NCBI GenBank assembly: GCA_965247555.1
Contig: CBDFHR010000009.1
Location: 1,604,060 to 1,668,059 of the forward strand
Length of the DNA stretch: 64,000 bases
From: Dehalococcoidia bacterium
Lineage (GTDB): Bacteria; Chloroflexota; Dehalococcoidia; Lucifugimonadales; VXLM01
Direction of reading: 5' to 3'
Under the pieces are notes generated by a model. That model had not been told where the DNA came from, did no database searches, and saw only the letters and a list, made by a program, of their open reading frames with translations. The position numbers and the translations under genes were made by a program. Numbering within the stretch: position 1 is the stretch's first letter; each line of letters starts with the position of its first letter. Shown one piece after another: positions 1 to 64,000 of the stretch.

Positions 1-294
1 TCGGCAGAGGATGTCGACATAGCGATCAGCGCCGGACTCGGACGAAGGTGGGCGACGGCAGGCGTGCTCCACGTGCTGGAAGTCGCGGGGTGGGACCTGA
101 TATCGCGAGTAGCTGCGGACGTGTTCCCACACCTCTCCAATGCAGACGACCCGGCTTTGCTGCGCGACATGGTCGAGCGCGGCGACACCGGCGTAAAGGC
201 CGGCAAAGGATTCTATGAGTGGACCCCGGACAAGGCCGAGGAGCTGCGAAAGCGCATCGCGAAGGGGCTGGTCGAGATCGACAAATTGGATTGA
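1..294 (+). CDS. 3-hydroxyacyl-CoA dehydrogenase family protein, C-terminal fragment (5' end outside window)
   Basis: The frame is open from base 1. The tail ...DIAISAGLG...LLRDMVERGDTGVKAGKGFYEW... resembles the C-terminal domain of 3-hydroxyacyl/3-hydroxybutyryl-CoA dehydrogenases. Stop TGA at 292-294. Confidence 0.6.
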   Translation, partial: SAEDVDIAISAGLGRRWATAGVLHVLEVAGWDLISRVAADVFPHLSNADDPALLRDMVERGDTGVKAGKGFYEWTPDKAEELRKRIAKGLVEIDKLD

Positions 295-320
295 CCGGAT
301 TTCGCCGGTGCGGGTACAAT
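291..320 (+). promoter_or_regulatory. sigma70-like promoter TTGACC-N18-TACAAT upstream of thrS
   Basis: TTGACC at 291-296 and TACAAT at 315-320. The same TTGACC-N18-TATAAT layout occurs upstream of pheS at 11404-11433. Confidence 0.45.
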
Positions 321-326
321 ACTCCC

Positions 327-441
327 ACTCCGTTCCAAAGGTAGAGACGCTTGGGAACCCCATAGCCGTACTTAACCGAATCTTTTCGCCCACTACGAGG
401 CCTCCCGTGGTCCGCTAGGACTGCGCGGGAGGCTTTCTTAA
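327..441 (+). promoter_or_regulatory. possible T-box-type leader / attenuator of thrS
   Basis: The leader is about 195 nt. It has AGAGA at 343-347, a candidate Thr specifier ACC at 375-377 and a T-box-like core GTGGTCCGC at 407-415. That core lies inside the 5' arm/loop of a hairpin (GAGGCCTCCCG 397-407 / CGGGAGGC 426-433) followed by TTTCTTAAT. Folded by hand only. Confidence 0.35.
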
Positions 442-521
442 TGTCCTAGACGGACTCCATTCTTGATACCATGAACCGGCGCGCGTTCCGGCGCGCGCGT
501 TCCCACAGGAGACAACCACAC

Positions 522-2258
522 ATGTCACAAGAGACGGACTTAGTCGAACTGCGAAAGCGAATACGGCACTCAGCCGCACATGTCATGGCCGACGTGGTCA
601 CGCAGATGTTCCCGGAAGCCAAGCTGGGCATCGGGCCGCCGACGGACGAAGGCTTCTACTACGACTTCATGGTGGAAGAGCCGTTCTCCGAGCAGGACCT
701 GTCGCGCATCGAAAAGCGGATGCGACGGGTGGTCCAGCGGAACCTGACGTTCGAGTACCACGAGTACCCGCGCGACGAGGCCGAACGCATGAACGCCGCG
801 GAGCCTCTGAAGATGGAGATCATCGAGGAGATCCCCGAGGACGAGAAGATCACGACATACAGGCACGGGAAGTTTGAGGACCTGTGCGCCGGGCCGCACG
901 TCGAATCGACGGGGCGGATACCGGCGTTCAAGCTGCTGAGCGTGGCGGGCGCATACTGGCGCGGCGACGAGAACCGCCCGATGCTCCAGCGCATCTACGG
1001 GACGGCCTTCGAGTCGAAGGATGCCCTCGACGAGCACCTCCACCGCATCGAGGAGGCCAAGAAGCGGGACCATCGACTCTTGGGGCGACAGCTTGACCTC
1101 TTCTCCATCCACGACGAGACCGGGCCGGGGCTGATAATCTGGCACCCCAAGGGGGCGAGGACGCGGGGCATCGTTGAGGACTTTTGGCGCGAGCAGCATC
1201 GACTGCACGGCTACGAGCTGGTATACACGCCGCACATCGGACGTGCCAGCCTCTGGGAGACGAGCGGGCACCTGGGCTTCTACAAGGAGAACATGTACCC
1301 CGCCATCGAGATGGAGGGGCAGGACTACTATCTCAAGCCGATGAACTGCCCGTTCCACGTGGTGTACTACCAGAACGACCTGCGGAGCTATCGCGACCTG
1401 CCCATGCGGATAGGAGAGCTGGGGACGGTGTACCGGTACGAGCGCGGCGGAGTCGTGCAAGGCCTCCTACGAGTTCGCGGCATGACGCAAGACGACGCTC
1501 ACATATTCTGCAGGCCCGACCAGGTCGCGGACGAGGTGAACGGCGTCCTCGACCTGACGTTCTTCCTCCTTAGCAGCTTCGGGTTCAGCGACTACGACGT
1601 GATGCTTTCGACGAAGCCGGAGAAGGCGGTCGGAGGGGACGACCAGTGGGACCTCGCCACGGAATCGCTGCGGAAGACGCTCGTGGAACGCGGAATCGAC
1701 TACCAGATGGACGAGGGCGGCGGCGCGTTCTATGGCCCGAAGATCGACATCCACATCCGTGACGCCATCGGGCGGCTCTGGCAGATCACGACCGTGCAGT
1801 TCGACTTCAACCTGCCGGAGCGGTTCGGCTTGACGTACATCGGAGAGGACGGCAAGGAGCACCGGCCATACATGGTGCACCGGGCCCTGCTCGGCACGAT
1901 GGAGAGGTTCATGGGCGTTCTCATAGAGCACTACGCCGGGGCCTTCCCCGTGTGGCTGGCGCCGGTGCAGGCCGTCGTAATCCCGATAGCCGACCGTCAC
2001 GTCGAGTACGCGCAAGAGGTAAAGGCCCGGTTGGAAGCCGCGAACGTGCGCGTCGACGTCGACGACGGGAACGACCGCATGAACGCCAAGATTCGCAACG
2101 CCCAACTGCAGAAAATACCGTACATGCTGGTTGTCGGGGACCGCGAGATCGAGGCAGGGGCAGCCGCCGTGCGGCTGCGGTCGGGGGACGACCTCGGCGC
2201 GCTGCCGGTCGACGAGATCGTTGTGCGCATCGCCCACGAGGTCGAGACGAAGGCGTAG
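522..2258 (+). CDS. thrS: threonine--tRNA ligase, short N-terminus (no TGS domain)
   Basis: ATG at 522 is preceded by AGGAG. The protein begins at the editing-domain motif RHSAAHVMA and has class II core motifs (FRDLPMRIGELGTVYRYE, GMTQDDAHIF). The anticodon-binding C-terminus is present. Confidence 0.93.
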   Translation: MSQETDLVELRKRIRHSAAHVMADVVTQMFPEAKLGIGPPTDEGFYYDFMVEEPFSEQDLSRIEKRMRRVVQRNLTFEYHEYPRDEAERMNAAEPLKMEIIEEIPEDEKITTYRHGKFEDLCAGPHVESTGRIPAFKLLSVAGAYWRGDENRPMLQRIYGTAFESKDALDEHLHRIEEAKKRDHRLLGRQLDLFSIHDETGPGLIIWHPKGARTRGIVEDFWREQHRLHGYELVYTPHIGRASLWETSGHLGFYKENMYPAIEMEGQDYYLKPMNCPFHVVYYQNDLRSYRDLPMRIGELGTVYRYERGGVVQGLLRVRGMTQDDAHIFCRPDQVADEVNGVLDLTFFLLSSFGFSDYDVMLSTKPEKAVGGDDQWDLATESLRKTLVERGIDYQMDEGGGAFYGPKIDIHIRDAIGRLWQITTVQFDFNLPERFGLTYIGEDGKEHRPYMVHRALLGTMERFMGVLIEHYAGAFPVWLAPVQAVVIPIADRHVEYAQEVKARLEAANVRVDVDDGNDRMNAKIRNAQLQKIPYMLVVGDREIEAGAAAVRLRSGDDLGALPVDEIVVRIAHEVETKA

Positions 2259-2271
2259 CCCCCTCTCTGTA

Positions 2272-2302
2272 TCTCTCCCCCGTCCAACGGGGGAGAGATT
2301 AT
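2272..2302. terminator. hairpin between convergent thrS and NHL gene
   Basis: TCTCTCCCCCG-tccaa-CGGGGGAGAGA followed by TTAT. Confidence 0.55.
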
Positions 2303-2375
2303 CGGATCTTATGGGCTGCGTATGACGGCGGGATCCATCGTGAGAGGGCTTTGTAAACACCCCTTTGAGGGAACG

Positions 2376-3344
2376 CTATCTCTGACGAACCAGCTTTTGC
2401 AGCGACCGGACCTCTCGCGGCGGGTCGAGGCGTGAACCGTATGCGGCGTATGACACCTCGGCGACGTAGATGTCGCCGTGAGAGTCGACTGAGATGCCGT
2501 GCGGGGTGATGAACTGTCCGGGGCCCAGCCCCTGCGGCTCGTCGCCGACTCGCGCAATCACGTTCCCATCCAAATCGAACACGGTCACGCGCGGGCCAAG
2601 ACGCTTGCCCGTCCAGTTTCCCCAACCCATCGGGTTCCGGGGAATGCCCGCGTACATTTCGCCGACGTAGGCAAGTCCGTTTCCAGCGTCGATGGTGATG
2701 CAGGACGCCATTGCGAGGTCGTTCCATTGGGTTTGGAAGTTTCCCGACGAGTCGAAGACCTGCACTCGCTGGTTCTCGCGGTCGGCGACGTAGACGTTCC
2801 CCTCGCCGTCCGTCGCGATGTTGTGTACCGTGTTGAACTCGCCCGGATCGGTCCCCGACCGTCCCCACGAAAGCAACAGCTTGCCGTCCGTCGAATACTT
2901 GTGGACCACGGCGTTGCTGTATCCATCGGAAACGTAGATATCGCCGGTGTTCGGGTCGACGGCTGCGTGAGTCGGGTTGCTGAATGGCTTGCCGCTGAGC
3001 CTGCCCGATCCGTGGCCCTTCTCGCCAAGCGTCATCAGCAGTTGGCCGTCGAACGTGAACTTGCGAACGGTGTGATCGGCTGCGTCGATGCAGTAGAGCG
3101 ACCCATCGGGGCCTATGGCCGCTCCGTGAGCGCTGGTGAAGACGCCCTCGCCCCATGAGTTGATGACTGCGCCGTTGCGGTCGAATACGATGACGGGATG
3201 CTCGCCGCGGTTGAAGACGTAGACGTTGTCGTTCGCGTCCACCGCAACCGATGTGGCCTCCTTGTACGACCAGCCCTCCGGCAGGTCTCCCCAATCGTCG
3301 CCCGATACCGAATACCTGTACTCGCCGTCACCTATGATCGTCAC
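2376..3344 (-). CDS. NHL-repeat beta-propeller protein
   Basis: Repeated G.F..PHG...D..GN.YV.D units (GQFITPHGISVDSHGDIYVAE, GEFNTVHNIATDGEGNVYVAD), typical of six-bladed NHL propellers. Confidence 0.8.
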   Translation of the reverse strand: MTIIGDGEYRYSVSGDDWGDLPEGWSYKEATSVAVDANDNVYVFNRGEHPVIVFDRNGAVINSWGEGVFTSAHGAAIGPDGSLYCIDAADHTVRKFTFDGQLLMTLGEKGHGSGRLSGKPFSNPTHAAVDPNTGDIYVSDGYSNAVVHKYSTDGKLLLSWGRSGTDPGEFNTVHNIATDGEGNVYVADRENQRVQVFDSSGNFQTQWNDLAMASCITIDAGNGLAYVGEMYAGIPRNPMGWGNWTGKRLGPRVTVFDLDGNVIARVGDEPQGLGPGQFITPHGISVDSHGDIYVAEVSYAAYGSRLDPPREVRSLQKLVRQR

Positions 3345-3781
3345 CGTTCGCCTCCTGTTGCGGCCCTCTGCCAGACGATTCGCCCCTGCCGCGACTTCCC
3401 CGCCAGCACCATGGGAGGGGTCGTCAGTATAAGTTCATCGCCATCGAGGTGGACGTACCTCACCTGCTCGGTGCCCACGCGGTTCGGGTAGAAGGCCACC
3501 TCGATCTTGTGAATGACCCGGTCGCCTTGGTAGTCGTAGCGGCCGCAGTACGCTACGAACGTACTCGCCGCAGCCAGCTTCTCCTCGTCCGTGCCCGCCA
3601 GCATATCGCCCGCCGCGAAGTTCTTCCTGCCAGCGGCCATCATGAGGACCGACATGTAGCCGTCGGGCGTGTACATGATGTAGCCCGACGCGTCCTCGCC
3701 CAGGGGATACAACACGTCATCCCCGGTATGGGCCTCGTAGGTGACGAGCCGCCACGCTCCAATGAGGGGGTTGGGGTCCAT
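3341..3781 (-). CDS. lipocalin-like domain protein
   Basis: The N-terminal LIGAWRLVTYE and YTPDGYMS motifs are typical of the bacterial lipocalin-like domain. It overlaps the NHL gene by 4 nt (ATGA), suggesting an operon. Confidence 0.65.
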   Translation of the reverse strand: MDPNPLIGAWRLVTYEAHTGDDVLYPLGEDASGYIMYTPDGYMSVLMMAAGRKNFAAGDMLAGTDEEKLAAASTFVAYCGRYDYQGDRVIHKIEVAFYPNRVGTEQVRYVHLDGDELILTTPPMVLAGKSRQGRIVWQRAATGGER

Positions 3782-3834
3782 TCCTTGGCCTCAGTCTCTT
3801 GGTGTCCCGATGAATTGCGACAGGTCGGTACCGT

Positions 3835-4329
3835 CTAATCGTCGGGACGGCCTATGTTCTTCTTTTGGGTTGGCTGCCATCCCGTATCGTGCTGGTAGAC
3901 CTTGCCCATCTCGAGGAGCTCCGGGAGGTCGGCGCGGGAGCCGTCGCGGACGTAGCGGCTCTGCTCGTGCTCGTGGCTCATCTCGATGGCGTCGAAGTTG
4001 CACACGTCTACGCAGATGCGGCACAGGATGCAGCGGTTGAGGTTGATCTCGAACTCGTCGATGATCTTTCGCCGCTTGGACATGCCCTCCGGGTGCTGGG
4101 GATTGTCCTTCATCGTGGCGCTCATGCACTGAGTTGGGCACTCGCGCACGCAGACCATGCAGCCGGTGCAGTACGGCTCGTCGGCGGTGTAGTCCCAGAG
4201 GAGGGCCGGAAACCCCATGAAGCGTTCCTGCACGGGGAGGCGCTTGTTGGGATCGGGGTATTGGCCGGTCACCGGAGACCGTCTCATGGACTTCAGGGTA
4301 ACCGCGAGGCCTTTGAGGAGTCCGCTCAC
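3835..4329 (-). CDS. NuoI-like 2x[4Fe-4S] ferredoxin (NADH-quinone oxidoreductase subunit I homologue), orphan
   Basis: The NuoI-type N-terminus is GLAVTLKSM...VTGQYP. Two cluster motifs are present: CTGCMVCVRECP and CILCRICVDVCNFDAI. No other nuo genes are in the window. Confidence 0.75.
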   Translation of the reverse strand: MSGLLKGLAVTLKSMRRSPVTGQYPDPNKRLPVQERFMGFPALLWDYTADEPYCTGCMVCVRECPTQCMSATMKDNPQHPEGMSKRRKIIDEFEINLNRCILCRICVDVCNFDAIEMSHEHEQSRYVRDGSRADLPELLEMGKVYQHDTGWQPTQKKNIGRPDD

Positions 4330-4516
4330 CTAACCGCCGCTCAGGGAATGAGGATGACGGCGTTCATTGTATCAGGCGGACGACCACGACGCAGACATGG
4401 TCGTTGCAAACCCCGCCTTATTGCATCTGGCTGGATCGGCCGCTAAGGATTGCTCGGGAGGCGGTCGATGGGGCTTGACGGCGTTGCCACGACAACGAGA
4501 TTTTTCGAAAACTGTT

Positions 4517-4546
4517 GCAATTTGTCGCAATTTGTCGCATTTTGCG
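4517..4546. repeat. three tandem 10-bp direct repeats (GCAATTTGTC x2, GCATTTTGCG)
   Basis: Read directly in the 400-bp intergenic region between the NuoI-like gene and the TM2 gene. The one-helical-turn spacing suggests a protein binding site. Confidence 0.5.
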
Positions 4547-4735
4547 TGTTATTGTCAAGTTAGCCGAGTCTTTTCCGAGAGCGCGTGACCGGACGAACCG
4601 TTGCGCATCACCCCGCGGAATACAGAATGAATGTTTCGGACACTTCTTAAGAGTGACATGCTGCAGGCAGGTGCGTCAAATCGAGAATTGGGGTAGTATG
4701 GGCGCAGCATCGATCACGACTCAAGGAGGCGAGCA

Positions 4736-5023
4736 TTGAGTTCAGAAAGTACACAGCCGACGAAAAGCAAGGTGGCCGCCGGAGTATTGGCAATCGTGAC
4801 TGGTGGATTTGGGATTCACAAGTTCTACTTGGGGTACACTGGCCCGGGCATTATTCTTCTCGTGGCTTCGATCATCAGTGCAGTCACGACAATAATATTA
4901 ATCGGGATAGTCGGTCTCCTTGCCATCGGAACGATCTGTTTGATCGAGGGCATCCTCTACCTGACAAAGACGGATGAGGAGTTCCACGAGACCTACGTGG
5001 TGAACCGGAAATCCTGGTTCTAG
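4736..5023 (+). CDS. TM2 domain membrane protein
   Basis: TTG start is preceded by AAGGAGG. GGFGIHKFYLGYTGPGI is the TM2-domain signature, and there are two hydrophobic helices. Confidence 0.8.
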   Translation: MSSESTQPTKSKVAAGVLAIVTGGFGIHKFYLGYTGPGIILLVASIISAVTTIILIGIVGLLAIGTICLIEGILYLTKTDEEFHETYVVNRKSWF

Positions 5024-5052
5024 CCCCGGTAGGCGTGAGATAACGAGCCCAG

Positions 5053-6144
5053 CTAGCGCTGGTCGGCGACGACTACTTCGCGGCCCTCGCGGCCTGAGCG
5101 CACCATCGCTAGCGAGAAGCGCAGGACCTCCCGCGCCTCCTCGCCGGTGAGGTCGGACTTGCGACCGTCCGATATGGCTTGGACGAAGTCCTCGATTGCC
5201 AGCCGGAAGCCGGCGGTGTAGTCGATTTCGAGATTGGCGATGCTCGTCATAGAGCCGTCGCGGAGTATCTCGATTGGGGGCCGCGGCACCATCTGGCCGT
5301 TTGGCCCTTGATGGACGTAGAGGATTCCCCGGCTGCCAGTTATCTCAATCGACACGTCGATGGGGTAGTGCGTTGAGCGGACGATCAGCGCCTCGGAGTG
5401 GACGGACTCGCACGTGCCGTACACGTCGCCGTTCGAGTACTTCCACACGATCATGCCCGGATTGTCGAGGGTCCCGCCCGACACGATCTCGTGGTGGCGG
5501 ACGACTTCGGTGCTGCCGATGTACGCGAAGACGCGCTCGATGTCGCCTAGCAGGTACCGGGCTATCGTCCACACGTGGTGGCCGTGGTCGAATAGGACGG
5601 AACCTTCCCCGGACAGCGTCGGATCGGAGCGCCATTGATGGGACGATTGAGGAATCTCCCAGCCATTCGGAGCAGTGCCGCTGGCGGTCTTGATGCGGAC
5701 GGACATGGGCTCGCCGATGCCACCCGATTCGAGCATCTGCTTGGCGCGAACGAACGGAGGGTGGAAGCGGTAGTTGTCGATGACGCGGAGCAGCTTGCCC
5801 GCCTGCTCGGCTGCGGCGATCATCGCGTCGGCCTCGTCAATCGTCAGGGCCATCGGCTTCTGCACGGAGACGTGCTTTCCGGCTTCCAGCGCAGCGATCG
5901 TCATGGGGGCGTGCAGATAATGCGGCGTGATGATATCCACGGCGTCCACGTCGGGGTCTCCCAGGAGTTGGTCGAAGTGGCCGTAGGTCTTGTCGATTCC
6001 CCACTCGTCGGCGCGTAGCCGGAGCAGATCGGGGTCCACGTCGCAGATGGCCACCAACTCCGCCATGGGCGTGGCCGAGTATCCCAGATAGTGCATGTCG
6101 GCGATTCGGCCGACTCCCACGAGCGCCACGCGAAGGGTTGTCAC
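5053..6144 (-). CDS. Gfo/Idh/MocA family oxidoreductase
   Basis: The N-terminal Rossmann motif is LRVALVGVGRIA. EKPMA-like VQKPMALT is also present, and the length fits. Confidence 0.85.
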   Translation of the reverse strand: MTTLRVALVGVGRIADMHYLGYSATPMAELVAICDVDPDLLRLRADEWGIDKTYGHFDQLLGDPDVDAVDIITPHYLHAPMTIAALEAGKHVSVQKPMALTIDEADAMIAAAEQAGKLLRVIDNYRFHPPFVRAKQMLESGGIGEPMSVRIKTASGTAPNGWEIPQSSHQWRSDPTLSGEGSVLFDHGHHVWTIARYLLGDIERVFAYIGSTEVVRHHEIVSGGTLDNPGMIVWKYSNGDVYGTCESVHSEALIVRSTHYPIDVSIEITGSRGILYVHQGPNGQMVPRPPIEILRDGSMTSIANLEIDYTAGFRLAIEDFVQAISDGRKSDLTGEEAREVLRFSLAMVRSGREGREVVVADQR

Positions 6145-6202
6145 TGGTTTCTCCTCTGGGTCATTCGCTGCGATTTCGCCATGTCTTGCTGGCTGACCTT
6201 TG

Positions 6203-6228
6203 TGGATTCCCGCTTTCGCGGGAATGAC
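6203..6228. repeat. REP-like palindromic element, copy 1 (GTGGATTCCCGCTTTCGCGGGAATGAC)
   Basis: Perfect palindrome ATTCCCGC-TTTC-GCGGGAAT in an intergenic region. A near-identical copy lies at 39848-39874. It is the source of the spurious peptides RFRGNDD / IPAFAGMT in the ORF track. Confidence 0.75.
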
Positions 6229-6291
6229 GATGAGGGTTATCCCTGTGCGGGTGCGCTTGAAGGACTACGGCGCAGTCGTAACGAATCTGTA

Positions 6292-7197
6292 TTATGCCGC
6301 GTGCTCTTCGGTTGCCGGAGGCGTTGGGAAGGCCTTTGCAGGATCGACGACACACTGCGACCCCTTCACGTTCGATATCGTGTGGGCGTAGGACAATGGC
6401 GTGATCCGCTCGCCCTGCTTGAGGAAAGCGGCCTTGTCCTCCTCGTACATCGTGCGGGCCATTTCATGCGCGTCCGCGGCGGTAAAGAGCCGTGCGACGG
6501 CGTTACCAACGTGCCCGATACCCACGAGCCCCACGTTCTCCATGCGCTCGCCGAAGCGGTTGAAGTCGCTGCCGGGGTGCCAGTCTCTGCGGGCATGGAC
6601 CTGGCTCGCGAGTGGCACGAGCGTTCCGTCGGGCAGAGGAGTCCGGCGCGTGATGAAGGACGTCTCACGGTAGTCTACGTCGAACTCAACTTCCCAGACG
6701 TGAATCGCCGTCAGGTTCTGGTACGGGACCCCGAGCATCAGGATCGTCCCGCCGTTGTCGAACACCCACGCCATCGGACTGCGCTCGTCCCATGCCGACG
6801 CCCAAGTCTTGCCATTCCCCGTTACGACCTTCTCGGCCAGCGGCCCGATGGCGGCAACGCTGTGCCAGAGATGTACGCTTCGCATGGCGCCGTCACGCAT
6901 TCGAACTGAGTTCGTGATCGCGCCCATGCCGGAATGCGTGGTCGCGGGGTCGAATATCCATTTCGGGTCTATCGAGTCGGGGTAGTCGTGCGGATCGGCG
7001 TAGGTGAAGGTCGGGACGACCAATGTGCCCTCAGGCCCCAGCGCATCGAGCAGCGCGTCCACGACGGCGTCGGCCCCGCCTTCTACCTCGCCGATGGCGC
7101 TTAGCGAGCTATGCACGAACAGCAAGCCGCCTCTCGGCACGCCGAGCCCGGCGAGTTCTCCAACGATGTCGTCCTTGGTTACTCTCAGTGGGGGCAT
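6292..7197 (-). CDS. AAC(3)-family aminoglycoside N-acetyltransferase-like protein
   Basis: The N-terminus GVPRGGLLFVHSSLSAIG...GGADAVVDALLDALGPEGTLVVPTFTY matches the Antibiotic_NAT / AAC(3) fold signature. Confidence 0.7.
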   Translation of the reverse strand: MPPLRVTKDDIVGELAGLGVPRGGLLFVHSSLSAIGEVEGGADAVVDALLDALGPEGTLVVPTFTYADPHDYPDSIDPKWIFDPATTHSGMGAITNSVRMRDGAMRSVHLWHSVAAIGPLAEKVVTGNGKTWASAWDERSPMAWVFDNGGTILMLGVPYQNLTAIHVWEVEFDVDYRETSFITRRTPLPDGTLVPLASQVHARRDWHPGSDFNRFGERMENVGLVGIGHVGNAVARLFTAADAHEMARTMYEEDKAAFLKQGERITPLSYAHTISNVKGSQCVVDPAKAFPTPPATEEHAA

Positions 7198-7227
7198 GAT
7201 GAGATCCTAAGAAATTGCGTAAGAAAA

Positions 7228-7329
7228 GAAAGTGGAAAGTATTTCGTAGTGAGTAGTAGTTGGTGAATGTGCAACGCGATCGCGGGTTACGAAACGCGGT
7301 CTATGCAATACTCACTACTTTCTACTTTC
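7228..7329. repeat. long imperfect inverted repeat in AT-rich spacer (candidate terminator/leader)
   Basis: The left arm GAAAGTGGAAAGTATTTCGTAGTGAGTA (7228-7255) pairs with TACTCACTACTTTCTACTTTC (7309-7329), with a 10-bp perfect core. On the minus-strand transcript it is followed by TTTTCTT. Confidence 0.45.
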
Positions 7330-7331
7330 TT

Positions 7332-7703
7332 CTAGGCGGGCCGGTTCGATATCTGGAACTTGTTGCCCTCCGGGTCTTGGCCTTCGCAGTATTGGAATCG
7401 TCCGTCGTCCTCGATCTCGCCCATGGGAGCGCCTCGTTCCAAGAGCTCGTTGCGGGCCTCTTCGACGTCGTCGACGTAGAACACAATCTTGCTGTACGTG
7501 GAGGGCAAGCCGTCGGACCTCGAAGCTACCTGGAGCGCGAGCCTGCACGGGCCGGTATTGAACTCGATCCACTGTGGCGGCTGCACCTGTAGGTCGAAGA
7601 TCGGCTTGAGCTGCAGCACGTCGCGGTAGAACTCGGTCACCATCATCATGTTCTGCACGACCAGGGTTATCCTGTTCATCGTTGCGATACGGCGTTCGTC
7701 CAT
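7332..7703 (-). CDS. VOC/glyoxalase family protein
   Basis: Size and the beta-alpha-beta-beta-beta pattern fit. The EDPEGNKF motif near the C-terminus is typical of glyoxalase/bleomycin-resistance folds. Confidence 0.7.
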   Translation of the reverse strand: MDERRIATMNRITLVVQNMMMVTEFYRDVLQLKPIFDLQVQPPQWIEFNTGPCRLALQVASRSDGLPSTYSKIVFYVDDVEEARNELLERGAPMGEIEDDGRFQYCEGQDPEGNKFQISNRPA

Positions 7704-7807
7704 GACGGCCCTCCCTGAATGTGTCCGCGAGCTATTCTACCCCATCGAAACGAACAGGAATTCCTCGTTCTCGGAACCCTTCTCCTCCGCGCCCTCTGCG
7801 GTGAGTC

Positions 7808-8894
7808 CTACACCGGCAGCAGCTTGATGCACACGGGAGCGGGGACGTCGACCTCGTGGCCCGTCGGCTCCGGCATCCCGGTCTCCCGGTTGATGCGGTA
7901 GGTGAGGATGTTGCCGGTGTCCTGATTGGATACCAGCATGTATGTCCCCGAAGGGTCGATGGCGAAGTTGCGAGGAGTCTCGCCCCCGCTCGATACGTGG
8001 CCGACGAATGAAAGCCCGCCGGTGTCCTGGTCGATACTAAAGACGGCGATGCTGTCATGTCCACGATTGGAGCCGTACACGAACTCGCCGGACGGGGACA
8101 CGTGGATGTCGGCGCAGTGGTTGACGCCCTTGAAGTCGTCCGGCAGGGTCGTCACCGTCTCGATCTCGTTGAGCATCCCACGCAGGCCGTCGTAGTGCAT
8201 CGCGGTTATCGAGGAACCCATCTCGTTGAGGAGATAGGCGTACTTGCCGTTCGGATGAAAGGCGAAGTGGCGCGGCCCTCCCCCCGGCGGAGTGCGAGAC
8301 ATACGGCGATTCGGCCGGCGTGAGACTCCCGTCGCCGTGATTGAGCCTGTACGCCAACACCTTGTCGATCCCGAGGTCGGCGGCGAAGGCGAACATGTTG
8401 GTTGGATCGATATTGATCGAGTGCCCGTGAGGCCCCTCCTGACGCTCGGGATCGATGCTCGACCCCTCGTGCTGAGAGAAACCCGCAGCCTCTCCGAGAC
8501 TCCCGTCCTCCTGGACAGGGTATGACGCGACGCTCCCACTCCCGTAGTTGGCCAGCAAGACGTATCGGCTCGTCTGGTCAACTTCAACGTGACAAGGCCC
8601 CGTTCCTTCAGATGACCGTTCGTTCAGGAACGTCAATTCCCCCGTTCGCGAGTCTATCGAGTAGGCCCTCACCACTCCGGTCTTCATGGCCTCGAAGTCC
8701 GCGCACACCGCGTACAGGCTCTTGCCGGACGGAGCGATATCCAAGAACGACGGGTCATTGATTGCTCCGGTCGTGCCGACATGCTCTAGCGCTCCCGTCG
8801 CCATATCAAAGCGGTAGCAGTAGATGCCCTCTGACCCCAGGGACGTGTATGTGCCGATATATACGAGATACTCATTTGCCATCTTGCAGATCAC
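7808..8894 (-). CDS. lactonase, 7-bladed beta-propeller family (6-phosphogluconolactonase-like); frameshifted in this assembly
   Basis: ORFs 8055-8894 and 7808-8587 are the N- and C-terminal halves of one protein (...PYVSHSAGG | GPRHFAFHPNGKYAY...). The frame changes inside a C6 run at 8280-8285, and removing one base restores the frame. Confidence 0.8.
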
Positions 8895-9244
8895 CTCGAA
8901 GTTTCTCTCACCACAATGTGAGGAAATCGGGACGGTTTGTCAAATCGTGGGGATGGTGGTGGGAACTTTCTCTATAAGGATTGGCTTGGAGCTCTAGCGG
9001 AAACCGGATGGTTCGGGTCCAGTTGGGTGGGTCTGCCAAGACTGAATTGCGAACTTTTCGCTGGGAGGTCTTGATATAGGAAGTTGATCAGACGTTCCCG
9101 GCTAGCCCATACGAGCTTCCCGCTCTGAATGCGAGGGCGCAGGGGCAATCGCCGCCACGTGATGCGTTTGGCTCTCCCGGCGCGCGCTTTACAGGAAGCG
9201 GTCATCCGTCCTACCATGCAGACGCTACTTTGAGAGGGTAAGAC

Positions 9245-11223
9245 GTGACTACCGTCAGCCGCTACGCCGTCGAAGAGTTCAAGCACGGCGTCCGCCGAAC
9301 GCAGGACCTCAACGGTCCGGGAATGGAGAAGGAGGCGCGTCATGGTGAAGCCGAAGCTGGCCAGACGCGGTCCTGTGCGGAGTGCAGAACGGACATCTCA
9401 GACCGCCTTCCATATGCCCGCTACTGCATTGAGCATGGCACAGCACTGGCAAAGCAACGCCGATACGACGCCAAGGCCAAGGCGGCTCGCGCACCAAGGG
9501 CGTGCGCGGAGTGCGGGGCGGATATCTCAGTACGCCGCGGCAATGCACGCTACTGCGTCGAGCACAGCACTGTGCTGGCGGCGCAACGCCGCTACGACGC
9601 AAAGGCCAAGGAGGCCCGCGCGGCTGAGGAACGCCCGCCACGCGTGTGTAAGGAGTGTGGTGGGGAGATTAAGGGGCGGCATTTCAACGCCTGGTACTGC
9701 GCCGAGCACACCACGGCTGCCGCCGCCGCGGCGCGTCATGGCGGAGCCGAAGCCAGCCCGGAGCGGTCATGCGCGGAGTGCGGGGCGGACATCTCATACC
9801 GCCGACTCTCTGCCCGCTACTGTGTCGAGCACGGCGGGCCGCCGGCCAAAGCGCGCCGGTGGCGTGCCAAGGCGAAGACACCCCGCTCGCCAAGGGTGTG
9901 CGCGGAGTGCGCGACAAGTATCGAGGAGCGGCATTCCGCTGCTCGATACTGCATCGAGCACGGCACAACGACGGCGACACGTCGCCGCTACAGCGAGCAG
10001 GCCAGGGCGGGTCGCGCACTAAGGGCATGCGCAGAGTGTGGGAAGGACATCTCAGAGCGCCCCTGCAATTTCCACTACTGCGCCGAGCACGGCGGGCAGG
10101 CGAGCAACATGCGCCGCTATCTTGCCAAGCGCAAGGCGGGCACCCTACGTCCTACGCGGTCATGCGAGGAGTGTGGGATTGATATCTCAAGTAGGCATTT
10201 CAATGCCCGCTACTGCGACGAGCATGGTACGCCCCTGACGTGGAGCCGCCGCAACCGTAAGGCGGCCAAGGCGGACCCCACAGAGCGTCCGTGCAAAGAG
10301 TCAAGTGTGGGGCGGATATCTCAAATCGCCCCAGCAACGCCAACTATTGCGCTGAGCATGGCGTGCCCCTGACGTGGGGCCGCCGCAACCACGAGCGGGC
10401 TAAGGCTAGCCGTGCAGGACGGTCATGCGTGGAGTGCGGGTTGGACATCTCGGATCGCCGACGAAACGCTCGCTACTGCACCGAGCATGGTGGGGATGCG
10501 AATACGGAGCGCCGCTACCAGGTTGCCATCAAGGCGGCCCGCACAGGGAGGACGTGCGCGGAGTGCGGAGTAGATATCTCAGAGCAGGGAGGCAGTGCCT
10601 TGTATTGCGTTGAGCATGGCTCGTCCTTGGCGACGAGCCACCGCTACCTCGCTGCGGCAAAGGCGGGCCGCCCTGCTAAGGCATGCGCGGAGTGCGGAGC
10701 GGAAATCACAGAACGCCGCGGCAATGCCCGCTACTGCGCCGAGCACGGCGGGCAGACGGGCACAATCGCCCGCTACCGGGTTGTGGCACAAGCGGCCAGC
10801 TCACTGCGGTCATGCGCGGAGTGCGGAGCAAATATCGGGGAGCGCCCTCCGTCTGCCCACTACTGCGTCGAGCATGGCGGGCCAGCAGGCACGCGCCGAC
10901 GCTACCTCGCGACAGTGCGCGCCCACGAAACCGCGCAGACATTGAGGCAATCGGATGGAGGGCGCGCCGCCTTGCGGTCTCGCGCGCATTCTCGGCGCGC
11001 TGCAGGGAACACTGAGAATATCGCGAAGTTGACTGAGGGTGGGCTGAGACGCATTAGGGGCGGTGAGACGGTTCTCTGTGGGATATGCGAGCAGCCGATA
11101 CTCGATGTCGACGAATTCGAAATCGACCACATCCTCCCGATTACCAAGGGCGGAACGCACGAGTTAGAGAACCTGCAACCTGCGCATGCGATCTGTAACC
11201 GCCGCAAGGGGAATCGGATGTAG
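9245..11223 (+). CDS. 12 tandem CxxC...CxEH zinc-ribbon-like repeats with a C-terminal HNH endonuclease domain, split by a 5-nt insertion near 10301-10305
   Basis: ORFs 9245-10372 and 10291-11223 are in different frames but form one continuous repeat series. Each unit reads about R.CAECG.DIS.R...ARYC.EHG......RRY.AKAKA. The C-terminus is CGICEQPI...EIDHILPITKGGTHELENLQPAHAICNRRKGNR (HNH). The start is uncertain (GTG 9245 or ATG 9323). Confidence 0.8.
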
Positions 11224-11255
11224 TCGCCGCGTAACCAAGCTTCCTGCGAGCCACA

Positions 11256-11333
11256 TGGTGGACCCGACGAGAATCGAACCCGTGACCCTAAACTTCGTGA
11301 GAGAAGTACTCTGTCCACTGAGCTACCGGGGCC
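11256..11333 (-). tRNA. tRNA gene with encoded CCA; anticodon not confidently assignable by eye (CUC/Glu most likely if one base is missing)
   Basis: The reverse complement is GGCCCCGGTAGCTCAGTGGACAGAGTACTTCTCTCACGAAGTTTAGGGTCACGGGTTCGATTCTCGTCGGGTCCACCA. It has a canonical D arm and T arm (ACGGG-TTCGATT-CTCGT). The anticodon stem ACTTC/GAAGT encloses only 6 nt (TCTCAC). Confidence 0.7.
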
Positions 11334-11403
11334 GACCGGATTTTGGCACAGCATAATCCAGCAAGGCCCTTTGGAAGCTATAAACAGTTGCACCGTAGTT
11401 TGG

Positions 11404-11433
11404 TTGACCCTCCTTCCCGACACTACCTATAAT
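11404..11433 (+). promoter_or_regulatory. sigma70-like promoter TTGACC-N18-TATAAT upstream of pheS
   Basis: TTGACC at 11404-11409 and TATAAT at 11428-11433. Confidence 0.55.
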
Positions 11434-11474
11434 GCTTCCACTTGGATATCCCCCTACGGACGCTTTCTCCTGCT

Positions 11475-12527
11475 ATGCAGCCACAGACCGATGTGGTCGA
11501 ACGGACGACTCACGAGGCCCTTGAGCGGCTGAAGGCCGTTTCCGATCTGGACGGTCTCGAAGAGTGGCGCGTGTCCGTGTTGGGCCGGAACGGGGCGCTG
11601 ACGCAGATACTGCGCGGTCTCGGCTCGGTACCGAAGGAGGAGCGACCGCGGCTGGGCGCGGCGGCAAACAGCGCCAAGACCGTCCTGGAGGAACACCTCG
11701 CCGAGCGAGAACAGGAACTGAGGAGCGCCCACCTCGCCGAAGTGGTCGAGCGCGAGAGCATCGACGTGACGCTCCCCGGGTGGCCCGTCCCACAGGGCCG
11801 TCTTCACCCGACGACGCGGATGATGCGAGAGATTACGAGTACCTTTGCCTCGATGGGCTTCCAGGCCGAAGAGGGGCCGGAGATCGAGCTCGACCGCTAC
11901 AACTTCGACATGCTGAACATTCCGGCTGACCATCCGGCACGGGACATGTTCGACACCCTGTGGATCGACCAGGTGGATGAGCAGGGGAAACGCCCGATGC
12001 TCCTGCGAACCCACACATCGCCGATGCAGGCGCGAATCATGGAAAAGACGAGTCCACCGATTAGGGTTGTCGTTCCCGGCAAGGTTTACCGGTACGAGGC
12101 GACCGACGCTACGCACGACTGGCACTTTCACCAAGTCGAGGGCCTCGCGGTCGACAAGGGGATCACCTTCGCGGACCTCAAAGGGACGCTGTACGAGTTT
12201 GCACGACGTACCTTTGGCGAGGACCGGCAGATACGCTTCCGGTGCGACTTCTTCCCCTTCGTCGAGCCGGGGGTGGATATGGCGATCTCGAACTTCAAAG
12301 ACCCCAAGACGGGCAAGCGGCCGATCAATCGCGACGAAGACTGGATCGAGATCCTTGGCGCGGGAATGGTGCATCCCAGTGTCCTAGAGGGAGTCGGCTA
12401 CGACCCTGCCGTGTACACCGGCTTTGCGTTCGGTATCGGAGTCGAGCGGGTCGCGATGCTCAAGTACGGCATCGACGACGTTCGGCTGTTCTACTCGAAC
12501 GACATCCGGTTCCTGCAGCAGGTCTAG
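11475..12527 (+). CDS. pheS: phenylalanine--tRNA ligase alpha subunit
   Basis: Class II motifs are present (HPARDMFDT, LLRTHTSPMQAR, FRCDFFPFVEPG, GFAFGIGVERVAMLKYGI). ATG 11475 is preferred over the TTG at 11442, which would fall at the predicted transcript start. Confidence 0.92.
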   Translation: MQPQTDVVERTTHEALERLKAVSDLDGLEEWRVSVLGRNGALTQILRGLGSVPKEERPRLGAAANSAKTVLEEHLAEREQELRSAHLAEVVERESIDVTLPGWPVPQGRLHPTTRMMREITSTFASMGFQAEEGPEIELDRYNFDMLNIPADHPARDMFDTLWIDQVDEQGKRPMLLRTHTSPMQARIMEKTSPPIRVVVPGKVYRYEATDATHDWHFHQVEGLAVDKGITFADLKGTLYEFARRTFGEDRQIRFRCDFFPFVEPGVDMAISNFKDPKTGKRPINRDEDWIEILGAGMVHPSVLEGVGYDPAVYTGFAFGIGVERVAMLKYGIDDVRLFYSNDIRFLQQV

Positions 12528-12551
12528 CTACCACGTGTCCAGAGGTCCCAG

Positions 12552-14980
12552 ATGCTGATACCCATATCCTGGCTTAAACGCTACGTGCCCGTCGATTTGC
12601 CGGCGAAGGAGCTGGCGCATCGGCTGACCATGGCCGGGCTGGAGATCGACGAGGTACGGGAGGTCGGCGCCGACTGGGGACGCGACAAGGTCGTCGTGGG
12701 CCATGTGATGGCGGTAGACCGGCACCCGAACGCCGACCGACTAACGATGCCTACTCTCGATCTCGGCGGCGGCGAGACGGCGCAGGTGGTATGTGGCGGA
12801 CCGAATCTTGAGGTGGGACAGAAGATCGCCTTCGCCCACGCCGGGGCGGTGCTGTACAGCACCAAGTCGGGGAAGACGCAGCCGTTGAAGCGGTCGAAGA
12901 TCCGAGGCGTCGAGTCGGCAGGCATGGTCTGCTCGGAGGTCGAGTTGGGCCTCGGCGAGGACCACGAGGGCATCATGGTGCTCCCGGAGGACGCGCCCGT
13001 CGGAACGCCGCTCGTGGACTACCTAGGCGATGCCGTACTGGACGCCGACGTGACCCCGAACCGCCCCGACTGTCTCTCGGTTCTGGGAGTTGCTCACGAG
13101 GTGGCCGCCCTTACCGGGGCGACGGTCGTCGAACCCGACCCAATATACCCGGAGTTGGGCGACCCCATCGAGCGGGACGTAACGGTCGAGATCGCCGACC
13201 CTGATCTCTGCTCGCGCTACGCGGCCAGCCTGATTCGTGGCGTCACGGTCGGACCGTCGCCGGACTGGCTGAAGGATGCCCTCGCCGCCGTGGGGATGCG
13301 CCCGATCAACAACATCGTCGACGTGACGAACTACGTCATGCTGGAATACGGCCAGCCCCTTCACGCCTTCGACTTCGATACGATCGGGACTCGACGGTCA
13401 TCGTGAGGGCCGCACGGCCGGGAGAGAAGTTTACGACTCTCGACGAAGAGGAGCGCTTACTCGACCCGCCAATGCTGGCCATCGCCGACTCTCAAGACGC
13501 GATAGCGCTCGCGGGCGTGATGGGCGGACAGAACACCGAGGTCGGCGACTCGACGACCAACGTCTTGATCGAATCGGCGAACTTCGACGCAACCAACACG
13601 CGGAATACGTCCGTCGGCTTAGGTATGCGGACCGAGGCGTCGTACCGGTTCGAGCGCGGCATCCGGCAGGACCTCGTGCCCCGAGCGCTGCGAAGGGCGA
13701 CGGCCATGATGCTCGAATTGGCGGGTGGAGTCGCTGCGAAGGGGATCATCGACGTATTCCCCGTCGTCAAGACTCCGCCGACACTGACGATAGGACCGGA
13801 GCAGTTCCGGCGCGTGCTCGGCACGGACATATCAACCGATACGATAGACGGAGTGTTGACCTCGTTGGGCTTCGAGACGACGCGGGACGGGGACACGCTC
13901 GACGTGCGGACGCCATACTGGCGGGCGGACATCAATATCGCAGAGGACTTGGTTGAAGAGGTCGCGCGGATCGTCGGCTATGACGACGTGCCCGCGACAC
14001 TGATGTCGAGCGAGATTCCCCATCACCAGCCGCGTGCAGAGCGCGAGGTGAGAGAGCGGGTCCGTGACGCATTGGTCGCATCCGGTATGCAGGAGACAAT
14101 CTCCTACTCGGCGACGAGCATTGAATTGCTGGAGAAGGTGGAGGTACGAACGGACGGGCCGGACGCGCCGCTAAGTCTATCGAACCCCATGAGCGCGGAG
14201 TTGACGCACATGCGGACATCGCTTCGCGCCAGCGTGCTCCAGACGCTCGCATTCAATCGACGGATGTCACGCGGTGAGGGCCTTCGGCTCTTCGAGATTG
14301 GATCGGTCTATCTGCCAAGGGAGGAGTCGAAGGAGCGCGACCTGCCGGACGAGAAGGAAATGCTGGTCGGCGTGTTCTCCGGCCCGCGATCCGGAGCATC
14401 GTGGCTCGTGCCTGAGGGCGACATGGACTTCTTCGACGCGAAGGGCGTCATGGAGGCGGTCTTCTCGCAGGTCGGCCTCTCGGAGGAGTACAAGGCGGAC
14501 AGCGATCCGATTCTGCTTCCCGGCAAGACGGCGAGGATCTTCTGCGGGGGCAAGGCGGTCGGCACGATTGGAGAGATACATCCCAAGATCCTCGCGCGCT
14601 TCGGTCTCGACGACGATGGGGTCAGTCTGTTCGAGCTCGACCTGGAGTCGGTATATGTCGCAGCCGGTCGGGTTTCCGTGCATTACGCGCCGATCAGCCG
14701 GTACCCTGAGGCTGAGCAGGACATTGCCATTCTCGTCGACGCAGATGTGCCATCCTCTCGGATTCAGACGATCATCAACCGCCACCGATTGGTGAAGAAG
14801 AGCGCGCCGTTCGACCTATATACCGGCGAGGGAGTACCATCAGGCAAACGGTCGATTGCTTTCAAGGTAACGTTCCAGTCCGACAGGTCGACGCTAACCG
14901 GAGACTTGCTAGATAAGGCGCGGGGAGACATCATTCGACAACTCGAACGCGAGCTGGGCGCGACTCTGCGGGGCGAGTAA
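12552..14980 (+). CDS. pheT: phenylalanine--tRNA ligase beta subunit; frameshifted in this assembly
   Basis: ORFs 12552-13406 and 13403-14980 are two parts of one PheT, with tRNA-binding, B3/4, B5 and FDX-ACB regions. They join as ...HAFDFDTIG | DSTVIVRAARPGEKFTTLD. The frame is restored by adding one G to the G3 run at 13386-13388. Confidence 0.9.
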
Positions 14981-15074
14981 CAACCGTACGTGCAGGGCTC
15001 TAGGAAGACGCCTGCGAGGAGACCGACGGGTGCATAAGCATCGAGAACACCTGCACGGCCACCGGCACGCCGAC

Positions 15075-16337
15075 ATGATCTCCGTCGAGGATGCCAGGGA
15101 GCGCATTCTGGGCTTCTTCACACAGCTCGATATGGAAGAGCGGGCGATATCGGACGCGCTCGGACAGGTGATAACCGAGGACATCGTCGGCAGGTTCGAC
15201 GTGCCGCCCTGGGACAACTCCGCGATGGACGGCTACGCGCTCCGAGCGGCGGACATCGAGGACACTCACCCCGACGCGCCAGTGACGCTCAAAGTTACAG
15301 GCTCGATAGCTGCAGGAGAGTTGCCCACGGAGGTCGTTCAGCGGGGCGCGGCCATTCGGATCATGACGGGAGCGCCGGTGCCCGATGGGGCCGACGCCGT
15401 AGTGCCGTTCGAAGACACCGACGAGGACGAGCGCGGAATGGGCGGGCAAACGCCTGACGAGATATCGGTGCGGGTCGCCGTGCCGTCGAGCGGAAACGTC
15501 CGGCCCGCGGGCGGCGACATAGCGGCGGGAGAGACGGTCATCGAAGCCGGCACTGTCCTGCGAGCGTCCGAAATCGGGGTGCTCGCGTCGCTTGGTTTCG
15601 GGACGGTGAAGGTCGTCCGAAGACCGGTTGTCGCGATTCTGTCGACCGGAAACGAGCTGATCGAGCCTTCGGAGCCCTACCAGCCCGGCAAGATATACAA
15701 CTCCAACAGCTATGGTGTGGAGGCGGCGGTGCGCGCGGCGGGCGGCATTCCGAAGCGGCTGGGAATCGCACGCGACACCGTCGAGTCAATTTCTGCGGCT
15801 CTCCAAGAGGGCATGGCGGGGGCTGACGTAGTCATCTCGACCGCGGGCGTCTCGAAAGGAGATTACGATCTCGTCAAGGACGTATTGGCGCAGCACGGCA
15901 GGATCGAGCTGTGGTCGGTGCGGATGCGCCCTGCCAAGCCGCTGGCCTTCGGAATGCTGTCGGAGGACGGAGGCAGGCAGGTGCCCATGCTCGGCCTTCC
16001 AGGGAACCCCGTAAGCTCGCTCGTCGCCTTCGAGCAGCTGGGGCGGCCGGCTGTCTACAAGATGATGGGGCGGGACGATTTCGAGCGTCCGACGGTGCAG
16101 GCCGTACTCGAAGAGCCGATCCACAACCACGACTCAAGGCGAGTCTACGCCAGAGCAATCGTCACGAAGCGGAACGGGAAGTACTACGCCCGACTGACCG
16201 GCGAGCAAAGTTCGAACGTCCTCACCTCCATGTCCCGCGCCAACGGGCTTGCCATATGCCCCGAAGACGATCCGATCAAAGAGGCCGGAGAGGTCGTGAC
16301 GGTGCAGATGACCGACTGGCCGGAGTCGGTGTTCTAG
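15075..16337 (+). CDS. moeA: molybdopterin molybdenumtransferase
   Basis: MoeA signatures are present: PPWDNSAMDGYALR, RIMTGAPVP, LSTGNELIEP and TAGVSKGDYD. ATG 15075 is preferred to the upstream GTG at 15030. Confidence 0.88.
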   Translation: MISVEDARERILGFFTQLDMEERAISDALGQVITEDIVGRFDVPPWDNSAMDGYALRAADIEDTHPDAPVTLKVTGSIAAGELPTEVVQRGAAIRIMTGAPVPDGADAVVPFEDTDEDERGMGGQTPDEISVRVAVPSSGNVRPAGGDIAAGETVIEAGTVLRASEIGVLASLGFGTVKVVRRPVVAILSTGNELIEPSEPYQPGKIYNSNSYGVEAAVRAAGGIPKRLGIARDTVESISAALQEGMAGADVVISTAGVSKGDYDLVKDVLAQHGRIELWSVRMRPAKPLAFGMLSEDGGRQVPMLGLPGNPVSSLVAFEQLGRPAVYKMMGRDDFERPTVQAVLEEPIHNHDSRRVYARAIVTKRNGKYYARLTGEQSSNVLTSMSRANGLAICPEDDPIKEAGEVVTVQMTDWPESVF

Positions 16338-16374
16338 ACACTGCTCCAACAAGTTCCGAGGGCGTGGACTGCGA

Positions 16375-17625
16375 TCAGCCGAGCGACTCGATGAGGCGTT
16401 CTCGCGCCACCTCGGACTGCTCCCCGTGCGAGAGGTCGCGGAGTACAACGGTGTCCGAGGCGATCTCATCGTCGCCGATGATGACGGCGTGGGTGGCGTC
16501 AATTGACGTTGCGTACCTTAGCTGGCTCCGCAGCCCTCTCGGAGGACCTAGAACGGCGGCGATATCCGCGCGGCGGAGTTCCGACGCTAGTTGAAACCCG
16601 TACGCCTTGGCGGAATCGCCGATGTGGGCGACGAGAACCGTCGTCGGTCGCGACGGCGGGGTCAGAGTACCACGCTTCTTCGCCTCAGCGACCACGCGCT
16701 CAATCCCCATGGCGAAACCGATGCCGGGAGTAGGCTGACCGCCCAACTCCTCAATGAGGCCGTCATATCGTCCACCGGCCAGAACCGTGCTCTGACGGCG
16801 GGCATCGGGTGGAACGAACTCGAAGACGGTACGCGTGTAGTAGTCGAGGCCGCGCACAAGCTGGTGGTCAATCTCATAGGGTATGTTCAGAGCGTCGAGG
16901 TTCTGCCGAAGGCTGTCCCAGTGGACCTTCGACTCGTCGGAGAGATAGTCGATGCTCTTTGGCGCGCCAGGCAGCAGCGGCTGTACCTCCTCGTCCTTGG
17001 AGTCGAGCACGCGCAGGGTGTTTTCTCTCAGCCGCCGTTGGTCGTCGTGCGACAGGATCTCGGCGTGCGGCGCGAAGTAGTCTCGTAGCGCTTCCAAGTA
17101 CGTCGGTCTCGACTGCGCGTCACCGATGCTGTTCATGAGTAGCGTCACGTCCGTCATCCCGAACGCTTCCAGCACTCGCCACGCAAGCTCGATGATCTCG
17201 GCATCAAGGGCGGGATCGGAATCCCCAAAAGCCTCGACGCCGAACTGCCAGAACTCGCGGAACCGTCCCGCCTGTGGCCGTTCGAATCGGTACATGGGCA
17301 TGATGTAGTACAGCCGGGTAGGCTGAGGCCTGTTGTGCAGGCCCCTTTCGACGTATGCGCGGCAAACACCCGGTGTTCCCTCCGGTCGGAGGGTTAGCGA
17401 ATGCCCTCCCCTGTCCTCAAAGGTGTAGGTCTCCTTCTGAACGATATCCGTCGACTCGCCTGTAGTACGCAAGAACAGGTCGGAGTCCTCGAAGGTGGGT
17501 GGGAGGATGGGCGCGTATCCGAAGGTCTCGGCCAGATCTGCGCACACACGATGAACCGCGAGGCGATCGCGCTGGTCTTCGGGCAGGATATCGGTCGTGC
17601 CCCTTGGGGCCTGAAAGGAGGTCAT
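16375..17625 (-). CDS. hisS: histidine--tRNA ligase
   Basis: Begins MTSFQAPRGTTDILPED. Also has LRPEGTPGVCRAY, RLYYIMPMYRFERPQAGRFREFWQFG, GGRYDGL and GIGFAMGIERV. Confidence 0.92.
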   Translation of the reverse strand: MTSFQAPRGTTDILPEDQRDRLAVHRVCADLAETFGYAPILPPTFEDSDLFLRTTGESTDIVQKETYTFEDRGGHSLTLRPEGTPGVCRAYVERGLHNRPQPTRLYYIMPMYRFERPQAGRFREFWQFGVEAFGDSDPALDAEIIELAWRVLEAFGMTDVTLLMNSIGDAQSRPTYLEALRDYFAPHAEILSHDDQRRLRENTLRVLDSKDEEVQPLLPGAPKSIDYLSDESKVHWDSLRQNLDALNIPYEIDHQLVRGLDYYTRTVFEFVPPDARRQSTVLAGGRYDGLIEELGGQPTPGIGFAMGIERVVAEAKKRGTLTPPSRPTTVLVAHIGDSAKAYGFQLASELRRADIAAVLGPPRGLRSQLRYATSIDATHAVIIGDDEIASDTVVLRDLSHGEQSEVARERLIESLG

Positions 17626-17743
17626 GGCGTCGAGGGTACAGGGTACGAGGGCACAAGGACGGTAGTCAACGATTTTCAAGCCGCACGAGAGCCGGTCCCG
17701 GTCTCCCCACGGGCACGAAATCGTCTCATGGTATACTCACTGT

Positions 17744-19933
17744 ATGACCGTTCAAGACGTGCGGAGCACCGGTCTGATCGACCTTTTGCTAGACAAGGCG
17801 GCCGAGTACCTGCCGCACGACAAAGTGGCCGCAGTCGAAGAGGCGTACAGGTTCGCCTCGGAAGCCCACGCCGGGCAGTTCCGCAAGTCCGGCGAGCCAT
17901 TCATCGAGCACCCGCTCAACACCGCTCTCTACTTGGCCGACCTGCGTCTCGACCACACCGGCCTAACCGCCGCGCTGCTGCACGACGTGGTCGAGGACAC
18001 TCCCGTTACGCAGGGGGAGATCTCTCAGCGCTTCGGGGAAGAAGTCGCCAAGCTGGTCGACGGCGTGACGAAGCTCACGCAGGCCGAGTTGATGAACATC
18101 GGGAGCGAGGACGAGCCGCGCCCGGTACAAAACGCGAACGACGCCGCGAGGGCCGCAAGCATCCGCAAGATGCTGATGACGATGGCCGAAGACGTGCGGG
18201 TCGTTATCATCAAGCTGGCCGACCGCCTGCACAACATGCGAACGCTCGGTTTCATGCCCGATAAACGAAGAGCGGCTATCGCGCAGGAGACTCTCGACAT
18301 CTACGCGCCCCTCGCTCACCGACTGGGCATGTGGGAGCTGAAGTGGCTGCTGGAGGACCTGGCCTTCCAGCACATCGAACCGGACGAGTACGGCAAGATT
18401 TCGAGAATGCTCGCGACCAAGCGCGAGGAGCGAGAAAGGTACATCGAACGTGTGGTGGGCATGCTCGAAGACGAGCTGAAGACAGCGGGAATACGGGCGC
18501 AAGTGTACGGGCGTCCGAAGCACATCTACAGTATCCATCGCAAGACTCAAAAGTACGACTCGTTGAACCGGACGGTCAACGACATCAACGATCTGTTCGC
18601 ACTGCGGGTGATCGTCGAAACGGTCGGCGACTGCTATGCGGCGCTCGGCATCGTGCATACGATGTGGAGGCCGCTGCAGGGCGAGTTCGACGACTACATT
18701 GCCAGTCCTAAGGACAACATGTACCAGTCTCTGCACACTGCCGTGCTGTGCGAGGACGCCTCCCCGGTGGAGATTCAGATACGAACGTCCGAGATGCACC
18801 AGCTCGCGGAGTACGGGGTCGCCGCCCATTGGCTGTACAAAGAAGGCAGCGCCGACGACCAGTCATTCGAAGAGAAGATGACGTGGCTGCGTCAGATTCT
18901 GGAGTGGCAGCGAGAGGTGGCAGGGGCAGAGGAGTTCGTTGAGGGCTTCAAGACCGACATCTTCCAGAACCAGGTCTACGTCTACACTCCCCAGGGCGAT
19001 CTCAAGGAGTTGCCGACGGGCGCGACGCCGGTGGACTTCGCCTATCGAATCCATACCGATGTCGGACACCGTTGCATCGGCGCTAAAATCAACGGCAAGC
19101 TCGTGCCGCTCCAGCATAGTCTGGAGATCGGGGACACGGTCGAGATCGTCACGAGCAAGTCGGTCCGGGGTCCGAGCCGGGACTGGCTAAGTGAAAACAA
19201 GGGATACCTGAAGACAAGCCACGCCCGCTCGAAAGTACGTCAGTGGTTCAACCGGCAGGAACGCAAGGCGAGTGTTCAAACCGGCCGAGAGGTCTTCACC
19301 CGTGAGTTCCGTCGTCTAGATACGACTATGAGCGAGAACGAGATAGCCGACTTGATGGGTTACACGAGCATCGAGGAATTCTTCGCAGGGCTGGGGAACG
19401 GTTCGCTCTCGATGCGCCAGGTTGTCGGCAAGCTGACAAGACTCGACTCGGAACCGGAAGAAGAGCAGACGATGACCGTCGCGCTCCCGGAGCCGGAGTC
19501 GGGGATAGAGGTGCTGGGTGTCGGGGACCTGCTCACGCGGATGGCGCGGTGTTGCAACCCCATAGGCGGTCACGCCATCATCGGCTATATCACGCGAGGA
19601 CGCGGGATTACGGTGCATCGTCGAACGTGCCCGAATGTCATGCGCGAAAGCGAAAGGGAAAGGCTTGTCGAGGTCGATTGGGGCAAGACAAGGACACTCT
19701 ACACCGTCCACATTCGAGTCGAGTCATGGGACCGAGTGGGCCTTTTGAGCGACGTGACTTCGCTTGTGGCGGACGAGGGAGTGAATATCGTCCACTCCAT
19801 TACCAAGCCGGAAGACGACCTCAGTATCATCAACCTCACCGTCACGGTCGAGAACATCCAGCAGTTGAACCGCCTGTTCGCCAAGATCGAGGGGGTTGTC
19901 GGCGTCCTGAGCGTCTCGCGCGTGGCCGGATAG
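17744..19933 (+). CDS. rel: bifunctional (p)ppGpp synthetase/hydrolase (RelA/SpoT homologue)
   Basis: Has an HD hydrolase motif (HDVVEDT), a synthetase core (YRSLHTAV-like YQSLHTAVL, EIQIRT), TGS (VYVYTPQGDLKELPTGATPVDFAY) and a C-terminal ACT-like domain. Confidence 0.93.
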   Translation: MTVQDVRSTGLIDLLLDKAAEYLPHDKVAAVEEAYRFASEAHAGQFRKSGEPFIEHPLNTALYLADLRLDHTGLTAALLHDVVEDTPVTQGEISQRFGEEVAKLVDGVTKLTQAELMNIGSEDEPRPVQNANDAARAASIRKMLMTMAEDVRVVIIKLADRLHNMRTLGFMPDKRRAAIAQETLDIYAPLAHRLGMWELKWLLEDLAFQHIEPDEYGKISRMLATKREERERYIERVVGMLEDELKTAGIRAQVYGRPKHIYSIHRKTQKYDSLNRTVNDINDLFALRVIVETVGDCYAALGIVHTMWRPLQGEFDDYIASPKDNMYQSLHTAVLCEDASPVEIQIRTSEMHQLAEYGVAAHWLYKEGSADDQSFEEKMTWLRQILEWQREVAGAEEFVEGFKTDIFQNQVYVYTPQGDLKELPTGATPVDFAYRIHTDVGHRCIGAKINGKLVPLQHSLEIGDTVEIVTSKSVRGPSRDWLSENKGYLKTSHARSKVRQWFNRQERKASVQTGREVFTREFRRLDTTMSENEIADLMGYTSIEEFFAGLGNGSLSMRQVVGKLTRLDSEPEEEQTMTVALPEPESGIEVLGVGDLLTRMARCCNPIGGHAIIGYITRGRGITVHRRTCPNVMRESERERLVEVDWGKTRTLYTVHIRVESWDRVGLLSDVTSLVADEGVNIVHSITKPEDDLSIINLTVTVENIQQLNRLFAKIEGVVGVLSVSRVAG

Positions 19934-19939
19934 AGCAGT

Positions 19940-20644
19940 TTACCCGATAAGCGGCGGCAACTGGTCCAGCGTCGTTATCCGGGGGCAGGAATCGTATCTT
20001 GGATAATTGCCGTCACGGTCGATGAGAATGGGGGCGATGCCTACGCTAGCCGCCCCTACTATGTCCGAACTGGGCTGGTCCCCAACCATGAGGGCCTCCT
20101 TCGCCTCGACGCCCGCGCGCATGAGCGCCGTTTCAAAGGCAAGCGGATTGGGCTTCTCAACCCCAATTTCTCCCGACGTGACGGCGAAATCGACGTGATT
20201 GGAAAGCCCCAAGTCGTCCAAGAGATCGACACCGCGCATGTTCATGTTGGAAATGAGACCCAGGATCATTCGTCGCGCTCTCAGCACAATCAAGGTTGGG
20301 ACCACATCGTCGAACGGCGTCAGTGCCGAGGGCGCGTCGCTGAGACGGTTGAATACCTCAAGGGCAAGATCGGGCGCAACGTCGATCCCGCATCCTTGAA
20401 GGATCAGACGCTCGTACTCGGCAAAGAACTCGTCCCTACCCTTCTTATCGCGGAGGCGTAAGGGTCGGGAGGCGTTCTCGGCGGTCATGAAGGCGTCGGC
20501 GCTGGCGTATCCCTTCAGGATGCCTTCGGGTGTGACCGCGTTTCCCAGGTCGAAGGCAGCACACGCCTGTTTCTGAAGCTGGTAGCGGGACGGTGTCCAC
20601 CCAGCGATGGTGCCGTATACGTCGAAGAGGACTGCTCGAATCAT
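19940..20644 (-). CDS. HAD-superfamily hydrolase
   Basis: Motif I is AVLFDVYGT. A motif III/IV-like sequence MVGDQPSSDI is also present. Confidence 0.8.
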   Translation of the reverse strand: MIRAVLFDVYGTIAGWTPSRYQLQKQACAAFDLGNAVTPEGILKGYASADAFMTAENASRPLRLRDKKGRDEFFAEYERLILQGCGIDVAPDLALEVFNRLSDAPSALTPFDDVVPTLIVLRARRMILGLISNMNMRGVDLLDDLGLSNHVDFAVTSGEIGVEKPNPLAFETALMRAGVEAKEALMVGDQPSSDIVGAASVGIAPILIDRDGNYPRYDSCPRITTLDQLPPLIG

Positions 20645-20855
20645 GGTGGCCTCATAGTATCAAAGCAGCCCGATACGAATCGAGTGTGTGAACGACCGTC
20701 ATTCGCCATCGTCCAGACGGCAACTGCGTCGCTGCAATCACGAAGCGGACCCTCCCAACGACCTTCGGGTCTTGAGAATACCTGGGCGAAATCAACCTTG
20801 TTCGCCTTCAGGCCAGCAACTATAATGAAAAAGATTCCGTCCAACTGTTAGAACT

Positions 20856-21992
20856 ATGACAACAAGCAAACGCGACTACTATCAAGTGCTGGGCGTGGGC
20901 CGGGGTGCCTCCGACGAGGAGATCAAGAAGGCCTTCCGTAAGCTCGCCATGGAGTATCACCCCGACCGCAACAAAGACGCGGCGGCGAGTGAGCGATTCA
21001 AGGAAATCAACGAGGCCTATCAGGTGCTCAGCGATTCCAAGAAGCGCAGCAGCTACGACACTTTCGGCCATGCCGGTGTGAACACGAACGGCGGAGGGTT
21101 CGACGGGTTCGAGAACTTCGGCGGCTTCGGAGACATCTTCGACGCCTTCTTCGGTGGGTCGACGCGCCGATCCGCAACGTCCGCGCGACGCGGGGCCGAC
21201 CTGCAGGTCGATATCTCCATCGACTTCGAGAAAGCGGTCTTCGGGGCCGACGAGGAGATCGAGATCCGGCGCAGCGAGATCTGCTCCCGCTGCCGGGGCG
21301 CGCGCTCGGAGCCCGGAACGTCCCCGGACACCTGCGTTCAGTGCCGGGGGACAGGGCAGGTGCGAAGAAGCCAGCAGGGCATCTTCGGCCAGTTTACGCA
21401 GGTCTCGACATGCACCATGTGTCGAGGCGAGGGTCATGTCATCACGTCGCCCTGCTCAAACTGCCGCGGCGCGGGAACGGAGATGCGCGACCGCAAGCTG
21501 GTCGTTACCATTCCCGCGGGGATCGAGACGAGTACCCAGATTCGATTGTCGGGCGAGGGCGAACCGGGCATGTACGGCGGATCGGCAGGCGACCTGTACG
21601 TGATCGTTCGGGTACGCGACCACAAGCTCTTCCGGCGCCGGGGATACGACATCGTCTATATCCTGAACATCAACATCGCTCAGGCAGCATTGGGACTTTC
21701 GCTCGACGTGCCGACCCTACAAGGAGACGAGGAGATCGAAATCCCCAGGGGAACGCAGTCCGGCGACGTCATTCGACTTAGGGGCAGGGGGATCCCCCAT
21801 CTTGGCAACAAGCGAATGCGCGGCGATCAGCTGGTAACCGTGATCGTGGAGACTCCAAAGTCCCTCACCGATGAGCAGCGCGAGTTGCTCTTGCAGCTTG
21901 CCGAGACCTTTGACGATGGCTCCGACGAGTACCGCGACAGAGCCGATGGCTGGTTTGATAAGCTCAAGCACACCCTCGGCACTGACGAGTAG
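20856..21992 (+). CDS. dnaJ: molecular chaperone DnaJ
   Basis: J domain (DYYQVLGV...HPDRN), a G/F region and four CxxCxGxG zinc motifs. dnaK and grpE are not adjacent. Confidence 0.95.
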
Positions 21993-22022
21993 TCCTCCGG
22001 TGCGGTAGAGGTAGAAGCGTCG

Positions 22023-22826
22023 TCAGTCTCTCGCGGCTGTGGCCCATGCGCCAAGCGCCATGTAGCCCCCGTCGACGTTGACGTTCTCGCCGGTCATAAA
22101 GCTGGCCTTGTCGCTGGCGAGGAAGAGCACCGCATTCGCGATATCCTGTCCTGTCCCCACCCGCCCGATGGGATGGGCCGCTCCCCACTGGCCGACGACC
22201 TCTTCCGGGTCTCCGCCCACCACCCCCGCCGCGGCCCTAAGCATGGGCGTGTCGATGCTGCCGGGACACACTGCCAGCACGCGGATGTTGTCCTTGGCGT
22301 AGTCGAGCGACATCTGGCGCGTGAGCGAGAGAATTCCGCCCTTGCTCGCCGCGTAGGGAGGCACGAGCGGCTGCGACTGCAAGCCCTGAACACTCGCGGT
22401 GTTGATAATCACCCCGCCACCGCGCTTGCGCATTTCGGGAATCGCATACTTCGACATGAGAAAGCAACTCTTGAGGTTTACGCCGATGATGCGGTCCCAC
22501 AGGGTCTCCGGCGTGTCTTCTACGTTCACATACGACGCGGGAGGCTGAATGCCAACGTTGTTGAACAGGATGTCGACACCGCCGAATCGCTCGACCGTCG
22601 CCTCCACGACGCGCCTGCAGTCTGACGAGTCCGACACGTCTGCCTCGAGCAAAAGCCCTTCGCCGCCGAGACGCTCCACCTCGGCCACGGCCGCCTCTCC
22701 CGCCTCGCGGTTCACGTCGGCAATGGTGACCATCGCCCCTTCCTTGGCGAACTCCCAGGCCGTCGCCTGCCCGATGCCAAGCGCGCCCCCGGTGATGATG
22801 ACAACCTTCCCGCCGAAACTCGCCAT
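22023..22826 (-). CDS. SDR family oxidoreductase
   Basis: ATG 22826 is preceded by GGAGG. Contains TGGALGIG, NNVG and YAASKGG (YxxxK). Confidence 0.88.
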   Translation of the reverse strand: MASFGGKVVIITGGALGIGQATAWEFAKEGAMVTIADVNREAGEAAVAEVERLGGEGLLLEADVSDSSDCRRVVEATVERFGGVDILFNNVGIQPPASYVNVEDTPETLWDRIIGVNLKSCFLMSKYAIPEMRKRGGGVIINTASVQGLQSQPLVPPYAASKGGILSLTRQMSLDYAKDNIRVLAVCPGSIDTPMLRAAAGVVGGDPEEVVGQWGAAHPIGRVGTGQDIANAVLFLASDKASFMTGENVNVDGGYMALGAWATAARD

Positions 22827-22981
22827 GCTCCCCTCCTGACAGTCATTCGTAGGGCGAGTATAGGCGTGGGGTGTGAGACCGTCAAACTCCGGTGGAGACA
22901 ATGGCCGCCGCTTGCCCCTCGTTGTCAAAACACGCCGCGCGCGCGTATCATGCAGCCACATGCCTTCGGGGGTGACTGCAC

Positions 22982-23749
22982 GTGATCGTAGACTCTCATA
23001 CTCACGCGGGAACAAGCTGGTTCGAGCCGGTCGAAACGCTGATCCACCAGATGGACGCGAACGGCGTTCAAAAGGCCGTCCTCATTCAGCACGGCGGCAT
23101 GTACGACAACGCCTACCTGCTGGACTGCGCCGCGCGCCACAATGGACGGTTCTCGGTCGTCGGCATGGTCGACGAGGCATCCCTCTCCGCGCCGGATGAT
23201 CTGGCCGGCTGGGCCGAGCGTGGGGTCTCCGGAGTACGTCTGACGCCAAGCTCGCCCGAGACGCTGTGGAAAGCCGCCTCCGAGACGGGCCTCACCGTAA
23301 GCTGTCGTCAGGACGTGGGGGCGTTTGCCTCGGGGCAGTTCGCCGAGCTCGTCGATAGGCTACCGGAACCAGTCCCAGTCGTCGTCGAGCACTTCGCCGG
23401 GGCAACCGCCGACATGGAGGAGCCGTACGAAGAATTCGGCCAGGCCTTAGAAATCGCCCAACTGGCAAACGTCTACATCAAGCTGGGCGGACTCGGTGAG
23501 ATCAGCCGTCGCCCGCCGACCCTTGCACCTGACTTCCGCTTCGACTATACCCCGCCGTTCGTTGAGATGATTCTCGATGCGTTCGGTCCCAAGCGCACGA
23601 TGTGGGGGAGCGATTACCCCCCGGTCGGCAACCGCGAGGGCTACCGCAACGCCCTGCGCGCCATCATGGACGACCCCCTGCTCAGCGACCCCCAGAACCG
23701 CAACTGGGTAATGGGACGCACCGCGTCCGGCGTCTTCAGGTTCCTGTAG
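22982..23749 (+). CDS. amidohydrolase-2 (ACMSD-like) family metal hydrolase
   Basis: GTG start. The N-terminus is IVDSHTH and the C-terminal motif is WGSDYP. Confidence 0.75.
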   Translation: MIVDSHTHAGTSWFEPVETLIHQMDANGVQKAVLIQHGGMYDNAYLLDCAARHNGRFSVVGMVDEASLSAPDDLAGWAERGVSGVRLTPSSPETLWKAASETGLTVSCRQDVGAFASGQFAELVDRLPEPVPVVVEHFAGATADMEEPYEEFGQALEIAQLANVYIKLGGLGEISRRPPTLAPDFRFDYTPPFVEMILDAFGPKRTMWGSDYPPVGNREGYRNALRAIMDDPLLSDPQNRNWVMGRTASGVFRFL

Positions 23750-23753
23750 GCGT

Positions 23754-24962
23754 ATGGGCCAACACGGTGTTTTGACCGACGACCTCAACGCCTTCGCCAA
23801 CTTGGACGTCCACGTTCCGGGTGCTCCTGACGGGCCGCTGTCCGGCATGACCTTCGCCGCGAAGGACATCTTTGACGTAGAGGGCCACGTGACCGGCGGG
23901 GGCAACCCCGACTGGCAGCGCACGCACGGGCCCGCCGAAAGTACCGCGCCAGCCGTCCAAGCGCTGCTCGACGCGGGCGCGACGCTCGTCGGGAAGACGC
24001 ACACCGACGAGCTAACTCGCGGCATCCTGGGCCGGAACCCGCACTACGGCACGCCCGTGAACCCCGCGGCTCCCGGTCGCGTCCCCGGCGGATCGTCCAG
24101 CGGGTCGGCGTCGGCGGTGGCGGGCGGTGTTGTCGACTTCGCGCTCGGCTCCGACACCGGAGGCTCCGTGCGGATGCCTTCCAGCTTCTGCGGTCTGTAC
24201 GGTATGCGACCGACCCATGGCCGCATATCGCTCGACGGCGTGCTCCCCCAAGCATCCAGCTTCGACACGGTCGGGTGGTTCGCGCGTAACGCCGAAACGT
24301 TCGAGCGAGCCGGGCGAGTGCTGCTGCAGTCGACCGCAACGGGTACCACGCCCAAACGCCTCATCGTAGCGAAGGACCTCTTCGAGGTGGTCGACGAGAA
24401 CGTCCGCGAGGCGCTATCCCCCGTTGTCGATGTCATTGCCGGAATGGTCGGCAACCAAACGACCGTGCGCGTGTCGCCGGAGGGCATCGACTGCTGGATG
24501 ACGCACCAGAGAACTCTGCAGATGCGTGAAGCGTGGGACACGCAGCGGGACTGGATCGAGCAGACAAATCCGCGCCTCGCGTTCGAGGTCGCCATACGCT
24601 ATCTGGCCGGAATGTCGGTAACCGCAGATCAGGTGGCCGCGAGCAACGCCGTGCGCCAAGAGGTCAGGAGCAGAGTGAACGACCTGCTGGGCGACGGCGC
24701 GATCATCTGTATGCCATCGTCGCCCGCGCCCGCGCCCCTGCCCGATATGCCCGTTCCCGAGCGCCAAGAGCTGGGTGTGCGTATCGGTCGTCTCACGTGC
24801 ATCGGCGGCATGACCGGGTGCCCGCAGATCAACCTTCCCCTCGCAACCGTGGACGGCCTGCCGGTGGGCCTCTCGCTCATGGGCGCGCGTGGAGCAGACG
24901 AGACGCTGATGCGTTTCGCCGTGGAGGTGGCGGAAGAATGCACAGGTCGCTCTGGTGACTGA
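23754..24962 (+). CDS. amidase (amidase-signature family)
   Basis: GGSSSGSASAVAGG signature with a conserved upstream Lys region (FAAKDIFDVEG). Confidence 0.88.
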   Translation: MGQHGVLTDDLNAFANLDVHVPGAPDGPLSGMTFAAKDIFDVEGHVTGGGNPDWQRTHGPAESTAPAVQALLDAGATLVGKTHTDELTRGILGRNPHYGTPVNPAAPGRVPGGSSSGSASAVAGGVVDFALGSDTGGSVRMPSSFCGLYGMRPTHGRISLDGVLPQASSFDTVGWFARNAETFERAGRVLLQSTATGTTPKRLIVAKDLFEVVDENVREALSPVVDVIAGMVGNQTTVRVSPEGIDCWMTHQRTLQMREAWDTQRDWIEQTNPRLAFEVAIRYLAGMSVTADQVAASNAVRQEVRSRVNDLLGDGAIICMPSSPAPAPLPDMPVPERQELGVRIGRLTCIGGMTGCPQINLPLATVDGLPVGLSLMGARGADETLMRFAVEVAEECTGRSGD

Positions 24963-25862
24963 CAAGACCGCTTACCCTCTCTCAGGCGTCGTCCCGATCA
25001 TCCATACGGCGTGGACGGAGGACGACCGGATCGACTTCCCGTCCCTCGAACGGCTCATCGAGCGGAGCATCGAGGACGGCGTGTCGGGCTGCATCATGCC
25101 CGCCGTCGCCAGCGAGGTCTCCAAGCTCTCCGACGAGGAGCGAACGAGGTTCGTTGAACAGGTCATCCGCATGGTCGATGGCCGAATCCACGTGACGGCC
25201 GGCGTAAGCGACCCCGACGTGCGGCGTTCCCAGCGCCTCGCGCGTCACGCGGTGGATAGCGGGGGCCGACGGAGTCCTGTGCCAGGCGCCGATGGACATC
25301 ATCGAGGACAAGGAGCAAGTCAAGGCCTTCATGCACGAGGTCGCGAATGTCGACCTGCCCATGCTCATGATCCAGGACCTGCAGTGGAACGGCTACGGCA
25401 TGGGCCTCGACACCATCCGCGAGCTGTGGGAGGAGATCGACTCGTTCCAGTGCCTCAAGCTGGAGACCGTGCCCGCAGGGTACAAGATGACGCAGATCAT
25501 CGAGGCGACGGACGGCGTGATGCCGGTCGGTACCGGCTGGTCGCTACCGCAGCTGATCGAGGCGCTCGACCGCGGCACGAGCTTCGTCACCACCACGGCG
25601 ATAAACAAGCCGTTCGTCCACATCCTCCGACACTACCCGCGCGGGGAACCGCGAGGAGGCCGCCGCGCTGTTCACCCGAACGCTGCCCTACTTGGCATGG
25701 GCGCACCAGCGCATCGACATATCGGTCCACTTCTACAAGCTCTACTCACACCGCCGCGGCCTGTTCACGACGGCGCGCGCCCGCCAACCGATCCTCCCGT
25801 TCGACGCCTACCACCTGCGCGTCGCCAACGAGATCATCGAGTTCGAGGATAGCTTGGGTTAG
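24955..25862 (+). CDS. dihydrodipicolinate synthase/N-acetylneuraminate lyase family (DapA-like) protein; two frameshifts in this assembly
   Basis: The coding signal passes through three frames: ...HAVDSG | ADGVLCQAPMDIIEDKEQ... | ...HILRHY | RAGNREEAAALFTRTLPYLAW...EDSLG*. The breaks lie at G5 (25261-25265) and C3 (25636-25638). True stop TAG at 25860-25862. Confidence 0.7.
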
Positions 25863-25924
25863 CTCCGATTAGAAGCGGTTCTCGAAGGATTCTGACCCAC
25901 ACAGGCAATGTGTGGGATCGAGAC

Positions 25925-26299
25925 TTAGGTACCCGGCTCGATCGCACCATCGTCCAAGAGAATGAGGTACGGCTCGCCGAACTGGTTCGGACTTGCGAGG
26001 TCCCATTCCTCATCCAGTCCTGCCGGTCTGAGACGAACGCCCCAGTCACCCCCGTAGACGAGATGCGCCCTCGCCTGACCGGAGTCTGAGACGGGCGCGT
26101 ACGCCGCTTCGACTGGCGTGCCGTCGCCATCGCTGCTCCAGCCGGTCACCTCGTAGACGCCGTGAGGACGGTCCGGGTCTTCGAGGAGGACGCGACTGAT
26201 CGGCCGTGACTCGGCCTGCGGCTCGTAGACCTGCATGGGCATGTAGTCGCAGTTCTCGTTGTCCTCGACCTCGATATAGATGTACTCGTAAGTGGACAT
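25925..26299 (-). CDS. hypothetical protein
   Basis: The ORF runs from ATG 26299 (MSTYEYIYIEVED...). The longer track ORF would overlap fabI. No family recognised. Confidence 0.5.
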   Translation of the reverse strand: MSTYEYIYIEVEDNENCDYMPMQVYEPQAESRPISRVLLEDPDRPHGVYEVTGWSSDGDGTPVEAAYAPVSDSGQARAHLVYGGDWGVRLRPAGLDEEWDLASPNQFGEPYLILLDDGAIEPGT

Positions 26300-26334
26300 G
26301 GGGGAGTGCTCGTTAGGGGACGTAGACGGCGGGC

Positions 26335-27111
26335 TCAGATCCCCATGATGTTGTAGCCGGTGTCGACGTGGACGATCTCGCCCGTGACGCCGCTCGACAG
26401 GTCGCTGCACAGGAACAGGGCCGTCTTGGCGACCTCATCGGACGTGATGTTGCGCTTCATGGGCGACCGCTCGGCGTGGACGCGCTTCATGTCGCGGTAC
26501 TTGCTGATGACGCGTGATGAGAGGGTGTCGAGCGGTCCGGCCGATATGGCGTTCACCCGCACGTTCTGCTCACCGAGGTCGGATGCGAGCTGCTTTACGG
26601 CGTTCTCCAGCGCGGCCTTCGCCGTACCCATCACGTTGTACCCCGGGAAGACACGCTCCGCCGCCTGGAAGGTCATCGCGAGGATGCTGCCTCCTTCAGT
26701 CATGTAGCCTGAAGCGTACCGCGCGATGGGTATGAGCGAGTAGGCGCTGACGTCAAGGGCTGTGCGAAACCCCTCGCGGCCCGTCTTCATGTAGGCCCCG
26801 CCAAGGTCGTCACGGTCGGCAAAGGCGATGGAGTGGACGACGAGATCGATCTTCCCAAACCTGTCGCCCACCTGCTGAATCGCGCCCTCGACGTTGGCGT
26901 CGTCGCTCACGTCGCACTCGATGGTCTGCGTGTCGCCTCCCCAATCGGCGACCAGCTTTTCGACGCCGCCACGCACTCGCTCGTTCTGGTAAGCGACTGC
27001 AAGCTCGGCGCCGGCTTGATGCAGTATGTGCGCGATGGCCCACGCGATGCTCCGGTGGTTCGCGATGCCGAACACGATGCCGGTCTTTCCTCTCAAGTCA
27101 ATCGGGTACAT
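26335..27111 (-). CDS. fabI: enoyl-[acyl-carrier-protein] reductase (NADH)
   Basis: Contains GKTGIVFGIANHRSIAWAIA, and YNVMGTAKAALE (the Y-x6-K region). Start ATG 27111 (MYPIDLRGK). Confidence 0.88.
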   Translation of the reverse strand: MYPIDLRGKTGIVFGIANHRSIAWAIAHILHQAGAELAVAYQNERVRGGVEKLVADWGGDTQTIECDVSDDANVEGAIQQVGDRFGKIDLVVHSIAFADRDDLGGAYMKTGREGFRTALDVSAYSLIPIARYASGYMTEGGSILAMTFQAAERVFPGYNVMGTAKAALENAVKQLASDLGEQNVRVNAISAGPLDTLSSRVISKYRDMKRVHAERSPMKRNITSDEVAKTALFLCSDLSSGVTGEIVHVDTGYNIMGI

Positions 27112-27149
27112 GGCTCCGTCCTGCTGCTTCGTATGGAGTGGTATTTTCC

Positions 27150-28235
27150 CGCGCATTGTAGACAGCACTAGGGCAAACGTAAAGGTGAAGGTCATACTGT
27201 AGAGGCGTGTTCCGAGCGTCGCACTGAGGTTGACATCCATAGATCAATCTGATAACGATTCATGCCACCCATTGATGAGATTCACAATATTCTTACATTT
27301 GCTATATGTGAGTCGAACCTAATCTCGAAAAACGAATAAGTTCCCCTCACGTCAAGACACGTGATAGTTCGTGCGGCAGCGCAGCGGCGAAAGTGAAGCT
27401 ATCGTTAACCATGAGTTAGACGAGGAGGAAATCACATGTGGTCTATATTGTCGAACCTTAAGAAGTCAGTGGTATTGGCGCCCGTGGCCATCATTCTGAT
27501 GCTGGCCATGGGATGTGGGACTGCGGAGCCCGCGCCCGCTGCCGTGCCAGCATCGGAAATCGCCGCCATGGTGCGAGAAGCCGTTCAAGATTCCGTGCCG
27601 GCGCCGGCCGAGGCGGGTCCGAGCGCGGCGGAGATCCAGCAATTGATCGAAGCGGCGGTTTCAAACGCGCCTGCGGGAGTGACTGCCGCCGAGGTCCAGA
27701 GATTGGTTCAAGGGGCGGTTTCAAACGCGCCTACGGGGGTGACTGCCGCGGAGGTCCAGCGAGCTGTCGAAAGCTCCGTCCAGCAAGCGGCGGCCGGGCA
27801 GCTCACGGCAGCCCAGGTACAGACCATCGTGGACGCGTCCATCAGGTCCCTCCCTGCGCCTCAGGTCGATACAGGGCAGTTGCGGGGCCTCGTGCAAGCC
27901 GCTGTCCAGGAGTCCGTTCCCAAGGGCACGAGCGCCGAGGAGATCCGAAGGATGGTGGAAGCGGCGGTGACGGCAACAACAGCCGGCGCGGTAACACGCG
28001 GCGACATGGAAGCTCTGATCACCAAGTCGGTGAGCGATGTCGCGGCGGGACAGCTGAGCACGTCGGACGTCGAGAAGATCGTGGCCGCTTCCCTATCGGC
28101 GACAGAGCGAGCGATTGAGGCGACGGAGAAGGCCGTTGCGGAAGCTGGGATGGCGGCGATGGCGGCGCAGGCGGCGGCCGAGAAGGCCGTAGAGGAAGCA
28201 CAAATGGCAGCGGCAGCGGCGATGCCTGCGCCGGT
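27150..28235 (+). repeat. copy A of duplicated promoter + 5' leader + N-terminal tether module
   Basis: Aligns by eye with 30526-31615 with only scattered substitutions and one 12-nt indel. Downstream of this block the two genes diverge strongly. Confidence 0.8.
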
Positions 28236-30360
28236 GGCCATGGCCACGACGCCTGCAGGCTGTTTCATAACGGGAGACAAGGTGAGCGACTGCCCGTTGC
28301 GCAGCCCACACACGTGGCAGGCGCCACTCGTGGCGCCTGGTGAGTTCCCGAGCTATGCAAACTACCAGGGCCCCAGGCCGACGAAGTTCTACGAGTCGCC
28401 CATGTCATACCAGCTGGTGAAGCAGGGCAAGCTTCCTCCGATCGAGGAACGCCTGCCTCACCCCGAGGACATCAAGGTCCTTCAGCCTGTCGACGAGATC
28501 GGCGAGTACGGCGGCACCTACCGGAGCGGGTACGTCGCAGTACGCCTCTCGGAGGGTACCCTCGGGAACTGGTACGAGAGGGATGCCAACGGCACGGACT
28601 GGTATCCCTGGGTCGGCAAGTCCGCCGAGGTGAGCGCGGACGGGCGCGTCTACACCCTGAAGCTGCGCAGAGGCCTGAAGTATTCCGACGGCACGCCCTT
28701 CACCATGGAGGACATTCGCTTTGCCTGGGAGGACGTCAACTTCAACAAGGAGTTGAACCCCAACGTCAATCCGGAATATCGCGACCCTATCACCCGCAAT
28801 CCCGTCAAGTTCGCGGTGGTGGATGACCATACCTGGACACTCTCCTTCGATTCGCCCAAGTACACCCTCTTTGAGCTGAGGTCGGGCAAGAGGGGTTGGT
28901 CCTGTAGGGGCGGCAACTTCTGCTACTGGTTGCACCCCGAAAAAAAACAGTACCACGAGAAGTATGCCGATCCCGACGCGCTACAGAAGGAGATAGATGC
29001 GGCCAAGGTAGATGATTGGGTCAAGCTTTGGGATAAGAAGAATCTGTGGCGGGCAAACCCAGGCCTGGCGTGCGCAAGACAATGGTGTATATCGGCTTAT
29101 ACGGACCAGCAGGGCACTGCCTCCAGGAACCACTACTTCTTTGCGGTCGATCCCGAGGGGAACCAGCTTCCGTACCAGGATGAATACACCATGTTCGTGT
29201 GGGGGGAAGAAGAGAGCCGCGCCGTACCGGTGATCCGCGCCTTGGCGGGTGAGGAGGATGGCTTCAGCCCCTATTTCATTATGCAGGAAATGCCCCTCTA
29301 CATGAGCCACATGCAGCAAGGCGACTTTAGCCTTTACCGCTGGCCCTCGACCGGCGGCAGCGACGCTCCATTGAACTTCAACCAGACCTGGAACAACGAC
29401 AAAGAAATAGGCAAGTGGATCAGGACCAAGGAGTTCCGGCAAGCGTTGTCGCTTGCCATAGACGCGGGCGGGATAAACAACGCCGTTTTCCTGGGCGTAG
29501 GCACGGTCCAGAACTGGGTCCCGCATCCCAGCACTCCGTTCTACCCTGGGCCGGAGTACGCGCGTCTGCACACTAGGTATGACCCGGCAATGGCGAATCA
29601 GATACTGGACTCGCTGGGTCTGGACAAGAAGGACGCGCAGGGGTTCAGGCTGAGGACCGACGGGTCTGGCGAGCGCCTGGTGCTGCAGTCTGTCATCCTG
29701 GACAACGAATCCGTGTCGGTCCAGGAACTGATCAAAGGCAACTTGGCTGATGTAGGGATCGAGCTGAAGTTCAGGGTCACAAGTGCTGCGAGCGCTCTGC
29801 ATAGGAACAACGAGGAGTACAGCGGGACCTTTATAGACTACTCCGCGTATCAGGCAAACCCCTGGATGGCAGAGTGGGGCAGCCTCGTCTGCCTCCGGGC
29901 CTCCTGCAAGGTGGGGACCGAAATAGGCAGATGGCATGAAACCAAGGGCGAACAGGGGATGGCTCCTACAGGTCCGGACCCCAACTGGCTGCCTCTGGCG
30001 CCTGAAGGTGCCTTCCCTGCCGATCCGTCCGGCAACATGAAGCGGCTGATGGAATTGGAACAACAGGGCCTGGCCTACACGCGGTTGCATCCAAGGCGAA
30101 TCGAGATTGGCAAGGAGCTATTCAGGATCAACACGGAAGAGCTGTACACCATATCCACAGTGGGGTTCACGGGTAGCCGGAGGGGCGTCTACCTGAACCG
30201 CAACAACGTCAGGAACCAGCCGAGGACTCACATCAGGGACCAGCACGGGTTCGTCGCGACCGCCACCTACTACTTCGAGGATGGCATGGACAACCTGCAC
30301 CACCCCGGCAACAGGTCCAAGCGTTACAAGAGTTGGAGCTTCCTTGGTGGCGAGTATTAG
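27436..30360 (+). CDS. ABC-transporter family-5 substrate-binding lipoprotein with about 250-aa N-terminal Ala/Gln/Val repeat extension (paralogue 1)
   Basis: SD GAGGAGG. Signal peptide plus lipobox LAMGC. Degenerate repeats (..TAAEVQRLVQGAVSNAP..). The SBP_bac_5-like body follows (ESPMSYQLVKQGKLPPIEERLP...EIGEYGG...). Confidence 0.85.
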   Translation: MWSILSNLKKSVVLAPVAIILMLAMGCGTAEPAPAAVPASEIAAMVREAVQDSVPAPAEAGPSAAEIQQLIEAAVSNAPAGVTAAEVQRLVQGAVSNAPTGVTAAEVQRAVESSVQQAAAGQLTAAQVQTIVDASIRSLPAPQVDTGQLRGLVQAAVQESVPKGTSAEEIRRMVEAAVTATTAGAVTRGDMEALITKSVSDVAAGQLSTSDVEKIVAASLSATERAIEATEKAVAEAGMAAMAAQAAAEKAVEEAQMAAAAAMPAPVAMATTPAGCFITGDKVSDCPLRSPHTWQAPLVAPGEFPSYANYQGPRPTKFYESPMSYQLVKQGKLPPIEERLPHPEDIKVLQPVDEIGEYGGTYRSGYVAVRLSEGTLGNWYERDANGTDWYPWVGKSAEVSADGRVYTLKLRRGLKYSDGTPFTMEDIRFAWEDVNFNKELNPNVNPEYRDPITRNPVKFAVVDDHTWTLSFDSPKYTLFELRSGKRGWSCRGGNFCYWLHPEKKQYHEKYADPDALQKEIDAAKVDDWVKLWDKKNLWRANPGLACARQWCISAYTDQQGTASRNHYFFAVDPEGNQLPYQDEYTMFVWGEEESRAVPVIRALAGEEDGFSPYFIMQEMPLYMSHMQQGDFSLYRWPSTGGSDAPLNFNQTWNNDKEIGKWIRTKEFRQALSLAIDAGGINNAVFLGVGTVQNWVPHPSTPFYPGPEYARLHTRYDPAMANQILDSLGLDKKDAQGFRLRTDGSGERLVLQSVILDNESVSVQELIKGNLADVGIELKFRVTSAASALHRNNEEYSGTFIDYSAYQANPWMAEWGSLVCLRASCKVGTEIGRWHETKGEQGMAPTGPDPNWLPLAPEGAFPADPSGNMKRLMELEQQGLAYTRLHPRRIEIGKELFRINTEELYTISTVGFTGSRRGVYLNRNNVRNQPRTHIRDQHGFVATATYYFEDGMDNLHHPGNRSKRYKSWSFLGGEY

Positions 30361-30429
30361 TCGGAGTAACAAGGTGACAGCCTGTCCCTGCGGTCCGCCT
30401 GCGGCATAGGCGCCGGCAGGTAAGACAGG

Positions 30430-30472
30430 AAGGGCCCCGGCCAATCAGAGCTTGGCCGGGGCCCTTGATTTT
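30430..30472 (+). terminator. rho-independent terminator after SBP paralogue 1
   Basis: AAGGGCCCCGGCCAA-tcagagc-TTGGCCGGGGCCCTT followed by GATTTT. Confidence 0.8.
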
Positions 30473-30525
30473 CCCAAGAACCGATGCCGGATGAAGTAGC
30501 GCGTCTGTGGTGAGGGGGATTTGCA

Positions 30526-31615
30526 CGCGCATTGTAGACAGCACCGCTGCAAACGTAAAGGTGAACGATTTACCGCGTTGGTGTGTTCCGAGCGCCCAGC
30601 TTAAGTTGACATCGATAGGTCAATCTGATAACTGTTTATGTCACCTATTGATAAGATTCGCAATATTCTTACATTTGCTATATGTGTTTCGAAACTAATC
30701 TCGAAAAACGAATAAGTTCCCCACACGTCAAGACAGGACATAGTTCGTGCGGCAGCCCAGCGGCGAAAGTGAAGCCATCGTTAACCATGAGTTAGACGAG
30801 GAGGAAATCACATGTGGTCTATATTGTCGAACCTTAAGAAGTCAGTGGTATTGGCGCCCGTGGCCATCGTTCTGATGCTGGCCATGGGATGTGGGACAGC
30901 GGAACCCGCACCCGCACCCGTCCCAGCATCGGAAATCGCCTCCATGGTGCGAGAAGCCGTTCAAGATTCCGTGCCGGCGCCGGCCGAGGCGGGTCCGAGC
31001 GCGGCGGAGATCCAGCAATTGATCGAAGCTGCGGTTTCAAACGCGCCTGCGGGGGTGACTGCCGCCGAGGTCCAGAGATTGGTTCAAGGGGCGGTTTCAG
31101 CGGCGGTTGCAAACGCCCCGACCGGGGTGACTGCCGCGGAGGTCCAGCAAGCTGTGGAAAACTCCGTCCGCCAGGCGGCGGCCGGGCAACTCACGGCGGC
31201 CGAAGTACAAACCATCGTGGACGCGTCCATCAGGTCCCTCCCTGCGCCTCAGGTCGATACAGGGCAGTTGCGGGGCCTCGTGCAAGCAGCAGTCCAGGAT
31301 TCCGTACCCAAAGGCACGAGCGCCGAGGAGATCCAAAGGATGGTGGAAGCAGCGGTTACCGGGGCAACGGCCGGCGGGGTAACACGCGGTGACATGGAGA
31401 CGCTGATCACCAAGTCGGTGAGCGATGTTGCGGCGGGCCAGTTGAGCACGTCGGACGTCGAGAAGATCGTGGCCGCTTCCCTATCGGCGACAGAGCGAGC
31501 GATTGAGGCGACGGAGAAGGCCGTTGCCCAAGCCGGGATGGCGGCGGCGGCGGCGCAGGCGGCGGCCGAGAAGGCCGTAGAGGAAGCACAGATGGCGGCG
31601 GCAGCGGCGGTACCG
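30526..31615 (+). repeat. copy B of duplicated promoter + 5' leader + N-terminal tether module
   Basis: See copy A (27150-28235). Confidence 0.8.
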
Positions 31616-33709
31616 GCCTCAACATGCTACGTCATTGGGACCGCGGTCGACGACTGTCCGGACGTGAGTGTCCGTACCTGGCAGGCGCCCATAACGCCGC
31701 CGGGTTCGTACCCCTCCTACCTGTATGAGGGCCCCAGGCCCACGCAGTTCCAGGAATCCCCGATGTCCTATCAGCTGGTCAAGCAGGGCAAAATTCCTCC
31801 GGTGGAGGAGCGGCTGCCCGTGCCCGAGGACGTGATGGTGCTGAACGTGATGAACGAGATCGGTCAGTATGGAGGCATGTGGCGAATCACACAGACGGGC
31901 AGCGTGATCGGCGACCTGGACGACAAGGCGGACTGCATGTACCGTGAGCCGAACGAGGTCGACTCCATTCCTGAGATATGTAAGTCGTTCCAGGTGAGCC
32001 CCGACGGAACGGTGTGGACGTTCGAGCTCCGCAGGGGCGCCAATTGGTCCGACGGCGAGCCTATGACCATGGAGGACGTCCAGTTCGCATGGAATGAGCT
32101 GAATTTCAACAAGGAGTTTAACCCCATCGTTCAACCGCAGTACCGTGACGCGATCACCAACAACGAAGTCAGCTTCAACGTCGTGGACGACACGACGTTC
32201 ACCCTGACCTTCGACACACCGAGCTTCACGCTCACGGACGGCAAGTCCCAGCGCGGCTACTGGCGCAGTGGAAATGGAGGGTTCAGCTGGTATGCTCCGA
32301 AGCACTTCCTTGCCGAGTTCCACCCCGATCACAGTACCGCGGCCAAGATCACCGAGCATCTAGGGCGATACCAGCAAGAGGCCTGGACCGGGCTGATGCG
32401 GAAGGTCACCAATCCCAGGGACCCAGACATAGGGATCAAGGCGCCGAGCCTGAACGCGTGGTACCACGAGAGTATTCTCGACACCATAGGGTTCGACTCA
32501 AGGAACCATTTCTTCGTCGGCGTGGACCCCGAGGGAAACCAGCTTCCCTACATCGACAGGCGGACATCGGTACGAACGGAGGACCGTCCCGCAGCCGTCC
32601 TGCGCACGTTGGCGGGGGAGACCGACCAGAACTCCTGCCTGTCTTCGATCCCCGAGCTGCCCCTGTACGTGACGAACATGCAGAAGGGGGACTACAGTCT
32701 GTTCCACTGGCCGACGCCCGGCGGCAACGACGGGCCGGTCTCCGTGAACCACACCTACAACGCTGACCCCGAAATAGGCAAGCTGCTGCGAACGAAGGAC
32801 TTCCGCCGCGCCCTCACTCTGGGGTTCGAGAGGAGCAAGATCAACGAGAATGTCTTCCTCGGATTGGGAACGCCTCAGAACTGGGTCCCTCACCCCAGAA
32901 CGCCTTATTATCCGGGAGAGGAGCTGGCCAAACTGGAGATCGAGTTCGATCAAGCCAAGGCCAACCAAATCCTGGACTCCCTCGGTCTGATGGATACCGA
33001 TAGCGACGGGATCAGGAACCGCGCCGACGGCAAGAACATCAGCTTCCAAGTCGGAGTCAACGATGTGGAGAGCCCTGCGATCGCGGAGTTCGTAAAGCAG
33101 GACTGGGCGGATATCGGGATCGAGCTCAACTTCGATGTGGACCCCAGATGGTTCTTTAACATCAGGGACCACGGTATCTCCTACTTCGGTATCAACGTAG
33201 ACCATTCGACCTACCAGCATAACCCATGGAACGTTTCCTGGACCAGCTTGGCTCCACTCACGCCTAGGATTAATTTCCCCGAAATAGGTCGTTGGTACCA
33301 AACGAGCGGCGAAAAGGGCATGGCTCCGGGGGCCGATCCCTCCTACATGCCGCTCGCCCCTGCGGGTAACTTCCCCGCCGATCCCTCCGGCAACATCATG
33401 AAGCTGGAGAATCTCTGGCAGCAGGGCAGAAATTTCTCCATGTACAACCCTCGACGACTCGAGATTGGCAAGGAAATCTTCGGCCTGCACGCAACCGAGA
33501 AGTTTGACATACCCATGATCGCCTTCACCGGCGTTCGCAGAGGTATCGCTGTCGTGCGAAACAACTTCAGGAATGTTCCTCAGACGCACGTGAGGGACTG
33601 CTGGGGCTTCTGGCGCGAGACCTACTACTTTGAGGATGGCGTCGACAACTTCCATCATCCGGGCAATAGGTCGAAGCGGTACACCAGCACCACCTTCTTC
33701 GGCGGCTAG
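30812..33709 (+). CDS. ABC-transporter family-5 substrate-binding lipoprotein with N-terminal repeat extension (paralogue 2)
   Basis: Same SD, signal peptide, lipobox and repeat tether as paralogue 1. The binding domain is only partly conserved. Confidence 0.85.
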   Translation: MWSILSNLKKSVVLAPVAIVLMLAMGCGTAEPAPAPVPASEIASMVREAVQDSVPAPAEAGPSAAEIQQLIEAAVSNAPAGVTAAEVQRLVQGAVSAAVANAPTGVTAAEVQQAVENSVRQAAAGQLTAAEVQTIVDASIRSLPAPQVDTGQLRGLVQAAVQDSVPKGTSAEEIQRMVEAAVTGATAGGVTRGDMETLITKSVSDVAAGQLSTSDVEKIVAASLSATERAIEATEKAVAQAGMAAAAAQAAAEKAVEEAQMAAAAAVPASTCYVIGTAVDDCPDVSVRTWQAPITPPGSYPSYLYEGPRPTQFQESPMSYQLVKQGKIPPVEERLPVPEDVMVLNVMNEIGQYGGMWRITQTGSVIGDLDDKADCMYREPNEVDSIPEICKSFQVSPDGTVWTFELRRGANWSDGEPMTMEDVQFAWNELNFNKEFNPIVQPQYRDAITNNEVSFNVVDDTTFTLTFDTPSFTLTDGKSQRGYWRSGNGGFSWYAPKHFLAEFHPDHSTAAKITEHLGRYQQEAWTGLMRKVTNPRDPDIGIKAPSLNAWYHESILDTIGFDSRNHFFVGVDPEGNQLPYIDRRTSVRTEDRPAAVLRTLAGETDQNSCLSSIPELPLYVTNMQKGDYSLFHWPTPGGNDGPVSVNHTYNADPEIGKLLRTKDFRRALTLGFERSKINENVFLGLGTPQNWVPHPRTPYYPGEELAKLEIEFDQAKANQILDSLGLMDTDSDGIRNRADGKNISFQVGVNDVESPAIAEFVKQDWADIGIELNFDVDPRWFFNIRDHGISYFGINVDHSTYQHNPWNVSWTSLAPLTPRINFPEIGRWYQTSGEKGMAPGADPSYMPLAPAGNFPADPSGNIMKLENLWQQGRNFSMYNPRRLEIGKEIFGLHATEKFDIPMIAFTGVRRGIAVVRNNFRNVPQTHVRDCWGFWRETYYFEDGVDNFHHPGNRSKRYTSTTFFGG

Positions 33710-33734
33710 CTAGGTTCGTCGGACGAGGACTAGT

Positions 33735-33773
33735 AGAGGGGTCCGGGGTGTTCCCGGGCCCCTCTCTTTGTTT
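33735..33773 (+). terminator. rho-independent terminator after SBP paralogue 2
   Basis: AGAGGGGTCCGGG-gtgtt-CCCGGGCCCCTCT followed by CTTTGTTT. Confidence 0.8.
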
Positions 33774-33998
33774 CCAAGCGAATGCAGCCGTCAGCTCAAG
33801 ATAGCTTGTCGGATAGTGCCCCTTGAGAGAGTCACTCAAGTCCTCCGCTACGTGTGCGTTTGATCGCAACCGAGTGGTTGGAACATTTAATTCGGAAAAG
33901 TTCCAAAAAAGGTAACCCTTGGCCTGCTTGAAGCGATGCGTGGGTGAAGTGATAAAACTTCAAGAAGTACCGCAGGGACGATGAGGGGGAAGTGGAGC

Positions 33999-34319
33999 AT
34001 GGCGGAGACACTGAAGACGACGGACTCGGAGAAGCTGATGACCGAATATCTCGACGCGCTGCGAGGATATGCCAAGCGTGTCGTCGCGCATGGCGGAGTC
34101 CTGACACGAGACGAAGAGCGCGACAAGACCGGGCGGATGAACGAGTACATGGCACAAGGGCGCAGTATCGGCCTGAGCGACTCCGATCTCTACACACAGA
34201 TCTTCGGCGATATGGTGCAGAGAGCCGAGTCGAAGTGCGGATGCCCGACGTGCCGCAAGCGTGCCGATCGCGAGCGCGATGCAGCCTCCGGCGGCGGGAT
34301 GGCTTCCAGCGCCACCTAG
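33999..34319 (+). CDS. hypothetical protein
   Basis: ORF with ATG 33999 (MAETLKTTDSEKL...). Contains a CGCPTC motif. No family recognised. Confidence 0.45.
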   Translation: MAETLKTTDSEKLMTEYLDALRGYAKRVVAHGGVLTRDEERDKTGRMNEYMAQGRSIGLSDSDLYTQIFGDMVQRAESKCGCPTCRKRADRERDAASGGGMASSAT

Positions 34320-34711
34320 TCTTCAACCTGCCACTGGCCGGGAACTCGATAGGCCTCGTCCTCACCCGGCCACGGCGGCATCGTGACGATCAAGAACCGC
34401 AACGGAACGTCTCCCTTCGTCCTGAACTGGAAGTGAGCGCCAACCGGGATCGACAGGCTCACGCCCGGAGCCACGTCTACCACCCGTTCCTCGTCACCAT
34501 ACTTGCGCCACACCTGTCCCCTGCCCTCCAGGAAGTACCAGACCTCTTCAACGGTCTTGTGAGCGACGGGCAGGGACACCTCTCCGGGGTTCAAGGTGCA
34601 ATGGACCATGCTTCCGCGTCTCGTCGCAGACAGCAGCCGGATCTCCGAGCCGTCCGGCGCGAGTGTGTCGCAGTCTTTCGCGAGGCGTTTGTAGTCTAAT
34701 TCTTGGTTCAT
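34316..34711 (-). CDS. cupin domain protein
   Basis: Cupin_2-like core (H..VEEVWYFLEGRGQVW......PGVSLSIPVGAHFQF). Confidence 0.7.
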   Translation of the reverse strand: MNQELDYKRLAKDCDTLAPDGSEIRLLSATRRGSMVHCTLNPGEVSLPVAHKTVEEVWYFLEGRGQVWRKYGDEERVVDVAPGVSLSIPVGAHFQFRTKGDVPLRFLIVTMPPWPGEDEAYRVPGQWQVED

Positions 34712-34788
34712 GGCGGTTGACTAACTGATGAGTATGAGCTGGTCCGTGAGACGAGGCCGCTACGCACACAGAGCGCATTCCGCACGGC

Positions 34789-35943
34789 CTATTTGTTGTA
34801 CTTGATGTTCGTGAACAACGTTTCTGGGGTGTACTGCGGACGGCCGTCGGTGAACCGCTCGATGCTGAAGAAGTCGAGGCCGGCCGCATCCCCCGTAGCG
34901 ATGTAATCAGCCATGTCCACCCCAGTGGCCGGGCTGAGGATGATCCCAACGTGGTCATGGCCCGACGCTACGCTAAGGCCATCCCATCCGGGCACTGGCC
35001 CAAGAATGGGCATCCCGTCCGGCGAACCGGGGCGAATCCCCGCTCTCGCTCCGACAAACTCGGCGTCTCGAAGCATGGGGTAGACGGCCGTCGCGTTGTC
35101 GAACATGTCCTGAACGGCGGCTGTGATGCGGTGGTCGAAGACGCCCTCCTCGCGGGTGGCGGCGGCGAGCAGTGTGCCGTCGTTCTGGGGTATGACGCTC
35201 TGCACAGGCCCTGCAGGAAGGAAGCCCGGCATCCGCAACGTAATGCGCTGGCCCTTGACGGGTCGCACGGGAATGGTCTCGGGGAGCCAGCGAGCGGCCA
35301 GTCCGGTCCATGCGCCCGCGGCGAGAACGGTGTGACCCGCGTAGCAGATGTCGTTGAGCATCGTGCGAACCCCGATGACACGGCTGCCGTTGAACTCCAG
35401 ACCCGTGACCTCCGTGCGCTCCAGAATCGTGGCCCCCAGGCCGGCGGCGGCGTGGGCGAGTGAGTTGACATAGGCCTCTCCGCGAATTGAGCCTTCGTTT
35501 GGAGAGAGGACTGCACCCTGCGCGTCCGGCGTAACGTGGGGTTCGCGTTCGCGCAGCTCGTCTTGATCAATCCAGTGGACGCCCATGCCGAGTTCGCCCT
35601 GCCAGATGAGGTTATCCTGCAAGACTTCCTGCAGCTCATCGTCGAGGGCGACCTTCATTACGCCGCCCTCACGGTACTCGGGGTCGACCCCCGCCACCTT
35701 GAGTTCCTCGGTCAACTTGGGGAACATATCGAGGCTGCGCATTGCCAGTTCGAAGTATGGCTCGACGGTATGGTCGACGTACCAGATCGGCCCCACGATG
35801 CCGGCGGTAGCGCCGGACGCGCTCGATGCCAGACGATCCTTCTCGAAGACCGTGCTGGTGATGCCGCGTTTGGCGAGCTGGTAGGCAATGGAGCATCCGA
35901 TAACTCCACCACCGATGATGGCAACGTCGGTCGTTCGCGTCAT
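34789..35943 (-). CDS. FAD-dependent oxidoreductase (glycine/D-amino-acid/sarcosine oxidase-like)
   Basis: DVAIIGGGVIGCSIAYQLAKRG dinucleotide motif. DAO-family length and C-terminal HDHVGI region. Confidence 0.82.
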   Translation of the reverse strand: MTRTTDVAIIGGGVIGCSIAYQLAKRGITSTVFEKDRLASSASGATAGIVGPIWYVDHTVEPYFELAMRSLDMFPKLTEELKVAGVDPEYREGGVMKVALDDELQEVLQDNLIWQGELGMGVHWIDQDELREREPHVTPDAQGAVLSPNEGSIRGEAYVNSLAHAAAGLGATILERTEVTGLEFNGSRVIGVRTMLNDICYAGHTVLAAGAWTGLAARWLPETIPVRPVKGQRITLRMPGFLPAGPVQSVIPQNDGTLLAAATREEGVFDHRITAAVQDMFDNATAVYPMLRDAEFVGARAGIRPGSPDGMPILGPVPGWDGLSVASGHDHVGIILSPATGVDMADYIATGDAAGLDFFSIERFTDGRPQYTPETLFTNIKYNK

Positions 35944-36055
35944 ATCTCCTCACTCCGGGAAACGATGGCCGATAGTATCAGGAGACGCGCGCGGCTTTGC
36001 AAGAGTCTATTCCTGCGACTCGATGAGACAGGACGGCCGGAGGCTTCAAGTTACC

Positions 36056-36811
36056 TCAGTCGGCGGCAAGCAGGCGTTCGAGGTTTCCGGAGCATATAGC
36101 CCGCAGTTCCTCGTCGGAGAGGCCACTCCGATGGAGGCTGTAGAGCATGGGGGCCATCGGAGAGTCTGGGAAGCGCGAGCCGAACATGACGCGTTCAAAT
36201 CCGACGGCGTCGATGAGGGTGTTCACACCGTCGGGAATGAGGAATCGCGATATCTCGATGGAGAGGTTCGGCAGGCTCTTGAGCATAGGCACCGCCCACC
36301 CGACGTGGGAGTAGTGGACCTCGCTCATGACGATTTGGGTATCGGGAAACCTTTTGGCGGTGTCGTGCAAGTCTACGGGGTCGAGTTGCATTGCGTCGAG
36401 CCACAGTGGGAGCTTCTCCGAAGCGAGCCACTCCAGCCACGGACCGACCACCCAGCTACGGAAGGGGTAGCGGTGCTTCTCGGGGGCCATACGGACGGAG
36501 CGCACACTCAACTCGTGCAGGGTAGCGCCGAAGGCCTCCATGTCGTCGTAGCTGGGGTTGACCGCGAATTGTGGGATCAGCCTCGACTGGCCTCGAATCT
36601 GCTCCATGAGCAGGGTGTTGCCCTCTTCGGCGTCGAAGTCTATCGAGTGGGGCGAGTACACCAGCGCCTTGTCGACACCGGCCTTGTCCATGACGTCGAG
36701 CGTACCCTCGACCGTATCCTCGCGGACGTACCGGTCGAACCGCCTGCCCAGCGCGACGCAAGCGTCGAAGGTGGGAACCGACGACTTGAAGTGGAGGTCT
36801 ACCTCGCCCAT
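36056..36811 (-). CDS. amidohydrolase-2 family protein
   Basis: ATG 36811 is preceded by GGAGAAA. Fold-typical segments are present (ALVYSPH..., MFGSRFPD). Confidence 0.6.
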   Translation of the reverse strand: MGEVDLHFKSSVPTFDACVALGRRFDRYVREDTVEGTLDVMDKAGVDKALVYSPHSIDFDAEEGNTLLMEQIRGQSRLIPQFAVNPSYDDMEAFGATLHELSVRSVRMAPEKHRYPFRSWVVGPWLEWLASEKLPLWLDAMQLDPVDLHDTAKRFPDTQIVMSEVHYSHVGWAVPMLKSLPNLSIEISRFLIPDGVNTLIDAVGFERVMFGSRFPDSPMAPMLYSLHRSGLSDEELRAICSGNLERLLAAD

Positions 36812-37044
36812 GATTTCTCCTCGTGTACACGGGACGGAGCCAGAAGCTCGTCCCGCGCTGCTTGAAACGACCGATGGAGTGTAGCAACCGCCATGGTGCC
36901 CGTCAACCGCGCGGGAATTCACCGCTGGGGCGTCAGATCTCGCCATATGAGGAGGTGCCCATCATTCACGAGGCGTTTGTCGGGGTCACTGCCGCATCGG
37001 TCGGCAGCATGGCGGTACACTTCGGCGAGTGTTCTTAGGCCGCG

Positions 37045-38270
37045 TTGGAGGTCGGATTGGCATCTACCCAAACAAACGAGACCATTCGCTACGAGTCGGA
37101 CGAGCGGTGTCCCCTCTTCGTGTCGGTCGGAGTCGCCTTTCAAGGCATCATGCTGGTGCTGGCGCCGACGGTACTGTTCGTGGCCATCACCGTCCGCGCG
37201 GCAGGGCTGGACGACAGCTACCTCACGTGGTACGTCTTCGCGGCCCTGATCATCAATGGGGTTATCACAGCGTTACAGGCCAGCCGACTGGGATGGTTCG
37301 GGGCGGGGCATGTGGTGATTACGGGCCCAACCGTCCAGTTCGTGGTGGTTTCCGCCACGGCGTTGTCGCAGGGTGGGCCGGGAACCCTGGCGAGCCTCAT
37401 CCTCGTCTCATCAATCTTTCAGTTCGCGCTGGCGGTATGGCTGCCGTTCCTGCGACGGATCATCACCCCCGTCGTGTCCGGAACCGTGCTCATGCTGATC
37501 CCTGCCACCGTGCTACCGGTCGCGTTCGACAGGCTGAAGGAAGTACCTGAGACGACGGCGCCGGTCCGCAGGACTGATCGTCGCTATAGCGACGCTGGTT
37601 GTCGCCGTTGCTCTGGCGATGATCACTTCAGGAGGGTGGCGGCTGTGGTCTCCGCTCATCAGCATCGGGGCGGGCAGCGTGGTGGCAGTGCTGTTCGGGA
37701 TGTACGACGTTCAGCTCGTGTTCGATGCAGCTTGGGTCGGCATACCTGAGACCCGATTCCCAGGATTCGATTTGACGCCCGGCCCGGAGTTCTGGGCACT
37801 CCTGCCGACGTTCGCGATTTTGACCCTTGTACTCGGCATCAAGGCCATCAGCTATGGCGTTATCATCCAACAGAGCTCTCAGCGGGAGCCACGGACAATT
37901 GATTTCCGGCGGGTCCAGGGGACAGTCAGCGCGAACGGTGTGGGCATGGTACTGGCCGAAATCGTGGGGACGCCGCCCACCTTGGTCTATTCATCGTTCA
38001 GCTCTCGCTCATCAATTTTACAGGGGTTGCGGCGCGCAGCGTCGGATACGCTATGGGGGTAATCCTCCTCGTGCTCGCGCTCTTCCCTAAAGTGAGGGGA
38101 GTTCTGCTGATAATTCCAAGTCCTGTGATGGGAAGTTTATTGCTGATCGAGGTCGCCATGCTGTTTTGGAGGGGATACAGACCCTCGCGCGGACCGGCCT
38201 CGTTTCGAATCGATGCGTGCGTCGCCGAATCATCGCGACTACACGCGCAGTCGCTTCCTCAAAATCTAAA
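37045..38270 (+). pseudogene. nucleobase:cation symporter-2 (xanthine/uracil permease) family gene, at least 2 frameshifts and an abnormal 3' end
   Basis: The hydrophobic NCS2-like sequence continues through three track ORFs (37045-37749, 37619-38062, 38053-38454). The breaks are near 37560-37566 and 37996-38001. The last 180 bp overlap the convergent hydrolase gene and lose permease character. Confidence 0.6.
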
Positions 38271-38716
38271 TAGTTGCGGCCGGGTTTGCACAGGGGAGGA
38301 TCGAACAGGACCCGCGCCTCAAAGCCGCTGCCCTTCGTGGGTGACAAGAGCGTTATCAGGCCCGATACGGAATGGAAGACCCCAATTTTGGGCTTCGGCC
38401 CGTAGTGACGGTCAATCGCTTCGATCATCAGGTCGTGGTCGCGGACCAGCGTAGGGATATTGTGGTTTCCGATTGTGCTTACGGTGTTCCAGCCATGATT
38501 TCTAAGGTCATAGACTATGAGGCCGAAATCGTCGGCCAGAAGCGACCAGAAGGGGTAGTAGAGATCGATCGCCAGACCGTTGCCGTGGCTGAGAACGAGT
38601 CGCGGGCCGTCAGGATTGCAGTGACGCCGCAGGGTGATGACGGTGTCATCGTCCACGGGAACATCCACTGTGGACAGCGGCTTGGGTACGTTCCATACGG
38701 TGTTCGAGCTCGTCAT
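38087..38716 (-). CDS. alpha/beta hydrolase fold protein (short; C-terminal end uncertain)
   Basis: Contains VLSHGNGLAIDLYYPFW...DLRNHGWN, and FHSVSG in the nucleophile-elbow position. Only 209 aa, and its 3' end overlaps the permease remnant. Confidence 0.6.
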   Translation of the reverse strand: MTSSNTVWNVPKPLSTVDVPVDDDTVITLRRHCNPDGPRLVLSHGNGLAIDLYYPFWSLLADDFGLIVYDLRNHGWNTVSTIGNHNIPTLVRDHDLMIEAIDRHYGPKPKIGVFHSVSGLITLLSPTKGSGFEARVLFDPPLCKPGRNYLDFEEATARVVAMIRRRTHRFETRPVRARVCIPSKTAWRPRSAINFPSQDLELSAELPSL

Positions 38717-38743
38717 TGGACGGCAGTCTTCCGTACTGGTTTC

Positions 38744-39450
38744 CTAGTTTAATTCGTGGGCGATGGCGGCGGCAAATCGCTCGTTGCCCAAGTCTTCCAC
38801 CTGCCATGTGACCTGCGGAAGCTGGGGTAGCCGCATCGCGGTCTTGGCCGCGTCATTTCGCATGTCCGGAGGGACCTCGAAAGAGGCCACATCCAGCACG
38901 AAGCCCATCCCGTGGGCCTTGATGAGCGCTTCCTTGATAGTCCAGAGCCTGAAGAAGAGGTGAATTTTCTCGTGCCCGTGGGTCAAGAGGCCAACTCGGC
39001 TTGTTCGGTTTGGCCGAAGACCCCTTGGATGAGCAGGTCCATGTTGCGGTGGGAGACCCGTTCCTCGACATCGACGCCGAGCCGTCCTTCCGGCGCAATC
39101 GCGATCAGTCCATGTTCGCCGCTGTGACTGACGTTGAAGCTGATGGGAGTCGCCATTCCATCCACCAATGCGACCGGCTTGCCATGCTCAGTGGACTCGA
39201 ACGCAAGCTGCTCGTTCTCACAGCCGAGCCGGTTATAGAGAATGGCGCGAAGAGCGGCACGGCATAGTGCAAATCGGCGGCGAGGGCCGTCGAACAGGAA
39301 GCGCTCACAGCGTTCCCACTCGTGTTCATCGAGCCACCCAAGAGCAGCAGCTTCGTGGGCGGCGTTCTCTCCCAGATCGACGTGTACGACCGTAGCCGTG
39401 TCAACGATCTTGAAGGGCCTGTACCAGCACACGGCTGCAGAGGCAAGCAT
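38744..39450 (-). CDS. Sfp-type 4'-phosphopantetheinyl transferase; frameshifted in this assembly
   Basis: The N-terminal half has FNVSHSGEHGLIAIA and GVDVEE. The C-terminal half has WTIKEALIKAHG. The halves join at TTGA (38983-38986), and ...EQAELAS|LTHGHEK is restored by adding one base. Confidence 0.8.
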
Positions 39451-39480
39451 TAATTATCGATGCTCCGAAGGAGCGAGGGA

Positions 39481-39726
39481 TCAAGCCATCTGTCCGTCGA
39501 GGCAATTGACCAAGTCATTGAGATTATCCAGCCCCGCGCAGATTTCGGGCGTGAAACTGACATCGAACTCCTGGGCGACCACCTTCGCAAAGGCAGCGAT
39601 ATTCATAGAGGAAACTCCGATCTCTGTGAGGCCTAAACTAAAATCCACCGGCTGAGGCAGCGGCTTTCTATCTACTTCTAGGTTCTCGGCCAAGAGTTTC
39701 CTGATGCGATCTTCGGTCGAGGCCAT
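39481..39726 (-). CDS. acyl/peptidyl carrier protein (stand-alone)
   Basis: ATG 39726 gives 81 aa. The LGLTEIGVSSMNIAAF segment places a Ser at the phosphopantetheine attachment position of a four-helix carrier protein. Confidence 0.7.
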   Translation of the reverse strand: MASTEDRIRKLLAENLEVDRKPLPQPVDFSLGLTEIGVSSMNIAAFAKVVAQEFDVSFTPEICAGLDNLNDLVNCLDGQMA

Positions 39727-39847
39727 GCAGTCCCTCTCCCAAGAAAATGTCTTGCTGTCTGAGACGGCGGTCAGGGTAGAAATATATGAAGTCAAACCAA
39801 GGCGCCATAAGTGTTCAGTCTTAGTGAGACCAACATTCCCCACCCCT

Positions 39848-39874
39848 GTGGATACCCGCTTTCGCGGGTATGAC
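39848..39874. repeat. REP-like palindromic element, copy 2 (GTGGATACCCGCTTTCGCGGGTATGAC)
   Basis: Same flanks (GTGGAT...ATGAC) and loop as copy 1, with compensatory T/A changes that keep the palindrome. Confidence 0.75.
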
Positions 39875-40217
39875 GGTGCTGTGCTTAGAGAGGATTTCAC
39901 GCCGGGCCTGAATACTTACTAGACGCTCGTTCCTGTCTCCTTTGAAAATGACCTTCAAAACTTCCCAGGCCGTATTGGCTTACCTACCAGTCCTTCAGAT
40001 TGAGACCGGCCTCTTCGGGGGGTCGGTCCAATGGCGACGGCGCTGAAACCCAGGCAGTAATTTAGGCTCTTAGCGTCTCCGCAGGACCAAATATAGGAAA
40101 ACGCCCGCAACGATAACACCCGTGATGATGAGGATGATAATCAGCGTCATGCGCTGGCGCGGGGTGGTAGATATGCTGGGCAGGGTGCTGCGCAGACGAT
40201 CCGCAGCGTCCCCGATG

Positions 40218-40227
40218 ATGGGGATTC
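40218..40227. repeat. target-site duplication ATGGGGATTC (left)
   Basis: Identical 10-mer at 41456-41465, immediately outside the inverted repeats. Confidence 0.85.
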
Positions 40228-41455
40228 CAGGGCAATCGCATTTAGACAAGTATAAGATAATATCCAGTAAGATGTGGTCATTCTTTAGCGAGGGAGTGAC
40301 CTCATGGACAATTCACCCGTAGGCTTGCTGACCGATCAGTTCGCCAAGTTGACAGACCCCCGAACCGGTCACGCAAAACGGCACAAACTCATAGATGTCA
40401 TCGTCATAGCCATCTGCGCCGTCATCTGTGGAGCCGACTCATGGGTGGATGTAGAGATGTTCGGCAAGGCCAAGAAGGACTGGTTCAGCCGACTGCTTGA
40501 ACTGCCCAATGGAATCCCGTCGCACGACACTTTTGGGAGGGTCTTTGCCAGGTTGGACCCCGTTCAGTTCGAGGAGTGTTTCGAGGAATGGGTCCATGCG
40601 GTCAACGACGTAACCGGAGGTCAGGTCGTGGCCATAGACGGCAAGACGCTTCGGCGCTCGCACGACAGAGCCGCGGACAAGTCTGCAATCCACATGGTGA
40701 GTGCGTGGGCGTCGGCCAATCGTCTGATTCTCGGTCAGACCAAGGTGGATGAGCGATCCAATGAGATCACGGCCATACCCGAACTGCTCAGTACGTTGGA
40801 CGTGTCAGGATGTACAGTGACCATCGACGCGATGGGGTGTCAGAAAGATATAGCGACGACGATTATCGACCAAGGCGCTGACTACGTGTTGGCCCTCAAG
40901 GAGAACCAACCCCAACTCCACCAAGACGTAACGGATACGTTTGAACAGGCCCGACAGACCGGCTTTGACTATCTCGACCACGACTTCCATGAGACGGTAA
41001 ACAAAGGCCATGGCAGAATCGAGACACGACGGTGTTGGTCTGTCTCAGACCCCGACCACCTCAGCTACATAAACGACCGCAATGAGTGGACGAAGCTGAC
41101 GAGCGTGGTGATGATCGAGTCCGAGAGGATTGAGGATGGTAAGACGTCCATTCAGGCCCGCTACTACATATCGAGTCTGCCGAACGACGCGCGAGTGCTG
41201 CTCGCAAGCGTCAGAACGCATTGGGGGATCGAGAACTCTGTCCACTGGGTGTTGGACGTAGCTTTCGGCGAAGACGACAGCAGGGTGAGGCAGGGCAATG
41301 CAGCACAGAACTTATCCGTGCTGCGTCGCATGGCGCTGAACATGCTCAAGCGTGAGACCACATCACAAGGGGGTGTGGCCGCCAAGCGCAAGCGCGCCGG
41401 ATGGGACGAAGATTACCTACTCTTGGTACTGGCTCAGTGAAATGCGATTGCCCTG
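40228..41455 (+). mobile_element. ISAs1-family insertion sequence, 1228 bp, intact
   Basis: Perfect 16-bp terminal inverted repeats: CAGGGCAATCGCATTT (40228-40243) and AAATGCGATTGCCCTG (41440-41455). It has a single transposase ORF and a 10-bp direct repeat. CAGGG ends and 8-10-bp duplications are typical of ISAs1. Confidence 0.9.
40304..41440 (+). CDS. ISAs1-family (H-repeat-associated) DDE transposase
   Basis: The N-terminus [44 protein letters not shown]...[15 protein letters not shown] is the family hallmark. The stop codon lies inside the right inverted repeat. Confidence 0.9.
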
Positions 41456-41465
41456 ATGGGGATTC
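41456..41465. repeat. target-site duplication ATGGGGATTC (right)
   Basis: See the left copy. Confidence 0.85.
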
Positions 41466-43541
41466 GGGGCCTGCTTGGAGCATCAGGCAAAACCGTTGGT
41501 ATGGCGGTGGGCGGCAGAGCCGGGGCAGCTATAGGTGAAAGCGCATCTGCGGCTGTGGGTGTGAGTGTATGAGTAGGCCAAGGTGTTGGCGTGTAGGTCG
41601 GTATACGTGTGATTGCCGATGCAACCGTGGCCGTAAAGGTCGGTGTAGGTATCGATGAAGGAGTAGGCGTAGGCGTCGGTGAGGGGGTACGCGTTGGCCT
41701 TGGCGTGTAGGTCGGCACAGGTGTGTGTGTGACCGTCGGTGTGGGAGTCGACGTTGGGGTGAGAGTCACCATGGGCGTGTATGTTGGCCTAGGGGTGTGA
41801 GTCGGCGTAAGGGTAGGAGTAGGCGTGTACGTCGCTGTCGGGGTGTAGGTCGGTGTAGGCGTATGCGTGGGCGTGTACGTCGCCGTAGGCGTATAGATCG
41901 GCCGAGGCGTGGGCGAGAGTGAAAACGTGGCCGTGCGCGAATGGGTCGGCGTAGGGATGGGTGAAGGCGTAAATGTGGTGGTCGGGGTGGGTGAAGGCGT
42001 GAATGTGGGCGTCGGTGTAGGTGTCGGCGTGGGCGTTGACGTTGGCGTGTAGGTGGGCGTCGGTGTGGGAGAGGGCGTGAAGGTAGCCGTTGGTGTATGA
42101 GTCGGCGTGGGGGTGGCCGTTGGTGTATGAGTCGGCGTGGGGGTGGCCGTCGCCGGCGGCGGTGGTGGCGGCGGTGGTGGTGGCGGCGGCGGCGGAGGTG
42201 GCGACGGCGGAGGTGGCGACGGCGGAGGCGGTGGTGGTGGCGGCGATACGGACGTGGCGGTAGCTGTGGCCGTGGGTGTATGAGTCGGCGTGGAAGTCGG
42301 CGTATGAGTAGCCGTGGGCGTATGAGTCGGCGTGGAAGTCGGCGTATGAGTAGCTGTGGGGGTGGGCGTCGCTGTGGCCGTTGGTGTATGAGTCGGCGTG
42401 CGGGTGGCCGTCGCCAGTGGTGGAGGCGGAGGCGGCGGTGGTGGAGGCGGAGGCGCAGGTGGCGGCGCAGGTCGTGGCACAGCCGGTGGAGGAGGCGGAG
42501 GCGGCGGCGCAGGTGGTGGCGCAGGCGGTGGCGCAGGCACAGGACGGCACTCGCCTACGTCTTCATCGGCACCGGCACCGGTGTCCGACACCTGGACGGT
42601 CATCGACAAAGGGTCTACCACCACATGGTCGGTCCAACCCGGGTGCATTTCCACGCGAATTGTTCTGCCCGACGTGACCTCACCATCAGTAGGCACGCAA
42701 TAGGTCACTTTCTTGGTCGCTTGCTCCGCATAGAATGCGACGGCGATCAATTCGTCGACACGGGGACCGTTATACGAATCGAACACCATAACACCGCCAT
42801 GAATCTTCCCGACATAACCCGCCGGAAGTGGCGGCGTGAGCCTGACTTTTATGGTAAGCCGCGTATTTTCCTGCACCGGCGAAGGCGAAAGACCCACCAA
42901 GCTGGCAGCGTAGGTCTCGTCTGTCTGAGCATAAACGTCGCTGCAGGAGGGAAGTGTCGCTAAGGCGAGACAAAAGCCAACTAGAGAAACTGAAGGCGGC
43001 ACGACCTTCAGCTTGCGTAAGAACAAGCGTTGCCAAGTCGATATAATTAGTTGCATCAGTGCCGCTAGCATGGCTGTGAGGTCAGGGTGGACTTGAGGAC
43101 GCCGGCAGGCGTCTCAGAATGCCGAGTGCGGGAAGTACTACGGTCGTCAACCGCTAGTTTCAGTCTTCAGGACATATCACCCTCCCTTGCATGTTGACGA
43201 TATTGTTCTGTGACAAATAGTTTATCCTAATCTAATAAAAGTACAATGTCTTTACGGACCTATTTTCCATATTCTGCAAAATTGATCCGTTTCACGATTG
43301 ATTCAGGAAATTCCATCGGTTGCGATCGCCGAGGAAGTTACTCGAAGGCACCAACATGACGCGTTGCTCCTAACACCAACCTCCACGAAACTCGTCTTCC
43401 AAGCCTTGTTAGCACAGGCGGTGAGCGATCCGCCCCTGACGGAAGATGTGCTGTATACTTCGGCGAATGCGGAAGCGGGCATTTGTCCACCTGAGCATAG
43501 GAGAAGACCCATTTCGCTATAACGTGTATGGAGGACGGCCG

Positions 43542-43949
43542 ATGCGAACGGCGATAGTAGTCTGCCTCGTGCTGGTGGCTGTCGCGTGTTCGGAGACCGG
43601 CGCACCCTCTTGTCCCGAGGGGACCGACCGATTCACGGAGTATCAGCTATTCATGGGCCGGAACGGGCCGGACGGCGAAGCTGTCGCCGACGCGGCGTGG
43701 GACGCATTCCTCGCGGATACCGTGACTCCGCGCTTTCCGGACGGCCTGACCGTCATCGACGGTCGGGGCCAGTGGCGCGGCGCTGAGGGGCTGATCAAGA
43801 AGGAGCGGTCAAAGCTGCTCGTGATACTGGCTCCGCCGGATGACGACAAGACGCGCCTAATCGACGAAATCTCGGACGAGTATAAGCGCCGTTTCAGCCA
43901 GGAGTCCGTGCTGCAGGTCGTGGACGACGCCTGCGTTTCGTTCCGCTAG
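43542..43949 (+). CDS. DUF3574-like lipoprotein
   Basis: ATG 43542 follows GGAGGA. Signal peptide plus lipobox (LVAVAC). FTEYQLFMGRNGPDG...VTPRFPDGLTVIDGRGQW resembles DUF3574. Confidence 0.6.
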   Translation: MRTAIVVCLVLVAVACSETGAPSCPEGTDRFTEYQLFMGRNGPDGEAVADAAWDAFLADTVTPRFPDGLTVIDGRGQWRGAEGLIKKERSKLLVILAPPDDDKTRLIDEISDEYKRRFSQESVLQVVDDACVSFR

Positions 43950-44007
43950 TCTGAATGGTGCTTGCGGATGCGGGGGAGCAAGTGAGTGGGAATCGAACCT
44001 TCTCCGC

Positions 44008-45558
44008 CTACATCTGACCGGTAACCTGAATGGGCAAGTCCTTGTACCGGACCCAGATCTCTACCGACTGAAGGACACGGTCGGCGGTAAAGCCCTCCCA
44101 CCGCCGCTCCATTGTGACCTCAACCACATTGTCGCCGCGCCGGATGACCTCGCGGGGAACATCGAACTCGAACCAGTAGTGCGTGTTGATCCTCTGAGGC
44201 ATCCCCACCTTCACCGGCATGTAGGGTACGAGGCCTCCGTAGAAGTGGGTGATCTTCGCCTCGCTCGTAAATAGATCGTGCCCGTTGATCTTGTACGTGA
44301 TGGTGTCGTTCGGGTGCGGCTGCACAAGCCTGACGCCCAAAGTTACGCTCTCTAGCTCGTCGTCATCGATGGCCGAATCGAAGTCGTCGCTCACGGGCAC
44401 GTTCACCACTGCGTTCGTTCCCTCATCGAGTGTCACCGGCAGAACTCGCTCAGGGAGGTACGGGTCGGGCCGGGCCGTTGTTGGCGCTACAGGATAATGC
44501 TTGGTCTTGCGCGCGTATACGTCCGGGTCGGCCATTTCGCGTATCACTTCGTACTCGGTGTTGGTGTGCGGCCACTGGAGATCGGCCAAGTACACGCCGT
44601 CAGCGCCCGCCGCGTGGTAGTTCCCCGCCACCGCCCTCGACATCTCAATCGTCACGTCGTGGTACCGGTCGTCATACGTATCGCGCCCCATGGGGGGGTA
44701 GATCCCGACGCCGACATCGCGCGCCTCCTCAACCATCCAGCCGAAATGGGGCTCGGGGTCGATAATCGTCACGTCGCCGAAGGGCGTCACCCAGTCGACC
44801 AGCCCCTCTCGTATCCACGTCCGCACGTCCATCCCCACGTCCAGGCACGCCTGCTCGCTCGGATGCACGCGAATCGCCAGGGACAGCTCCCTCCCCTGCC
44901 GTCTTCCGATATCGTCCAGCAGCGTGCGAATGCTGCGAATCCACTCGGTCAGGATGGGGATGTTCTGCCGCACCTCCGACGGCTTGAAGAAGACGCGGAT
45001 GTACTCGTCGATCTCCACGCCGTCCGCGCCATACCGGTCACAGACCTCCTCGATCACGCTCAGCCGTTCCTCTCTCACATCGGCCCTTGCAAAGTCCAGC
45101 GCGGTCGCGGTGTACGGTTTGTCGGGGTCTTCCTCGCCGATCATCGCGTCGGGGTTCTCGTACTTGAGCCTACCGATGGTGTAGTTGCTCCCTTCGGGCG
45201 CGCCCGCGTCGTTGATGCGGATGCTGCCGAGCACACGAATGCCCTTTTCATGCGCCCTGTCGACAACGATCTTGAACGGGTCGAGTCCACGTTCGAGCGC
45301 GGATGCGAGGTTCGCCGCCGCACGCCACCACACGAGGCCCGAGTTGTGCGGCATCGCGTTCTCGCCGAACTTGATGCCGACTTTGGTGTCGTACAGAAAC
45401 GTCTGCCCCATGCCGGTGCCATATACCAGGGTGTCGACTCCCGTCCCGATGAGATCGTCGACCGGCTTTTGAAGTCGGTGAAGACTCATCGGAGGGTCGA
45501 ACCGGTACATCAGGTAGTGGCGTGAATCGTGGTAGTAGATCAAACGTGGTTTATTCAT
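44008..45558 (-). CDS. hypothetical protein, possibly TIM-barrel glycoside-hydrolase-like
   Basis: Long clean ORF with ATG 45558 preceded by AGGAGAG. The function call is weak and rests only on alternating beta/alpha-like segments and acidic motifs. Confidence 0.35.
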   Translation of the reverse strand: MNKPRLIYYHDSRHYLMYRFDPPMSLHRLQKPVDDLIGTGVDTLVYGTGMGQTFLYDTKVGIKFGENAMPHNSGLVWWRAAANLASALERGLDPFKIVVDRAHEKGIRVLGSIRINDAGAPEGSNYTIGRLKYENPDAMIGEEDPDKPYTATALDFARADVREERLSVIEEVCDRYGADGVEIDEYIRVFFKPSEVRQNIPILTEWIRSIRTLLDDIGRRQGRELSLAIRVHPSEQACLDVGMDVRTWIREGLVDWVTPFGDVTIIDPEPHFGWMVEEARDVGVGIYPPMGRDTYDDRYHDVTIEMSRAVAGNYHAAGADGVYLADLQWPHTNTEYEVIREMADPDVYARKTKHYPVAPTTARPDPYLPERVLPVTLDEGTNAVVNVPVSDDFDSAIDDDELESVTLGVRLVQPHPNDTITYKINGHDLFTSEAKITHFYGGLVPYMPVKVGMPQRINTHYWFEFDVPREVIRRGDNVVEVTMERRWEGFTADRVLQSVEIWVRYKDLPIQVTGQM

Positions 45559-45783
45559 AAAGCTCTCCTTCTGGCTAGCCATTGCGCGCACATAGAACCC
45601 TCGACAACGAAGGTATTATACCCTGCGGAGCACTGCCTCGAAATACCCACGTCTCATTACGGCCTCAATCCATAGACGCAGAATAGCAGTTCAACGAGGT
45701 CTGCGATGCCATTGTGCAATTGGCAGCGCGTCGCGTTTAGCGACGCTGTGGTATAGTCGATGGACTTGATGAAGGAGGCGCTC

Positions 45784-46836
45784 GTGGAGCACGCACACGA
45801 CGGGCTTCGGCTAACGACCCTGGCCCACTGCGCGGGCTGAGCAGGCAAGTTCAGTCCAAACGACCTGGCGCAGGTGCTGCGTCAGCTCCCACCGGTACGC
45901 GACCCCAACCTGCTCGTCGGCGTCGACACCGCGGACGATGCCGCCGTCTACAAGCTAAATGACCGGACGGCGCTCGTTCAGACGGTGGACTTCTTCCCGC
46001 CGGTCGTCGACGACGCATTCTCGTTTGGGGCGATAGCGGCCGCCAATGCGTTCAGCGACGTGTACGCAATGGGCGGCAGGCCCCTGCTTGCCCTGAACAT
46101 CGTCGGCTTCCCAGTCGACCTTCCGAAGGAGATTCTCGGGCGCATTCTACAGGGGGGCGGAGCAAAGGCGGAGGAGGCGGGCGTCCTCGTCATCGGGGGA
46201 CACACGGTCGACGACGCCGAGCCGAAGTACGGCATGGCGGTGACCGGCACGATCGAGCCGGGCAAGCAGATCACGAACGCGGGCGCGAAGCCCGGCGACG
46301 CGCTCGTGATCACCAAGCCGATCGGTACGGGCATCATCACGACGGCAGGCAAACGTGAGGAGGTGAGCGCAGACGTGCTGGACAATGCGGTTGCGGTTAT
46401 GAGCGCGCTGAACCAGGCCGCGTCCGAGGCGATGGTCGAGGTGGGCGTTCACGCCTGCGTGGACGTGACCGGATTCGGTCTGATCGGGCACCTGCTCGGG
46501 ATGCTCAGCGCGAGCAATGCCTCGGCGGAAGTCTCATTCCCGAATGTGCCGCTCTTGAACGGGGCGGAGCGACTCGCAGCGGACGGTGTTGTTCCCGGAG
46601 GCACGCAGCGAAACCGGAAAGCGGCCGAGACCTCGGTGGAGTGGGCTGCGAAACTGCAGGAACACGAGAAGCTGTTGCTGTGCGATGCACAGACTTCAGG
46701 CGGGCTGCTGATCGCAATCCCGGAAGACCGAAGGAACGCGCTTCTCACTGAGCTGCAAAGTCGCGGAGTTTCGTCAGCGGCCGTTGTTGGGCGCATCACC
46801 GACGGTACTTCCAAAGCAATCCGAGTAGTGGCTTAG
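45784..46836 (+). CDS. selD: selenide, water dikinase (selenophosphate synthetase) with in-frame TGA = selenocysteine at 45838-45840
   Basis: Reading through the TGA gives (M)EHAHDGLRLTTLAHCAG-U-AGKFSPNDLAQVLRQL..., collinear with the SelD N-terminal loop (E. coli ...[24 protein letters not shown]). GTG 45784 lies 5 nt after AAGGAGG. The rest is canonical SelD (DAAVY, FFPPVVDD, GGHTVDD, VTGFGL, GGTQRN, DAQTSGGLL). Confidence 0.85.
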
Positions 46837-46854
46837 GGCAGGTGCGCGGATAGA

Positions 46855-47883
46855 GTGACTCGCCACCCGATCCGGTACTTGTCGGTGTTGATCTCCGTCG
46901 CGTTACTCGCGATCGCGTGCGCGCAGCCGGGTGGTTCTCAAACTCTTCCAACTCCAACAGCGACAAGCGCCCCGTCTGCCACGCCCCTGCCCACGAGCAC
47001 ACCGTTTCTGGTTCCGACTTCGACCAGCACTCCGGAACCTACCTCTACTCCGACGAGTGTGCCCACCATCACGCCTACGCCTACGAATTCGCCTACGCCG
47101 ACTTCGATGCCTTTGGACACGCCTAAACCTGTCCCGACGGTCACACTGACACCTACGAGCTCACCTACGCCGACCCCACCGCCCGTGAACACTCCTACAC
47201 CCGCCCAGATAGCTACGCCAGTACCTACAAGTTCGGCAACGCCGGTACCAGTAGCGACCAACACCCACACACCCGAGCCTACGGACACAGCGACAGCCAC
47301 AAGCACACCATCGCCGACACCGGTCCTAATTGCCACGAGCGCCCCAACGGCAACATCCACATCGGTAGCAATCGTGACATCGTCGCCGACACCCTTCCCC
47401 TCCCCCACGCTGGTACCGACAACCTCGCCTACGTCTACGCCGACCCCGACACCGTTGCCCACGGCTGTGTCGACTGATACGCCCACGCCGACGCCCGCTC
47501 CTACCGAGACTGCCACCCCGAGTCCGGCTGCAGGCGATGGAAGTGTGGCTATCGCCTGCATCTTCTTCGACGGCGTTGCATCGAGGCAGGAGCCGGACGA
47601 GTACGTGGAAATCGTCAACGCGAGTGAGACCGACCGGGACCTGAACGGCTGGCGTCTCGTGGACGTGTCGGACGGCGGTCCGACGTTCACATTCTCGGAA
47701 TTTGTCATCGCTGCGGGCGGACGTGTGCGCGTGTACACGAACGAGGTGCACGAGGACTGGGGCGGGCTAAGCTTCGGTCGCGGAACGGCGATCTGGAGCA
47801 ACTCCGAACCCGACACCGCAGGACTCTTCGATGGTGCGGGAATGCTCGTCTCGTCTAAGACCTACCCTCCGGGGTGTCCGTAA
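46855..47883 (+). CDS. lipoprotein with Pro/Thr/Ser-rich linker and C-terminal lamin-tail-domain (LTD)
   Basis: Lipobox LLAIAC followed by about 190 aa of PT-rich linker. The C-terminus [22 protein letters not shown]...[18 protein letters not shown] is LTD-like. Confidence 0.7.
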
Positions 47884-47913
47884 ACAGCTTCACACACGTT
47901 CGCGGGCGCGTGT

Positions 47914-49104
47914 TTACGAGATAACACCCTGCTCGCGTCCGGCCTCCTCGAACACCGACAGAGCGCGGTCGAGCTGCTCTCTCGTGTGCGCCGCCGACAT
48001 CTGGACGCGGATGCGGGCCTCGCCTCGCGGCACGACGGGGAAGCTGAACGCCACGACGAAGACACCGCGGGCATTGACCGCCTGCGCGAGCGCCACGTTC
48101 TTCTTCTCGTCCCCGATCATGATGGGCACGATGGGGTGGTCGCCGGGCACGATATTGAAGCCGAGCTCGTTCATCTTGCTTCGGAAGTGGGCAGTGTTCG
48201 CGTGGAGCCTTTCGCGCAGCTCCGGGCGGGTCTGGAGGATGTCGAGCGCCGTCAGCGCGCCGACCACTATCGGCGGCGCCAACGTGTTGGAGAATAGGTA
48301 CGGCCTTGAACGCTGGCGCAGGATGTCGATGATCTCCTTATGTCCGGTCGTGAATCCGCCCGACGCTCCGCCAAGCGCCTTTCCCATCGTGCTGGTAATC
48401 ACGTCGACGCGGTCGATGACCCCCTGCTTGTCGACGCTTCCCCTACCCGTCGGGCCGAGAAAGCCTGTCGCGTGGGAGTCGTCCACCATCACCATCGCGT
48501 CGTACTTGTCGGCGAGATCGCAGATGCCAACGAGGTCGGCCTCGTCGCCCTGCATGGAGAAGACGCCGTCAGTGGCGATCATGCGGAACCGGGCGTCCTG
48601 CGTCTCCTTCAGCTTGTCCTCCAGATCTCCCATGTCCTTGTGACGGTAGACCTTGCGAGTGGCCTTGCAGAGACGGACGCCGTCGATGATGCTCGCGTGG
48701 TTGAGGGCATCGCTGATGATGGCGTCTTCCGGCCCCAGCACCGTCTCGAACAGACCCGTGTTGGCGTCGAAGCACGAGGTGTACAGGATCGTCGCCTCGG
48801 TGCCGAACCAGCCCGTGATCTTGTCCTCGAGCTCTTTGTGGATGTCCTGCGTACCACAGATGAACCGCACCGAGGCCATCCCGAACCCATGCGTCTTCAG
48901 CCCCTCGACGACGGCCTGCTCGATCTCCTCGCTGTCGGCCAGACCCAGGTAGTTGTTGGCGCACATGATGAGCTCGTGCCCCGTTGAGGTGTCGACCTCC
49001 GCTCCCTGCGGGGTCCTGATGATCTTCTCCTCCTTGTACAGGCCGCTCTCCCGAATGGAATCGAGTTCGTCCTGCAGGAAGGTCTTGACTGCGGTGTATG
49101 CCAT
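47914..49104 (-). CDS. kbl: glycine C-acetyltransferase (2-amino-3-ketobutyrate CoA ligase)
   Basis: Alpha-oxoamine synthase family. Has the N-terminus [22 protein letters not shown], and [10 protein letters not shown] and TSTMGKALG (PLP Lys). A BioF-like alternative cannot be fully excluded. Confidence 0.78.
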
Positions 49105-49228
49105 ACGGCTCTCCTTCGGCGATTACGTGATGCATGATAGGGTAAGCCGCCCAGTGTGGGATTTCAACGGTTGGCGTGGAGTAGCGGGTTCACGAGCAGC
49201 CTGCCTCACGCACCGAAAAGGAACGGCG

Positions 49229-49489
49229 TCATTCGAGCGGGACGATCTTACCGGGTGGTTGTCGCCTCTGCGCACAATCCCACGCTTGCAGCAGCTCGTT
49301 CCGGCGCATCCCCGCCCACTCTATGACCATTCCTCGGGCGCGGGCGGGTAGCTGTCCATACAACAGGATTGGCGGGTCAATGTTGACTACGGCGCGGCTG
49401 CCGGCGTAACGGGCATGGAAATGAGGCGGTGCATGGTCATCGAAATACATTTGGATGACGATTCCGTAGAACCCGCAGATTTCAGGCAT
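49229..49489 (-). CDS. DUF4160 domain protein
   Basis: FYGIVIQMYFDDHAPPHFHARY is the DUF4160 signature. Confidence 0.8.
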   Translation of the reverse strand: MPEICGFYGIVIQMYFDDHAPPHFHARYAGSRAVVNIDPPILLYGQLPARARGMVIEWAGMRRNELLQAWDCAQRRQPPGKIVPLE

Positions 49490-49808
49490 TGCCCAGGATT
49501 TCCAGCGCTCTGGGCATGACCGCGCCTACGGACTTGCCGGTGAGTCTCATGTACAGCGCATCAGGGCATAGTTCCAACTCTTCGCTCCAAGCGATAGCGC
49601 CGTATTCGGTCAGGTATACCGCTTCAAAGCAGGTGCGATCATCCCATACGCTGAATACTCCGCCGCCTGCCAGATCCGAGAGATCGACTTCACCTGCTGC
49701 GCCGTCTGAGTAACGAAGCCAGATACGGTAACCTTCTCTAGGTTCTACCGCGATAGGTTCTACCATAAGTTCCTCCGCGGTAGGCGCTTCGGTTCTTGTT
49801 CCTACCAT
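49482..49808 (-). CDS. DUF2442 domain protein
   Basis: The segment ...YRIWLRYSDGAAGEVDLSDL...VYLTEYGAIAWSEELELCPDALY fits DUF2442. It overlaps the DUF4160 gene by 8 nt. Confidence 0.75.
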   Translation of the reverse strand: MVGTRTEAPTAEELMVEPIAVEPREGYRIWLRYSDGAAGEVDLSDLAGGGVFSVWDDRTCFEAVYLTEYGAIAWSEELELCPDALYMRLTGKSVGAVMPRALEILGNA

Positions 49809-49829
49809 CGTTCTGTCACCTTGCCATTG

Positions 49830-50204
49830 CTATCGAGAGAGGCGCAATGACATCATAAGGCCATGTATCGGAATCAGCCGCTGCGCTAGGGGATCAACCC
49901 CCAAGAATGCGTTTTCGAGCGCGATTGCCCCAAGCAGCGCTGGCGTACCTTCGTCATTGAACAGCACCTGCGTGATTATCTCTTGGTCCTCAACTCGCAC
50001 CCGCGCGTATCCGACATCCATCGTCCTGACTTCTTCCTGGGCGAACTGGAACGCCTTGCGTGTGGTGGGTTCCACGCCAAGCCGCTTCAGCACCGACGCA
50101 GGCACGGCAGTCATGGTCGCGCCCGTGTCCACGAGAGCGCTCACCGCTACCCAATTCTCGGCGGTCGTGCCGCCAATCTCTATTTCTACCTGAAATGTGC
50201 CCAC
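49830..50204 (-). CDS. retropepsin-like (clan AA) aspartyl protease
   Basis: Active-site LVDTGAT, about 120 aa, and a second-half ALLGAIALE flap-like segment. Confidence 0.75.
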   Translation of the reverse strand: MGTFQVEIEIGGTTAENWVAVSALVDTGATMTAVPASVLKRLGVEPTTRKAFQFAQEEVRTMDVGYARVRVEDQEIITQVLFNDEGTPALLGAIALENAFLGVDPLAQRLIPIHGLMMSLRLSR

Positions 50205-50335
50205 GCTAAATGGCTACCTTCGCATAAGTGGGGAGTAATTCTCTTGGAATCAGTATACAGCGACAGCCCCCTCGCTGCCGCCCTCGTAGGTTCCCACGTA
50301 GTCGACATCCCCTAGCAGAGGCGTTGTCCCAGCAG

Positions 50336-51304
50336 TCACCCGCTGGGTAGAAGGTACTTCCTCGGGATCTCGGCCCCGACGGTGTACTGGATGCGGCCGA
50401 TACGCACCATCTGGTAGACGTTCACGCGGAAGTCGGGGTTGATGCACGCGTGCATGTAGGCGTCGCGCTCGGATACTCCGTACTCGGTCACCATCCACTC
50501 CATGAGGTTCTCGATGGCGCTCTTGACGGCGTCCTCCAGCGGACGGAAGGAGTAGAGGGCGACGATGGAGTCGTCCTTCTCCAGGCGCACGAACGGTATC
50601 GTCTTGTTCTTGATGACGCGGCACGAGAGGGTCAGCTCGCCGCGAGTCTCGTCAGCAGTGCCGTAGAACTCGGTGTCGCCTTGGCTGGCGTGAACGTCCC
50701 CGACGTAGAGCAGGCCGCCCTCGTGGTAGACGTTCAGGTACACGCGCGTGCCCTCTTTGACGTCCCGCACATCGAGATTCCCGCCCCATGGCCCCTGCCC
50801 CACGGCGCTGGTCTCGACCTCGCGGTCGGGCGCGGTGCCTAGGGTGCCGATCATCGGCGCGAGGTCCCACGTGATCTTGTCGTTGAAGACGCCCTTGCCG
50901 TCGCTGGTTGTCCCGCTCGGCCCCGGAAGGTGCTTGATGATGTGGACGAACGGCCCCCTCAGAGACTGCCACTTGTACGAGTCTCCGAGGGGACTCTGCC
51001 CGGGCCGGAAGTTCGTGAATCCCTGCTCGTCGACGATGATCCGCTCGACCGTGACCTCCAACAGGTCGCCGCGCTCGGCTCCTTCTACGAACACCGGGCC
51101 GCCGATGGGGTTGCCCTTCGGCGGCTCGAAGTTTCGCGTCGGGAAGTCCATAAGGTGCGGCGCAACGTCGGCTGACCTCACCAGACCTGAGCCGGCGTCC
51201 TCGGTCTCCACGACGAAGCTCTCGCCCTGCGCGACGCGCATCAGCGGCTCGTCGCGATGATCGAACTCATACTTCATCGCCTGATCGCGGGCGATTCGCT
51301 GCAT
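50336..51304 (-). CDS. acetamidase/formamidase family protein
   Basis: Family-typical segments are GNPIGGPVFVEGAERGD, GGNLDVRDVKEGTRVYL and GDVHASQGDTE. Confidence 0.82.
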   Translation of the reverse strand: MQRIARDQAMKYEFDHRDEPLMRVAQGESFVVETEDAGSGLVRSADVAPHLMDFPTRNFEPPKGNPIGGPVFVEGAERGDLLEVTVERIIVDEQGFTNFRPGQSPLGDSYKWQSLRGPFVHIIKHLPGPSGTTSDGKGVFNDKITWDLAPMIGTLGTAPDREVETSAVGQGPWGGNLDVRDVKEGTRVYLNVYHEGGLLYVGDVHASQGDTEFYGTADETRGELTLSCRVIKNKTIPFVRLEKDDSIVALYSFRPLEDAVKSAIENLMEWMVTEYGVSERDAYMHACINPDFRVNVYQMVRIGRIQYTVGAEIPRKYLLPSG

Positions 51305-51332
51305 TTAGCTGTCACTCAAAACGTTGATCTCA

Positions 51333-53747
51333 TTAGCATTTGTCCGACGCGATGTGGGGGCACTCCAGGAAGTTGGTGCTAGCGTATCTGACCGACCTTC
51401 TGCCAGGATGGTTGAAGTTGTCGATCCCATCCTCGAAGTACCACAGCGGGGACTCATAGCTGTAGTAGTCGTGCGCCCCAAAAGTGGTCGATATGTTTCG
51501 CAGGTTGTTCCTCTTGAAGAATACTCCCGGCGCACCGCCCGTGAACCCAACCGTGCCGAGATGATAGGCGTTTTCTAAGTTTAGTCTAAAGATTGCCTTG
51601 CCGTTCTCGACCCGTCCCGGATGCAGCATCGGATACTGCTTCCCGTCCCCATAGAGGCCCTGCATCTCCATCAGGAACCCGTCAGGATCGGCTGGGTACC
51701 GACCCTTTGGCGCCAGTGGCAGAAACTCGTTCTCCGAGCAAGATGGGCACTCGACGGCGGCCGCGCCGATGGGGGCCATACCCTCTACGCCCCCGGTCTC
51801 GAAATACCTACCCATCTCTCTCCCGGGGCCGCTGGCCCGATACGGGAGAAATTGAGTCCAGTACCAGGGGTTCGTCATGAGTGACATCGCCCTCATGCGG
51901 ACCGGGGCTTCTTCCGTTCCAAAAGCCCGATTCCGCCCTTCTTTGAAGTCCAGCTTGAAACCCATGTCCGCCCACTGGGATTGCATTAGCTCAGCAACGG
52001 GAATGAAATTAGCCCTGAACTCAGAGAAAAACTCCAAATTCCCAGTGCCGTCAAGCCGGTTGCGGAACCCATCCCCATCAGTGTCAATTAACCCAAGGTC
52101 GTCCAGGATTTCGTTGGCCCTCGCAATGTCGCGCTCAGCCAGATATCCGGGCCACTGGTCTCCGGGATAGTACGGCGTCGCAGGATGTGGTACCCACGCT
52201 TGAGGCGTGCCGATCCCAAGGTAGACCAATTGGTTGATTTGGTCACGGTCTAAGCTCAGGGACAACGCCTCTCGGAACTCTTTCGTCCGGAACCACCGGC
52301 CCAGCTCAGCATCAAGGTTGAACTCTGGGTTGATCTGAATTCCGGCGTCGTTGCCATGCGTCTTGGTCCAGCGGCCGACGCTGTAGTCGCCCTTGTCCAT
52401 GTGTGCGAAATACAAGGGGACCTCGGCCAAAACAAAGTCGCCGGCGTAAGGCCCATCCGTTTCCCCGTTCATCGACCTGAAGACGGATGTCGAGATATTC
52501 TCCGCCTTGTTGTAGGTGTAGGTATCGAGGTACGGGAGCTGGTTGCCGTTTGGGTCGACACCGTGGAAGTAGGGGTTGGCGCACAGTCTTTCCTGCTCGT
52601 CGGCCCCACCGTCGCACAGGTAGTAGGCATGTGTAACCGGAGTATCCGCATCATAGCGGATGCTGTATTTTCCCTTCCAGACCTGCGTCCAGTCCTCATA
52701 TCCGCCCTCGGTCATGAGCTTTTTGAATTCGGCGGGGTCCGCGTACTTCGGGTGGAACTTCTTCGAGAAGTGGAAGGGCTCAAAGAAGCACGAGGTCATG
52801 CGAGTACACCCTTGGCCGGCCGCCAGCCTAGCGGCCTCGATGAACGTGTAGTTGGGATTGTCAAAGCTAAGGGTGAGGGTGTGGTCATCGATCTTGGTGA
52901 ACTTGACCGGATCACCGGTCACGGGGTCCTGCAGAACGCCCGGCACGACCGGGAAGAGTTCCTTGTTGTAGTTGAGGTCCTCACTCCAAGCCCACTCAAC
53001 GTCCTGCATGGTGAATGGCGCGCCATCGGACCACTTCAGGTCTCTACGGAGCGTCACGGTGTAGACCCGTCCGTCCTCGCTCGTGCTAAAGGACTTGCAA
53101 GTGGCAGGGTAGTAGCTCAGGCCGTCGTTATCCCATTCCGTGCACGTGCCACCTACCGCGAGACCGGTCATGAGGTTGTTGTAAAGGCGGCTGCCCCAAA
53201 GTCGCGCGTCTCCCCCGTAGATGCCTATCTCATCAACAGGCGCATAGACGAAGACGTCCTCAGGATGGGGCAGACGCTGCTCCACCGGAGGCAGTGAGCC
53301 TTCCCTCACCAACGCCGCGAATCGGGGGTTTTCGCTGAACTTCGTAGGTCTGGGACTGTACCCCTCGCCGTAGAGCAGTGGGACGCCTGGCTCCTGTACG
53401 GGAGGTATGTACTCGGCCGTGGCCATTGCACCCTCCGTGTCTGCAGGCGCCGACCGAGGCTGAGCTGCGGGGGCCGAACCTGTAACGCCGGGCGCTGTGG
53501 GAGCCTCAGGGAGCGAGGCCGGTCTAGCCGGCGCGGCCGGCTGAGGGGCATTGGGCACATGAGGCGCGACGGCCTCTATGGCGGGAAAAGGCGCAGGAAC
53601 GACGGCCGGTTCAGCCGCCCGAGGGGCCGCCGGAGCCTGGGGGGCTGCCGGCTCCTCTGCCGCGCACGCCAGAGCCGCCACTACAGCGAAGCATGCCAAT
53701 ATCAGTGCGATTACGCTCTTTCTCATTACCGTAGACGACATCTTCAT
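51333..53747 (-). CDS. ABC-transporter family-5 substrate-binding lipoprotein with Ala/Pro-rich linker (paralogue 3)
   Basis: Signal peptide plus lipobox (VAALAC) and an AP-rich linker. The body is collinear with the two paralogues at 27-34 kb (...REGSLPPVEQRLPHPEDVFVYAPVDEIGIYGG...). Confidence 0.85.
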   Translation of the reverse strand: MKMSSTVMRKSVIALILACFAVVAALACAAEEPAAPQAPAAPRAAEPAVVPAPFPAIEAVAPHVPNAPQPAAPARPASLPEAPTAPGVTGSAPAAQPRSAPADTEGAMATAEYIPPVQEPGVPLLYGEGYSPRPTKFSENPRFAALVREGSLPPVEQRLPHPEDVFVYAPVDEIGIYGGDARLWGSRLYNNLMTGLAVGGTCTEWDNDGLSYYPATCKSFSTSEDGRVYTVTLRRDLKWSDGAPFTMQDVEWAWSEDLNYNKELFPVVPGVLQDPVTGDPVKFTKIDDHTLTLSFDNPNYTFIEAARLAAGQGCTRMTSCFFEPFHFSKKFHPKYADPAEFKKLMTEGGYEDWTQVWKGKYSIRYDADTPVTHAYYLCDGGADEQERLCANPYFHGVDPNGNQLPYLDTYTYNKAENISTSVFRSMNGETDGPYAGDFVLAEVPLYFAHMDKGDYSVGRWTKTHGNDAGIQINPEFNLDAELGRWFRTKEFREALSLSLDRDQINQLVYLGIGTPQAWVPHPATPYYPGDQWPGYLAERDIARANEILDDLGLIDTDGDGFRNRLDGTGNLEFFSEFRANFIPVAELMQSQWADMGFKLDFKEGRNRAFGTEEAPVRMRAMSLMTNPWYWTQFLPYRASGPGREMGRYFETGGVEGMAPIGAAAVECPSCSENEFLPLAPKGRYPADPDGFLMEMQGLYGDGKQYPMLHPGRVENGKAIFRLNLENAYHLGTVGFTGGAPGVFFKRNNLRNISTTFGAHDYYSYESPLWYFEDGIDNFNHPGRRSVRYASTNFLECPHIASDKC

Positions 53748-53955
53748 CCTCCTTCTGGTGTTCTGCTGCCTGGATACAAGCTGCGCTTCGAGTCGGATGG
53801 GGCCTCTGTTGAATCTGGGTTTAATGTCGATGGTCAGGCTCTAGGTCGGACGATCTAACAATGATGTGATGACAATTAATGGGGCCGACCGTGGTACGAG
53901 GGTAGTTGTTCACTCCGTTGTTCTAAATATAGCTTCCGCTTTCGCCGTGTGCGGC

Positions 53956-53964
53956 ATTATACCA
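53956..53964 (-). promoter_or_regulatory. extended -10 element TGGTATAAT upstream of SBP paralogue 3
   Basis: The minus-strand sequence is ...GAATTGGTATAATGCCGCACACGGCGAAAGCGGAAGCTAT..., about 210 nt upstream of the ATG. Confidence 0.5.
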
Positions 53965-54164
53965 ATTCGCCGCGAATCTTTCAGCGCGGACGAATAGAGA
54001 AACCCTCTGTCGCCATCGATACGGAATTAGTCATGAGTACAGTAGCCTCGTCAGCCGGCTGCCCCAGTTCGTAATTAATTGCTGGCAGGTTACAACCTGC
54101 ATGGGCGATTGCTGCACAAAGAGTGTCCCTCACTCCGATACGGGCATTGCCCGACCGTCCGCCC

Positions 54165-54833
54165 CTAGGACGACGACTTGGTGCCGCGGAAGGGATGGAC
54201 CCAATCGGCGAGGGAGCGAGGGTTCCGGGACTGGACCCAGAGCCTGCCCCTGCCGGAGAACTCCATGATGATCTGGTCGGAGAAGAGGAACGAGCGGATT
54301 TTCGCGGCGCGAGTCAGCCGGTATTCGAGCGTCGAGTCCCAAGCGACGGCGTGGCCGTTGTCGACGATGTACGCGCCGTCCACTTCGATCTCTTGGATGT
54401 CGCCATAGGCGCTGAAGAACAGCGTCCCGGCGCCCGACACGCGGAGGATGAACATTCCCTCGTTAAAGAGACCTCGCAAGCCCTGGAAATCGGAGTTCGT
54501 CGACACACCGGGCGACGAGGCAAGATAAGCGCCCTTCTCCAGCAGCAGCTCCTCGCCGTCCATCTCGTACGCCATGATGTCGCCGGGCTGTCCCTGCGTG
54601 AGTCCGATGGTGCCCGGAGCGCCCTCCGCCTCGTAGGTGTTCTGGAAGAAGCTCTCGCCACCGAGAACCCTCCGGCTCAGACCCGACATGATGCCGCCTC
54701 TCACGGACGTCTCCGCCCGCATGTTGTCGGTCATCCAGGCCATCGCGCCCGACTCGGTGACCAACTGCTCACCGGGATTGAGGGTGACCTCCGCGAGGCT
54801 GTAGCTCGGCCGCGAGTGTATGAAATAGTCCAT
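54165..54833 (-). CDS. AIM24/TIGR00266 (DUF124) family protein, paralogue 1
   Basis: Contains L.PGE.....GAM.WM and SGEGL-type motifs shared with the two upstream paralogues. Confidence 0.75.
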   Translation of the reverse strand: MDYFIHSRPSYSLAEVTLNPGEQLVTESGAMAWMTDNMRAETSVRGGIMSGLSRRVLGGESFFQNTYEAEGAPGTIGLTQGQPGDIMAYEMDGEELLLEKGAYLASSPGVSTNSDFQGLRGLFNEGMFILRVSGAGTLFFSAYGDIQEIEVDGAYIVDNGHAVAWDSTLEYRLTRAAKIRSFLFSDQIIMEFSGRGRLWVQSRNPRSLADWVHPFRGTKSSS

Positions 54834-54835
54834 TA

Positions 54836-55522
54836 CTAGCTCTTCTCCGGGAGCAGTGGGCCGAGCGTCCTGCCGAACTCATCGGGATTGTGGCTCTGAA
54901 CGTAGACTCGACCGTACCCGCTGAAATGAAGTACGAGTCCCTCGCTGGTCAGGAATGAGGATACCCAGCTTCCGCCCGCCTTGCCGACGGAATATTCGAG
55001 CGAGTCCTCGAACGCCACCACGTGTCCAGTGTCGATGGTGAGCCCGCCCTTCACTTCCAACTCCGTGATCGTTCCGAAGGCGTTCACCAGTAGCGGCCCG
55101 ACGCCCTCGACGGTGAGGAACGACAGCGACTCGCCCGACAGCATACCCCGCAGTCCCTGGAACTGCGTGTCGATGTTCAGCTCGGGGGCGGAGCCGAGGT
55201 AGCTCCCGCCCGCGCAGACCCAGCGTGCGCTGCCGTCGCACTCTATGTGGGCCACCTGCCCTTGCAATATGGGAGCCAGGCCGATCTCGGCGTCCCGGTC
55301 GTCGACCACGCTGTAACGCGAGAAGAAGAAATTCTCCCCCGCGATCATCCTCTTGATGCCTGACATGATGCCGCCGCTGCTGCGACTGCGCGTCGTCACG
55401 TCGATATCGACGTTGTCGGACGCGCGGAACATCGACCCCGCCTCGGATACGAACTCCTCCGACGGGCGGAGGTGAACGAGGGCTGAGCCGAACGCGCCGT
55501 TGTCAGCGATCTCTATGTGCAT
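54836..55522 (-). CDS. AIM24/TIGR00266 (DUF124) family protein, paralogue 2
   Basis: ATG 55522 (MHIEIADNGAFGSALVHLRPSEEFVSEAGSMF...) is preferred. The longer track ORF would overlap paralogue 3. Confidence 0.72.
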   Translation of the reverse strand: MHIEIADNGAFGSALVHLRPSEEFVSEAGSMFRASDNVDIDVTTRSRSSGGIMSGIKRMIAGENFFFSRYSVVDDRDAEIGLAPILQGQVAHIECDGSARWVCAGGSYLGSAPELNIDTQFQGLRGMLSGESLSFLTVEGVGPLLVNAFGTITELEVKGGLTIDTGHVVAFEDSLEYSVGKAGGSWVSSFLTSEGLVLHFSGYGRVYVQSHNPDEFGRTLGPLLPEKS

Positions 55523-55557
55523 CTTAGAGCGATATCCCCTATTGCCAAACCGATGTC

Positions 55558-56214
55558 CTATCTCGTGAAGGGCGTCAGCCACGAGGCCAGCCCCGGCATG
55601 GTACGTGTTTGCAAATAAATCGTGCCCGTGCCAGAGAACTTCATTACGAGGCCCTCCCCGGACAGCAGCGTGCTCTTGATCCCGCCCATGCCCTGTATGG
55701 AGTAGCTCAGGGACGGCTCCCAAGCGACCACGTGGCTCGTATCGACGATGAACGAGCCGTCGATCTTCTTATCGATGATCGAGCCGTAGGCGTTGAAAAA
55801 CAGCTCTCCTCTGCCGCTGCACTCCATGAGGAACAGCCCCTCGCCGGAGAAGAGCGCGCGCGCCCCGCCGAACTTGGTGCTCAGCTCCACGCCGGGAGTA
55901 CAGGCCATGAACGAACCACCCGTGAGCATGAGCGAGTCGCCGTTCAGCGTCCTCTGCACGACGCTTCCGGGCTGCGCGGGAGAGAAGGCGATCCCGCCGC
56001 CACTGTCAGTGGAGTACTCGCCTACGAAGAGCGACTCTCCACCCGTAAACTTGCGGATGAGGGCGCTTAAGAAGCCGCCGAGCAGACGCGCCTTCGACTG
56101 AATGTCGGAGTCCATCCACGCCATCGAGCCGCCCTCGGCTATGAACTGCTCGCCCGGACCCAACTGCACTCGCAGTTGCCCGTAGTCGGGATTGCCGACA
56201 ATGTCGATCTGCAT
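55558..56214 (-). CDS. AIM24/TIGR00266 (DUF124) family protein, paralogue 3
   Basis: ATG 56214 (MQIDIVGNPDYGQLRVQLGPGEQFIAEGGSMAWMD...). Confidence 0.75.
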   Translation of the reverse strand: MQIDIVGNPDYGQLRVQLGPGEQFIAEGGSMAWMDSDIQSKARLLGGFLSALIRKFTGGESLFVGEYSTDSGGGIAFSPAQPGSVVQRTLNGDSLMLTGGSFMACTPGVELSTKFGGARALFSGEGLFLMECSGRGELFFNAYGSIIDKKIDGSFIVDTSHVVAWEPSLSYSIQGMGGIKSTLLSGEGLVMKFSGTGTIYLQTRTMPGLASWLTPFTR

Positions 56215-56470
56215 AGGGAAATCGTATCGTCGATTCCATGCTTGTGTCAATCGGATTTCCGACCTGTAAGCCTGTATTCAATTCTGTATTCAATATGGTA
56301 CGCGTTCCTCTGGCAGTCACCATAGGACCATCCCGCCGCACCGGCGAAAGCCAATATCCGGAGTGGTCTGTCATCATGAGTGACACCTTTCCCGAAACCT
56401 CCCACAAGATTGGGCCAAAATCCAGTCTGGTACCCTTCGTTCTCCTTCTGGTAATCTGTCATGCGGAGAG

Positions 56471-57463
56471 ATGTCTGACATGACCAACACCTACGACGAC
56501 TCGATTGTGATCGACGGATTGAACGTGAGCAACTGGGACTCGGATCGGGCCCTTGAGGGGATATATGCCGGTCGGGTCACGGCGTTCAACGCCACGATAG
56601 CCATATTTGAAAAATTCCACGAGGCGATGGACAACATTGCCGGATGGTACGAGCGCCTCGACCGCTGGTCGGACCGCCTGACACCCATCACCTCGGTCGA
56701 CGACATCCGCGAAGCGAAGCGCACCGGCAAGAGCGGGGTCGTTTTCGGCTGGCAGAACGCGTCGCCCATCGAGAACAACCTCGACCACCTGGAAACATTC
56801 CACAAGGCCGGCGTGCGGGTTATTCAGATCACGTACAACGAGCGCAACCTCCTGGGAAACGGGTGCTATGAGCGTACCGACGACGGGCTGAGCAATTTTG
56901 GCGTGGATGCCGTCAAGGAGATGAACAGGCTGGGCATCCTAATCGACCTCTCCCATGTCGGGGACAGAACGACCCTGGAGACGGCGGAGCTGTCCGACAA
57001 GCCCGTCGCGGCGACCCACGCCAACGCACGGTCGTTCGTCGACCATCCGCGCAACAAGACCGACGACGCCCTGAAGCTCATCGCCGATAAGGGCGGCATC
57101 ATCGGCGCGACCTGCTGGCCGCCGTTCCTCCCCAATAAGTTTGAATCGACCCTGCGCGACTATGGCGACGCCATCGACGACATGGTCGAGCGTGTCGGCA
57201 TCGACCACGTCGGCATCGGAACCGACTACACCATCGACCGAACGAAGGAGTGGTTCGACGTGCTCCTGTCGCAGCAGGGCACGAAGTGGAACCCCCGCCG
57301 GCTCAATTACCCCGACACCGTGACGCACCCCGTCGGCATCGAGACACCCGACAAGTTCCCATCCATCGCCGACGAACTGGCCAGGAGAGGCTACACGTCA
57401 GAACACATCACGAAGGTGCTGGGCGGAAACTTCATGAGGGTCTTCGGGGAGGTCTGGGGCTGA
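56471..57463 (+). CDS. membrane (renal-type, M19) dipeptidase family protein
   Basis: Contains IDGLNVSNW, GVRVIQITYNERNLLGNGC, LGILIDLSHVG and HVGIGTDY. Confidence 0.85.
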   Translation: MSDMTNTYDDSIVIDGLNVSNWDSDRALEGIYAGRVTAFNATIAIFEKFHEAMDNIAGWYERLDRWSDRLTPITSVDDIREAKRTGKSGVVFGWQNASPIENNLDHLETFHKAGVRVIQITYNERNLLGNGCYERTDDGLSNFGVDAVKEMNRLGILIDLSHVGDRTTLETAELSDKPVAATHANARSFVDHPRNKTDDALKLIADKGGIIGATCWPPFLPNKFESTLRDYGDAIDDMVERVGIDHVGIGTDYTIDRTKEWFDVLLSQQGTKWNPRRLNYPDTVTHPVGIETPDKFPSIADELARRGYTSEHITKVLGGNFMRVFGEVWG

Positions 57464-57638
57464 GGTCCGGTCGATTTGCAATCGCATTCCACGGCTTTAG
57501 GCTGTGGCGCACCCCGCTAACAGGTCCTTAACTGAGCGCTAACCGTGCGTTAATTCAATCGGCTTGCACGTAGGGTACGGTTGGATGTCGGGGATGACCC
57601 CAGCGAGACCAATTCACCTATAGGGAGCCACACTTCGT

Positions 57639-58394
57639 ATGAAACAAGACCCGAGGCGACGCATCGAAATCGAGGGGGCGTACAACGTCCGCGACATCGG
57701 CGGGTATGAGACGGCTGACGGGCGGATGACTCGTTGGCAGACGTTCCTGCGGGCGGACAATGTGAGCACGCTGCCACAGCACTCACAGGACACGCTCACG
57801 TCGACCTTCGGAATACGAACGGTGATAGACCTCCGTCGGCAGGACGAGATCGACGGGCAGCCGGATAACGTACTCGCTCGGTCACCGCGCGTGCGGTACC
57901 ACAACGTCGATATCGTAGGTGACATGGTGTTCGATCAGATCGAGAGTACGGAGCCGCGAGAGAGGATTCATGCGAGCTACCGCAACATGCTCGACCGGCA
58001 AGGTTGCATGTTTGGCGAGGCGCTGCGCGTACTTGCGCAGCCGGGGGCGCTTCCGGCCATGTACCACTGCATGGGCGGTCAGGACCGGACGGGTCTCGTC
58101 TCCGCCATGCTCTTGAGTCTGGCCGGTGTGCCGACGGAGACCATTGCGGCCGACTACACGCTGACGGCGGAGTATCGCGTCGATGCGTACTTGGGCCCCA
58201 ACTCGATAGAGCCGGAAGCCGATCCCGCCGACTACACCGTAGAGGCATACCGCGCACGTAACTGCCCACAGGAAGTCATGCTCGACACGCTGGGGTATCT
58301 GGAAGAGCAGTACGGGGGAGTGGAAGCCTACGTTCGTTCGGTGGGCGTGACGGCCGAGGATATCTCTGCGTTGCGCGCGGCTCTCGTCGACTAG
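57639..58394 (+). CDS. tyrosine-protein phosphatase (Y_phosphatase3-like)
   Basis: NVRDIGGY near the N-terminus and the CX5R P-loop HCMGGQDRTG. Confidence 0.85.
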   Translation: MKQDPRRRIEIEGAYNVRDIGGYETADGRMTRWQTFLRADNVSTLPQHSQDTLTSTFGIRTVIDLRRQDEIDGQPDNVLARSPRVRYHNVDIVGDMVFDQIESTEPRERIHASYRNMLDRQGCMFGEALRVLAQPGALPAMYHCMGGQDRTGLVSAMLLSLAGVPTETIAADYTLTAEYRVDAYLGPNSIEPEADPADYTVEAYRARNCPQEVMLDTLGYLEEQYGGVEAYVRSVGVTAEDISALRAALVD

Positions 58395-58488
58395 CAGCCT
58401 CGCATTTAGGGGCCGTCCGACCTCTCTTCTCATGTGCGGGGATCACGTCCGGTTTGAAGATTCCGACATACTGTGACACCATATCGAC

Positions 58489-59397
58489 ATGAGAATCGGT
58501 GAATTTGAAGTCGTCGAACCGCTACCGGAGTTGGAGGACGCCATCGCCATAGCGATGCTCCGACCATGGGTCGACGTGGGAAGCTCCGGGACCCTCACCC
58601 TGAAGATCCTCGAACGCCAGATGACAGCGACCGAGCTAGGCCGACTGGCCCGTCCCGGCAAGTTCCTCGACTTCACTCGCGAGCGCCCCGTTATGAAGTG
58701 GGTCGACGGCATCCGATCGCTCGATATCCCGAACAGCGTCATCAACTATGCCCGCGATCCGGCGGCAGGGCGGGACTTCCTCTTTCTCCATCTCCGAGAA
58801 CCGCACATGTATGGGGAAGACTACTGCGACACCGTCGTCGAGCTGGTAAAGCGCTTCAACGTGGTCGAATACTGCCGCATCGGCGGCATGTACGACCAGG
58901 TGCCTCATACGCGACCGCTCAAGATCACCGGTAGCCTGCCGGACAAGCACCTCGACCGCCTTACCGGGTTCCTTGCCCCGAGACGAAGCACCTACCAGGG
59001 GCCGACCAGCATCGTCAACCTCATTGGAGAGGGACTGGAAGAGGCGGGCATCGAATCGTCCAGCCTCATGGTGCATCTTCCGCACTATGTCCAGCTCGAT
59101 GAAGACTACATGGCCACGGCCCGCCTTCTCGAAGCCCTGTGCGGGATGTACAACCTGCCGACCTTTCTTGCCAACAAAACGCGCGGCGAACGGCAGTACG
59201 AGCAAATCGAACGCGCCCTTGCTAGCAACAGCGAGGTCCGCGGCCAGATCGCTCGGATGGAGCAGACCTACGACGAGGAGATCCCCCAAACGCCTGACGA
59301 AGCCCCCGACGAGGTCGCCCTGCCGGAGGACATGGAGAATTTCCTCCGCGATGCCCTCAGGGGTCTGGACGACAAGGAGTCGCAGGGCAAGGAGTGA
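58489..59397 (+). CDS. PAC2 (proteasome assembly chaperone 2-like) family protein
   Basis: Overall pattern (PELEDAIAIAMLRPWVDVGSSG..., YQGPTSIVNLIGE, an acidic C-terminal tail) as in bacterial PAC2-family proteins. Confidence 0.6.
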   Translation: MRIGEFEVVEPLPELEDAIAIAMLRPWVDVGSSGTLTLKILERQMTATELGRLARPGKFLDFTRERPVMKWVDGIRSLDIPNSVINYARDPAAGRDFLFLHLREPHMYGEDYCDTVVELVKRFNVVEYCRIGGMYDQVPHTRPLKITGSLPDKHLDRLTGFLAPRRSTYQGPTSIVNLIGEGLEEAGIESSSLMVHLPHYVQLDEDYMATARLLEALCGMYNLPTFLANKTRGERQYEQIERALASNSEVRGQIARMEQTYDEEIPQTPDEAPDEVALPEDMENFLRDALRGLDDKESQGKE

Positions 59398-59580
59398 AGA
59401 ACTCCCAAGAGTCCGTGTCCGGCAAAATCACAGAATCGTGTGATGCCGCAGTGGGATGTTTGTAATACACTTCGAGTGTAAGGTAGAATGCCCGTTGAGG
59501 TGCTTGACACATTCGCGGGCGGATACTATCGTTAGACTTGGCCCCGAAACCAAGGACGGACCACAAAAGGAGGTCATCCA

Positions 59581-59769
59581 ATGGATAAGATTGGGATGCT
59601 GGGTATAGGAGTCATTCTTGCCATACTTGGCATAATTCTCCGATTGAACCTGATCGACTGGCTCATCGACCTTTCCGGACTCATCCTGCTTGTCATCGGC
59701 GTCGTTCTCATCGTACTCGGCCTGATCAAGATATTCACCGGGAGTGGGAGTTCTCAGACCGACTACTAG
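59581..59769 (+). CDS. small two-helix membrane protein
   Basis: SD AAGGAGG. 62 aa with two hydrophobic segments. A plausible promoter TTGACA-N17-TATCGT lies at 59504-59532. Confidence 0.55.
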   Translation: MDKIGMLGIGVILAILGIILRLNLIDWLIDLSGLILLVIGVVLIVLGLIKIFTGSGSSQTDY

Positions 59770-59954
59770 GCACTCCTTCAAGACCGATTGAACCGGGGGA
59801 ACTTCGCGTTCGACAGGTGAATGGCACGAACGGATTTCGCACGTGGTTTGTCCGTTCTAGGCCCGTCGAAGCACGACTAGTCGATCTATTCAAGGTATAA
59901 TAGTTGACGACCGGAAGCCCCGGCTTCAGAAAAGAGAGATCGGGAGGAAGAACC

Positions 59955-60695
59955 ATGGGCATGCTATCGAGGATGTCGACCGTCGTGAAGGCGAAGATGA
60001 ACCGCCTGATCGACAACGCCGAGGACCCGAAGGAGACCCTAGACTACGCGTACGAGAAGCAGCTTGAGATGCTGCGCGACGTCAAGCGCGGCGTCGTGGA
60101 AATGGTCACGGCGAAGCGTCGTCTTGAGCTTCAGGCAAAGAAGGTTCGGGAGAACGTGAGTAGGCTGGACGACCAGGCCCGCAATGCACTGGGTATGGGG
60201 CGAGAGGACCTGGCGCGCGTCGCCCTCGAACGCAAGCAATCGGCCCTGATGGAGCTAGACGGTCTCGACCAGCAGGTCGTCGACATGGAACACGAGCAGG
60301 AAAAGCTGACCGCGGCGGAGCAGCGCATTCAGGCCAAGGTGCAGGCGTTCCGCAATAAGAAAGAGGTCATCAAGGCCCAGTACAGCGCAGCCCAGGCGCA
60401 GGTGCGGATCGGGTCGGCTCTCTCCGGACTCTCCGAGGAGATGGGCGATGTCTCGCTGGCGGTTGAACGAGCAGAGCACAAGACCGAGTCGATGAGGGCC
60501 AGGGCCGGCGCGATCGACGAGCTCGCGGCGGCCGGCGTACTGGACGACCCGCTCGGGCTCGGCGGCGGACAGGACGATATCGACAGGGAGCTCAACAAGC
60601 TCTCTGCTTCGGCCAGCGTCGAGTCGGAATTGGCCGCTCTCAAGGCGTCCACCGGCACCGCCCAGCCGAAACAGCTTTCGGGAGGCCAGTCATGA
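59955..60695 (+). CDS. pspA: PspA/IM30 family protein
   Basis: ATG 59955 follows GGGAGGA. MGMLSRMSTVVKAKMNRLIDNAEDPKETLDYAYEKQLE is the canonical PspA N-terminus. The rest is coiled-coil. Confidence 0.88.
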   Translation: MGMLSRMSTVVKAKMNRLIDNAEDPKETLDYAYEKQLEMLRDVKRGVVEMVTAKRRLELQAKKVRENVSRLDDQARNALGMGREDLARVALERKQSALMELDGLDQQVVDMEHEQEKLTAAEQRIQAKVQAFRNKKEVIKAQYSAAQAQVRIGSALSGLSEEMGDVSLAVERAEHKTESMRARAGAIDELAAAGVLDDPLGLGGGQDDIDRELNKLSASASVESELAALKASTGTAQPKQLSGGQS

Positions 60696-60970
60696 TTATC
60701 CGAATTCTCACCGAGGGTCAGTGGCGGTTCCCAGCCGCACTGCTCGACAACCTCAACGAAATCGACCACACCATCGTCGACGTCTTGGCCGAGGACGACG
60801 AGGGAGAGTTTCGCGACCTCCTTGCTAAGATGATCGCGATGGTCAAGGAAAACGGCTCTCCCCTCGCACTCGAAGAGTTGGAGGAGTCGGACGCCATCAT
60901 CCCCGAGCCGGACATCACCATCGAAGAGGCGAAAGAGCTGTTCGTGGGCACGGGCGTCGTACCGGGGTAG
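60692..60970 (+). CDS. PspA-associated protein (PspAA-like)
   Basis: 4-nt overlap with pspA. MIIRILTEGQW... is followed by an acidic tail, as in PspAA partners of actinobacterial-type pspA operons. Confidence 0.6.
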   Translation: MIIRILTEGQWRFPAALLDNLNEIDHTIVDVLAEDDEGEFRDLLAKMIAMVKENGSPLALEELEESDAIIPEPDITIEEAKELFVGTGVVPG

Positions 60971-61051
60971 TTTAGGGGTCCTATAACGTTGTGGGCCCGG
61001 CCAGCCGTGCAGTATTCTGTGAATTGACAGCAAGATGAGTCGAGGGTGGTC

Positions 61052-61219
61052 ATGAAAGAGCATGATGGGCGAAACACCGGCGCCGTGAACGGCGCGGGCG
61101 CGAAAATGCCTCGCAAGCGACCGGCCACTCAGCGGCCTACAAGGGAACAGATCCGGAAGGCTACGAAGATGGCCGTCTATCTCCACCGGGAAGCCCTTCA
61201 GGAGCTGGAACGTCTCTAG
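61052..61219 (+). CDS. putative ribbon-helix-helix antitoxin (55 aa; below ORF-track cutoff)
   Basis: Translated by hand: MKEHDGRNTGAVNGAGAKMPRKRPATQRPTREQIRKATKMAVYLHREALQELERL*. The K.TKMAVYLHREALQELERL segment resembles an RHH beta-strand plus helix. It lies directly upstream of doc. Confidence 0.45.
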   Translation: MKEHDGRNTGAVNGAGAKMPRKRPATQRPTREQIRKATKMAVYLHREALQELERL

Positions 61220-61259
61220 GCCAGCGTACTGGTTCCCTACGGTTGACGATGTAACCGAA

Positions 61260-61766
61260 GTGATGTCCGTACTGGCGTCGGAGATGTACCCCGACTACCC
61301 CGACCCGACGCCGGAGTTCCACTTCCTTGGGGGAGACGCCGGCCGGGGCCTTCTCGCTTCTGCCCTTGCCCAGCCAGCTCAGACGTTTTCTGGAACCTAC
61401 CTCAACCGCACCATCCCCGATAAGGCCGCCGTGCTGTTGATTTCTATGATCAAGAACCATCCGTTTGTGGACGGCAACAAACGAATCGCGCTCACTACGA
61501 CCACGGTATTTCTTTCACTCAATGGATGGCTGTTCTATGCGAACCGTGACGACGCGGTGGCGGAGTGCCTGCGCGTCGCCAGCACGGCCGGGAACGTTGA
61601 AAAGGGACCGGTGGCCTCGTGGATACGCAAGAGGTCCATCAAGTGGGAACGCTATCTCGGCATGTCGAAGCGCGAACGCACGAATTGGCGCCGAATCGTC
61701 GTGCCCGCCTCTGAGCAGGCGCTGAGATTCTCCTACCTGTTACGAGAAATGAGGAGTCTGGAGTAG
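61260..61766 (+). CDS. doc: Fic/Doc family toxin (death-on-curing-like); true start uncertain
   Basis: Fic motif HPFVDGNKRIALTT. Doc-like sequence (YWFPTVDDVTEV) continues upstream of the GTG 61260 start in the same frame, without a canonical start codon. Confidence 0.75.
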   Translation: MMSVLASEMYPDYPDPTPEFHFLGGDAGRGLLASALAQPAQTFSGTYLNRTIPDKAAVLLISMIKNHPFVDGNKRIALTTTTVFLSLNGWLFYANRDDAVAECLRVASTAGNVEKGPVASWIRKRSIKWERYLGMSKRERTNWRRIVVPASEQALRFSYLLREMRSLE

Positions 61767-61850
61767 TTATGTCGACCTCCGCCGTGGGAACTTGTACGTG
61801 GATTGCTCCTGCCTTGGAATACCCACGAGTGGCGGGAATCCATTTCCCCT

Positions 61851-62741
61851 TCATTCCTCCAAGAACTCGAAGAGCTCGGCTACCAACTCTTCCGGGCGCT
61901 CCTCAGGGATGAAGTGGCCGCAATCAAGCGGCTTCCCGCGCACGTCGTGGGCGCGTTCACGCCAGACGGAGAGCATGTCGAGGCTCTTACCCGTCTGCCA
62001 GCCTGGACGCTTTCTCATGTCCGCGCCCCACAGCAAGAGGACAGGACACTCCAGCTTCCGCCCACGGTCTACCTCGTCGTGCTGAAGGTCGAGCGCGACG
62101 CCCCGGTAGTCCAGGCAGGTCGCGCGCACGGTATCGGAGTTGTCGAAGCAGCGAAGGTACTCGGCGTAGGCCTCATCGGTGATCGACCCCTCCATGGCCG
62201 TCCAGCGCTCCAGGAGGAAGTCGAGGTACACCTTCGCGTTGCTGCCTATGAGCGTCTCCGGCAGGGGCGAGGGCTGCCGCATCAGGTGCCAGTGAAACCA
62301 CGCGAATGCGAGATCGGCGTCCATGTTCTCGAACGCCGCCTGCGACGGCACAACGTCGAGGCACGTGAAGCTCCTCACCCGTGCCGGATGGTCGAGGGCC
62401 ATCCGATGACCGACACGAGCGCCCCGGTCATGACCCACCACGTGGAATGACTCGAAATCGAGTTGCCGCATGACCTCGACCTGGTCGTTGGCTGTGGTGC
62501 GCTTGCAGTACACGCTCAGGTCATCATCCGGGGCAGGCGGCTTGTCGCTGTCGCCGTATCCCCGCAGGTCGGGCACGACGACGGTGTACCGCTCGGCGAG
62601 GGCAGGAGCTACCTTGTGCCACATCACATGCGTCTGCGGGTAGCCGTGCAGGAGCAGCAGCGGCGGACCGCTTCCCCCGTACCGCAAGTTGATGCCGACG
62701 CCGTTGGCGGTGAGGTTGGTGTGTGTGAAGCCTTCGAACAT
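61851..62741 (-). CDS. alpha/beta hydrolase, haloacetate dehalogenase/epoxide hydrolase-like
   Basis: Contains LLLLHGYPQTHVMWHKVAP, PDLRGYGDS and an Asp nucleophile motif VVGHDRGARV. Confidence 0.8.
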   Translation of the reverse strand: MFEGFTHTNLTANGVGINLRYGGSGPPLLLLHGYPQTHVMWHKVAPALAERYTVVVPDLRGYGDSDKPPAPDDDLSVYCKRTTANDQVEVMRQLDFESFHVVGHDRGARVGHRMALDHPARVRSFTCLDVVPSQAAFENMDADLAFAWFHWHLMRQPSPLPETLIGSNAKVYLDFLLERWTAMEGSITDEAYAEYLRCFDNSDTVRATCLDYRGVALDLQHDEVDRGRKLECPVLLLWGADMRKRPGWQTGKSLDMLSVWRERAHDVRGKPLDCGHFIPEERPEELVAELFEFLEE

Positions 62742-63114
62742 GATTTACTCTCCGTCACTGGCAGCACAGAGTAGGCTACCCACTTGGACAAAATCAAGAA
62801 CCCTTTATGTTGAGGTTCGTTCTGAACCTCTAGGGAGCCTTTCCACAGTGGCCTCAGGCCGTCGACCAGCCTTTCGGACAGGGCCTCGGCCTGCGATATG
62901 ATCTGCCGCACCGCCAAGTCCTCCTCCGGCTACTCCTCTACGGTCCAGGGCCCCCCCGTGGGTCTTCCTGTCATACCCTCTTGTCTCCCATGGAGGAGGG
63001 GATCACATGTTCGCACTCTTGCTGGTTCTGTTTCATTTCCGAGGTAACCTATAGTATGAAGTCCTAGGGCACTGTGCCCCATGCTCTACCAGCGACGGTA
63101 CAGGAGAGCAGAAC

Positions 63115-64000
63115 ATGGACGGTCCAACTGCAGGAATCCATCCTTTGATGTGCACATGGAAAGACTGCGGCCGACGCAACTACACGAAGGGTCTGTGCCA
63201 GATGCACTACCAGCGACAGTACAGAGGGCAGGACATGGACGCGCCTGCCAGAGGAGACCTGCCCACAATATGTACGTGGGAAGGCTGCAAGCGACCGCAT
63301 GCCCATAAGGGACTGTGCTCAGTGCACTACCGGCGCCAGCGCGAGGGTAGCAACATGAACCCGCCCGCAAGAGGAGATTACCCCCAAACGTGTACTTGGG
63401 GGAGCTGCAACCGACCCTATGAGGCGAAAGGTCTGAGTAAGCTACACTACAACCGCCAGCGCGAGGGCAGCGACATGGACATGCCTGTGCGAGGCTCGAC
63501 TTGTACGTGGACGGACTGCGAGCGGCCCAATTACACGAAAGGGCTGTGCCAGATGCACCACCATCGCAAGCGTGATGGCCGCGGCATGGACCCGCCACCT
63601 GTGCGGGCTGTGCCCTGTTCATGGCCCGGCTGTGAGCGGCCCTGTCGTGTCACCAAATCCCTGTGCCATATACACTACGCCCGCAAGCGTGATGGCCGCG
63701 ACATGGACCGACCCGTAAGAGGAGACTCCCCCCCAACGTGTACTTGGGGGAACTGCAACCGACCCCATGAGGCGAAAGGTCTGTGTCGGCTACACTACAC
63801 CCGCTGGCGCGAGGGCAGCGACATGGACGCACCTGTGCGGGGCTCGACATGCACGTGGACGGACTGCGAACGGCCCCATTACACGAAAGGGCTGTGCCAG
63901 ATGCACCACCATCGCAAGCGTGATGGCCGCGACATGGACGCGCCACCTGTGCGGACTGTGCCCTGTTCATGGCCCGGATGTGAGCGGCCCCGTCATGGCA
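63115..64000 (+). CDS. Cys/His-rich tandem-repeat protein (C-x-W-x2-C-x-R-P-x3-K-G-L-C-x2-H-Y-x-R-x-R-x-G-x-D-M-D units), 3' end outside window
   Basis: The frame (codon positions 63115, 63118...) is open from the TAG at 63052-63054 to the window end. It is not in the ORF track because no stop is reached. There are 7 complete units and 1 partial. The first ATG is at 63115, and a degenerate frameshifted unit lies at 63064-63114. Confidence 0.75.
   Translation, partial: MDGPTAGIHPLMCTWKDCGRRNYTKGLCQMHYQRQYRGQDMDAPARGDLPTICTWEGCKRPHAHKGLCSVHYRRQREGSNMNPPARGDYPQTCTWGSCNRPYEAKGLSKLHYNRQREGSDMDMPVRGSTCTWTDCERPNYTKGLCQMHHHRKRDGRGMDPPPVRAVPCSWPGCERPCRVTKSLCHIHYARKRDGRDMDRPVRGDSPPTCTWGNCNRPHEAKGLCRLHYTRWREGSDMDAPVRGSTCTWTDCERPHYTKGLCQMHHHRKRDGRDMDAPPVRTVPCSWPGCERPRHG

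Follow-up and report, generated by a model that had tools for sequence, protein, structure and literature searches.

The window, a 64,000-nucleotide stretch of a Dehalococcoidia genome, encodes at 9245-11223 on the forward strand 12 tandem modules of ~43 aa, then a helical linker and then an intact HNH nuclease domain. The array of 12-13 units carried by its subfamily is the longest found for a phage-type zinc-ribbon HNH endonuclease, a kind of enzyme that has received little study. On balance, we favor the interpretation that the gene is a free-standing, single-gene mobile cassette encoding a homing-type multi-zinc-ribbon HNH endonuclease, a reading that an earlier note on this DNA had listed as an alternative and that fits the cassette-like distribution of the gene. 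The subfamily, with 12-13 units of CCCH type, is extremely rare: we found five loci and three protein-only records, with 5 representatives among 1.84 billion representative proteins. Exact look-ups of the two open reading frames (ORFs) of the window and of the relatives P0002 and P0003 found none on record, and a scan of JGI metagenomes yielded HNH-only relatives and no further array. The window genome belongs to the Dehalococcoidia, and the host genomes of the subfamily are probably Dehalococcoidia-like.

The two ORFs lie in different frames, at 9245-10372 (375 aa) and 10291-11223 (310 aa), and the 12 units are obtained on joining both frames. The repaired window protein has ~657 aa, within a subfamily range of ~657-700 aa; the multi-ribbon HNH protein has a net charge of +38, a pI of 9.4 and 13.7% Arg. 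A GTG start and an N-terminal segment of ~39 aa (MTTVSRYAVEEFKH..RRTQDLNGPG; 9245-9361), conserved in P0004 and L041 and present in another frame in L002, precede the array. Units 1 to 7 occupy 9362-9490, 9491-9634, 9635-9757, 9758-9886, 9887-10015, 10016-10150 and 10151-10285, and units 8 to 12 occupy 10286-10413, 10414-10542, 10543-10671, 10672-10800 and 10801-10929, all on the forward strand. Unit 2 has an exact duplicate in L002 and is hybrid or duplicated in L041; unit 3 (NAWYC...AAAAAARHGG) is the most divergent and is recognizable in L002, P0001 and P0002. The first-Cys codons, recomputed at 9374, 9503, 9647, 9770, 9899 and 10028 for units 1 to 6 and at 10163, 10292, 10426, 10555, 10684 and 10813 for units 7 to 12, lie within 1-3 nt of the CxxC positions given in the earlier note, and the 12-unit array with a C-terminal HNH that it described was borne out by translation, by the unit alignment and by a Pfam match.

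The gene and its own promoter form a ~2.1-kb cassette with sharp ends. Homology to the related loci L002, L039, L040 and L041 has a common right end and a common promoter-bearing left end, and the same cassette ends are seen at five loci in four different flanking contexts. The left end (9182-9244, forward strand), conserved across all loci, holds a promoter-like site (TTTACA at 9188-9193, an 18-nt spacer and TACCAT at 9212-9217) and a ribosome-binding site, GAGAGGG, at 9232-9238; the leader upstream of it (9038-9181, forward strand) has conserved counterparts in L040 and, over part of its length, in L041, but not in L002 or L039. At the right end, a conserved 3' tail (...CTTCCTGCGAGCCAC; 11224-11254, forward strand) has a common end point in L002, L039, L040 and L041. 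The cassette is thus a discrete unit between unrelated host genes at varying locations. It resembles free-standing homing endonuclease genes (the T4 mobE/I-TevIII-type HNH genes and seg/mob), which likewise consist of one nuclease gene that brings its own promoter, lie between unrelated host genes with no immunity gene, and are patchy and often degenerate. The difference is that here the contexts vary between genomes, rather than the presence or absence of the gene at one locus. No empty-site allele and no co-conversion tract was found, and homing is therefore not demonstrated; the flanking sequences of the four contexts showed no shared target motif.

In the window, the neighbors are a lactonase, a tRNA-like sequence and pheST. 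The lactonase named in the earlier note was confirmed, although it is itself frameshifted. The adjacent "tRNA gene" of that note did not survive inspection: the sequence at 11256-11333 on the reverse strand, which lies outside the cassette with its 3' end abutting it, is a defective tRNA-like sequence that ARAGORN reported as "tRNA-???" with a 2-base anticodon and a 6-nt anticodon loop, and it stays below the Rfam RF00005 threshold, with no Rfam match at the gathering score and a tmRNA-like best match of 16.5 bits. The suggestion of a classic integration hotspot was not supported. At the window locus, searches found no integrase, no att-like direct repeats and no duplicate of the 3' end of the tRNA, and an integrative element at a tRNA was therefore rejected. 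However, the cassette does adjoin a tRNA 3' end in two of the four contexts, and in L040 it abuts a tRNA-Ile (72.5 bits) downstream of 16S rRNA; the L041 copy is separated from a tRNA cluster by 267 nt, and in L002 and L039 no tRNA was found within 10 kb.

It is quite possible, although we doubt it, that the nuclease gene was mobile in the past and that the window copy, perhaps along with most others, is now a decaying pseudogene serving no function here. The frame change recorded in the earlier note is a 5-nt insertion (tcaag, 10301-10305) that breaks unit 8 inside its CxxC knuckle; it is non-homopolymeric and unique to the window copy, and in the aligned orthologues L002, L039 and L041 these 5 nt are missing and the knuckle is a plain CxxC. 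A programmed frameshift was rejected, because slipping by -1 would yield C-x4-C, the sequence has no slippery heptamer and the orthologues lack the insertion. Frameshifts at G runs also affect the neighboring lactonase and the essential pheT, which indicates that the assembly itself makes indel errors, and at the insertion the window copy has been either inactivated recently or misassembled. In the better assemblies (window, L002 and L041) there is one frame-disrupting indel per gene copy, those of L002 and L041 being 1-nt changes in TT/CC runs; the copies in L039 and L040 contain many, but these are 5x and 9x long-read contigs, respectively, full of split genes. One indel per better assembly and many in L039 could reflect widespread decay rather than function, and the L041 cassette seems to have frame disruptions at a higher density than its flanks. 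The dN/dS ratio is 0.43-0.48 before as well as after the frameshift, 0.48 for the whole gene and 0.71 for the linker and HNH part, and this range of ~0.45-0.7 indicates only moderate constraint. Degeneration after fixation is, moreover, the textbook fate of homing endonuclease genes. Against decay, P0001 is an intact ORF of 651 aa, and in the window copy the ligands and catalytic residues are all retained on both sides of the break.

Each unit has the ligand pattern C-x2-C-x13-C-x2-H followed by a basic helix. The 12-unit alignment shows no change at the second knuckle Cys, an Ile, the Tyr-Cys and Glu-His pairs and one Arg, and all 11 complete units have the first Cys; the frameshift cuts the unit 8 row short. 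In the AlphaFold2 (AF2) model, every unit has a knuckle and a helix (pLDDT of 82 for a di-unit). The fourth ligand varies, with His replaced by Cys in unit 4 of L002 and, on direct reading, by Asp in one unit of P0001; a swap of His for Cys is expected at this position if it is a metal ligand. These observations suggest that the ribbon units bind zinc. The long array described in the earlier note, in which zinc modules of four ligands each are joined by basic linkers and lead to an HNH core with its catalytic residues in place, was supported. Searches of the unit against Pfam and NCBIfam gave only subthreshold knuckle matches (YhfH, DZR, DUF333, TraR and YacG), the unit profile matched among PDB sequences only the C-x-E-C-G knuckles of C2H2 fingers, and Foldseek with the di-unit model gave no match at an E value of <1 and hence no similar solved structure. 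The arrangement of tandem small zinc modules before a nuclease is shared with engineered zinc-finger nucleases and poly-C2H2 proteins (Zif268::N.phiGamma, CTCF and PRDM9), and the C-x-E-C-G knuckle is superficially alike. C2H2 fingers read C-x2-C-x12-H-x3-H and their helix carries the second ligand pair, whereas here the helix comes after it. Pfam zf-C2H2 had no match in the window protein, the Foldseek probability was ≤0.2 at E values of >1, and membership in the C2H2 family was rejected.

The units are far from the near-identical ribbons first described, with only 33-67% pairwise protein identity. At the DNA level, 11 copies at ~129-nt spacing are 60-79% identical, too divergent for Tandem Repeats Finder, which detected no repeat in the array. 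Orthologous units are 63-79% identical compared with 33-60% for nonorthologous pairs, giving a clear diagonal. Each unit therefore finds its own partner in an orthologue, the order of the units being the same in L002 and L041, and the concern that the repeat number might be an artifact of assembly collapse could be set aside. In P0001 (41% identical overall), the order of the units looks preserved on direct reading, the automated unit matrix being noisy because of the Cx4C knuckles of this protein. The ribbon module can apparently be repeated a dozen times while every unit keeps its identity across orthologues, as one would predict for an array that recognizes a long asymmetric target.

An array acting as a nonspecific, high-affinity polycationic DNA anchor or spacer, with specificity residing in the HNH domain as in the phage gamma HNH enzyme, is unlikely but deserves weighing. 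Several Arg are among the residues kept in every unit, and variability is diffuse, affecting both the interknuckle loop and the following helix; it is not confined between the ligands, as had been claimed, and is unlike a TALE- or ZFN-style code. In N.phiGamma, removal of the ribbon domain weakened specificity and did not abolish it (PMC3592412). However, conservation of unit-specific residues and of unit order between orthologues would be needless for a generic polycation, and a nuclease lacking both specificity and an immunity partner would be toxic. The most elaborate form of the specific reading, in which the 12-13 CCCH units each read a few base pairs and together define a 40- to 60-bp site for a modular, rare-cutting, protein-only nickase that homes beside tRNA genes, seems to us decidedly improbable.

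The HNH domain, with the stop codon, spans 11077-11223 and matches Pfam PF01844 at residues 610-656 of the repaired protein (E = 1e-12, 48.4 bits against a cutoff of 21.4). The translation, CGIC...EIDHILP...ELENLQPAHAICN, contains the catalytic His (of DH), Asn and His and a structural CxxC/HxxC zinc site. The AF2 model shows the beta-beta-alpha-metal fold (strands 276-280 and 295-299 and helix 300-306), for which the top Foldseek matches were the Gme HNH nickase 4h9d (probability of 0.98-1.0) and Cas9 HNH domains. The linker between array and nuclease (10930-11076) is common to phage HNH endonucleases (phrog_338). The second ORF matched PHROG phrog_1271, "HNH endonuclease," with an E value of 5.3e-22 (residues 4-309, profile positions 77-318 of 361), the L002 orthologue matched it at 2.6e-34, both across ribbons, linker and HNH, and gp136 of Mycobacterium phage Gaia, with about five ribbons and an HNH, did so at 1.8e-69. 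Annotated phage proteins carry 2-5 ribbons of this type with an HNH. The unit profile gave 114 matches among 1.84 billion proteins, with HNH in 21, EndoVII in 5, NinG in 3 and GIY-YIG in 1. The statement that no described family has this architecture consequently fell to the phrog_1271 match, the annotated phage proteins and the characterized nickases (PMC3592412); profile searches left the unit itself with no named Pfam or NCBIfam domain but placed the full protein with PF01844 and phrog_1271. Few-ribbon phage HNH endonucleases are already known, and what is new here is the array of 12-13 CCCH units; a literature search found no description of tandem or multiple zinc-ribbon arrays.

Gaia gp136 has the same layout, with tandem R-x-C-x2-C-G-x2-[IF]-x2-R-x3-A-x-[YF]-C ribbons leading through a helical linker to the HNH, and phrog_8660 is related (e.g., gp70 of Microbacterium phage vB_MoxS-R1). 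The phage members of phrog_1271 have 2 to ~5 ribbons, a C-x2-C second knuckle (YCSxxC) and actinophage hosts, whereas the window subfamily has 12-13 ribbons with C-x-E-H and a longer basic helix after each, in Dehalococcoidia-like hosts. The window protein was not found to share the viral origin of phrog_1271: searches of the cassette against phage and plasmid DNA and proteins gave no DNA match to phage records and a protein match to the HNH core only, and IMG/VR held no close relative, only few-unit or HNH-only matches. Among characterized enzymes, the closest in design are the Group 1 zinc-ribbon HNH nicking endonucleases (N.phiGamma and N.BceSVIII), which are site and strand specific and likewise combine N-terminal ribbons with a C-terminal HNH that has its own CxxC-type zinc site and use both CxxC and CxxH knuckles (PMC3592412). 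They have, however, only 1-2 extra zinc sites (1-4 sites have been characterized, up to 4 in a fusion) in 95 to ~300 aa and lie next to cos/terminase genes (PMC3592412), whereas the window gene is chromosomal with no phage genes nearby.

On this kinship, we hypothesize that the C-terminal HNH is a metal-dependent cutter, each monomer of which, by analogy with characterized zinc-ribbon HNH enzymes, most likely nicks a single DNA strand. Each of the 12 CCCH modules would form a zinc knuckle followed by an Arg-rich helix of 14-18 residues, and the array would be an expanded form of the one-to-five-ribbon DNA-binding region of phage HNH endonucleases, most likely aligning the protein along an extended stretch of double-stranded DNA. 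Phage zinc-ribbon HNH enzymes are small nickases recognizing 3-7 bp; a long, rare target could make a stand-alone nuclease tolerable with no immunity partner, and the gene may then act as a homing-type selfish element of Dehalococcoidia-like genomes.

A stand-alone nuclease with a patchy distribution in varied genomic contexts might also be an antiphage defense effector, its array sensing foreign DNA or a phage protein and licensing the HNH, but we regard this as very unlikely. PADLOC gave weak PtuB matches (E = 8e-4) that cover the HNH core only, with no PtuA-like neighbor, and did not assign the gene to a defense system; restriction-modification-like genes lie ~6 kb away in L039, but the flanks in the window, L002 and L041 are housekeeping genes. 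There is no conserved partner gene among the neighborhoods of the compared loci, and the closest relatives are phage encoded rather than host defense genes. Least probable is an RNA-processing or RNA-targeting nuclease whose array binds structured RNA (tRNA or rRNA): the array is Arg rich, the tRNA adjacencies noted above would suit it, and a zinc ribbon, that of Nob1, is cited in PMC3592412 as binding RNA specifically, but the HNH module and pre-HNH helix are of the phage DNA endonuclease type, two of the loci have no tRNA nearby and gene adjacency is no evidence for a substrate. DNA rather than RNA is the likely ligand.

If the array does recognize a long asymmetric target, no bacterial nuclease would have a longer natural array for protein-only targeting, and the protein would be a candidate scaffold for rare-cutting nickases. 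On the improbable reading in which every unit reads a few base pairs, it would be a natural counterpart of zinc-finger nucleases, and the scaffold could be reprogrammable if unit-to-sequence rules exist. The locus is also an example of a very small cassette, of one gene and with no integrase, that moves between loci in Dehalococcoidia-like genomes, whose mobile elements are poorly known. Should the array instead be a generic polycation, or the gene be in decay, what is left is a curiosity of domain expansion. A second long array was seen in the viral locus L053 (IMGVR_UViG_3300035698_011533), in which 8 tandem four-Cys ribbons directly precede a C-terminal HNH. These ribbons (C-x2-C...C-x2-C-Y-x3-RPK) are ~30 aa long, have no long helix and are unrelated in sequence to the window array, which shows more than one origin for long ribbon arrays on HNH nucleases.

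The array-HNH gene is carried by two forward-strand ORFs in different frames, ORF1 (9245-10372, 375 aa) and ORF2 (10291-11223, 310 aa). Joining these ORFs gave a 657-aa protein consisting of a 39-aa N terminus, 12 tandem units of 41-48 aa, a helical linker of roughly 50 aa and a C-terminal HNH domain (Pfam PF01844, E=1e-12). The ORFs, an alignment of the 12 units and the Pfam match confirmed the earlier note's observation of a 12-unit array with an HNH domain, and the CxxC positions it reported differed from the first Cys codons by just 1-3 nt. Reading of the translation showed that the HNH domain retains its full set of catalytic and zinc residues, and its predicted fold was nearest to the Gme HNH nickase (4h9d) and Cas9 HNH domains. 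In front of this intact HNH module, which is of the phage DNA-endonuclease type, stand 12 modules, each with four ligands and a basic helix. The joined protein has a net charge of +38, a pI of 9.4 and 13.7% Arg; a rival reading is that the array is a non-specific polycationic anchor.

Each unit has the ligand pattern C-x2-C-x13-C-x2-H. Across the 12-unit alignment the second knuckle Cys, an Ile, Tyr-Cys, Glu-His and one Arg were invariant, Arg(-1), Glu3, Arg11 and Ala15 were near-invariant, and each of the 11 complete units had the first Cys (the frameshift truncates the row for unit 8). The first knuckle is C-x4-C in some homologous units, while one unit of the L002 orthologue has Cys as its fourth ligand and one unit of the intact 651-aa relative P0001 has Asp there (sequence read directly); variation of this kind at the fourth position is expected for a metal ligand. 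In the AF2 prediction, each unit forms a short beta-bridged knuckle followed by a loop containing Y-C-x-E-H-G and a helix of 14-18 residues (pLDDT 82 for a di-unit and 71 for five units plus HNH). Neither sequence search nor Foldseek recovered a solved structure resembling the unit, and the fold class is therefore left between zinc ribbon and treble-clef-like; identity as a C2H2 finger was rejected. The units had been described as near-identical and variable between the ligands. Pairwise amino acid identity is only 33-67%, and the variable positions include knuckle position 2 and the inter-knuckle loop (6, 10, 12-14, 16 and 19), as described, but also the helix (24-28 and 32-35). Knuckle position 2, between the first Cys and Glu (e.g., 9377-9379), is Ala in 8/12 window units, and CAEC is also the usual reading in the L039 and L041 copies; in seven orthologous L002 units it is Glu, a parallel GCG-to-GAG change in many units possibly due to gene conversion, selection or systematic base-calling error.

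At the DNA level, 11 copies were detectable at a spacing of ~129 nt with 60-79% identity, and Tandem Repeats Finder missed the array because the copies are too divergent. Assembly collapse as the source of the copy number was rejected, since the DNA copies are far too divergent. Window units share 63-79% identity with their positional L002 counterparts, versus 33-60% with any other unit. P0001, with an overall identity of 41%, has its signature units in the same order when read directly (NAWYC...RHGG, RRWR, SIEERH, NF.YC...RRYLAK and HFNAR); the automated unit matrix for this protein was noisy because of its Cx4C knuckles. Comparison of orthologues limited copy-number change to the similar N-terminal units, unit 2 being exactly duplicated in L002 and a hybrid in L041. 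By the unit-by-unit orthology with L002 and the order shared with P0001, the array is old and each unit has kept an individual identity.

Alignment with the L002 orthologue showed that the window copy has five extra bases (tcaag, 10301-10305), which lie in the unit-8 knuckle, after its Glu codon and before its second Cys codon. L039 and L041 are without the 5 nt and read C-V-E-C in this knuckle, and a programmed frameshift was rejected on this basis. The lactonase gene immediately upstream of the array gene (seven-bladed propeller, PF10282; 7808-8894, reverse strand) is split between two frames at a G7 run (8276-8283), with profile positions 2-194 and 185-343 in separate ORFs. The essential pheT (12552-14980, forward strand) is likewise divided (12552-13406 and 13403-14980) by loss of one G from a G run near 13386, cutting the B3_4 domain into 2-62 and 68-174, which indicates homopolymer indel errors in the assembly. 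These two split genes and the malformed tRNA-like neighbor argue that the local assembly makes indel errors. However, the 5-nt insertion, unlike the other local errors, is not in a homopolymer; on the sequence alone, it may be real or an assembly error. An alternative reading of the break is that the gene is in simple decay. The dN/dS between the window and L002 was 0.46 before the break, 0.43 after it and 0.71 for the linker and HNH; if the break is real, the frameshift is recent. In L002 itself, a 1-nt insertion (an extra T in a TT run) after about codon 33 places the ~33 conserved N-terminal codons (MTTVNRYAVEEF...; L002 9116-9215, window 9245-9345) out of frame with the remainder, and because of this extra T the "intact" 698-aa ORF begins, out of frame, at a TTG further upstream. 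L041 has lost a single nucleotide in a CC run, L039 and L040 come from long-read contigs of 5x and 9x coverage in which many genes are split, and P0001 (Logan assembly) is an unbroken 651-aa ORF. Elsewhere in the window, a xanthine/uracil permease fragment (37039-38062, forward strand; profile 161-295 of 389) overlaps an ORF in another frame, probably through a further frameshift.

A word-indexed search of 5.8 billion clusters returned three homologues (P0001-P0003), and a 12-unit profile run against all 1.84 billion representatives matched 114 proteins at E<=1e-3, four of them strongly (P0001-P0004). P0008, a frameshifted fragment with a weaker score, was assigned to the 12-13-unit CCCH subfamily by reading its sequence. 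One species-representative genome has the gene (L002, labelled MAG Dehalococcoidia bacterium, OZ244716.1); look-ups added L039 and L040 and then L041 as the fifth locus, and searches of JGI metagenomes and IMG/VR yielded no additional array of the 12-13-unit CCCH type. The other ~110 matches form a looser class with 1-7 tandem ribbons of the form R-x-C-x2-C-G-x-D-I-S-x-R-x3-A-x-[YR]-C-x2-C. Pfam assigned HNH (21), endonuclease VII (5), NinG (3) and GIY-YIG (1) domains among the profile matches, so small nucleases repeatedly have this ribbon as a partner. The same ribbon type was also seen in a non-nuclease context, in six eukaryote-like, low-complexity, Ser-rich proteins (P0009, P0023, P0024, P0063, P0073 and P0101) in which a conserved Cys-rich N-terminal domain precedes tandem C-x2-C-G-x-D-I-S-D-R-P-x-N-H-x2-C-L-x-C-[YF] ribbons.

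The PHROGs family phrog_1271, "HNH endonuclease," matched ORF2 over residues 4-309 (E=5e-22), the L002 protein (2.6e-34) and mycobacteriophage Gaia gp136 (1.8e-69). Gaia gp136 has about five YCSxxC-type ribbons and then HNH, whereas the window protein has 12 CCCH units; Microbacterium phage vB_MoxS-R1 gp70, which adjoins the terminase, has two ribbons plus HNH, and a 374-aa ORF on the viral contig L053 (IMGVR_UViG_3300035698_011533) has eight tandem four-Cys ribbons of another type directly followed by HNH. Ten zinc-ribbon HNH enzymes from phages and prophages, carrying one or two additional zinc sites (four in one fusion), were characterized by Xu and Gupta, who found nickases that are specific for site and strand and recognize 3-7 bp (PMC3592412). 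Given these relatives, the claim that no family has such an architecture was too strong: the multi-zinc-ribbon HNH kind is known, if barely studied, and the 12-13-unit CCCH form was not known before. The window protein is an extreme and very rare variant among these endonucleases.

The gene lies within a ~2.1-kb promoter-plus-gene cassette. Homology of the window to the other four loci always ends on the right at ...CTTCCTGCGAGCCAC (window 11254), and the left end common to all loci is GCGCGCTTTACAGGAAGCGGTCAT (window 9182), with homology to L040 and L041 reaching 40-140 nt further upstream. Within the conserved left end lie a sigma-70-like site (TTTACA, 18 nt, TACCAT) and a ribosome-binding site. 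A leader of ~150 nt (9038-9181), in which the motif CTGAAT(T)GCGA recurs, is kept in L040 and partly in L041 and is replaced by other sequence in L002 and L039; this leader may be regulatory or may belong to a longer version of the cassette. Beyond the cassette the flanks are unrelated, save for those of L002 and L039, which are mutually syntenic. The cassette lies between the lactonase gene and the tRNA-like sequence and pheST in the window, between a formate-dehydrogenase-like gene and a membrane protein gene in L002 and L039, between a glyoxalase gene and 267 nt followed by three tRNAs and lpdA in L041, and between a gene of unknown function and tRNA-Ile and then 16S rRNA in L040. The L040 order, which therefore puts the cassette at the tail of an rRNA-tRNA operon, comprises a good tRNA-Ile(GAT) adjoining the cassette, downstream of a complete 16S rRNA gene (L040 11308-13852, reverse strand). 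A gap of 1-2 nt separates the end of the cassette from the 3' end of the convergent tRNA or tRNA-like sequence in both the window and L040.

The cassette is apparently mobile. It is accompanied by neither an integrase nor a transposase, att repeats are absent and no partner gene is conserved. Free-standing genes for homing-type endonucleases show this pattern of a relocating promoter-plus-ORF unit without an immunity gene; we can only infer homing here, since no empty allele of the target was found. The protein might alternatively be a defence effector, or the array might bind RNA. In the DNA-targeting mechanism that we propose, the array would bind along double-stranded DNA, so that the nuclease core, itself of short specificity, would act at a long and rare site; tolerance of a stand-alone nuclease would then be explained. 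With a single HNH active site, one strand is cut, and the characterized ribbon-HNH enzymes are nickases (PMC3592412). The interpretation in the earlier note was partly supported: the zinc-type array with an HNH domain was upheld, and the lack of a known family and the near-identity of the units were not; a zinc finger nuclease-like modular code in the array is possible but unproven.

The tRNA-like sequence (11256-11369, reverse strand) has a 6-nt anticodon loop, an 8-nt variable loop and an extra base past the acceptor stem, and it scored under the Rfam tRNA threshold. A weak tmRNA-like match (16.5 bits) uses an upstream GGGCCUU, which would pair with the 3' end of the sequence, including a G3-U70 pair. 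The sequence might be a genuine tRNA carrying several errors, a tRNA that has decayed, or neither of these. Further along the window, three paralogues of the AIM24 family (PF01987) lie in tandem (54165-56277, reverse strand).

Follow-up and report, generated by a model that had tools for sequence, protein, structure and literature searches.

An array of CCCH zinc modules in the 5′ part of a putative mobile HNH_3-type endonuclease gene from a Dehalococcoidia bacterium

In this study, we analysed a stretch of 64,000 nt from a Dehalococcoidia bacterium (hereafter the window) and found a long array of Cys/His modules encoded at its right edge. Positions 63115–64000 are likely to represent the 5′ part of a free-standing His-Me-finger endonuclease gene of the HNH_3 type, which carries CCCH modules arranged like beads on a string at its N-terminus and belongs to a mobile cassette. 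The array would bind DNA and thereby keep a nuclease domain of low specificity in place on a long target. Among the phage-like nucleases of its family, which is common yet unstudied, the gene is unusually long. The module of this family is abundant and routinely annotated as "HNH endonuclease" in actinophages, and it has no dedicated Pfam model. This locus is useful for three reasons. First, it holds one of the longest arrays. Second, an ortholog free of the duplication described below dates and orients the expansion. Third, a close relative has other nuclease genes at the same chromosomal site.

Reading frame and coding capacity

One frame of the plus strand runs without a stop codon from 63055 to the end of the window (946 nt), as a preliminary description of this DNA had stated, and a TAG stop codon lies just upstream (63052–63054). 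The earliest ATG of this frame is found at 63115–63117 and is preceded by AGGAGA at 63102–63107. The coding sequence (63115–64000, plus strand, 295 codons) encodes the CCCH zinc module array and is truncated by the window end. The encoded fragment has a pI of 9.3, and K+R exceeds D+E in all units.

The results of the PHROG search showed that the fragment matched phrog_5351 ("HNH endonuclease") with E = 8.1e-89 in 5 stretches, phrog_19978 with E = 4.4e-38 in 6 stretches, and phrog_1271 with E = 1e-35. The phrog_5351 match together with 78 database homologs excludes a chance origin of the frame. Pfam and NCBIfam searches with the fragment gave no useful match. In addition, a collection of 5.8 billion proteins contained no match to the fragment above 46% identity; thus, an intact full-length product has not yet been seen, and this point counts against the endonuclease gene reading.

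The two minus-strand ORFs listed in the preliminary description (63086–63622 and 63650–63970) are indeed present. It is extremely improbable that they are real genes, or that the 348-bp repeat in this region is an assembly artefact. The ORF list gives only antisense ORFs here, and repeats are prone to mis-assembly. However, the antisense ORFs have no homology support in Pfam, and their GC3 (0.54–0.57) is below that of the plus frame (0.685) and of the adjoining host genes (0.79–0.83), whereas the plus frame has the phrog_5351 match. Moreover, 39 of 327 positions distinguish the repeat copies without breaking the frame, an outcome that identical reads, if mis-assembled, would not produce. The antisense ORFs were therefore rejected as genes, and the plus-strand reading stands.

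Structure of the zinc modules

The array comprises 7 complete units plus an eighth cut off after 15 residues, which agrees with the earlier count of at least 7.5 units, and both peptides quoted as examples at that time were recovered in the plus frame. Each module is 37–41 aa long and follows the pattern C-x4-C-x9-C-x2-H-Y-x-R-x-R-x-G-x-DMD-x-P. The first Cys of units 1 to 8 is encoded at 63151, 63271, 63391, 63502, 63616, 63739, 63850, and 63964 of the plus strand, respectively. Units 1 and 2 (40 aa each) occupy 63142–63381, units 3–5 occupy 63382–63729, and units 6, 7, and the incomplete unit 8 occupy 63730–64000. The three flavours of unit that had been proposed describe units 3–8 well, but units 1 and 2 each represent a type of their own.

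The exact C-x4-C-x9-C-x2-H spacing was found in 5 of the 7 complete units. Unit 5 has x10 because of a one-codon insertion that brings an extra Cys (RPCRVTKSLC). The loss of a ligand in KGLSKLHY (63427–63450), already noticed before, was confirmed: the third zinc ligand of unit 3 has changed from Cys to Ser, with AGT replacing TGT at 63436–63438. The missing ligand is a point against the endonuclease gene reading.

The AlphaFold model of the fragment had a mean pLDDT of 82.9, with about 88–95 for individual units, and the helix of each unit begins right after Cys3. When a single unit was modelled on the basis of the 7 window units, the result was poor, with a pLDDT of 60. Each module would consist of a Cys-x4-Cys knuckle followed by Cys-x2-His, which opens a 9-residue basic helix (HYxRxRxG). 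Neighbouring modules are connected by a conserved G-x-DMD-A-P linker, and 3–10 residues follow DMDAP. Judging from the sequence, the units probably bind zinc.

Ortholog and the expected 3′ end

A scan of genome contigs for homologs returned only one, L001 from a Dehalococcoidia MAG, and protein scans of viral and metagenome contigs gave no match. Behind its 8 units, the L001 ortholog (10007–11284) carries an HNH_3 nuclease domain (PF13392; E = 2.9e-8, 33.6 bits against a cut-off of 24.8) with an HH..N..N motif. No significant match to its nuclease tail was found among PDB sequences. Over units 1–5, the window gene and the ortholog share 83% nucleotide and 75% amino acid identity; dN/dS is 0.39, and the differences at codon positions 1, 2, and 3 number 27, 29, and 47. 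Since the 8-unit ortholog does not have the three-unit duplication of the window gene, a total of about 11 units is probable for the window protein. The 3′ end lies beyond the window, which is another point against the endonuclease gene reading. By comparison with L001, we infer that the window gene also ends in an HNH_3 nuclease domain.

In some homologs (P0028 with 11 units and 511 aa, P0029, and P0006), no nuclease domain could be recognised. The window gene might likewise encode a nuclease-less array of zinc modules with a role in DNA binding or regulation, and we regard this as very unlikely. Several of these homologs lie on short contigs and their sequences may be incomplete, and most homologs do have a nuclease domain. 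Furthermore, L001, the sole close relative, is collinear with the window gene unit by unit and ends in HNH_3.

The three-unit duplication

Tandem Repeats Finder (TRF) reported a repeat with a period of 348, 1.8 copies, 90% matches, and zero indels at 63353–63994 (score 1088). The tandem duplication of a block of about 350 bp with three units was thus rightly recognised in the preliminary description, given the 348-bp offset without indels. However, the block at 63481–63650 had been said to recur almost base for base at 63830–64000, which was overstated, because these two stretches are 91% identical (155/170) and the whole duplicated stretch is 88% identical. The duplication had also been called recent; this did not hold, as the copies differ at 9–12% of bases, like orthologous units (4–21%).

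Units 1 and 2 are orthologous to V1 and V2 of L001 (89% and 81% DNA identity). For V3, V4, and V5, the identities are 79%, 91%, and 80% with the upstream copy (units 3–5), and 83%, 96%, and 93% with the downstream copy (units 6–8). Units 6–8 are therefore nearer to L001 than units 3–5 are. Unit 7 is 96% identical to unit 4 of L001 but only 94% identical to unit 4 of the window, its paralog; the downstream copy is thus nearer to the ortholog than to its paralog, which also speaks against a recent duplication. From these identities, the downstream copy is the conservative one, and the upstream copy is the faster-diverging, decaying one. The 348-bp block, made up of a linker and units 3–5, was duplicated, probably via unequal recombination between conserved linker-coding sequences, and the upstream copy drifted afterwards. 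Between the copies, dN/dS is 0.72 and the differences are spread evenly over the codon positions (14/13/12), which suggests that part of the array is under weak constraint. This ratio is also among the points against the endonuclease gene reading, and so is a frameshift in the window's other zinc-array nuclease gene, caused by a 5-nt insertion.

The above results could also be explained by a decaying or split nuclease gene that is interrupted just past the window, so that the full-length enzyme is not made. We consider this explanation rather unlikely. The Cys lost in unit 3, the insertion in unit 5, the dN/dS between the duplicates, the frameshift in the other array gene, and a protein collection without a full-length match all fit with it. 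In addition, P0026 (193 aa, 2 units plus HNH_3, on a 1.88-Mb contig) might be the tail of this gene, annotated on its own: its identity to the C-terminus of L001 is 75%, which is the same distance as that of the window N-terminus from L001, and it begins at an internal linker Met. However, the window and L001 genes also start at a linker Met, and P0026 may be a short complete gene elsewhere. Furthermore, the frame is free of stops over 946 nt although a repeat would easily frameshift, the remaining ligands are all intact, and the dN/dS of 0.39 against L001, with its excess of third-position differences, argues against decay.

Family and partner domains

The preliminary description took the module for a Cys/His unit associated with HNH endonucleases of actinobacteria and their phages, and our searches agree with this. 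Besides the PHROG matches, most of the 78 homologs carry PF13392 (HNH_3), and others carry Endonuclease_7 or HNH. The tblastn matches correspond to annotated HNH endonuclease or endonuclease VII genes of Gordonia, Mycobacterium, Arthrobacter, and Microbacterium phages, and predicted viral structures point to the same phage nuclease proteins.

The unit profile matched about 8,940 protein clusters at 50% identity. The partner domains of the module include HNH_3, HNH, Endonuclease VII, GIY-YIG, and Mrr_cat with a ResIII helicase, and the sole property common to them is action on DNA. In P0090, for instance, the array forms the C-terminal end of a protein that resembles a restriction enzyme/helicase. 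The copy number varies from 1 to 14 units and is usually 3–4; at least 8 units were found in 11 of the 218 best-scoring family members. The canonical C-x4-C-x9-C-x2-H spacing occurs in 222 of 262 homolog units. In the homologs, G5, R8, P9, G14, L15, Y20, R22, R24, G26, and DMDAP are conserved, and positions 17, 21, 23, 25, and 27 are variable and polar or basic.

PDB sequence searches with the fragment and with the unit profile gave no significant match, and our literature searches on the module found no specific study, experiment, or solved structure. The lack of an experiment or structure in these searches is a further point against the endonuclease gene reading. One paper found deals with a different HNH protein carrying CxxC fingers (PMC11855218). 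Membership of a known defence system was rejected, because neither the fragment nor the L001 ortholog matched the PADLOC defence models.

Leader and relic unit

A leader at 62926–63114 (plus strand) travels with the gene and is about 85–88% identical to L001 9821–10006. Its conservation equals or exceeds that of the coding part (83%), and the flanking genes differ. The leader contains a hairpin, CCCTCTTGTCTCC/GGAGGAGGGG, at about 62975–63000 and a TATAGT box at 63050–63055. It had no match in Rfam, and a metagenome search with the conserved hairpin gave none either. A consensus fold of the only two sequences showed no compensatory changes. Neither the rest of the window nor L001 or L002 contains a further copy, and the region upstream of P0001, a more distant homolog, does not share the leader.

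A relic at 63064–63114 (plus strand), which resembles unit 1, had been described as a frameshifted unit before the first ATG. It is present and out of frame, but it is only the second half of an older unit (..LCPMLYQRRYR..). Positions 63072–63103 match the GLC..HYQRQYR part of unit 1 (63193–63224) with 88% identity, in another frame. A 1-nt indel turned the R-G codons of the relic into the AGGAGA ribosome-binding site, and the Met of its DMD linker now serves as the start codon. Thus, the 5′ end arose by truncation of an older unit whose linker Met was taken over for initiation. The same relic state occurs in L001, and the relic therefore predates the split of the two genomes.

Genomic site and mobility

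In a close relative, L003, positions 1–8240 align to 54418–62823 of the window with 93.8% identity, and then the alignment stops. Beyond this point, L003 carries two Endonuclease VII genes, which are different zinc-module nuclease genes. The similarity of the window to L001 starts only near 62926, and the segment at 62824–62925, the left edge of the variable segment, is shared with neither L003 nor L001. In the L001 MAG, the same cassette lies in an unrelated genomic context. L003 was reached through a search with the PAC2 protein (58489–59397), which also occurs on another contig of >1 Mb. The neighbouring genes at 61851–62741, 60692–60970, and 57639–58394 had no exact protein match.

There is thus a replacement polymorphism at the same site in a close relative, as is expected for mobile homing genes. 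Since other nuclease genes occupy the site in L003, the window gene acts like a mobile free-standing nuclease gene. Its GC3 of 0.685, lower than the 0.79–0.83 of the genes nearby, also fits with mobility. The gene and its leader of about 190 bp would together behave as a mobile cassette, and the gene may be capable of homing.

Comparison with known systems and possible DNA reading

The HNH endonucleases and endonucleases VII of actinophages, such as gp149 of Gordonia phage ClubL and gp49 of Mycobacterium phage MosMoris, have the same module and the same order, with the modules first and the nuclease last. However, they have 1–4 units, whereas the window protein has at least 8, and the window gene is chromosomal, in a Chloroflexota-like genome and a non-prophage context. 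No experimental studies of these actinophage proteins were found in our literature searches.

The window gene also resembles the HNH_3/zf-His_Me_endon homing endonucleases of the I-HmuI type (PDB 1u3e), in that the nuclease family of the L001 ortholog (PF13392) is the same. Both follow the logic of a small nuclease with tandem DNA-binding modules, and the window gene is free-standing in a variable site. Endonucleases of the HNH_3 group typically bear such tandem modules, which give specificity (PMC5714182). I-HmuI-type enzymes have NUMOD, HTH, or AP2 modules, whereas the window array has predicted zinc fingers, which could play the same role. On this comparison, the array probably binds DNA.

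Pfam Zf_WRKY19 (PF24906) and DUF5763 (PF19067) are likewise short tandem C-x4-C...C-x2-H modules, and predicted giant-virus repeat protein structures also match. Some homologs are above the Pfam cut-off (P0003 with 34.8 bits, P0079 with 40.9 bits, and P0090 with 47.8 bits for DUF5763). However, the window fragment matched neither PF24906 nor PF19067 even at E = 10, and these models (24–39 residues) do not include the HYxRxRxGxDMDAP helix and linker.

The eukaryotic polydactyl C2H2 fingers (Sp1/KLF/WT1/CTCF) are also tandem small fingers with a conserved inter-finger linker, and their knuckle (P-x-x-C-[ST]-W-x-x-C-x-[RK]-R) is strikingly similar. The top PDB matches by sequence and by fold were WT1, KLF, and Sp1, all of them non-significant (E = 0.003–0.4). 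In contrast to C2H2 fingers, which have H-x3-H at the helix end, the window units use a CCCH ligand set whose third and fourth ligands lie where the helix begins, like a treble clef, and their linker length varies. The pattern C-x2-4-C-x12-H-x3-5-H was not found, and position 23, the would-be second His, is variable.

Engineered zinc-finger nucleases are designed as a finger array fused to a nuclease. It is conceivable, though doubtful, that the window units form a natural modular DNA-reading array, a bacterial or phage counterpart of these enzymes. Each unit would then contact a few base pairs via the variable helix positions, and block duplication, unit decay, and 5′ truncation would retarget the mobile nuclease to new sites. 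If modular DNA binding is true, the array would be a compact, natural, programmable nuclease-targeting scaffold with about 38 aa per unit. Otherwise, the locus still illustrates clearly the turnover of a repeat array within a mobile Chloroflexota nuclease gene.

The modules may also not read sequence at all. The zinc finger of I-TevI is described in published work as a distance determinant, which sets the cleavage distance. Like it, the units could be spacers or rulers, and they could also mediate protein–protein contacts or clamp DNA unspecifically. We think this unlikely. I-TevI is similar in having a finger inside a modular phage homing endonuclease; however, this is a single C4 finger in a GIY-YIG enzyme, without sequence relation to the window module. 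The variable linker length argues against strictly periodic DNA reading and is a point against the endonuclease gene reading as well, and the similarity to solved DNA-binding fingers is not significant (best E of 3e-3 in Foldseek and 0.07 in phmmer). On the other hand, the modules occur in variable copy number and are shuffled among five nuclease/helicase types, the units are basic, and they vary mostly at the polar helix positions that lie between invariant Arg residues. The C-terminal position of the P0090 array is also plausible for target recognition.

Finally, the other zinc array of the window, at 9.2–11.2 kb, is of a different module type, as had been proposed; the hhalign probability between the two types is 0.05, and homology between them was rejected.

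Reading Frame and Coding Strand

On the plus strand, the frame that follows a TAG stop (63052-63054) meets no further stop up to the window end, and its first ATG (63115) lies seven bases past an AGGAGA sequence (63102-63107). The 295 codons from this ATG cover seven complete zinc-module units plus 15 residues at the start of an eighth. The frame product had 78 homologs in a large protein collection, and its best match among phage protein families was phrog_5351 (E 8e-89), followed by further families (E 4e-38 and 1e-35), all labelled HNH endonuclease. The peptides quoted in the preliminary description were found in this frame. The two antisense ORFs that it listed are also present; they had no Pfam match, and their GC3 was 0.54-0.57, compared with 0.685 for the plus frame and about 0.8 for neighbouring genes. 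Furthermore, substitutions between the window gene and its ortholog on L001 numbered 27, 29, and 47 at codon positions 1, 2, and 3, with a dN/dS of 0.39, so the plus frame is a gene under purifying selection.

Unit Array and Its Duplication

The window units are 37-41 aa long, with the consensus P-x-T-C-T-W-x-x-C-x-R-P-x-x-T-K-G-L-C-x-x-H-Y-x-R-x-R-x-G-x-D-M-D-x-P-V-R, and the three flavours of unit described previously were recognized. Across the window, L001, and the 78 homologs, the C-x4-C-x9-C-x2-H spacing was found in 222 of 262 units, and G5, R8, P9, G14, L15, Y20, R22, R24, G26, and D28-M-D-A-P32 were the conserved non-ligand positions. The most variable positions were 2-4, 7, 10-11, 17-18, 21, 23, 25, and 27. 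Positions 17, 21, 23, 25, and 27 were filled mostly by S, R, N, Q, or K, and they also hold most of the differences between orthologous and paralogous units at the window locus.

A tandem duplication of a three-unit block was confirmed by Tandem Repeats Finder (period 348 bp, 1.8 copies, 90% matches, 0 indels, 63353-63994, score 1088), and a second, independent repeat finder gave the same 348-bp offset for unit pairs 3/6, 4/7, and 5/8. The block had been said to recur almost base for base; the recurrence is real, but identity is 91% over the named block and 88% over the duplication as a whole. In a unit-by-unit matrix of DNA identities, unit 7 was closer to unit V4 of L001 (96%) than to its paralog unit 4 (94%), and the start of unit 8 was closer to V5 (93%) than to unit 5 (89%, same 46 nt). 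Unit 6 was 83% identical to V3 and 88% to unit 3, while unit 3 and V3 shared 79% and the whole of unit 5 and V5 80%. The conservative copy is therefore the downstream one (units 6-8), whereas units 3-5, upstream, have drifted and carry the Cys-to-Ser change that had been noted (63436-63438, TGT to AGT) and one additional codon, inserted in unit 5. A comparison of the two copies gave a dN/dS of 0.72, with differences distributed evenly among codon positions (14/13/12). The divergence between copies is about that between the window and L001, which indicates that the duplication is about as old as that split and not, as had been supposed, recent. The 348-bp similarity starts at about 63355, in the linker preceding unit 3, and the linker after unit 5 (RPVRGDSPPT) resembles that after unit 2 (PPARGDYPQT) and not the L001 linker after V5. 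Both features fit unequal recombination between the conserved stretches coding for G-x-DMD-x-P.

Ortholog with a Nuclease Tail, and Truncated 5′ End

A scan of species-representative genomes gave one close relative, L001 (Dehalococcoidia MAG contig CAXXCN010000003.1), in which an ORF at 10007-11284 encodes 425 aa and follows units 1-5 of the window protein one by one in collinear order (83% nucleotide and 75% amino acid identity). This ortholog is without the duplication; past V5 it has three more units and then an HNH_3 domain, which scores 33.6 bits (cut-off 24.8) and shows the motif EEVHHKNGVKDDNRLENLELW. If the window gene continued in the same way, it would have, by orthology, 11 units and a nuclease, about 540 aa in all. 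The homologous protein P0026 (193 aa) consists of two units and HNH_3, likewise starts at a linker Met, is 75% identical to the C-terminus of the L001 ortholog, and sits on a 1.88-Mb contig. P0026 may come from a short gene in a different genome, or it may be the tail of the window gene, called separately. Mainly because of the second possibility, we keep the explanation that the window gene is a pseudogene, which we regard as unlikely.

The relic unit reported before the ATG is present: 63072-63103 matches the second half of unit 1 at 88% identity and lies in another frame. In the relic, the AGGAGA site arises through a 1-nt indel, and the Met codon of an old DMD linker serves as the start. 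L001 has exactly the same relic and start, which argues that the 5′ truncation is old. The non-coding leader of about 190 bp (window 62926-63114, L001 9821-10006) is 85-88% identical between the two genomes, at least as much as the coding region (83%). It holds a TATAGT box and a conserved hairpin, CCCTCTTGTCTCC-loop-GGAGGAGGGG, whose loop differs between the window and L001; an Rfam search of the leader found no family. The leader may be a promoter, an autoregulatory site, or a cassette end.

Family, Predicted Fold, and Possible Function

Among 1.84 billion representative proteins, 8,940 matched a profile of the seven window units at E ≤1e-3 and 1,748 at E ≤1e-10. The association of the modules with nucleases was borne out, both by phrog_5351 and by the homologs, most of which have a C-terminal HNH_3 (PF13392) and others Endonuclease_7 (PF02945) or HNH (PF01844). 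Partner domains in the family include HNH_3, zf-His_Me_endon, GIY-YIG, Endonuclease VII, and HNH. In phage genomes, tblastn matched annotated HNH endonuclease or endonuclease VII genes of phages of Gordonia, Mycobacterium, Arthrobacter, and Microbacterium, as well as "Cys-rich domain" proteins of Bacillus phage 0305phi8-36. The same phage proteins came up in a Foldseek search of predicted viral structures, with E as low as 4e-11, together with some repeat proteins of giant viruses. In addition, the homolog P0090 (1141 aa) combines an Mrr-type nuclease and a ResIII/DEAD helicase with 11 C-terminal modules of a variant type (CPxxMDDGxxCGRPxxAxGMCxxH, Pfam DUF5763) and is recognized by PADLOC models for type IIG and type I restriction; its modules indicate that the CCCH module is used in restriction-like enzymes too. 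Some homologs passed the Pfam cut-offs for Zf_WRKY19 or DUF5763, and the window fragment passed neither. The window protein is a long member of a known, uncharacterised family: among 218 members examined, a sample biased to high scores, the mode was 3-4 units, only 11 had eight or more, and the maximum was 13-14. The locus is of note for an array near the top of this length distribution, in which expansion, decay, and truncation can be read directly.

From an alignment of 50 sequences, AlphaFold gave a mean pLDDT of 82.9 and a pTM of 0.41, with low values in the linkers; units scored 88-95, except unit 3, which is without Cys3 (72-81). The array is thus modelled as beads on a string. In the model, each unit has its C-x4-C knuckle flanked by two short strands and, immediately after Cys3, a helix of 9 residues whose first turn holds the His; read from the predicted secondary-structure string, the ligand arrangement would be treble-clef-like. 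No solved structure matched the array significantly by sequence (best E 0.07-0.4) or fold (best E 3e-3, probability 0.66). The top non-significant PDB matches by both were DNA-bound C2H2 arrays of WT1, KLF, Sp1, and CTCF, whose fingers share with the window units the knuckle P-x-x-C-[ST]-W-x-x-C-x-[RK]-R. The C-x4-C knuckle of Sp1/KLF/WT1 (e.g. PFMCTWSYCGKRF) closely resembles unit starts of the form P-x-x-C-T-W-x-x-C-x-R-[RP], such as 63142-63180. However, in the second half of the window units the ligands are arranged differently, and the C2H2 ligand pattern is absent. The likeness could be convergence or distant homology.

The array is proposed to bind DNA because its partners share only action on DNA and the fragment is basic (pI 9.3). 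Homing endonucleases of the HNH_3 group carry tandem DNA-binding modules that confer specificity (His-Me-finger classification, PMC5714182), and the CCCH units would take the place of these modules. That the family is a natural finger-array nuclease system seems to us a long shot.

Genomic Site and Probable Mobility

The window gene lies in ordinary chromosome, near genes for formamidase, solute-binding protein, AIM24, M19 dipeptidase, phosphatase, PAC2, PspA, Fic, and alpha/beta hydrolase; no phage genes were found near it. An exact PAC2 protein match led to L003, a 9,967-bp metagenome contig of a close relative, which is 93.8% identical to window 54418-62823, after which all similarity ends. 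In place of the CCCH-array gene, L003 encodes a 342-aa protein (8388-9416) with C-x2-C..DIS..C-x2-C modules and Endonuclease VII, followed by a second Endonuclease VII-like ORF (about 9403-9900). The modules are of the type of the window's 9.2-11.2 kb array (tblastn E 1e-11). Downstream of the hydrolase there is thus a site that collects zinc-module nuclease genes of different kinds. Meanwhile, L001 carries the window's gene and its leader amid unrelated genes, and none of the neighbours within 10 kb is shared. GC3 of both zinc-array genes (63115-63999 and 9245-11223) was 0.69-0.72, compared with 0.79-0.83 for pheS, pspA, and the hydrolase, which suggests that both were acquired from elsewhere. 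PADLOC gave no match for the 63-kb array gene. Taken together, these observations are what one would expect if the 63-kb gene were a free-standing, mobile nuclease gene of homing type that occupies a variable site; its right junction falls beyond the window.

The Fic/DOC gene (window 61260-61766) has no called gene in L003 6507-7110, although the DNA aligns throughout; it may be degraded there or simply uncalled.

The other array gene (9245-11223, plus strand) encodes about 12 units of 43 aa and then an HNH domain (PF01844). Its units have the pattern C-x2-C-x13-C-x2-H (consensus CAECGxDISxRxxNARYCxEHG) and no detectable homology to those at 63 kb (hhalign probability 0.05), in agreement with the earlier view that the two arrays are different. 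Between "CKE" and "CGADIS", five inserted nucleotides (TCAAG, about 10299-10303) split the gene into two overlapping ORFs, which reflects either a pseudogene or a sequence error. In addition, a tRNA-like element on the minus strand (11259-11332) lies 36 bp past the stop of this HNH gene. ARAGORN reported it as "tRNA-???" with no anticodon named, and Rfam scored it as tRNA at 28.2 bits, slightly short of the gathering score (29). It may represent a tRNA that is damaged or unusual, beside a mobile nuclease gene.
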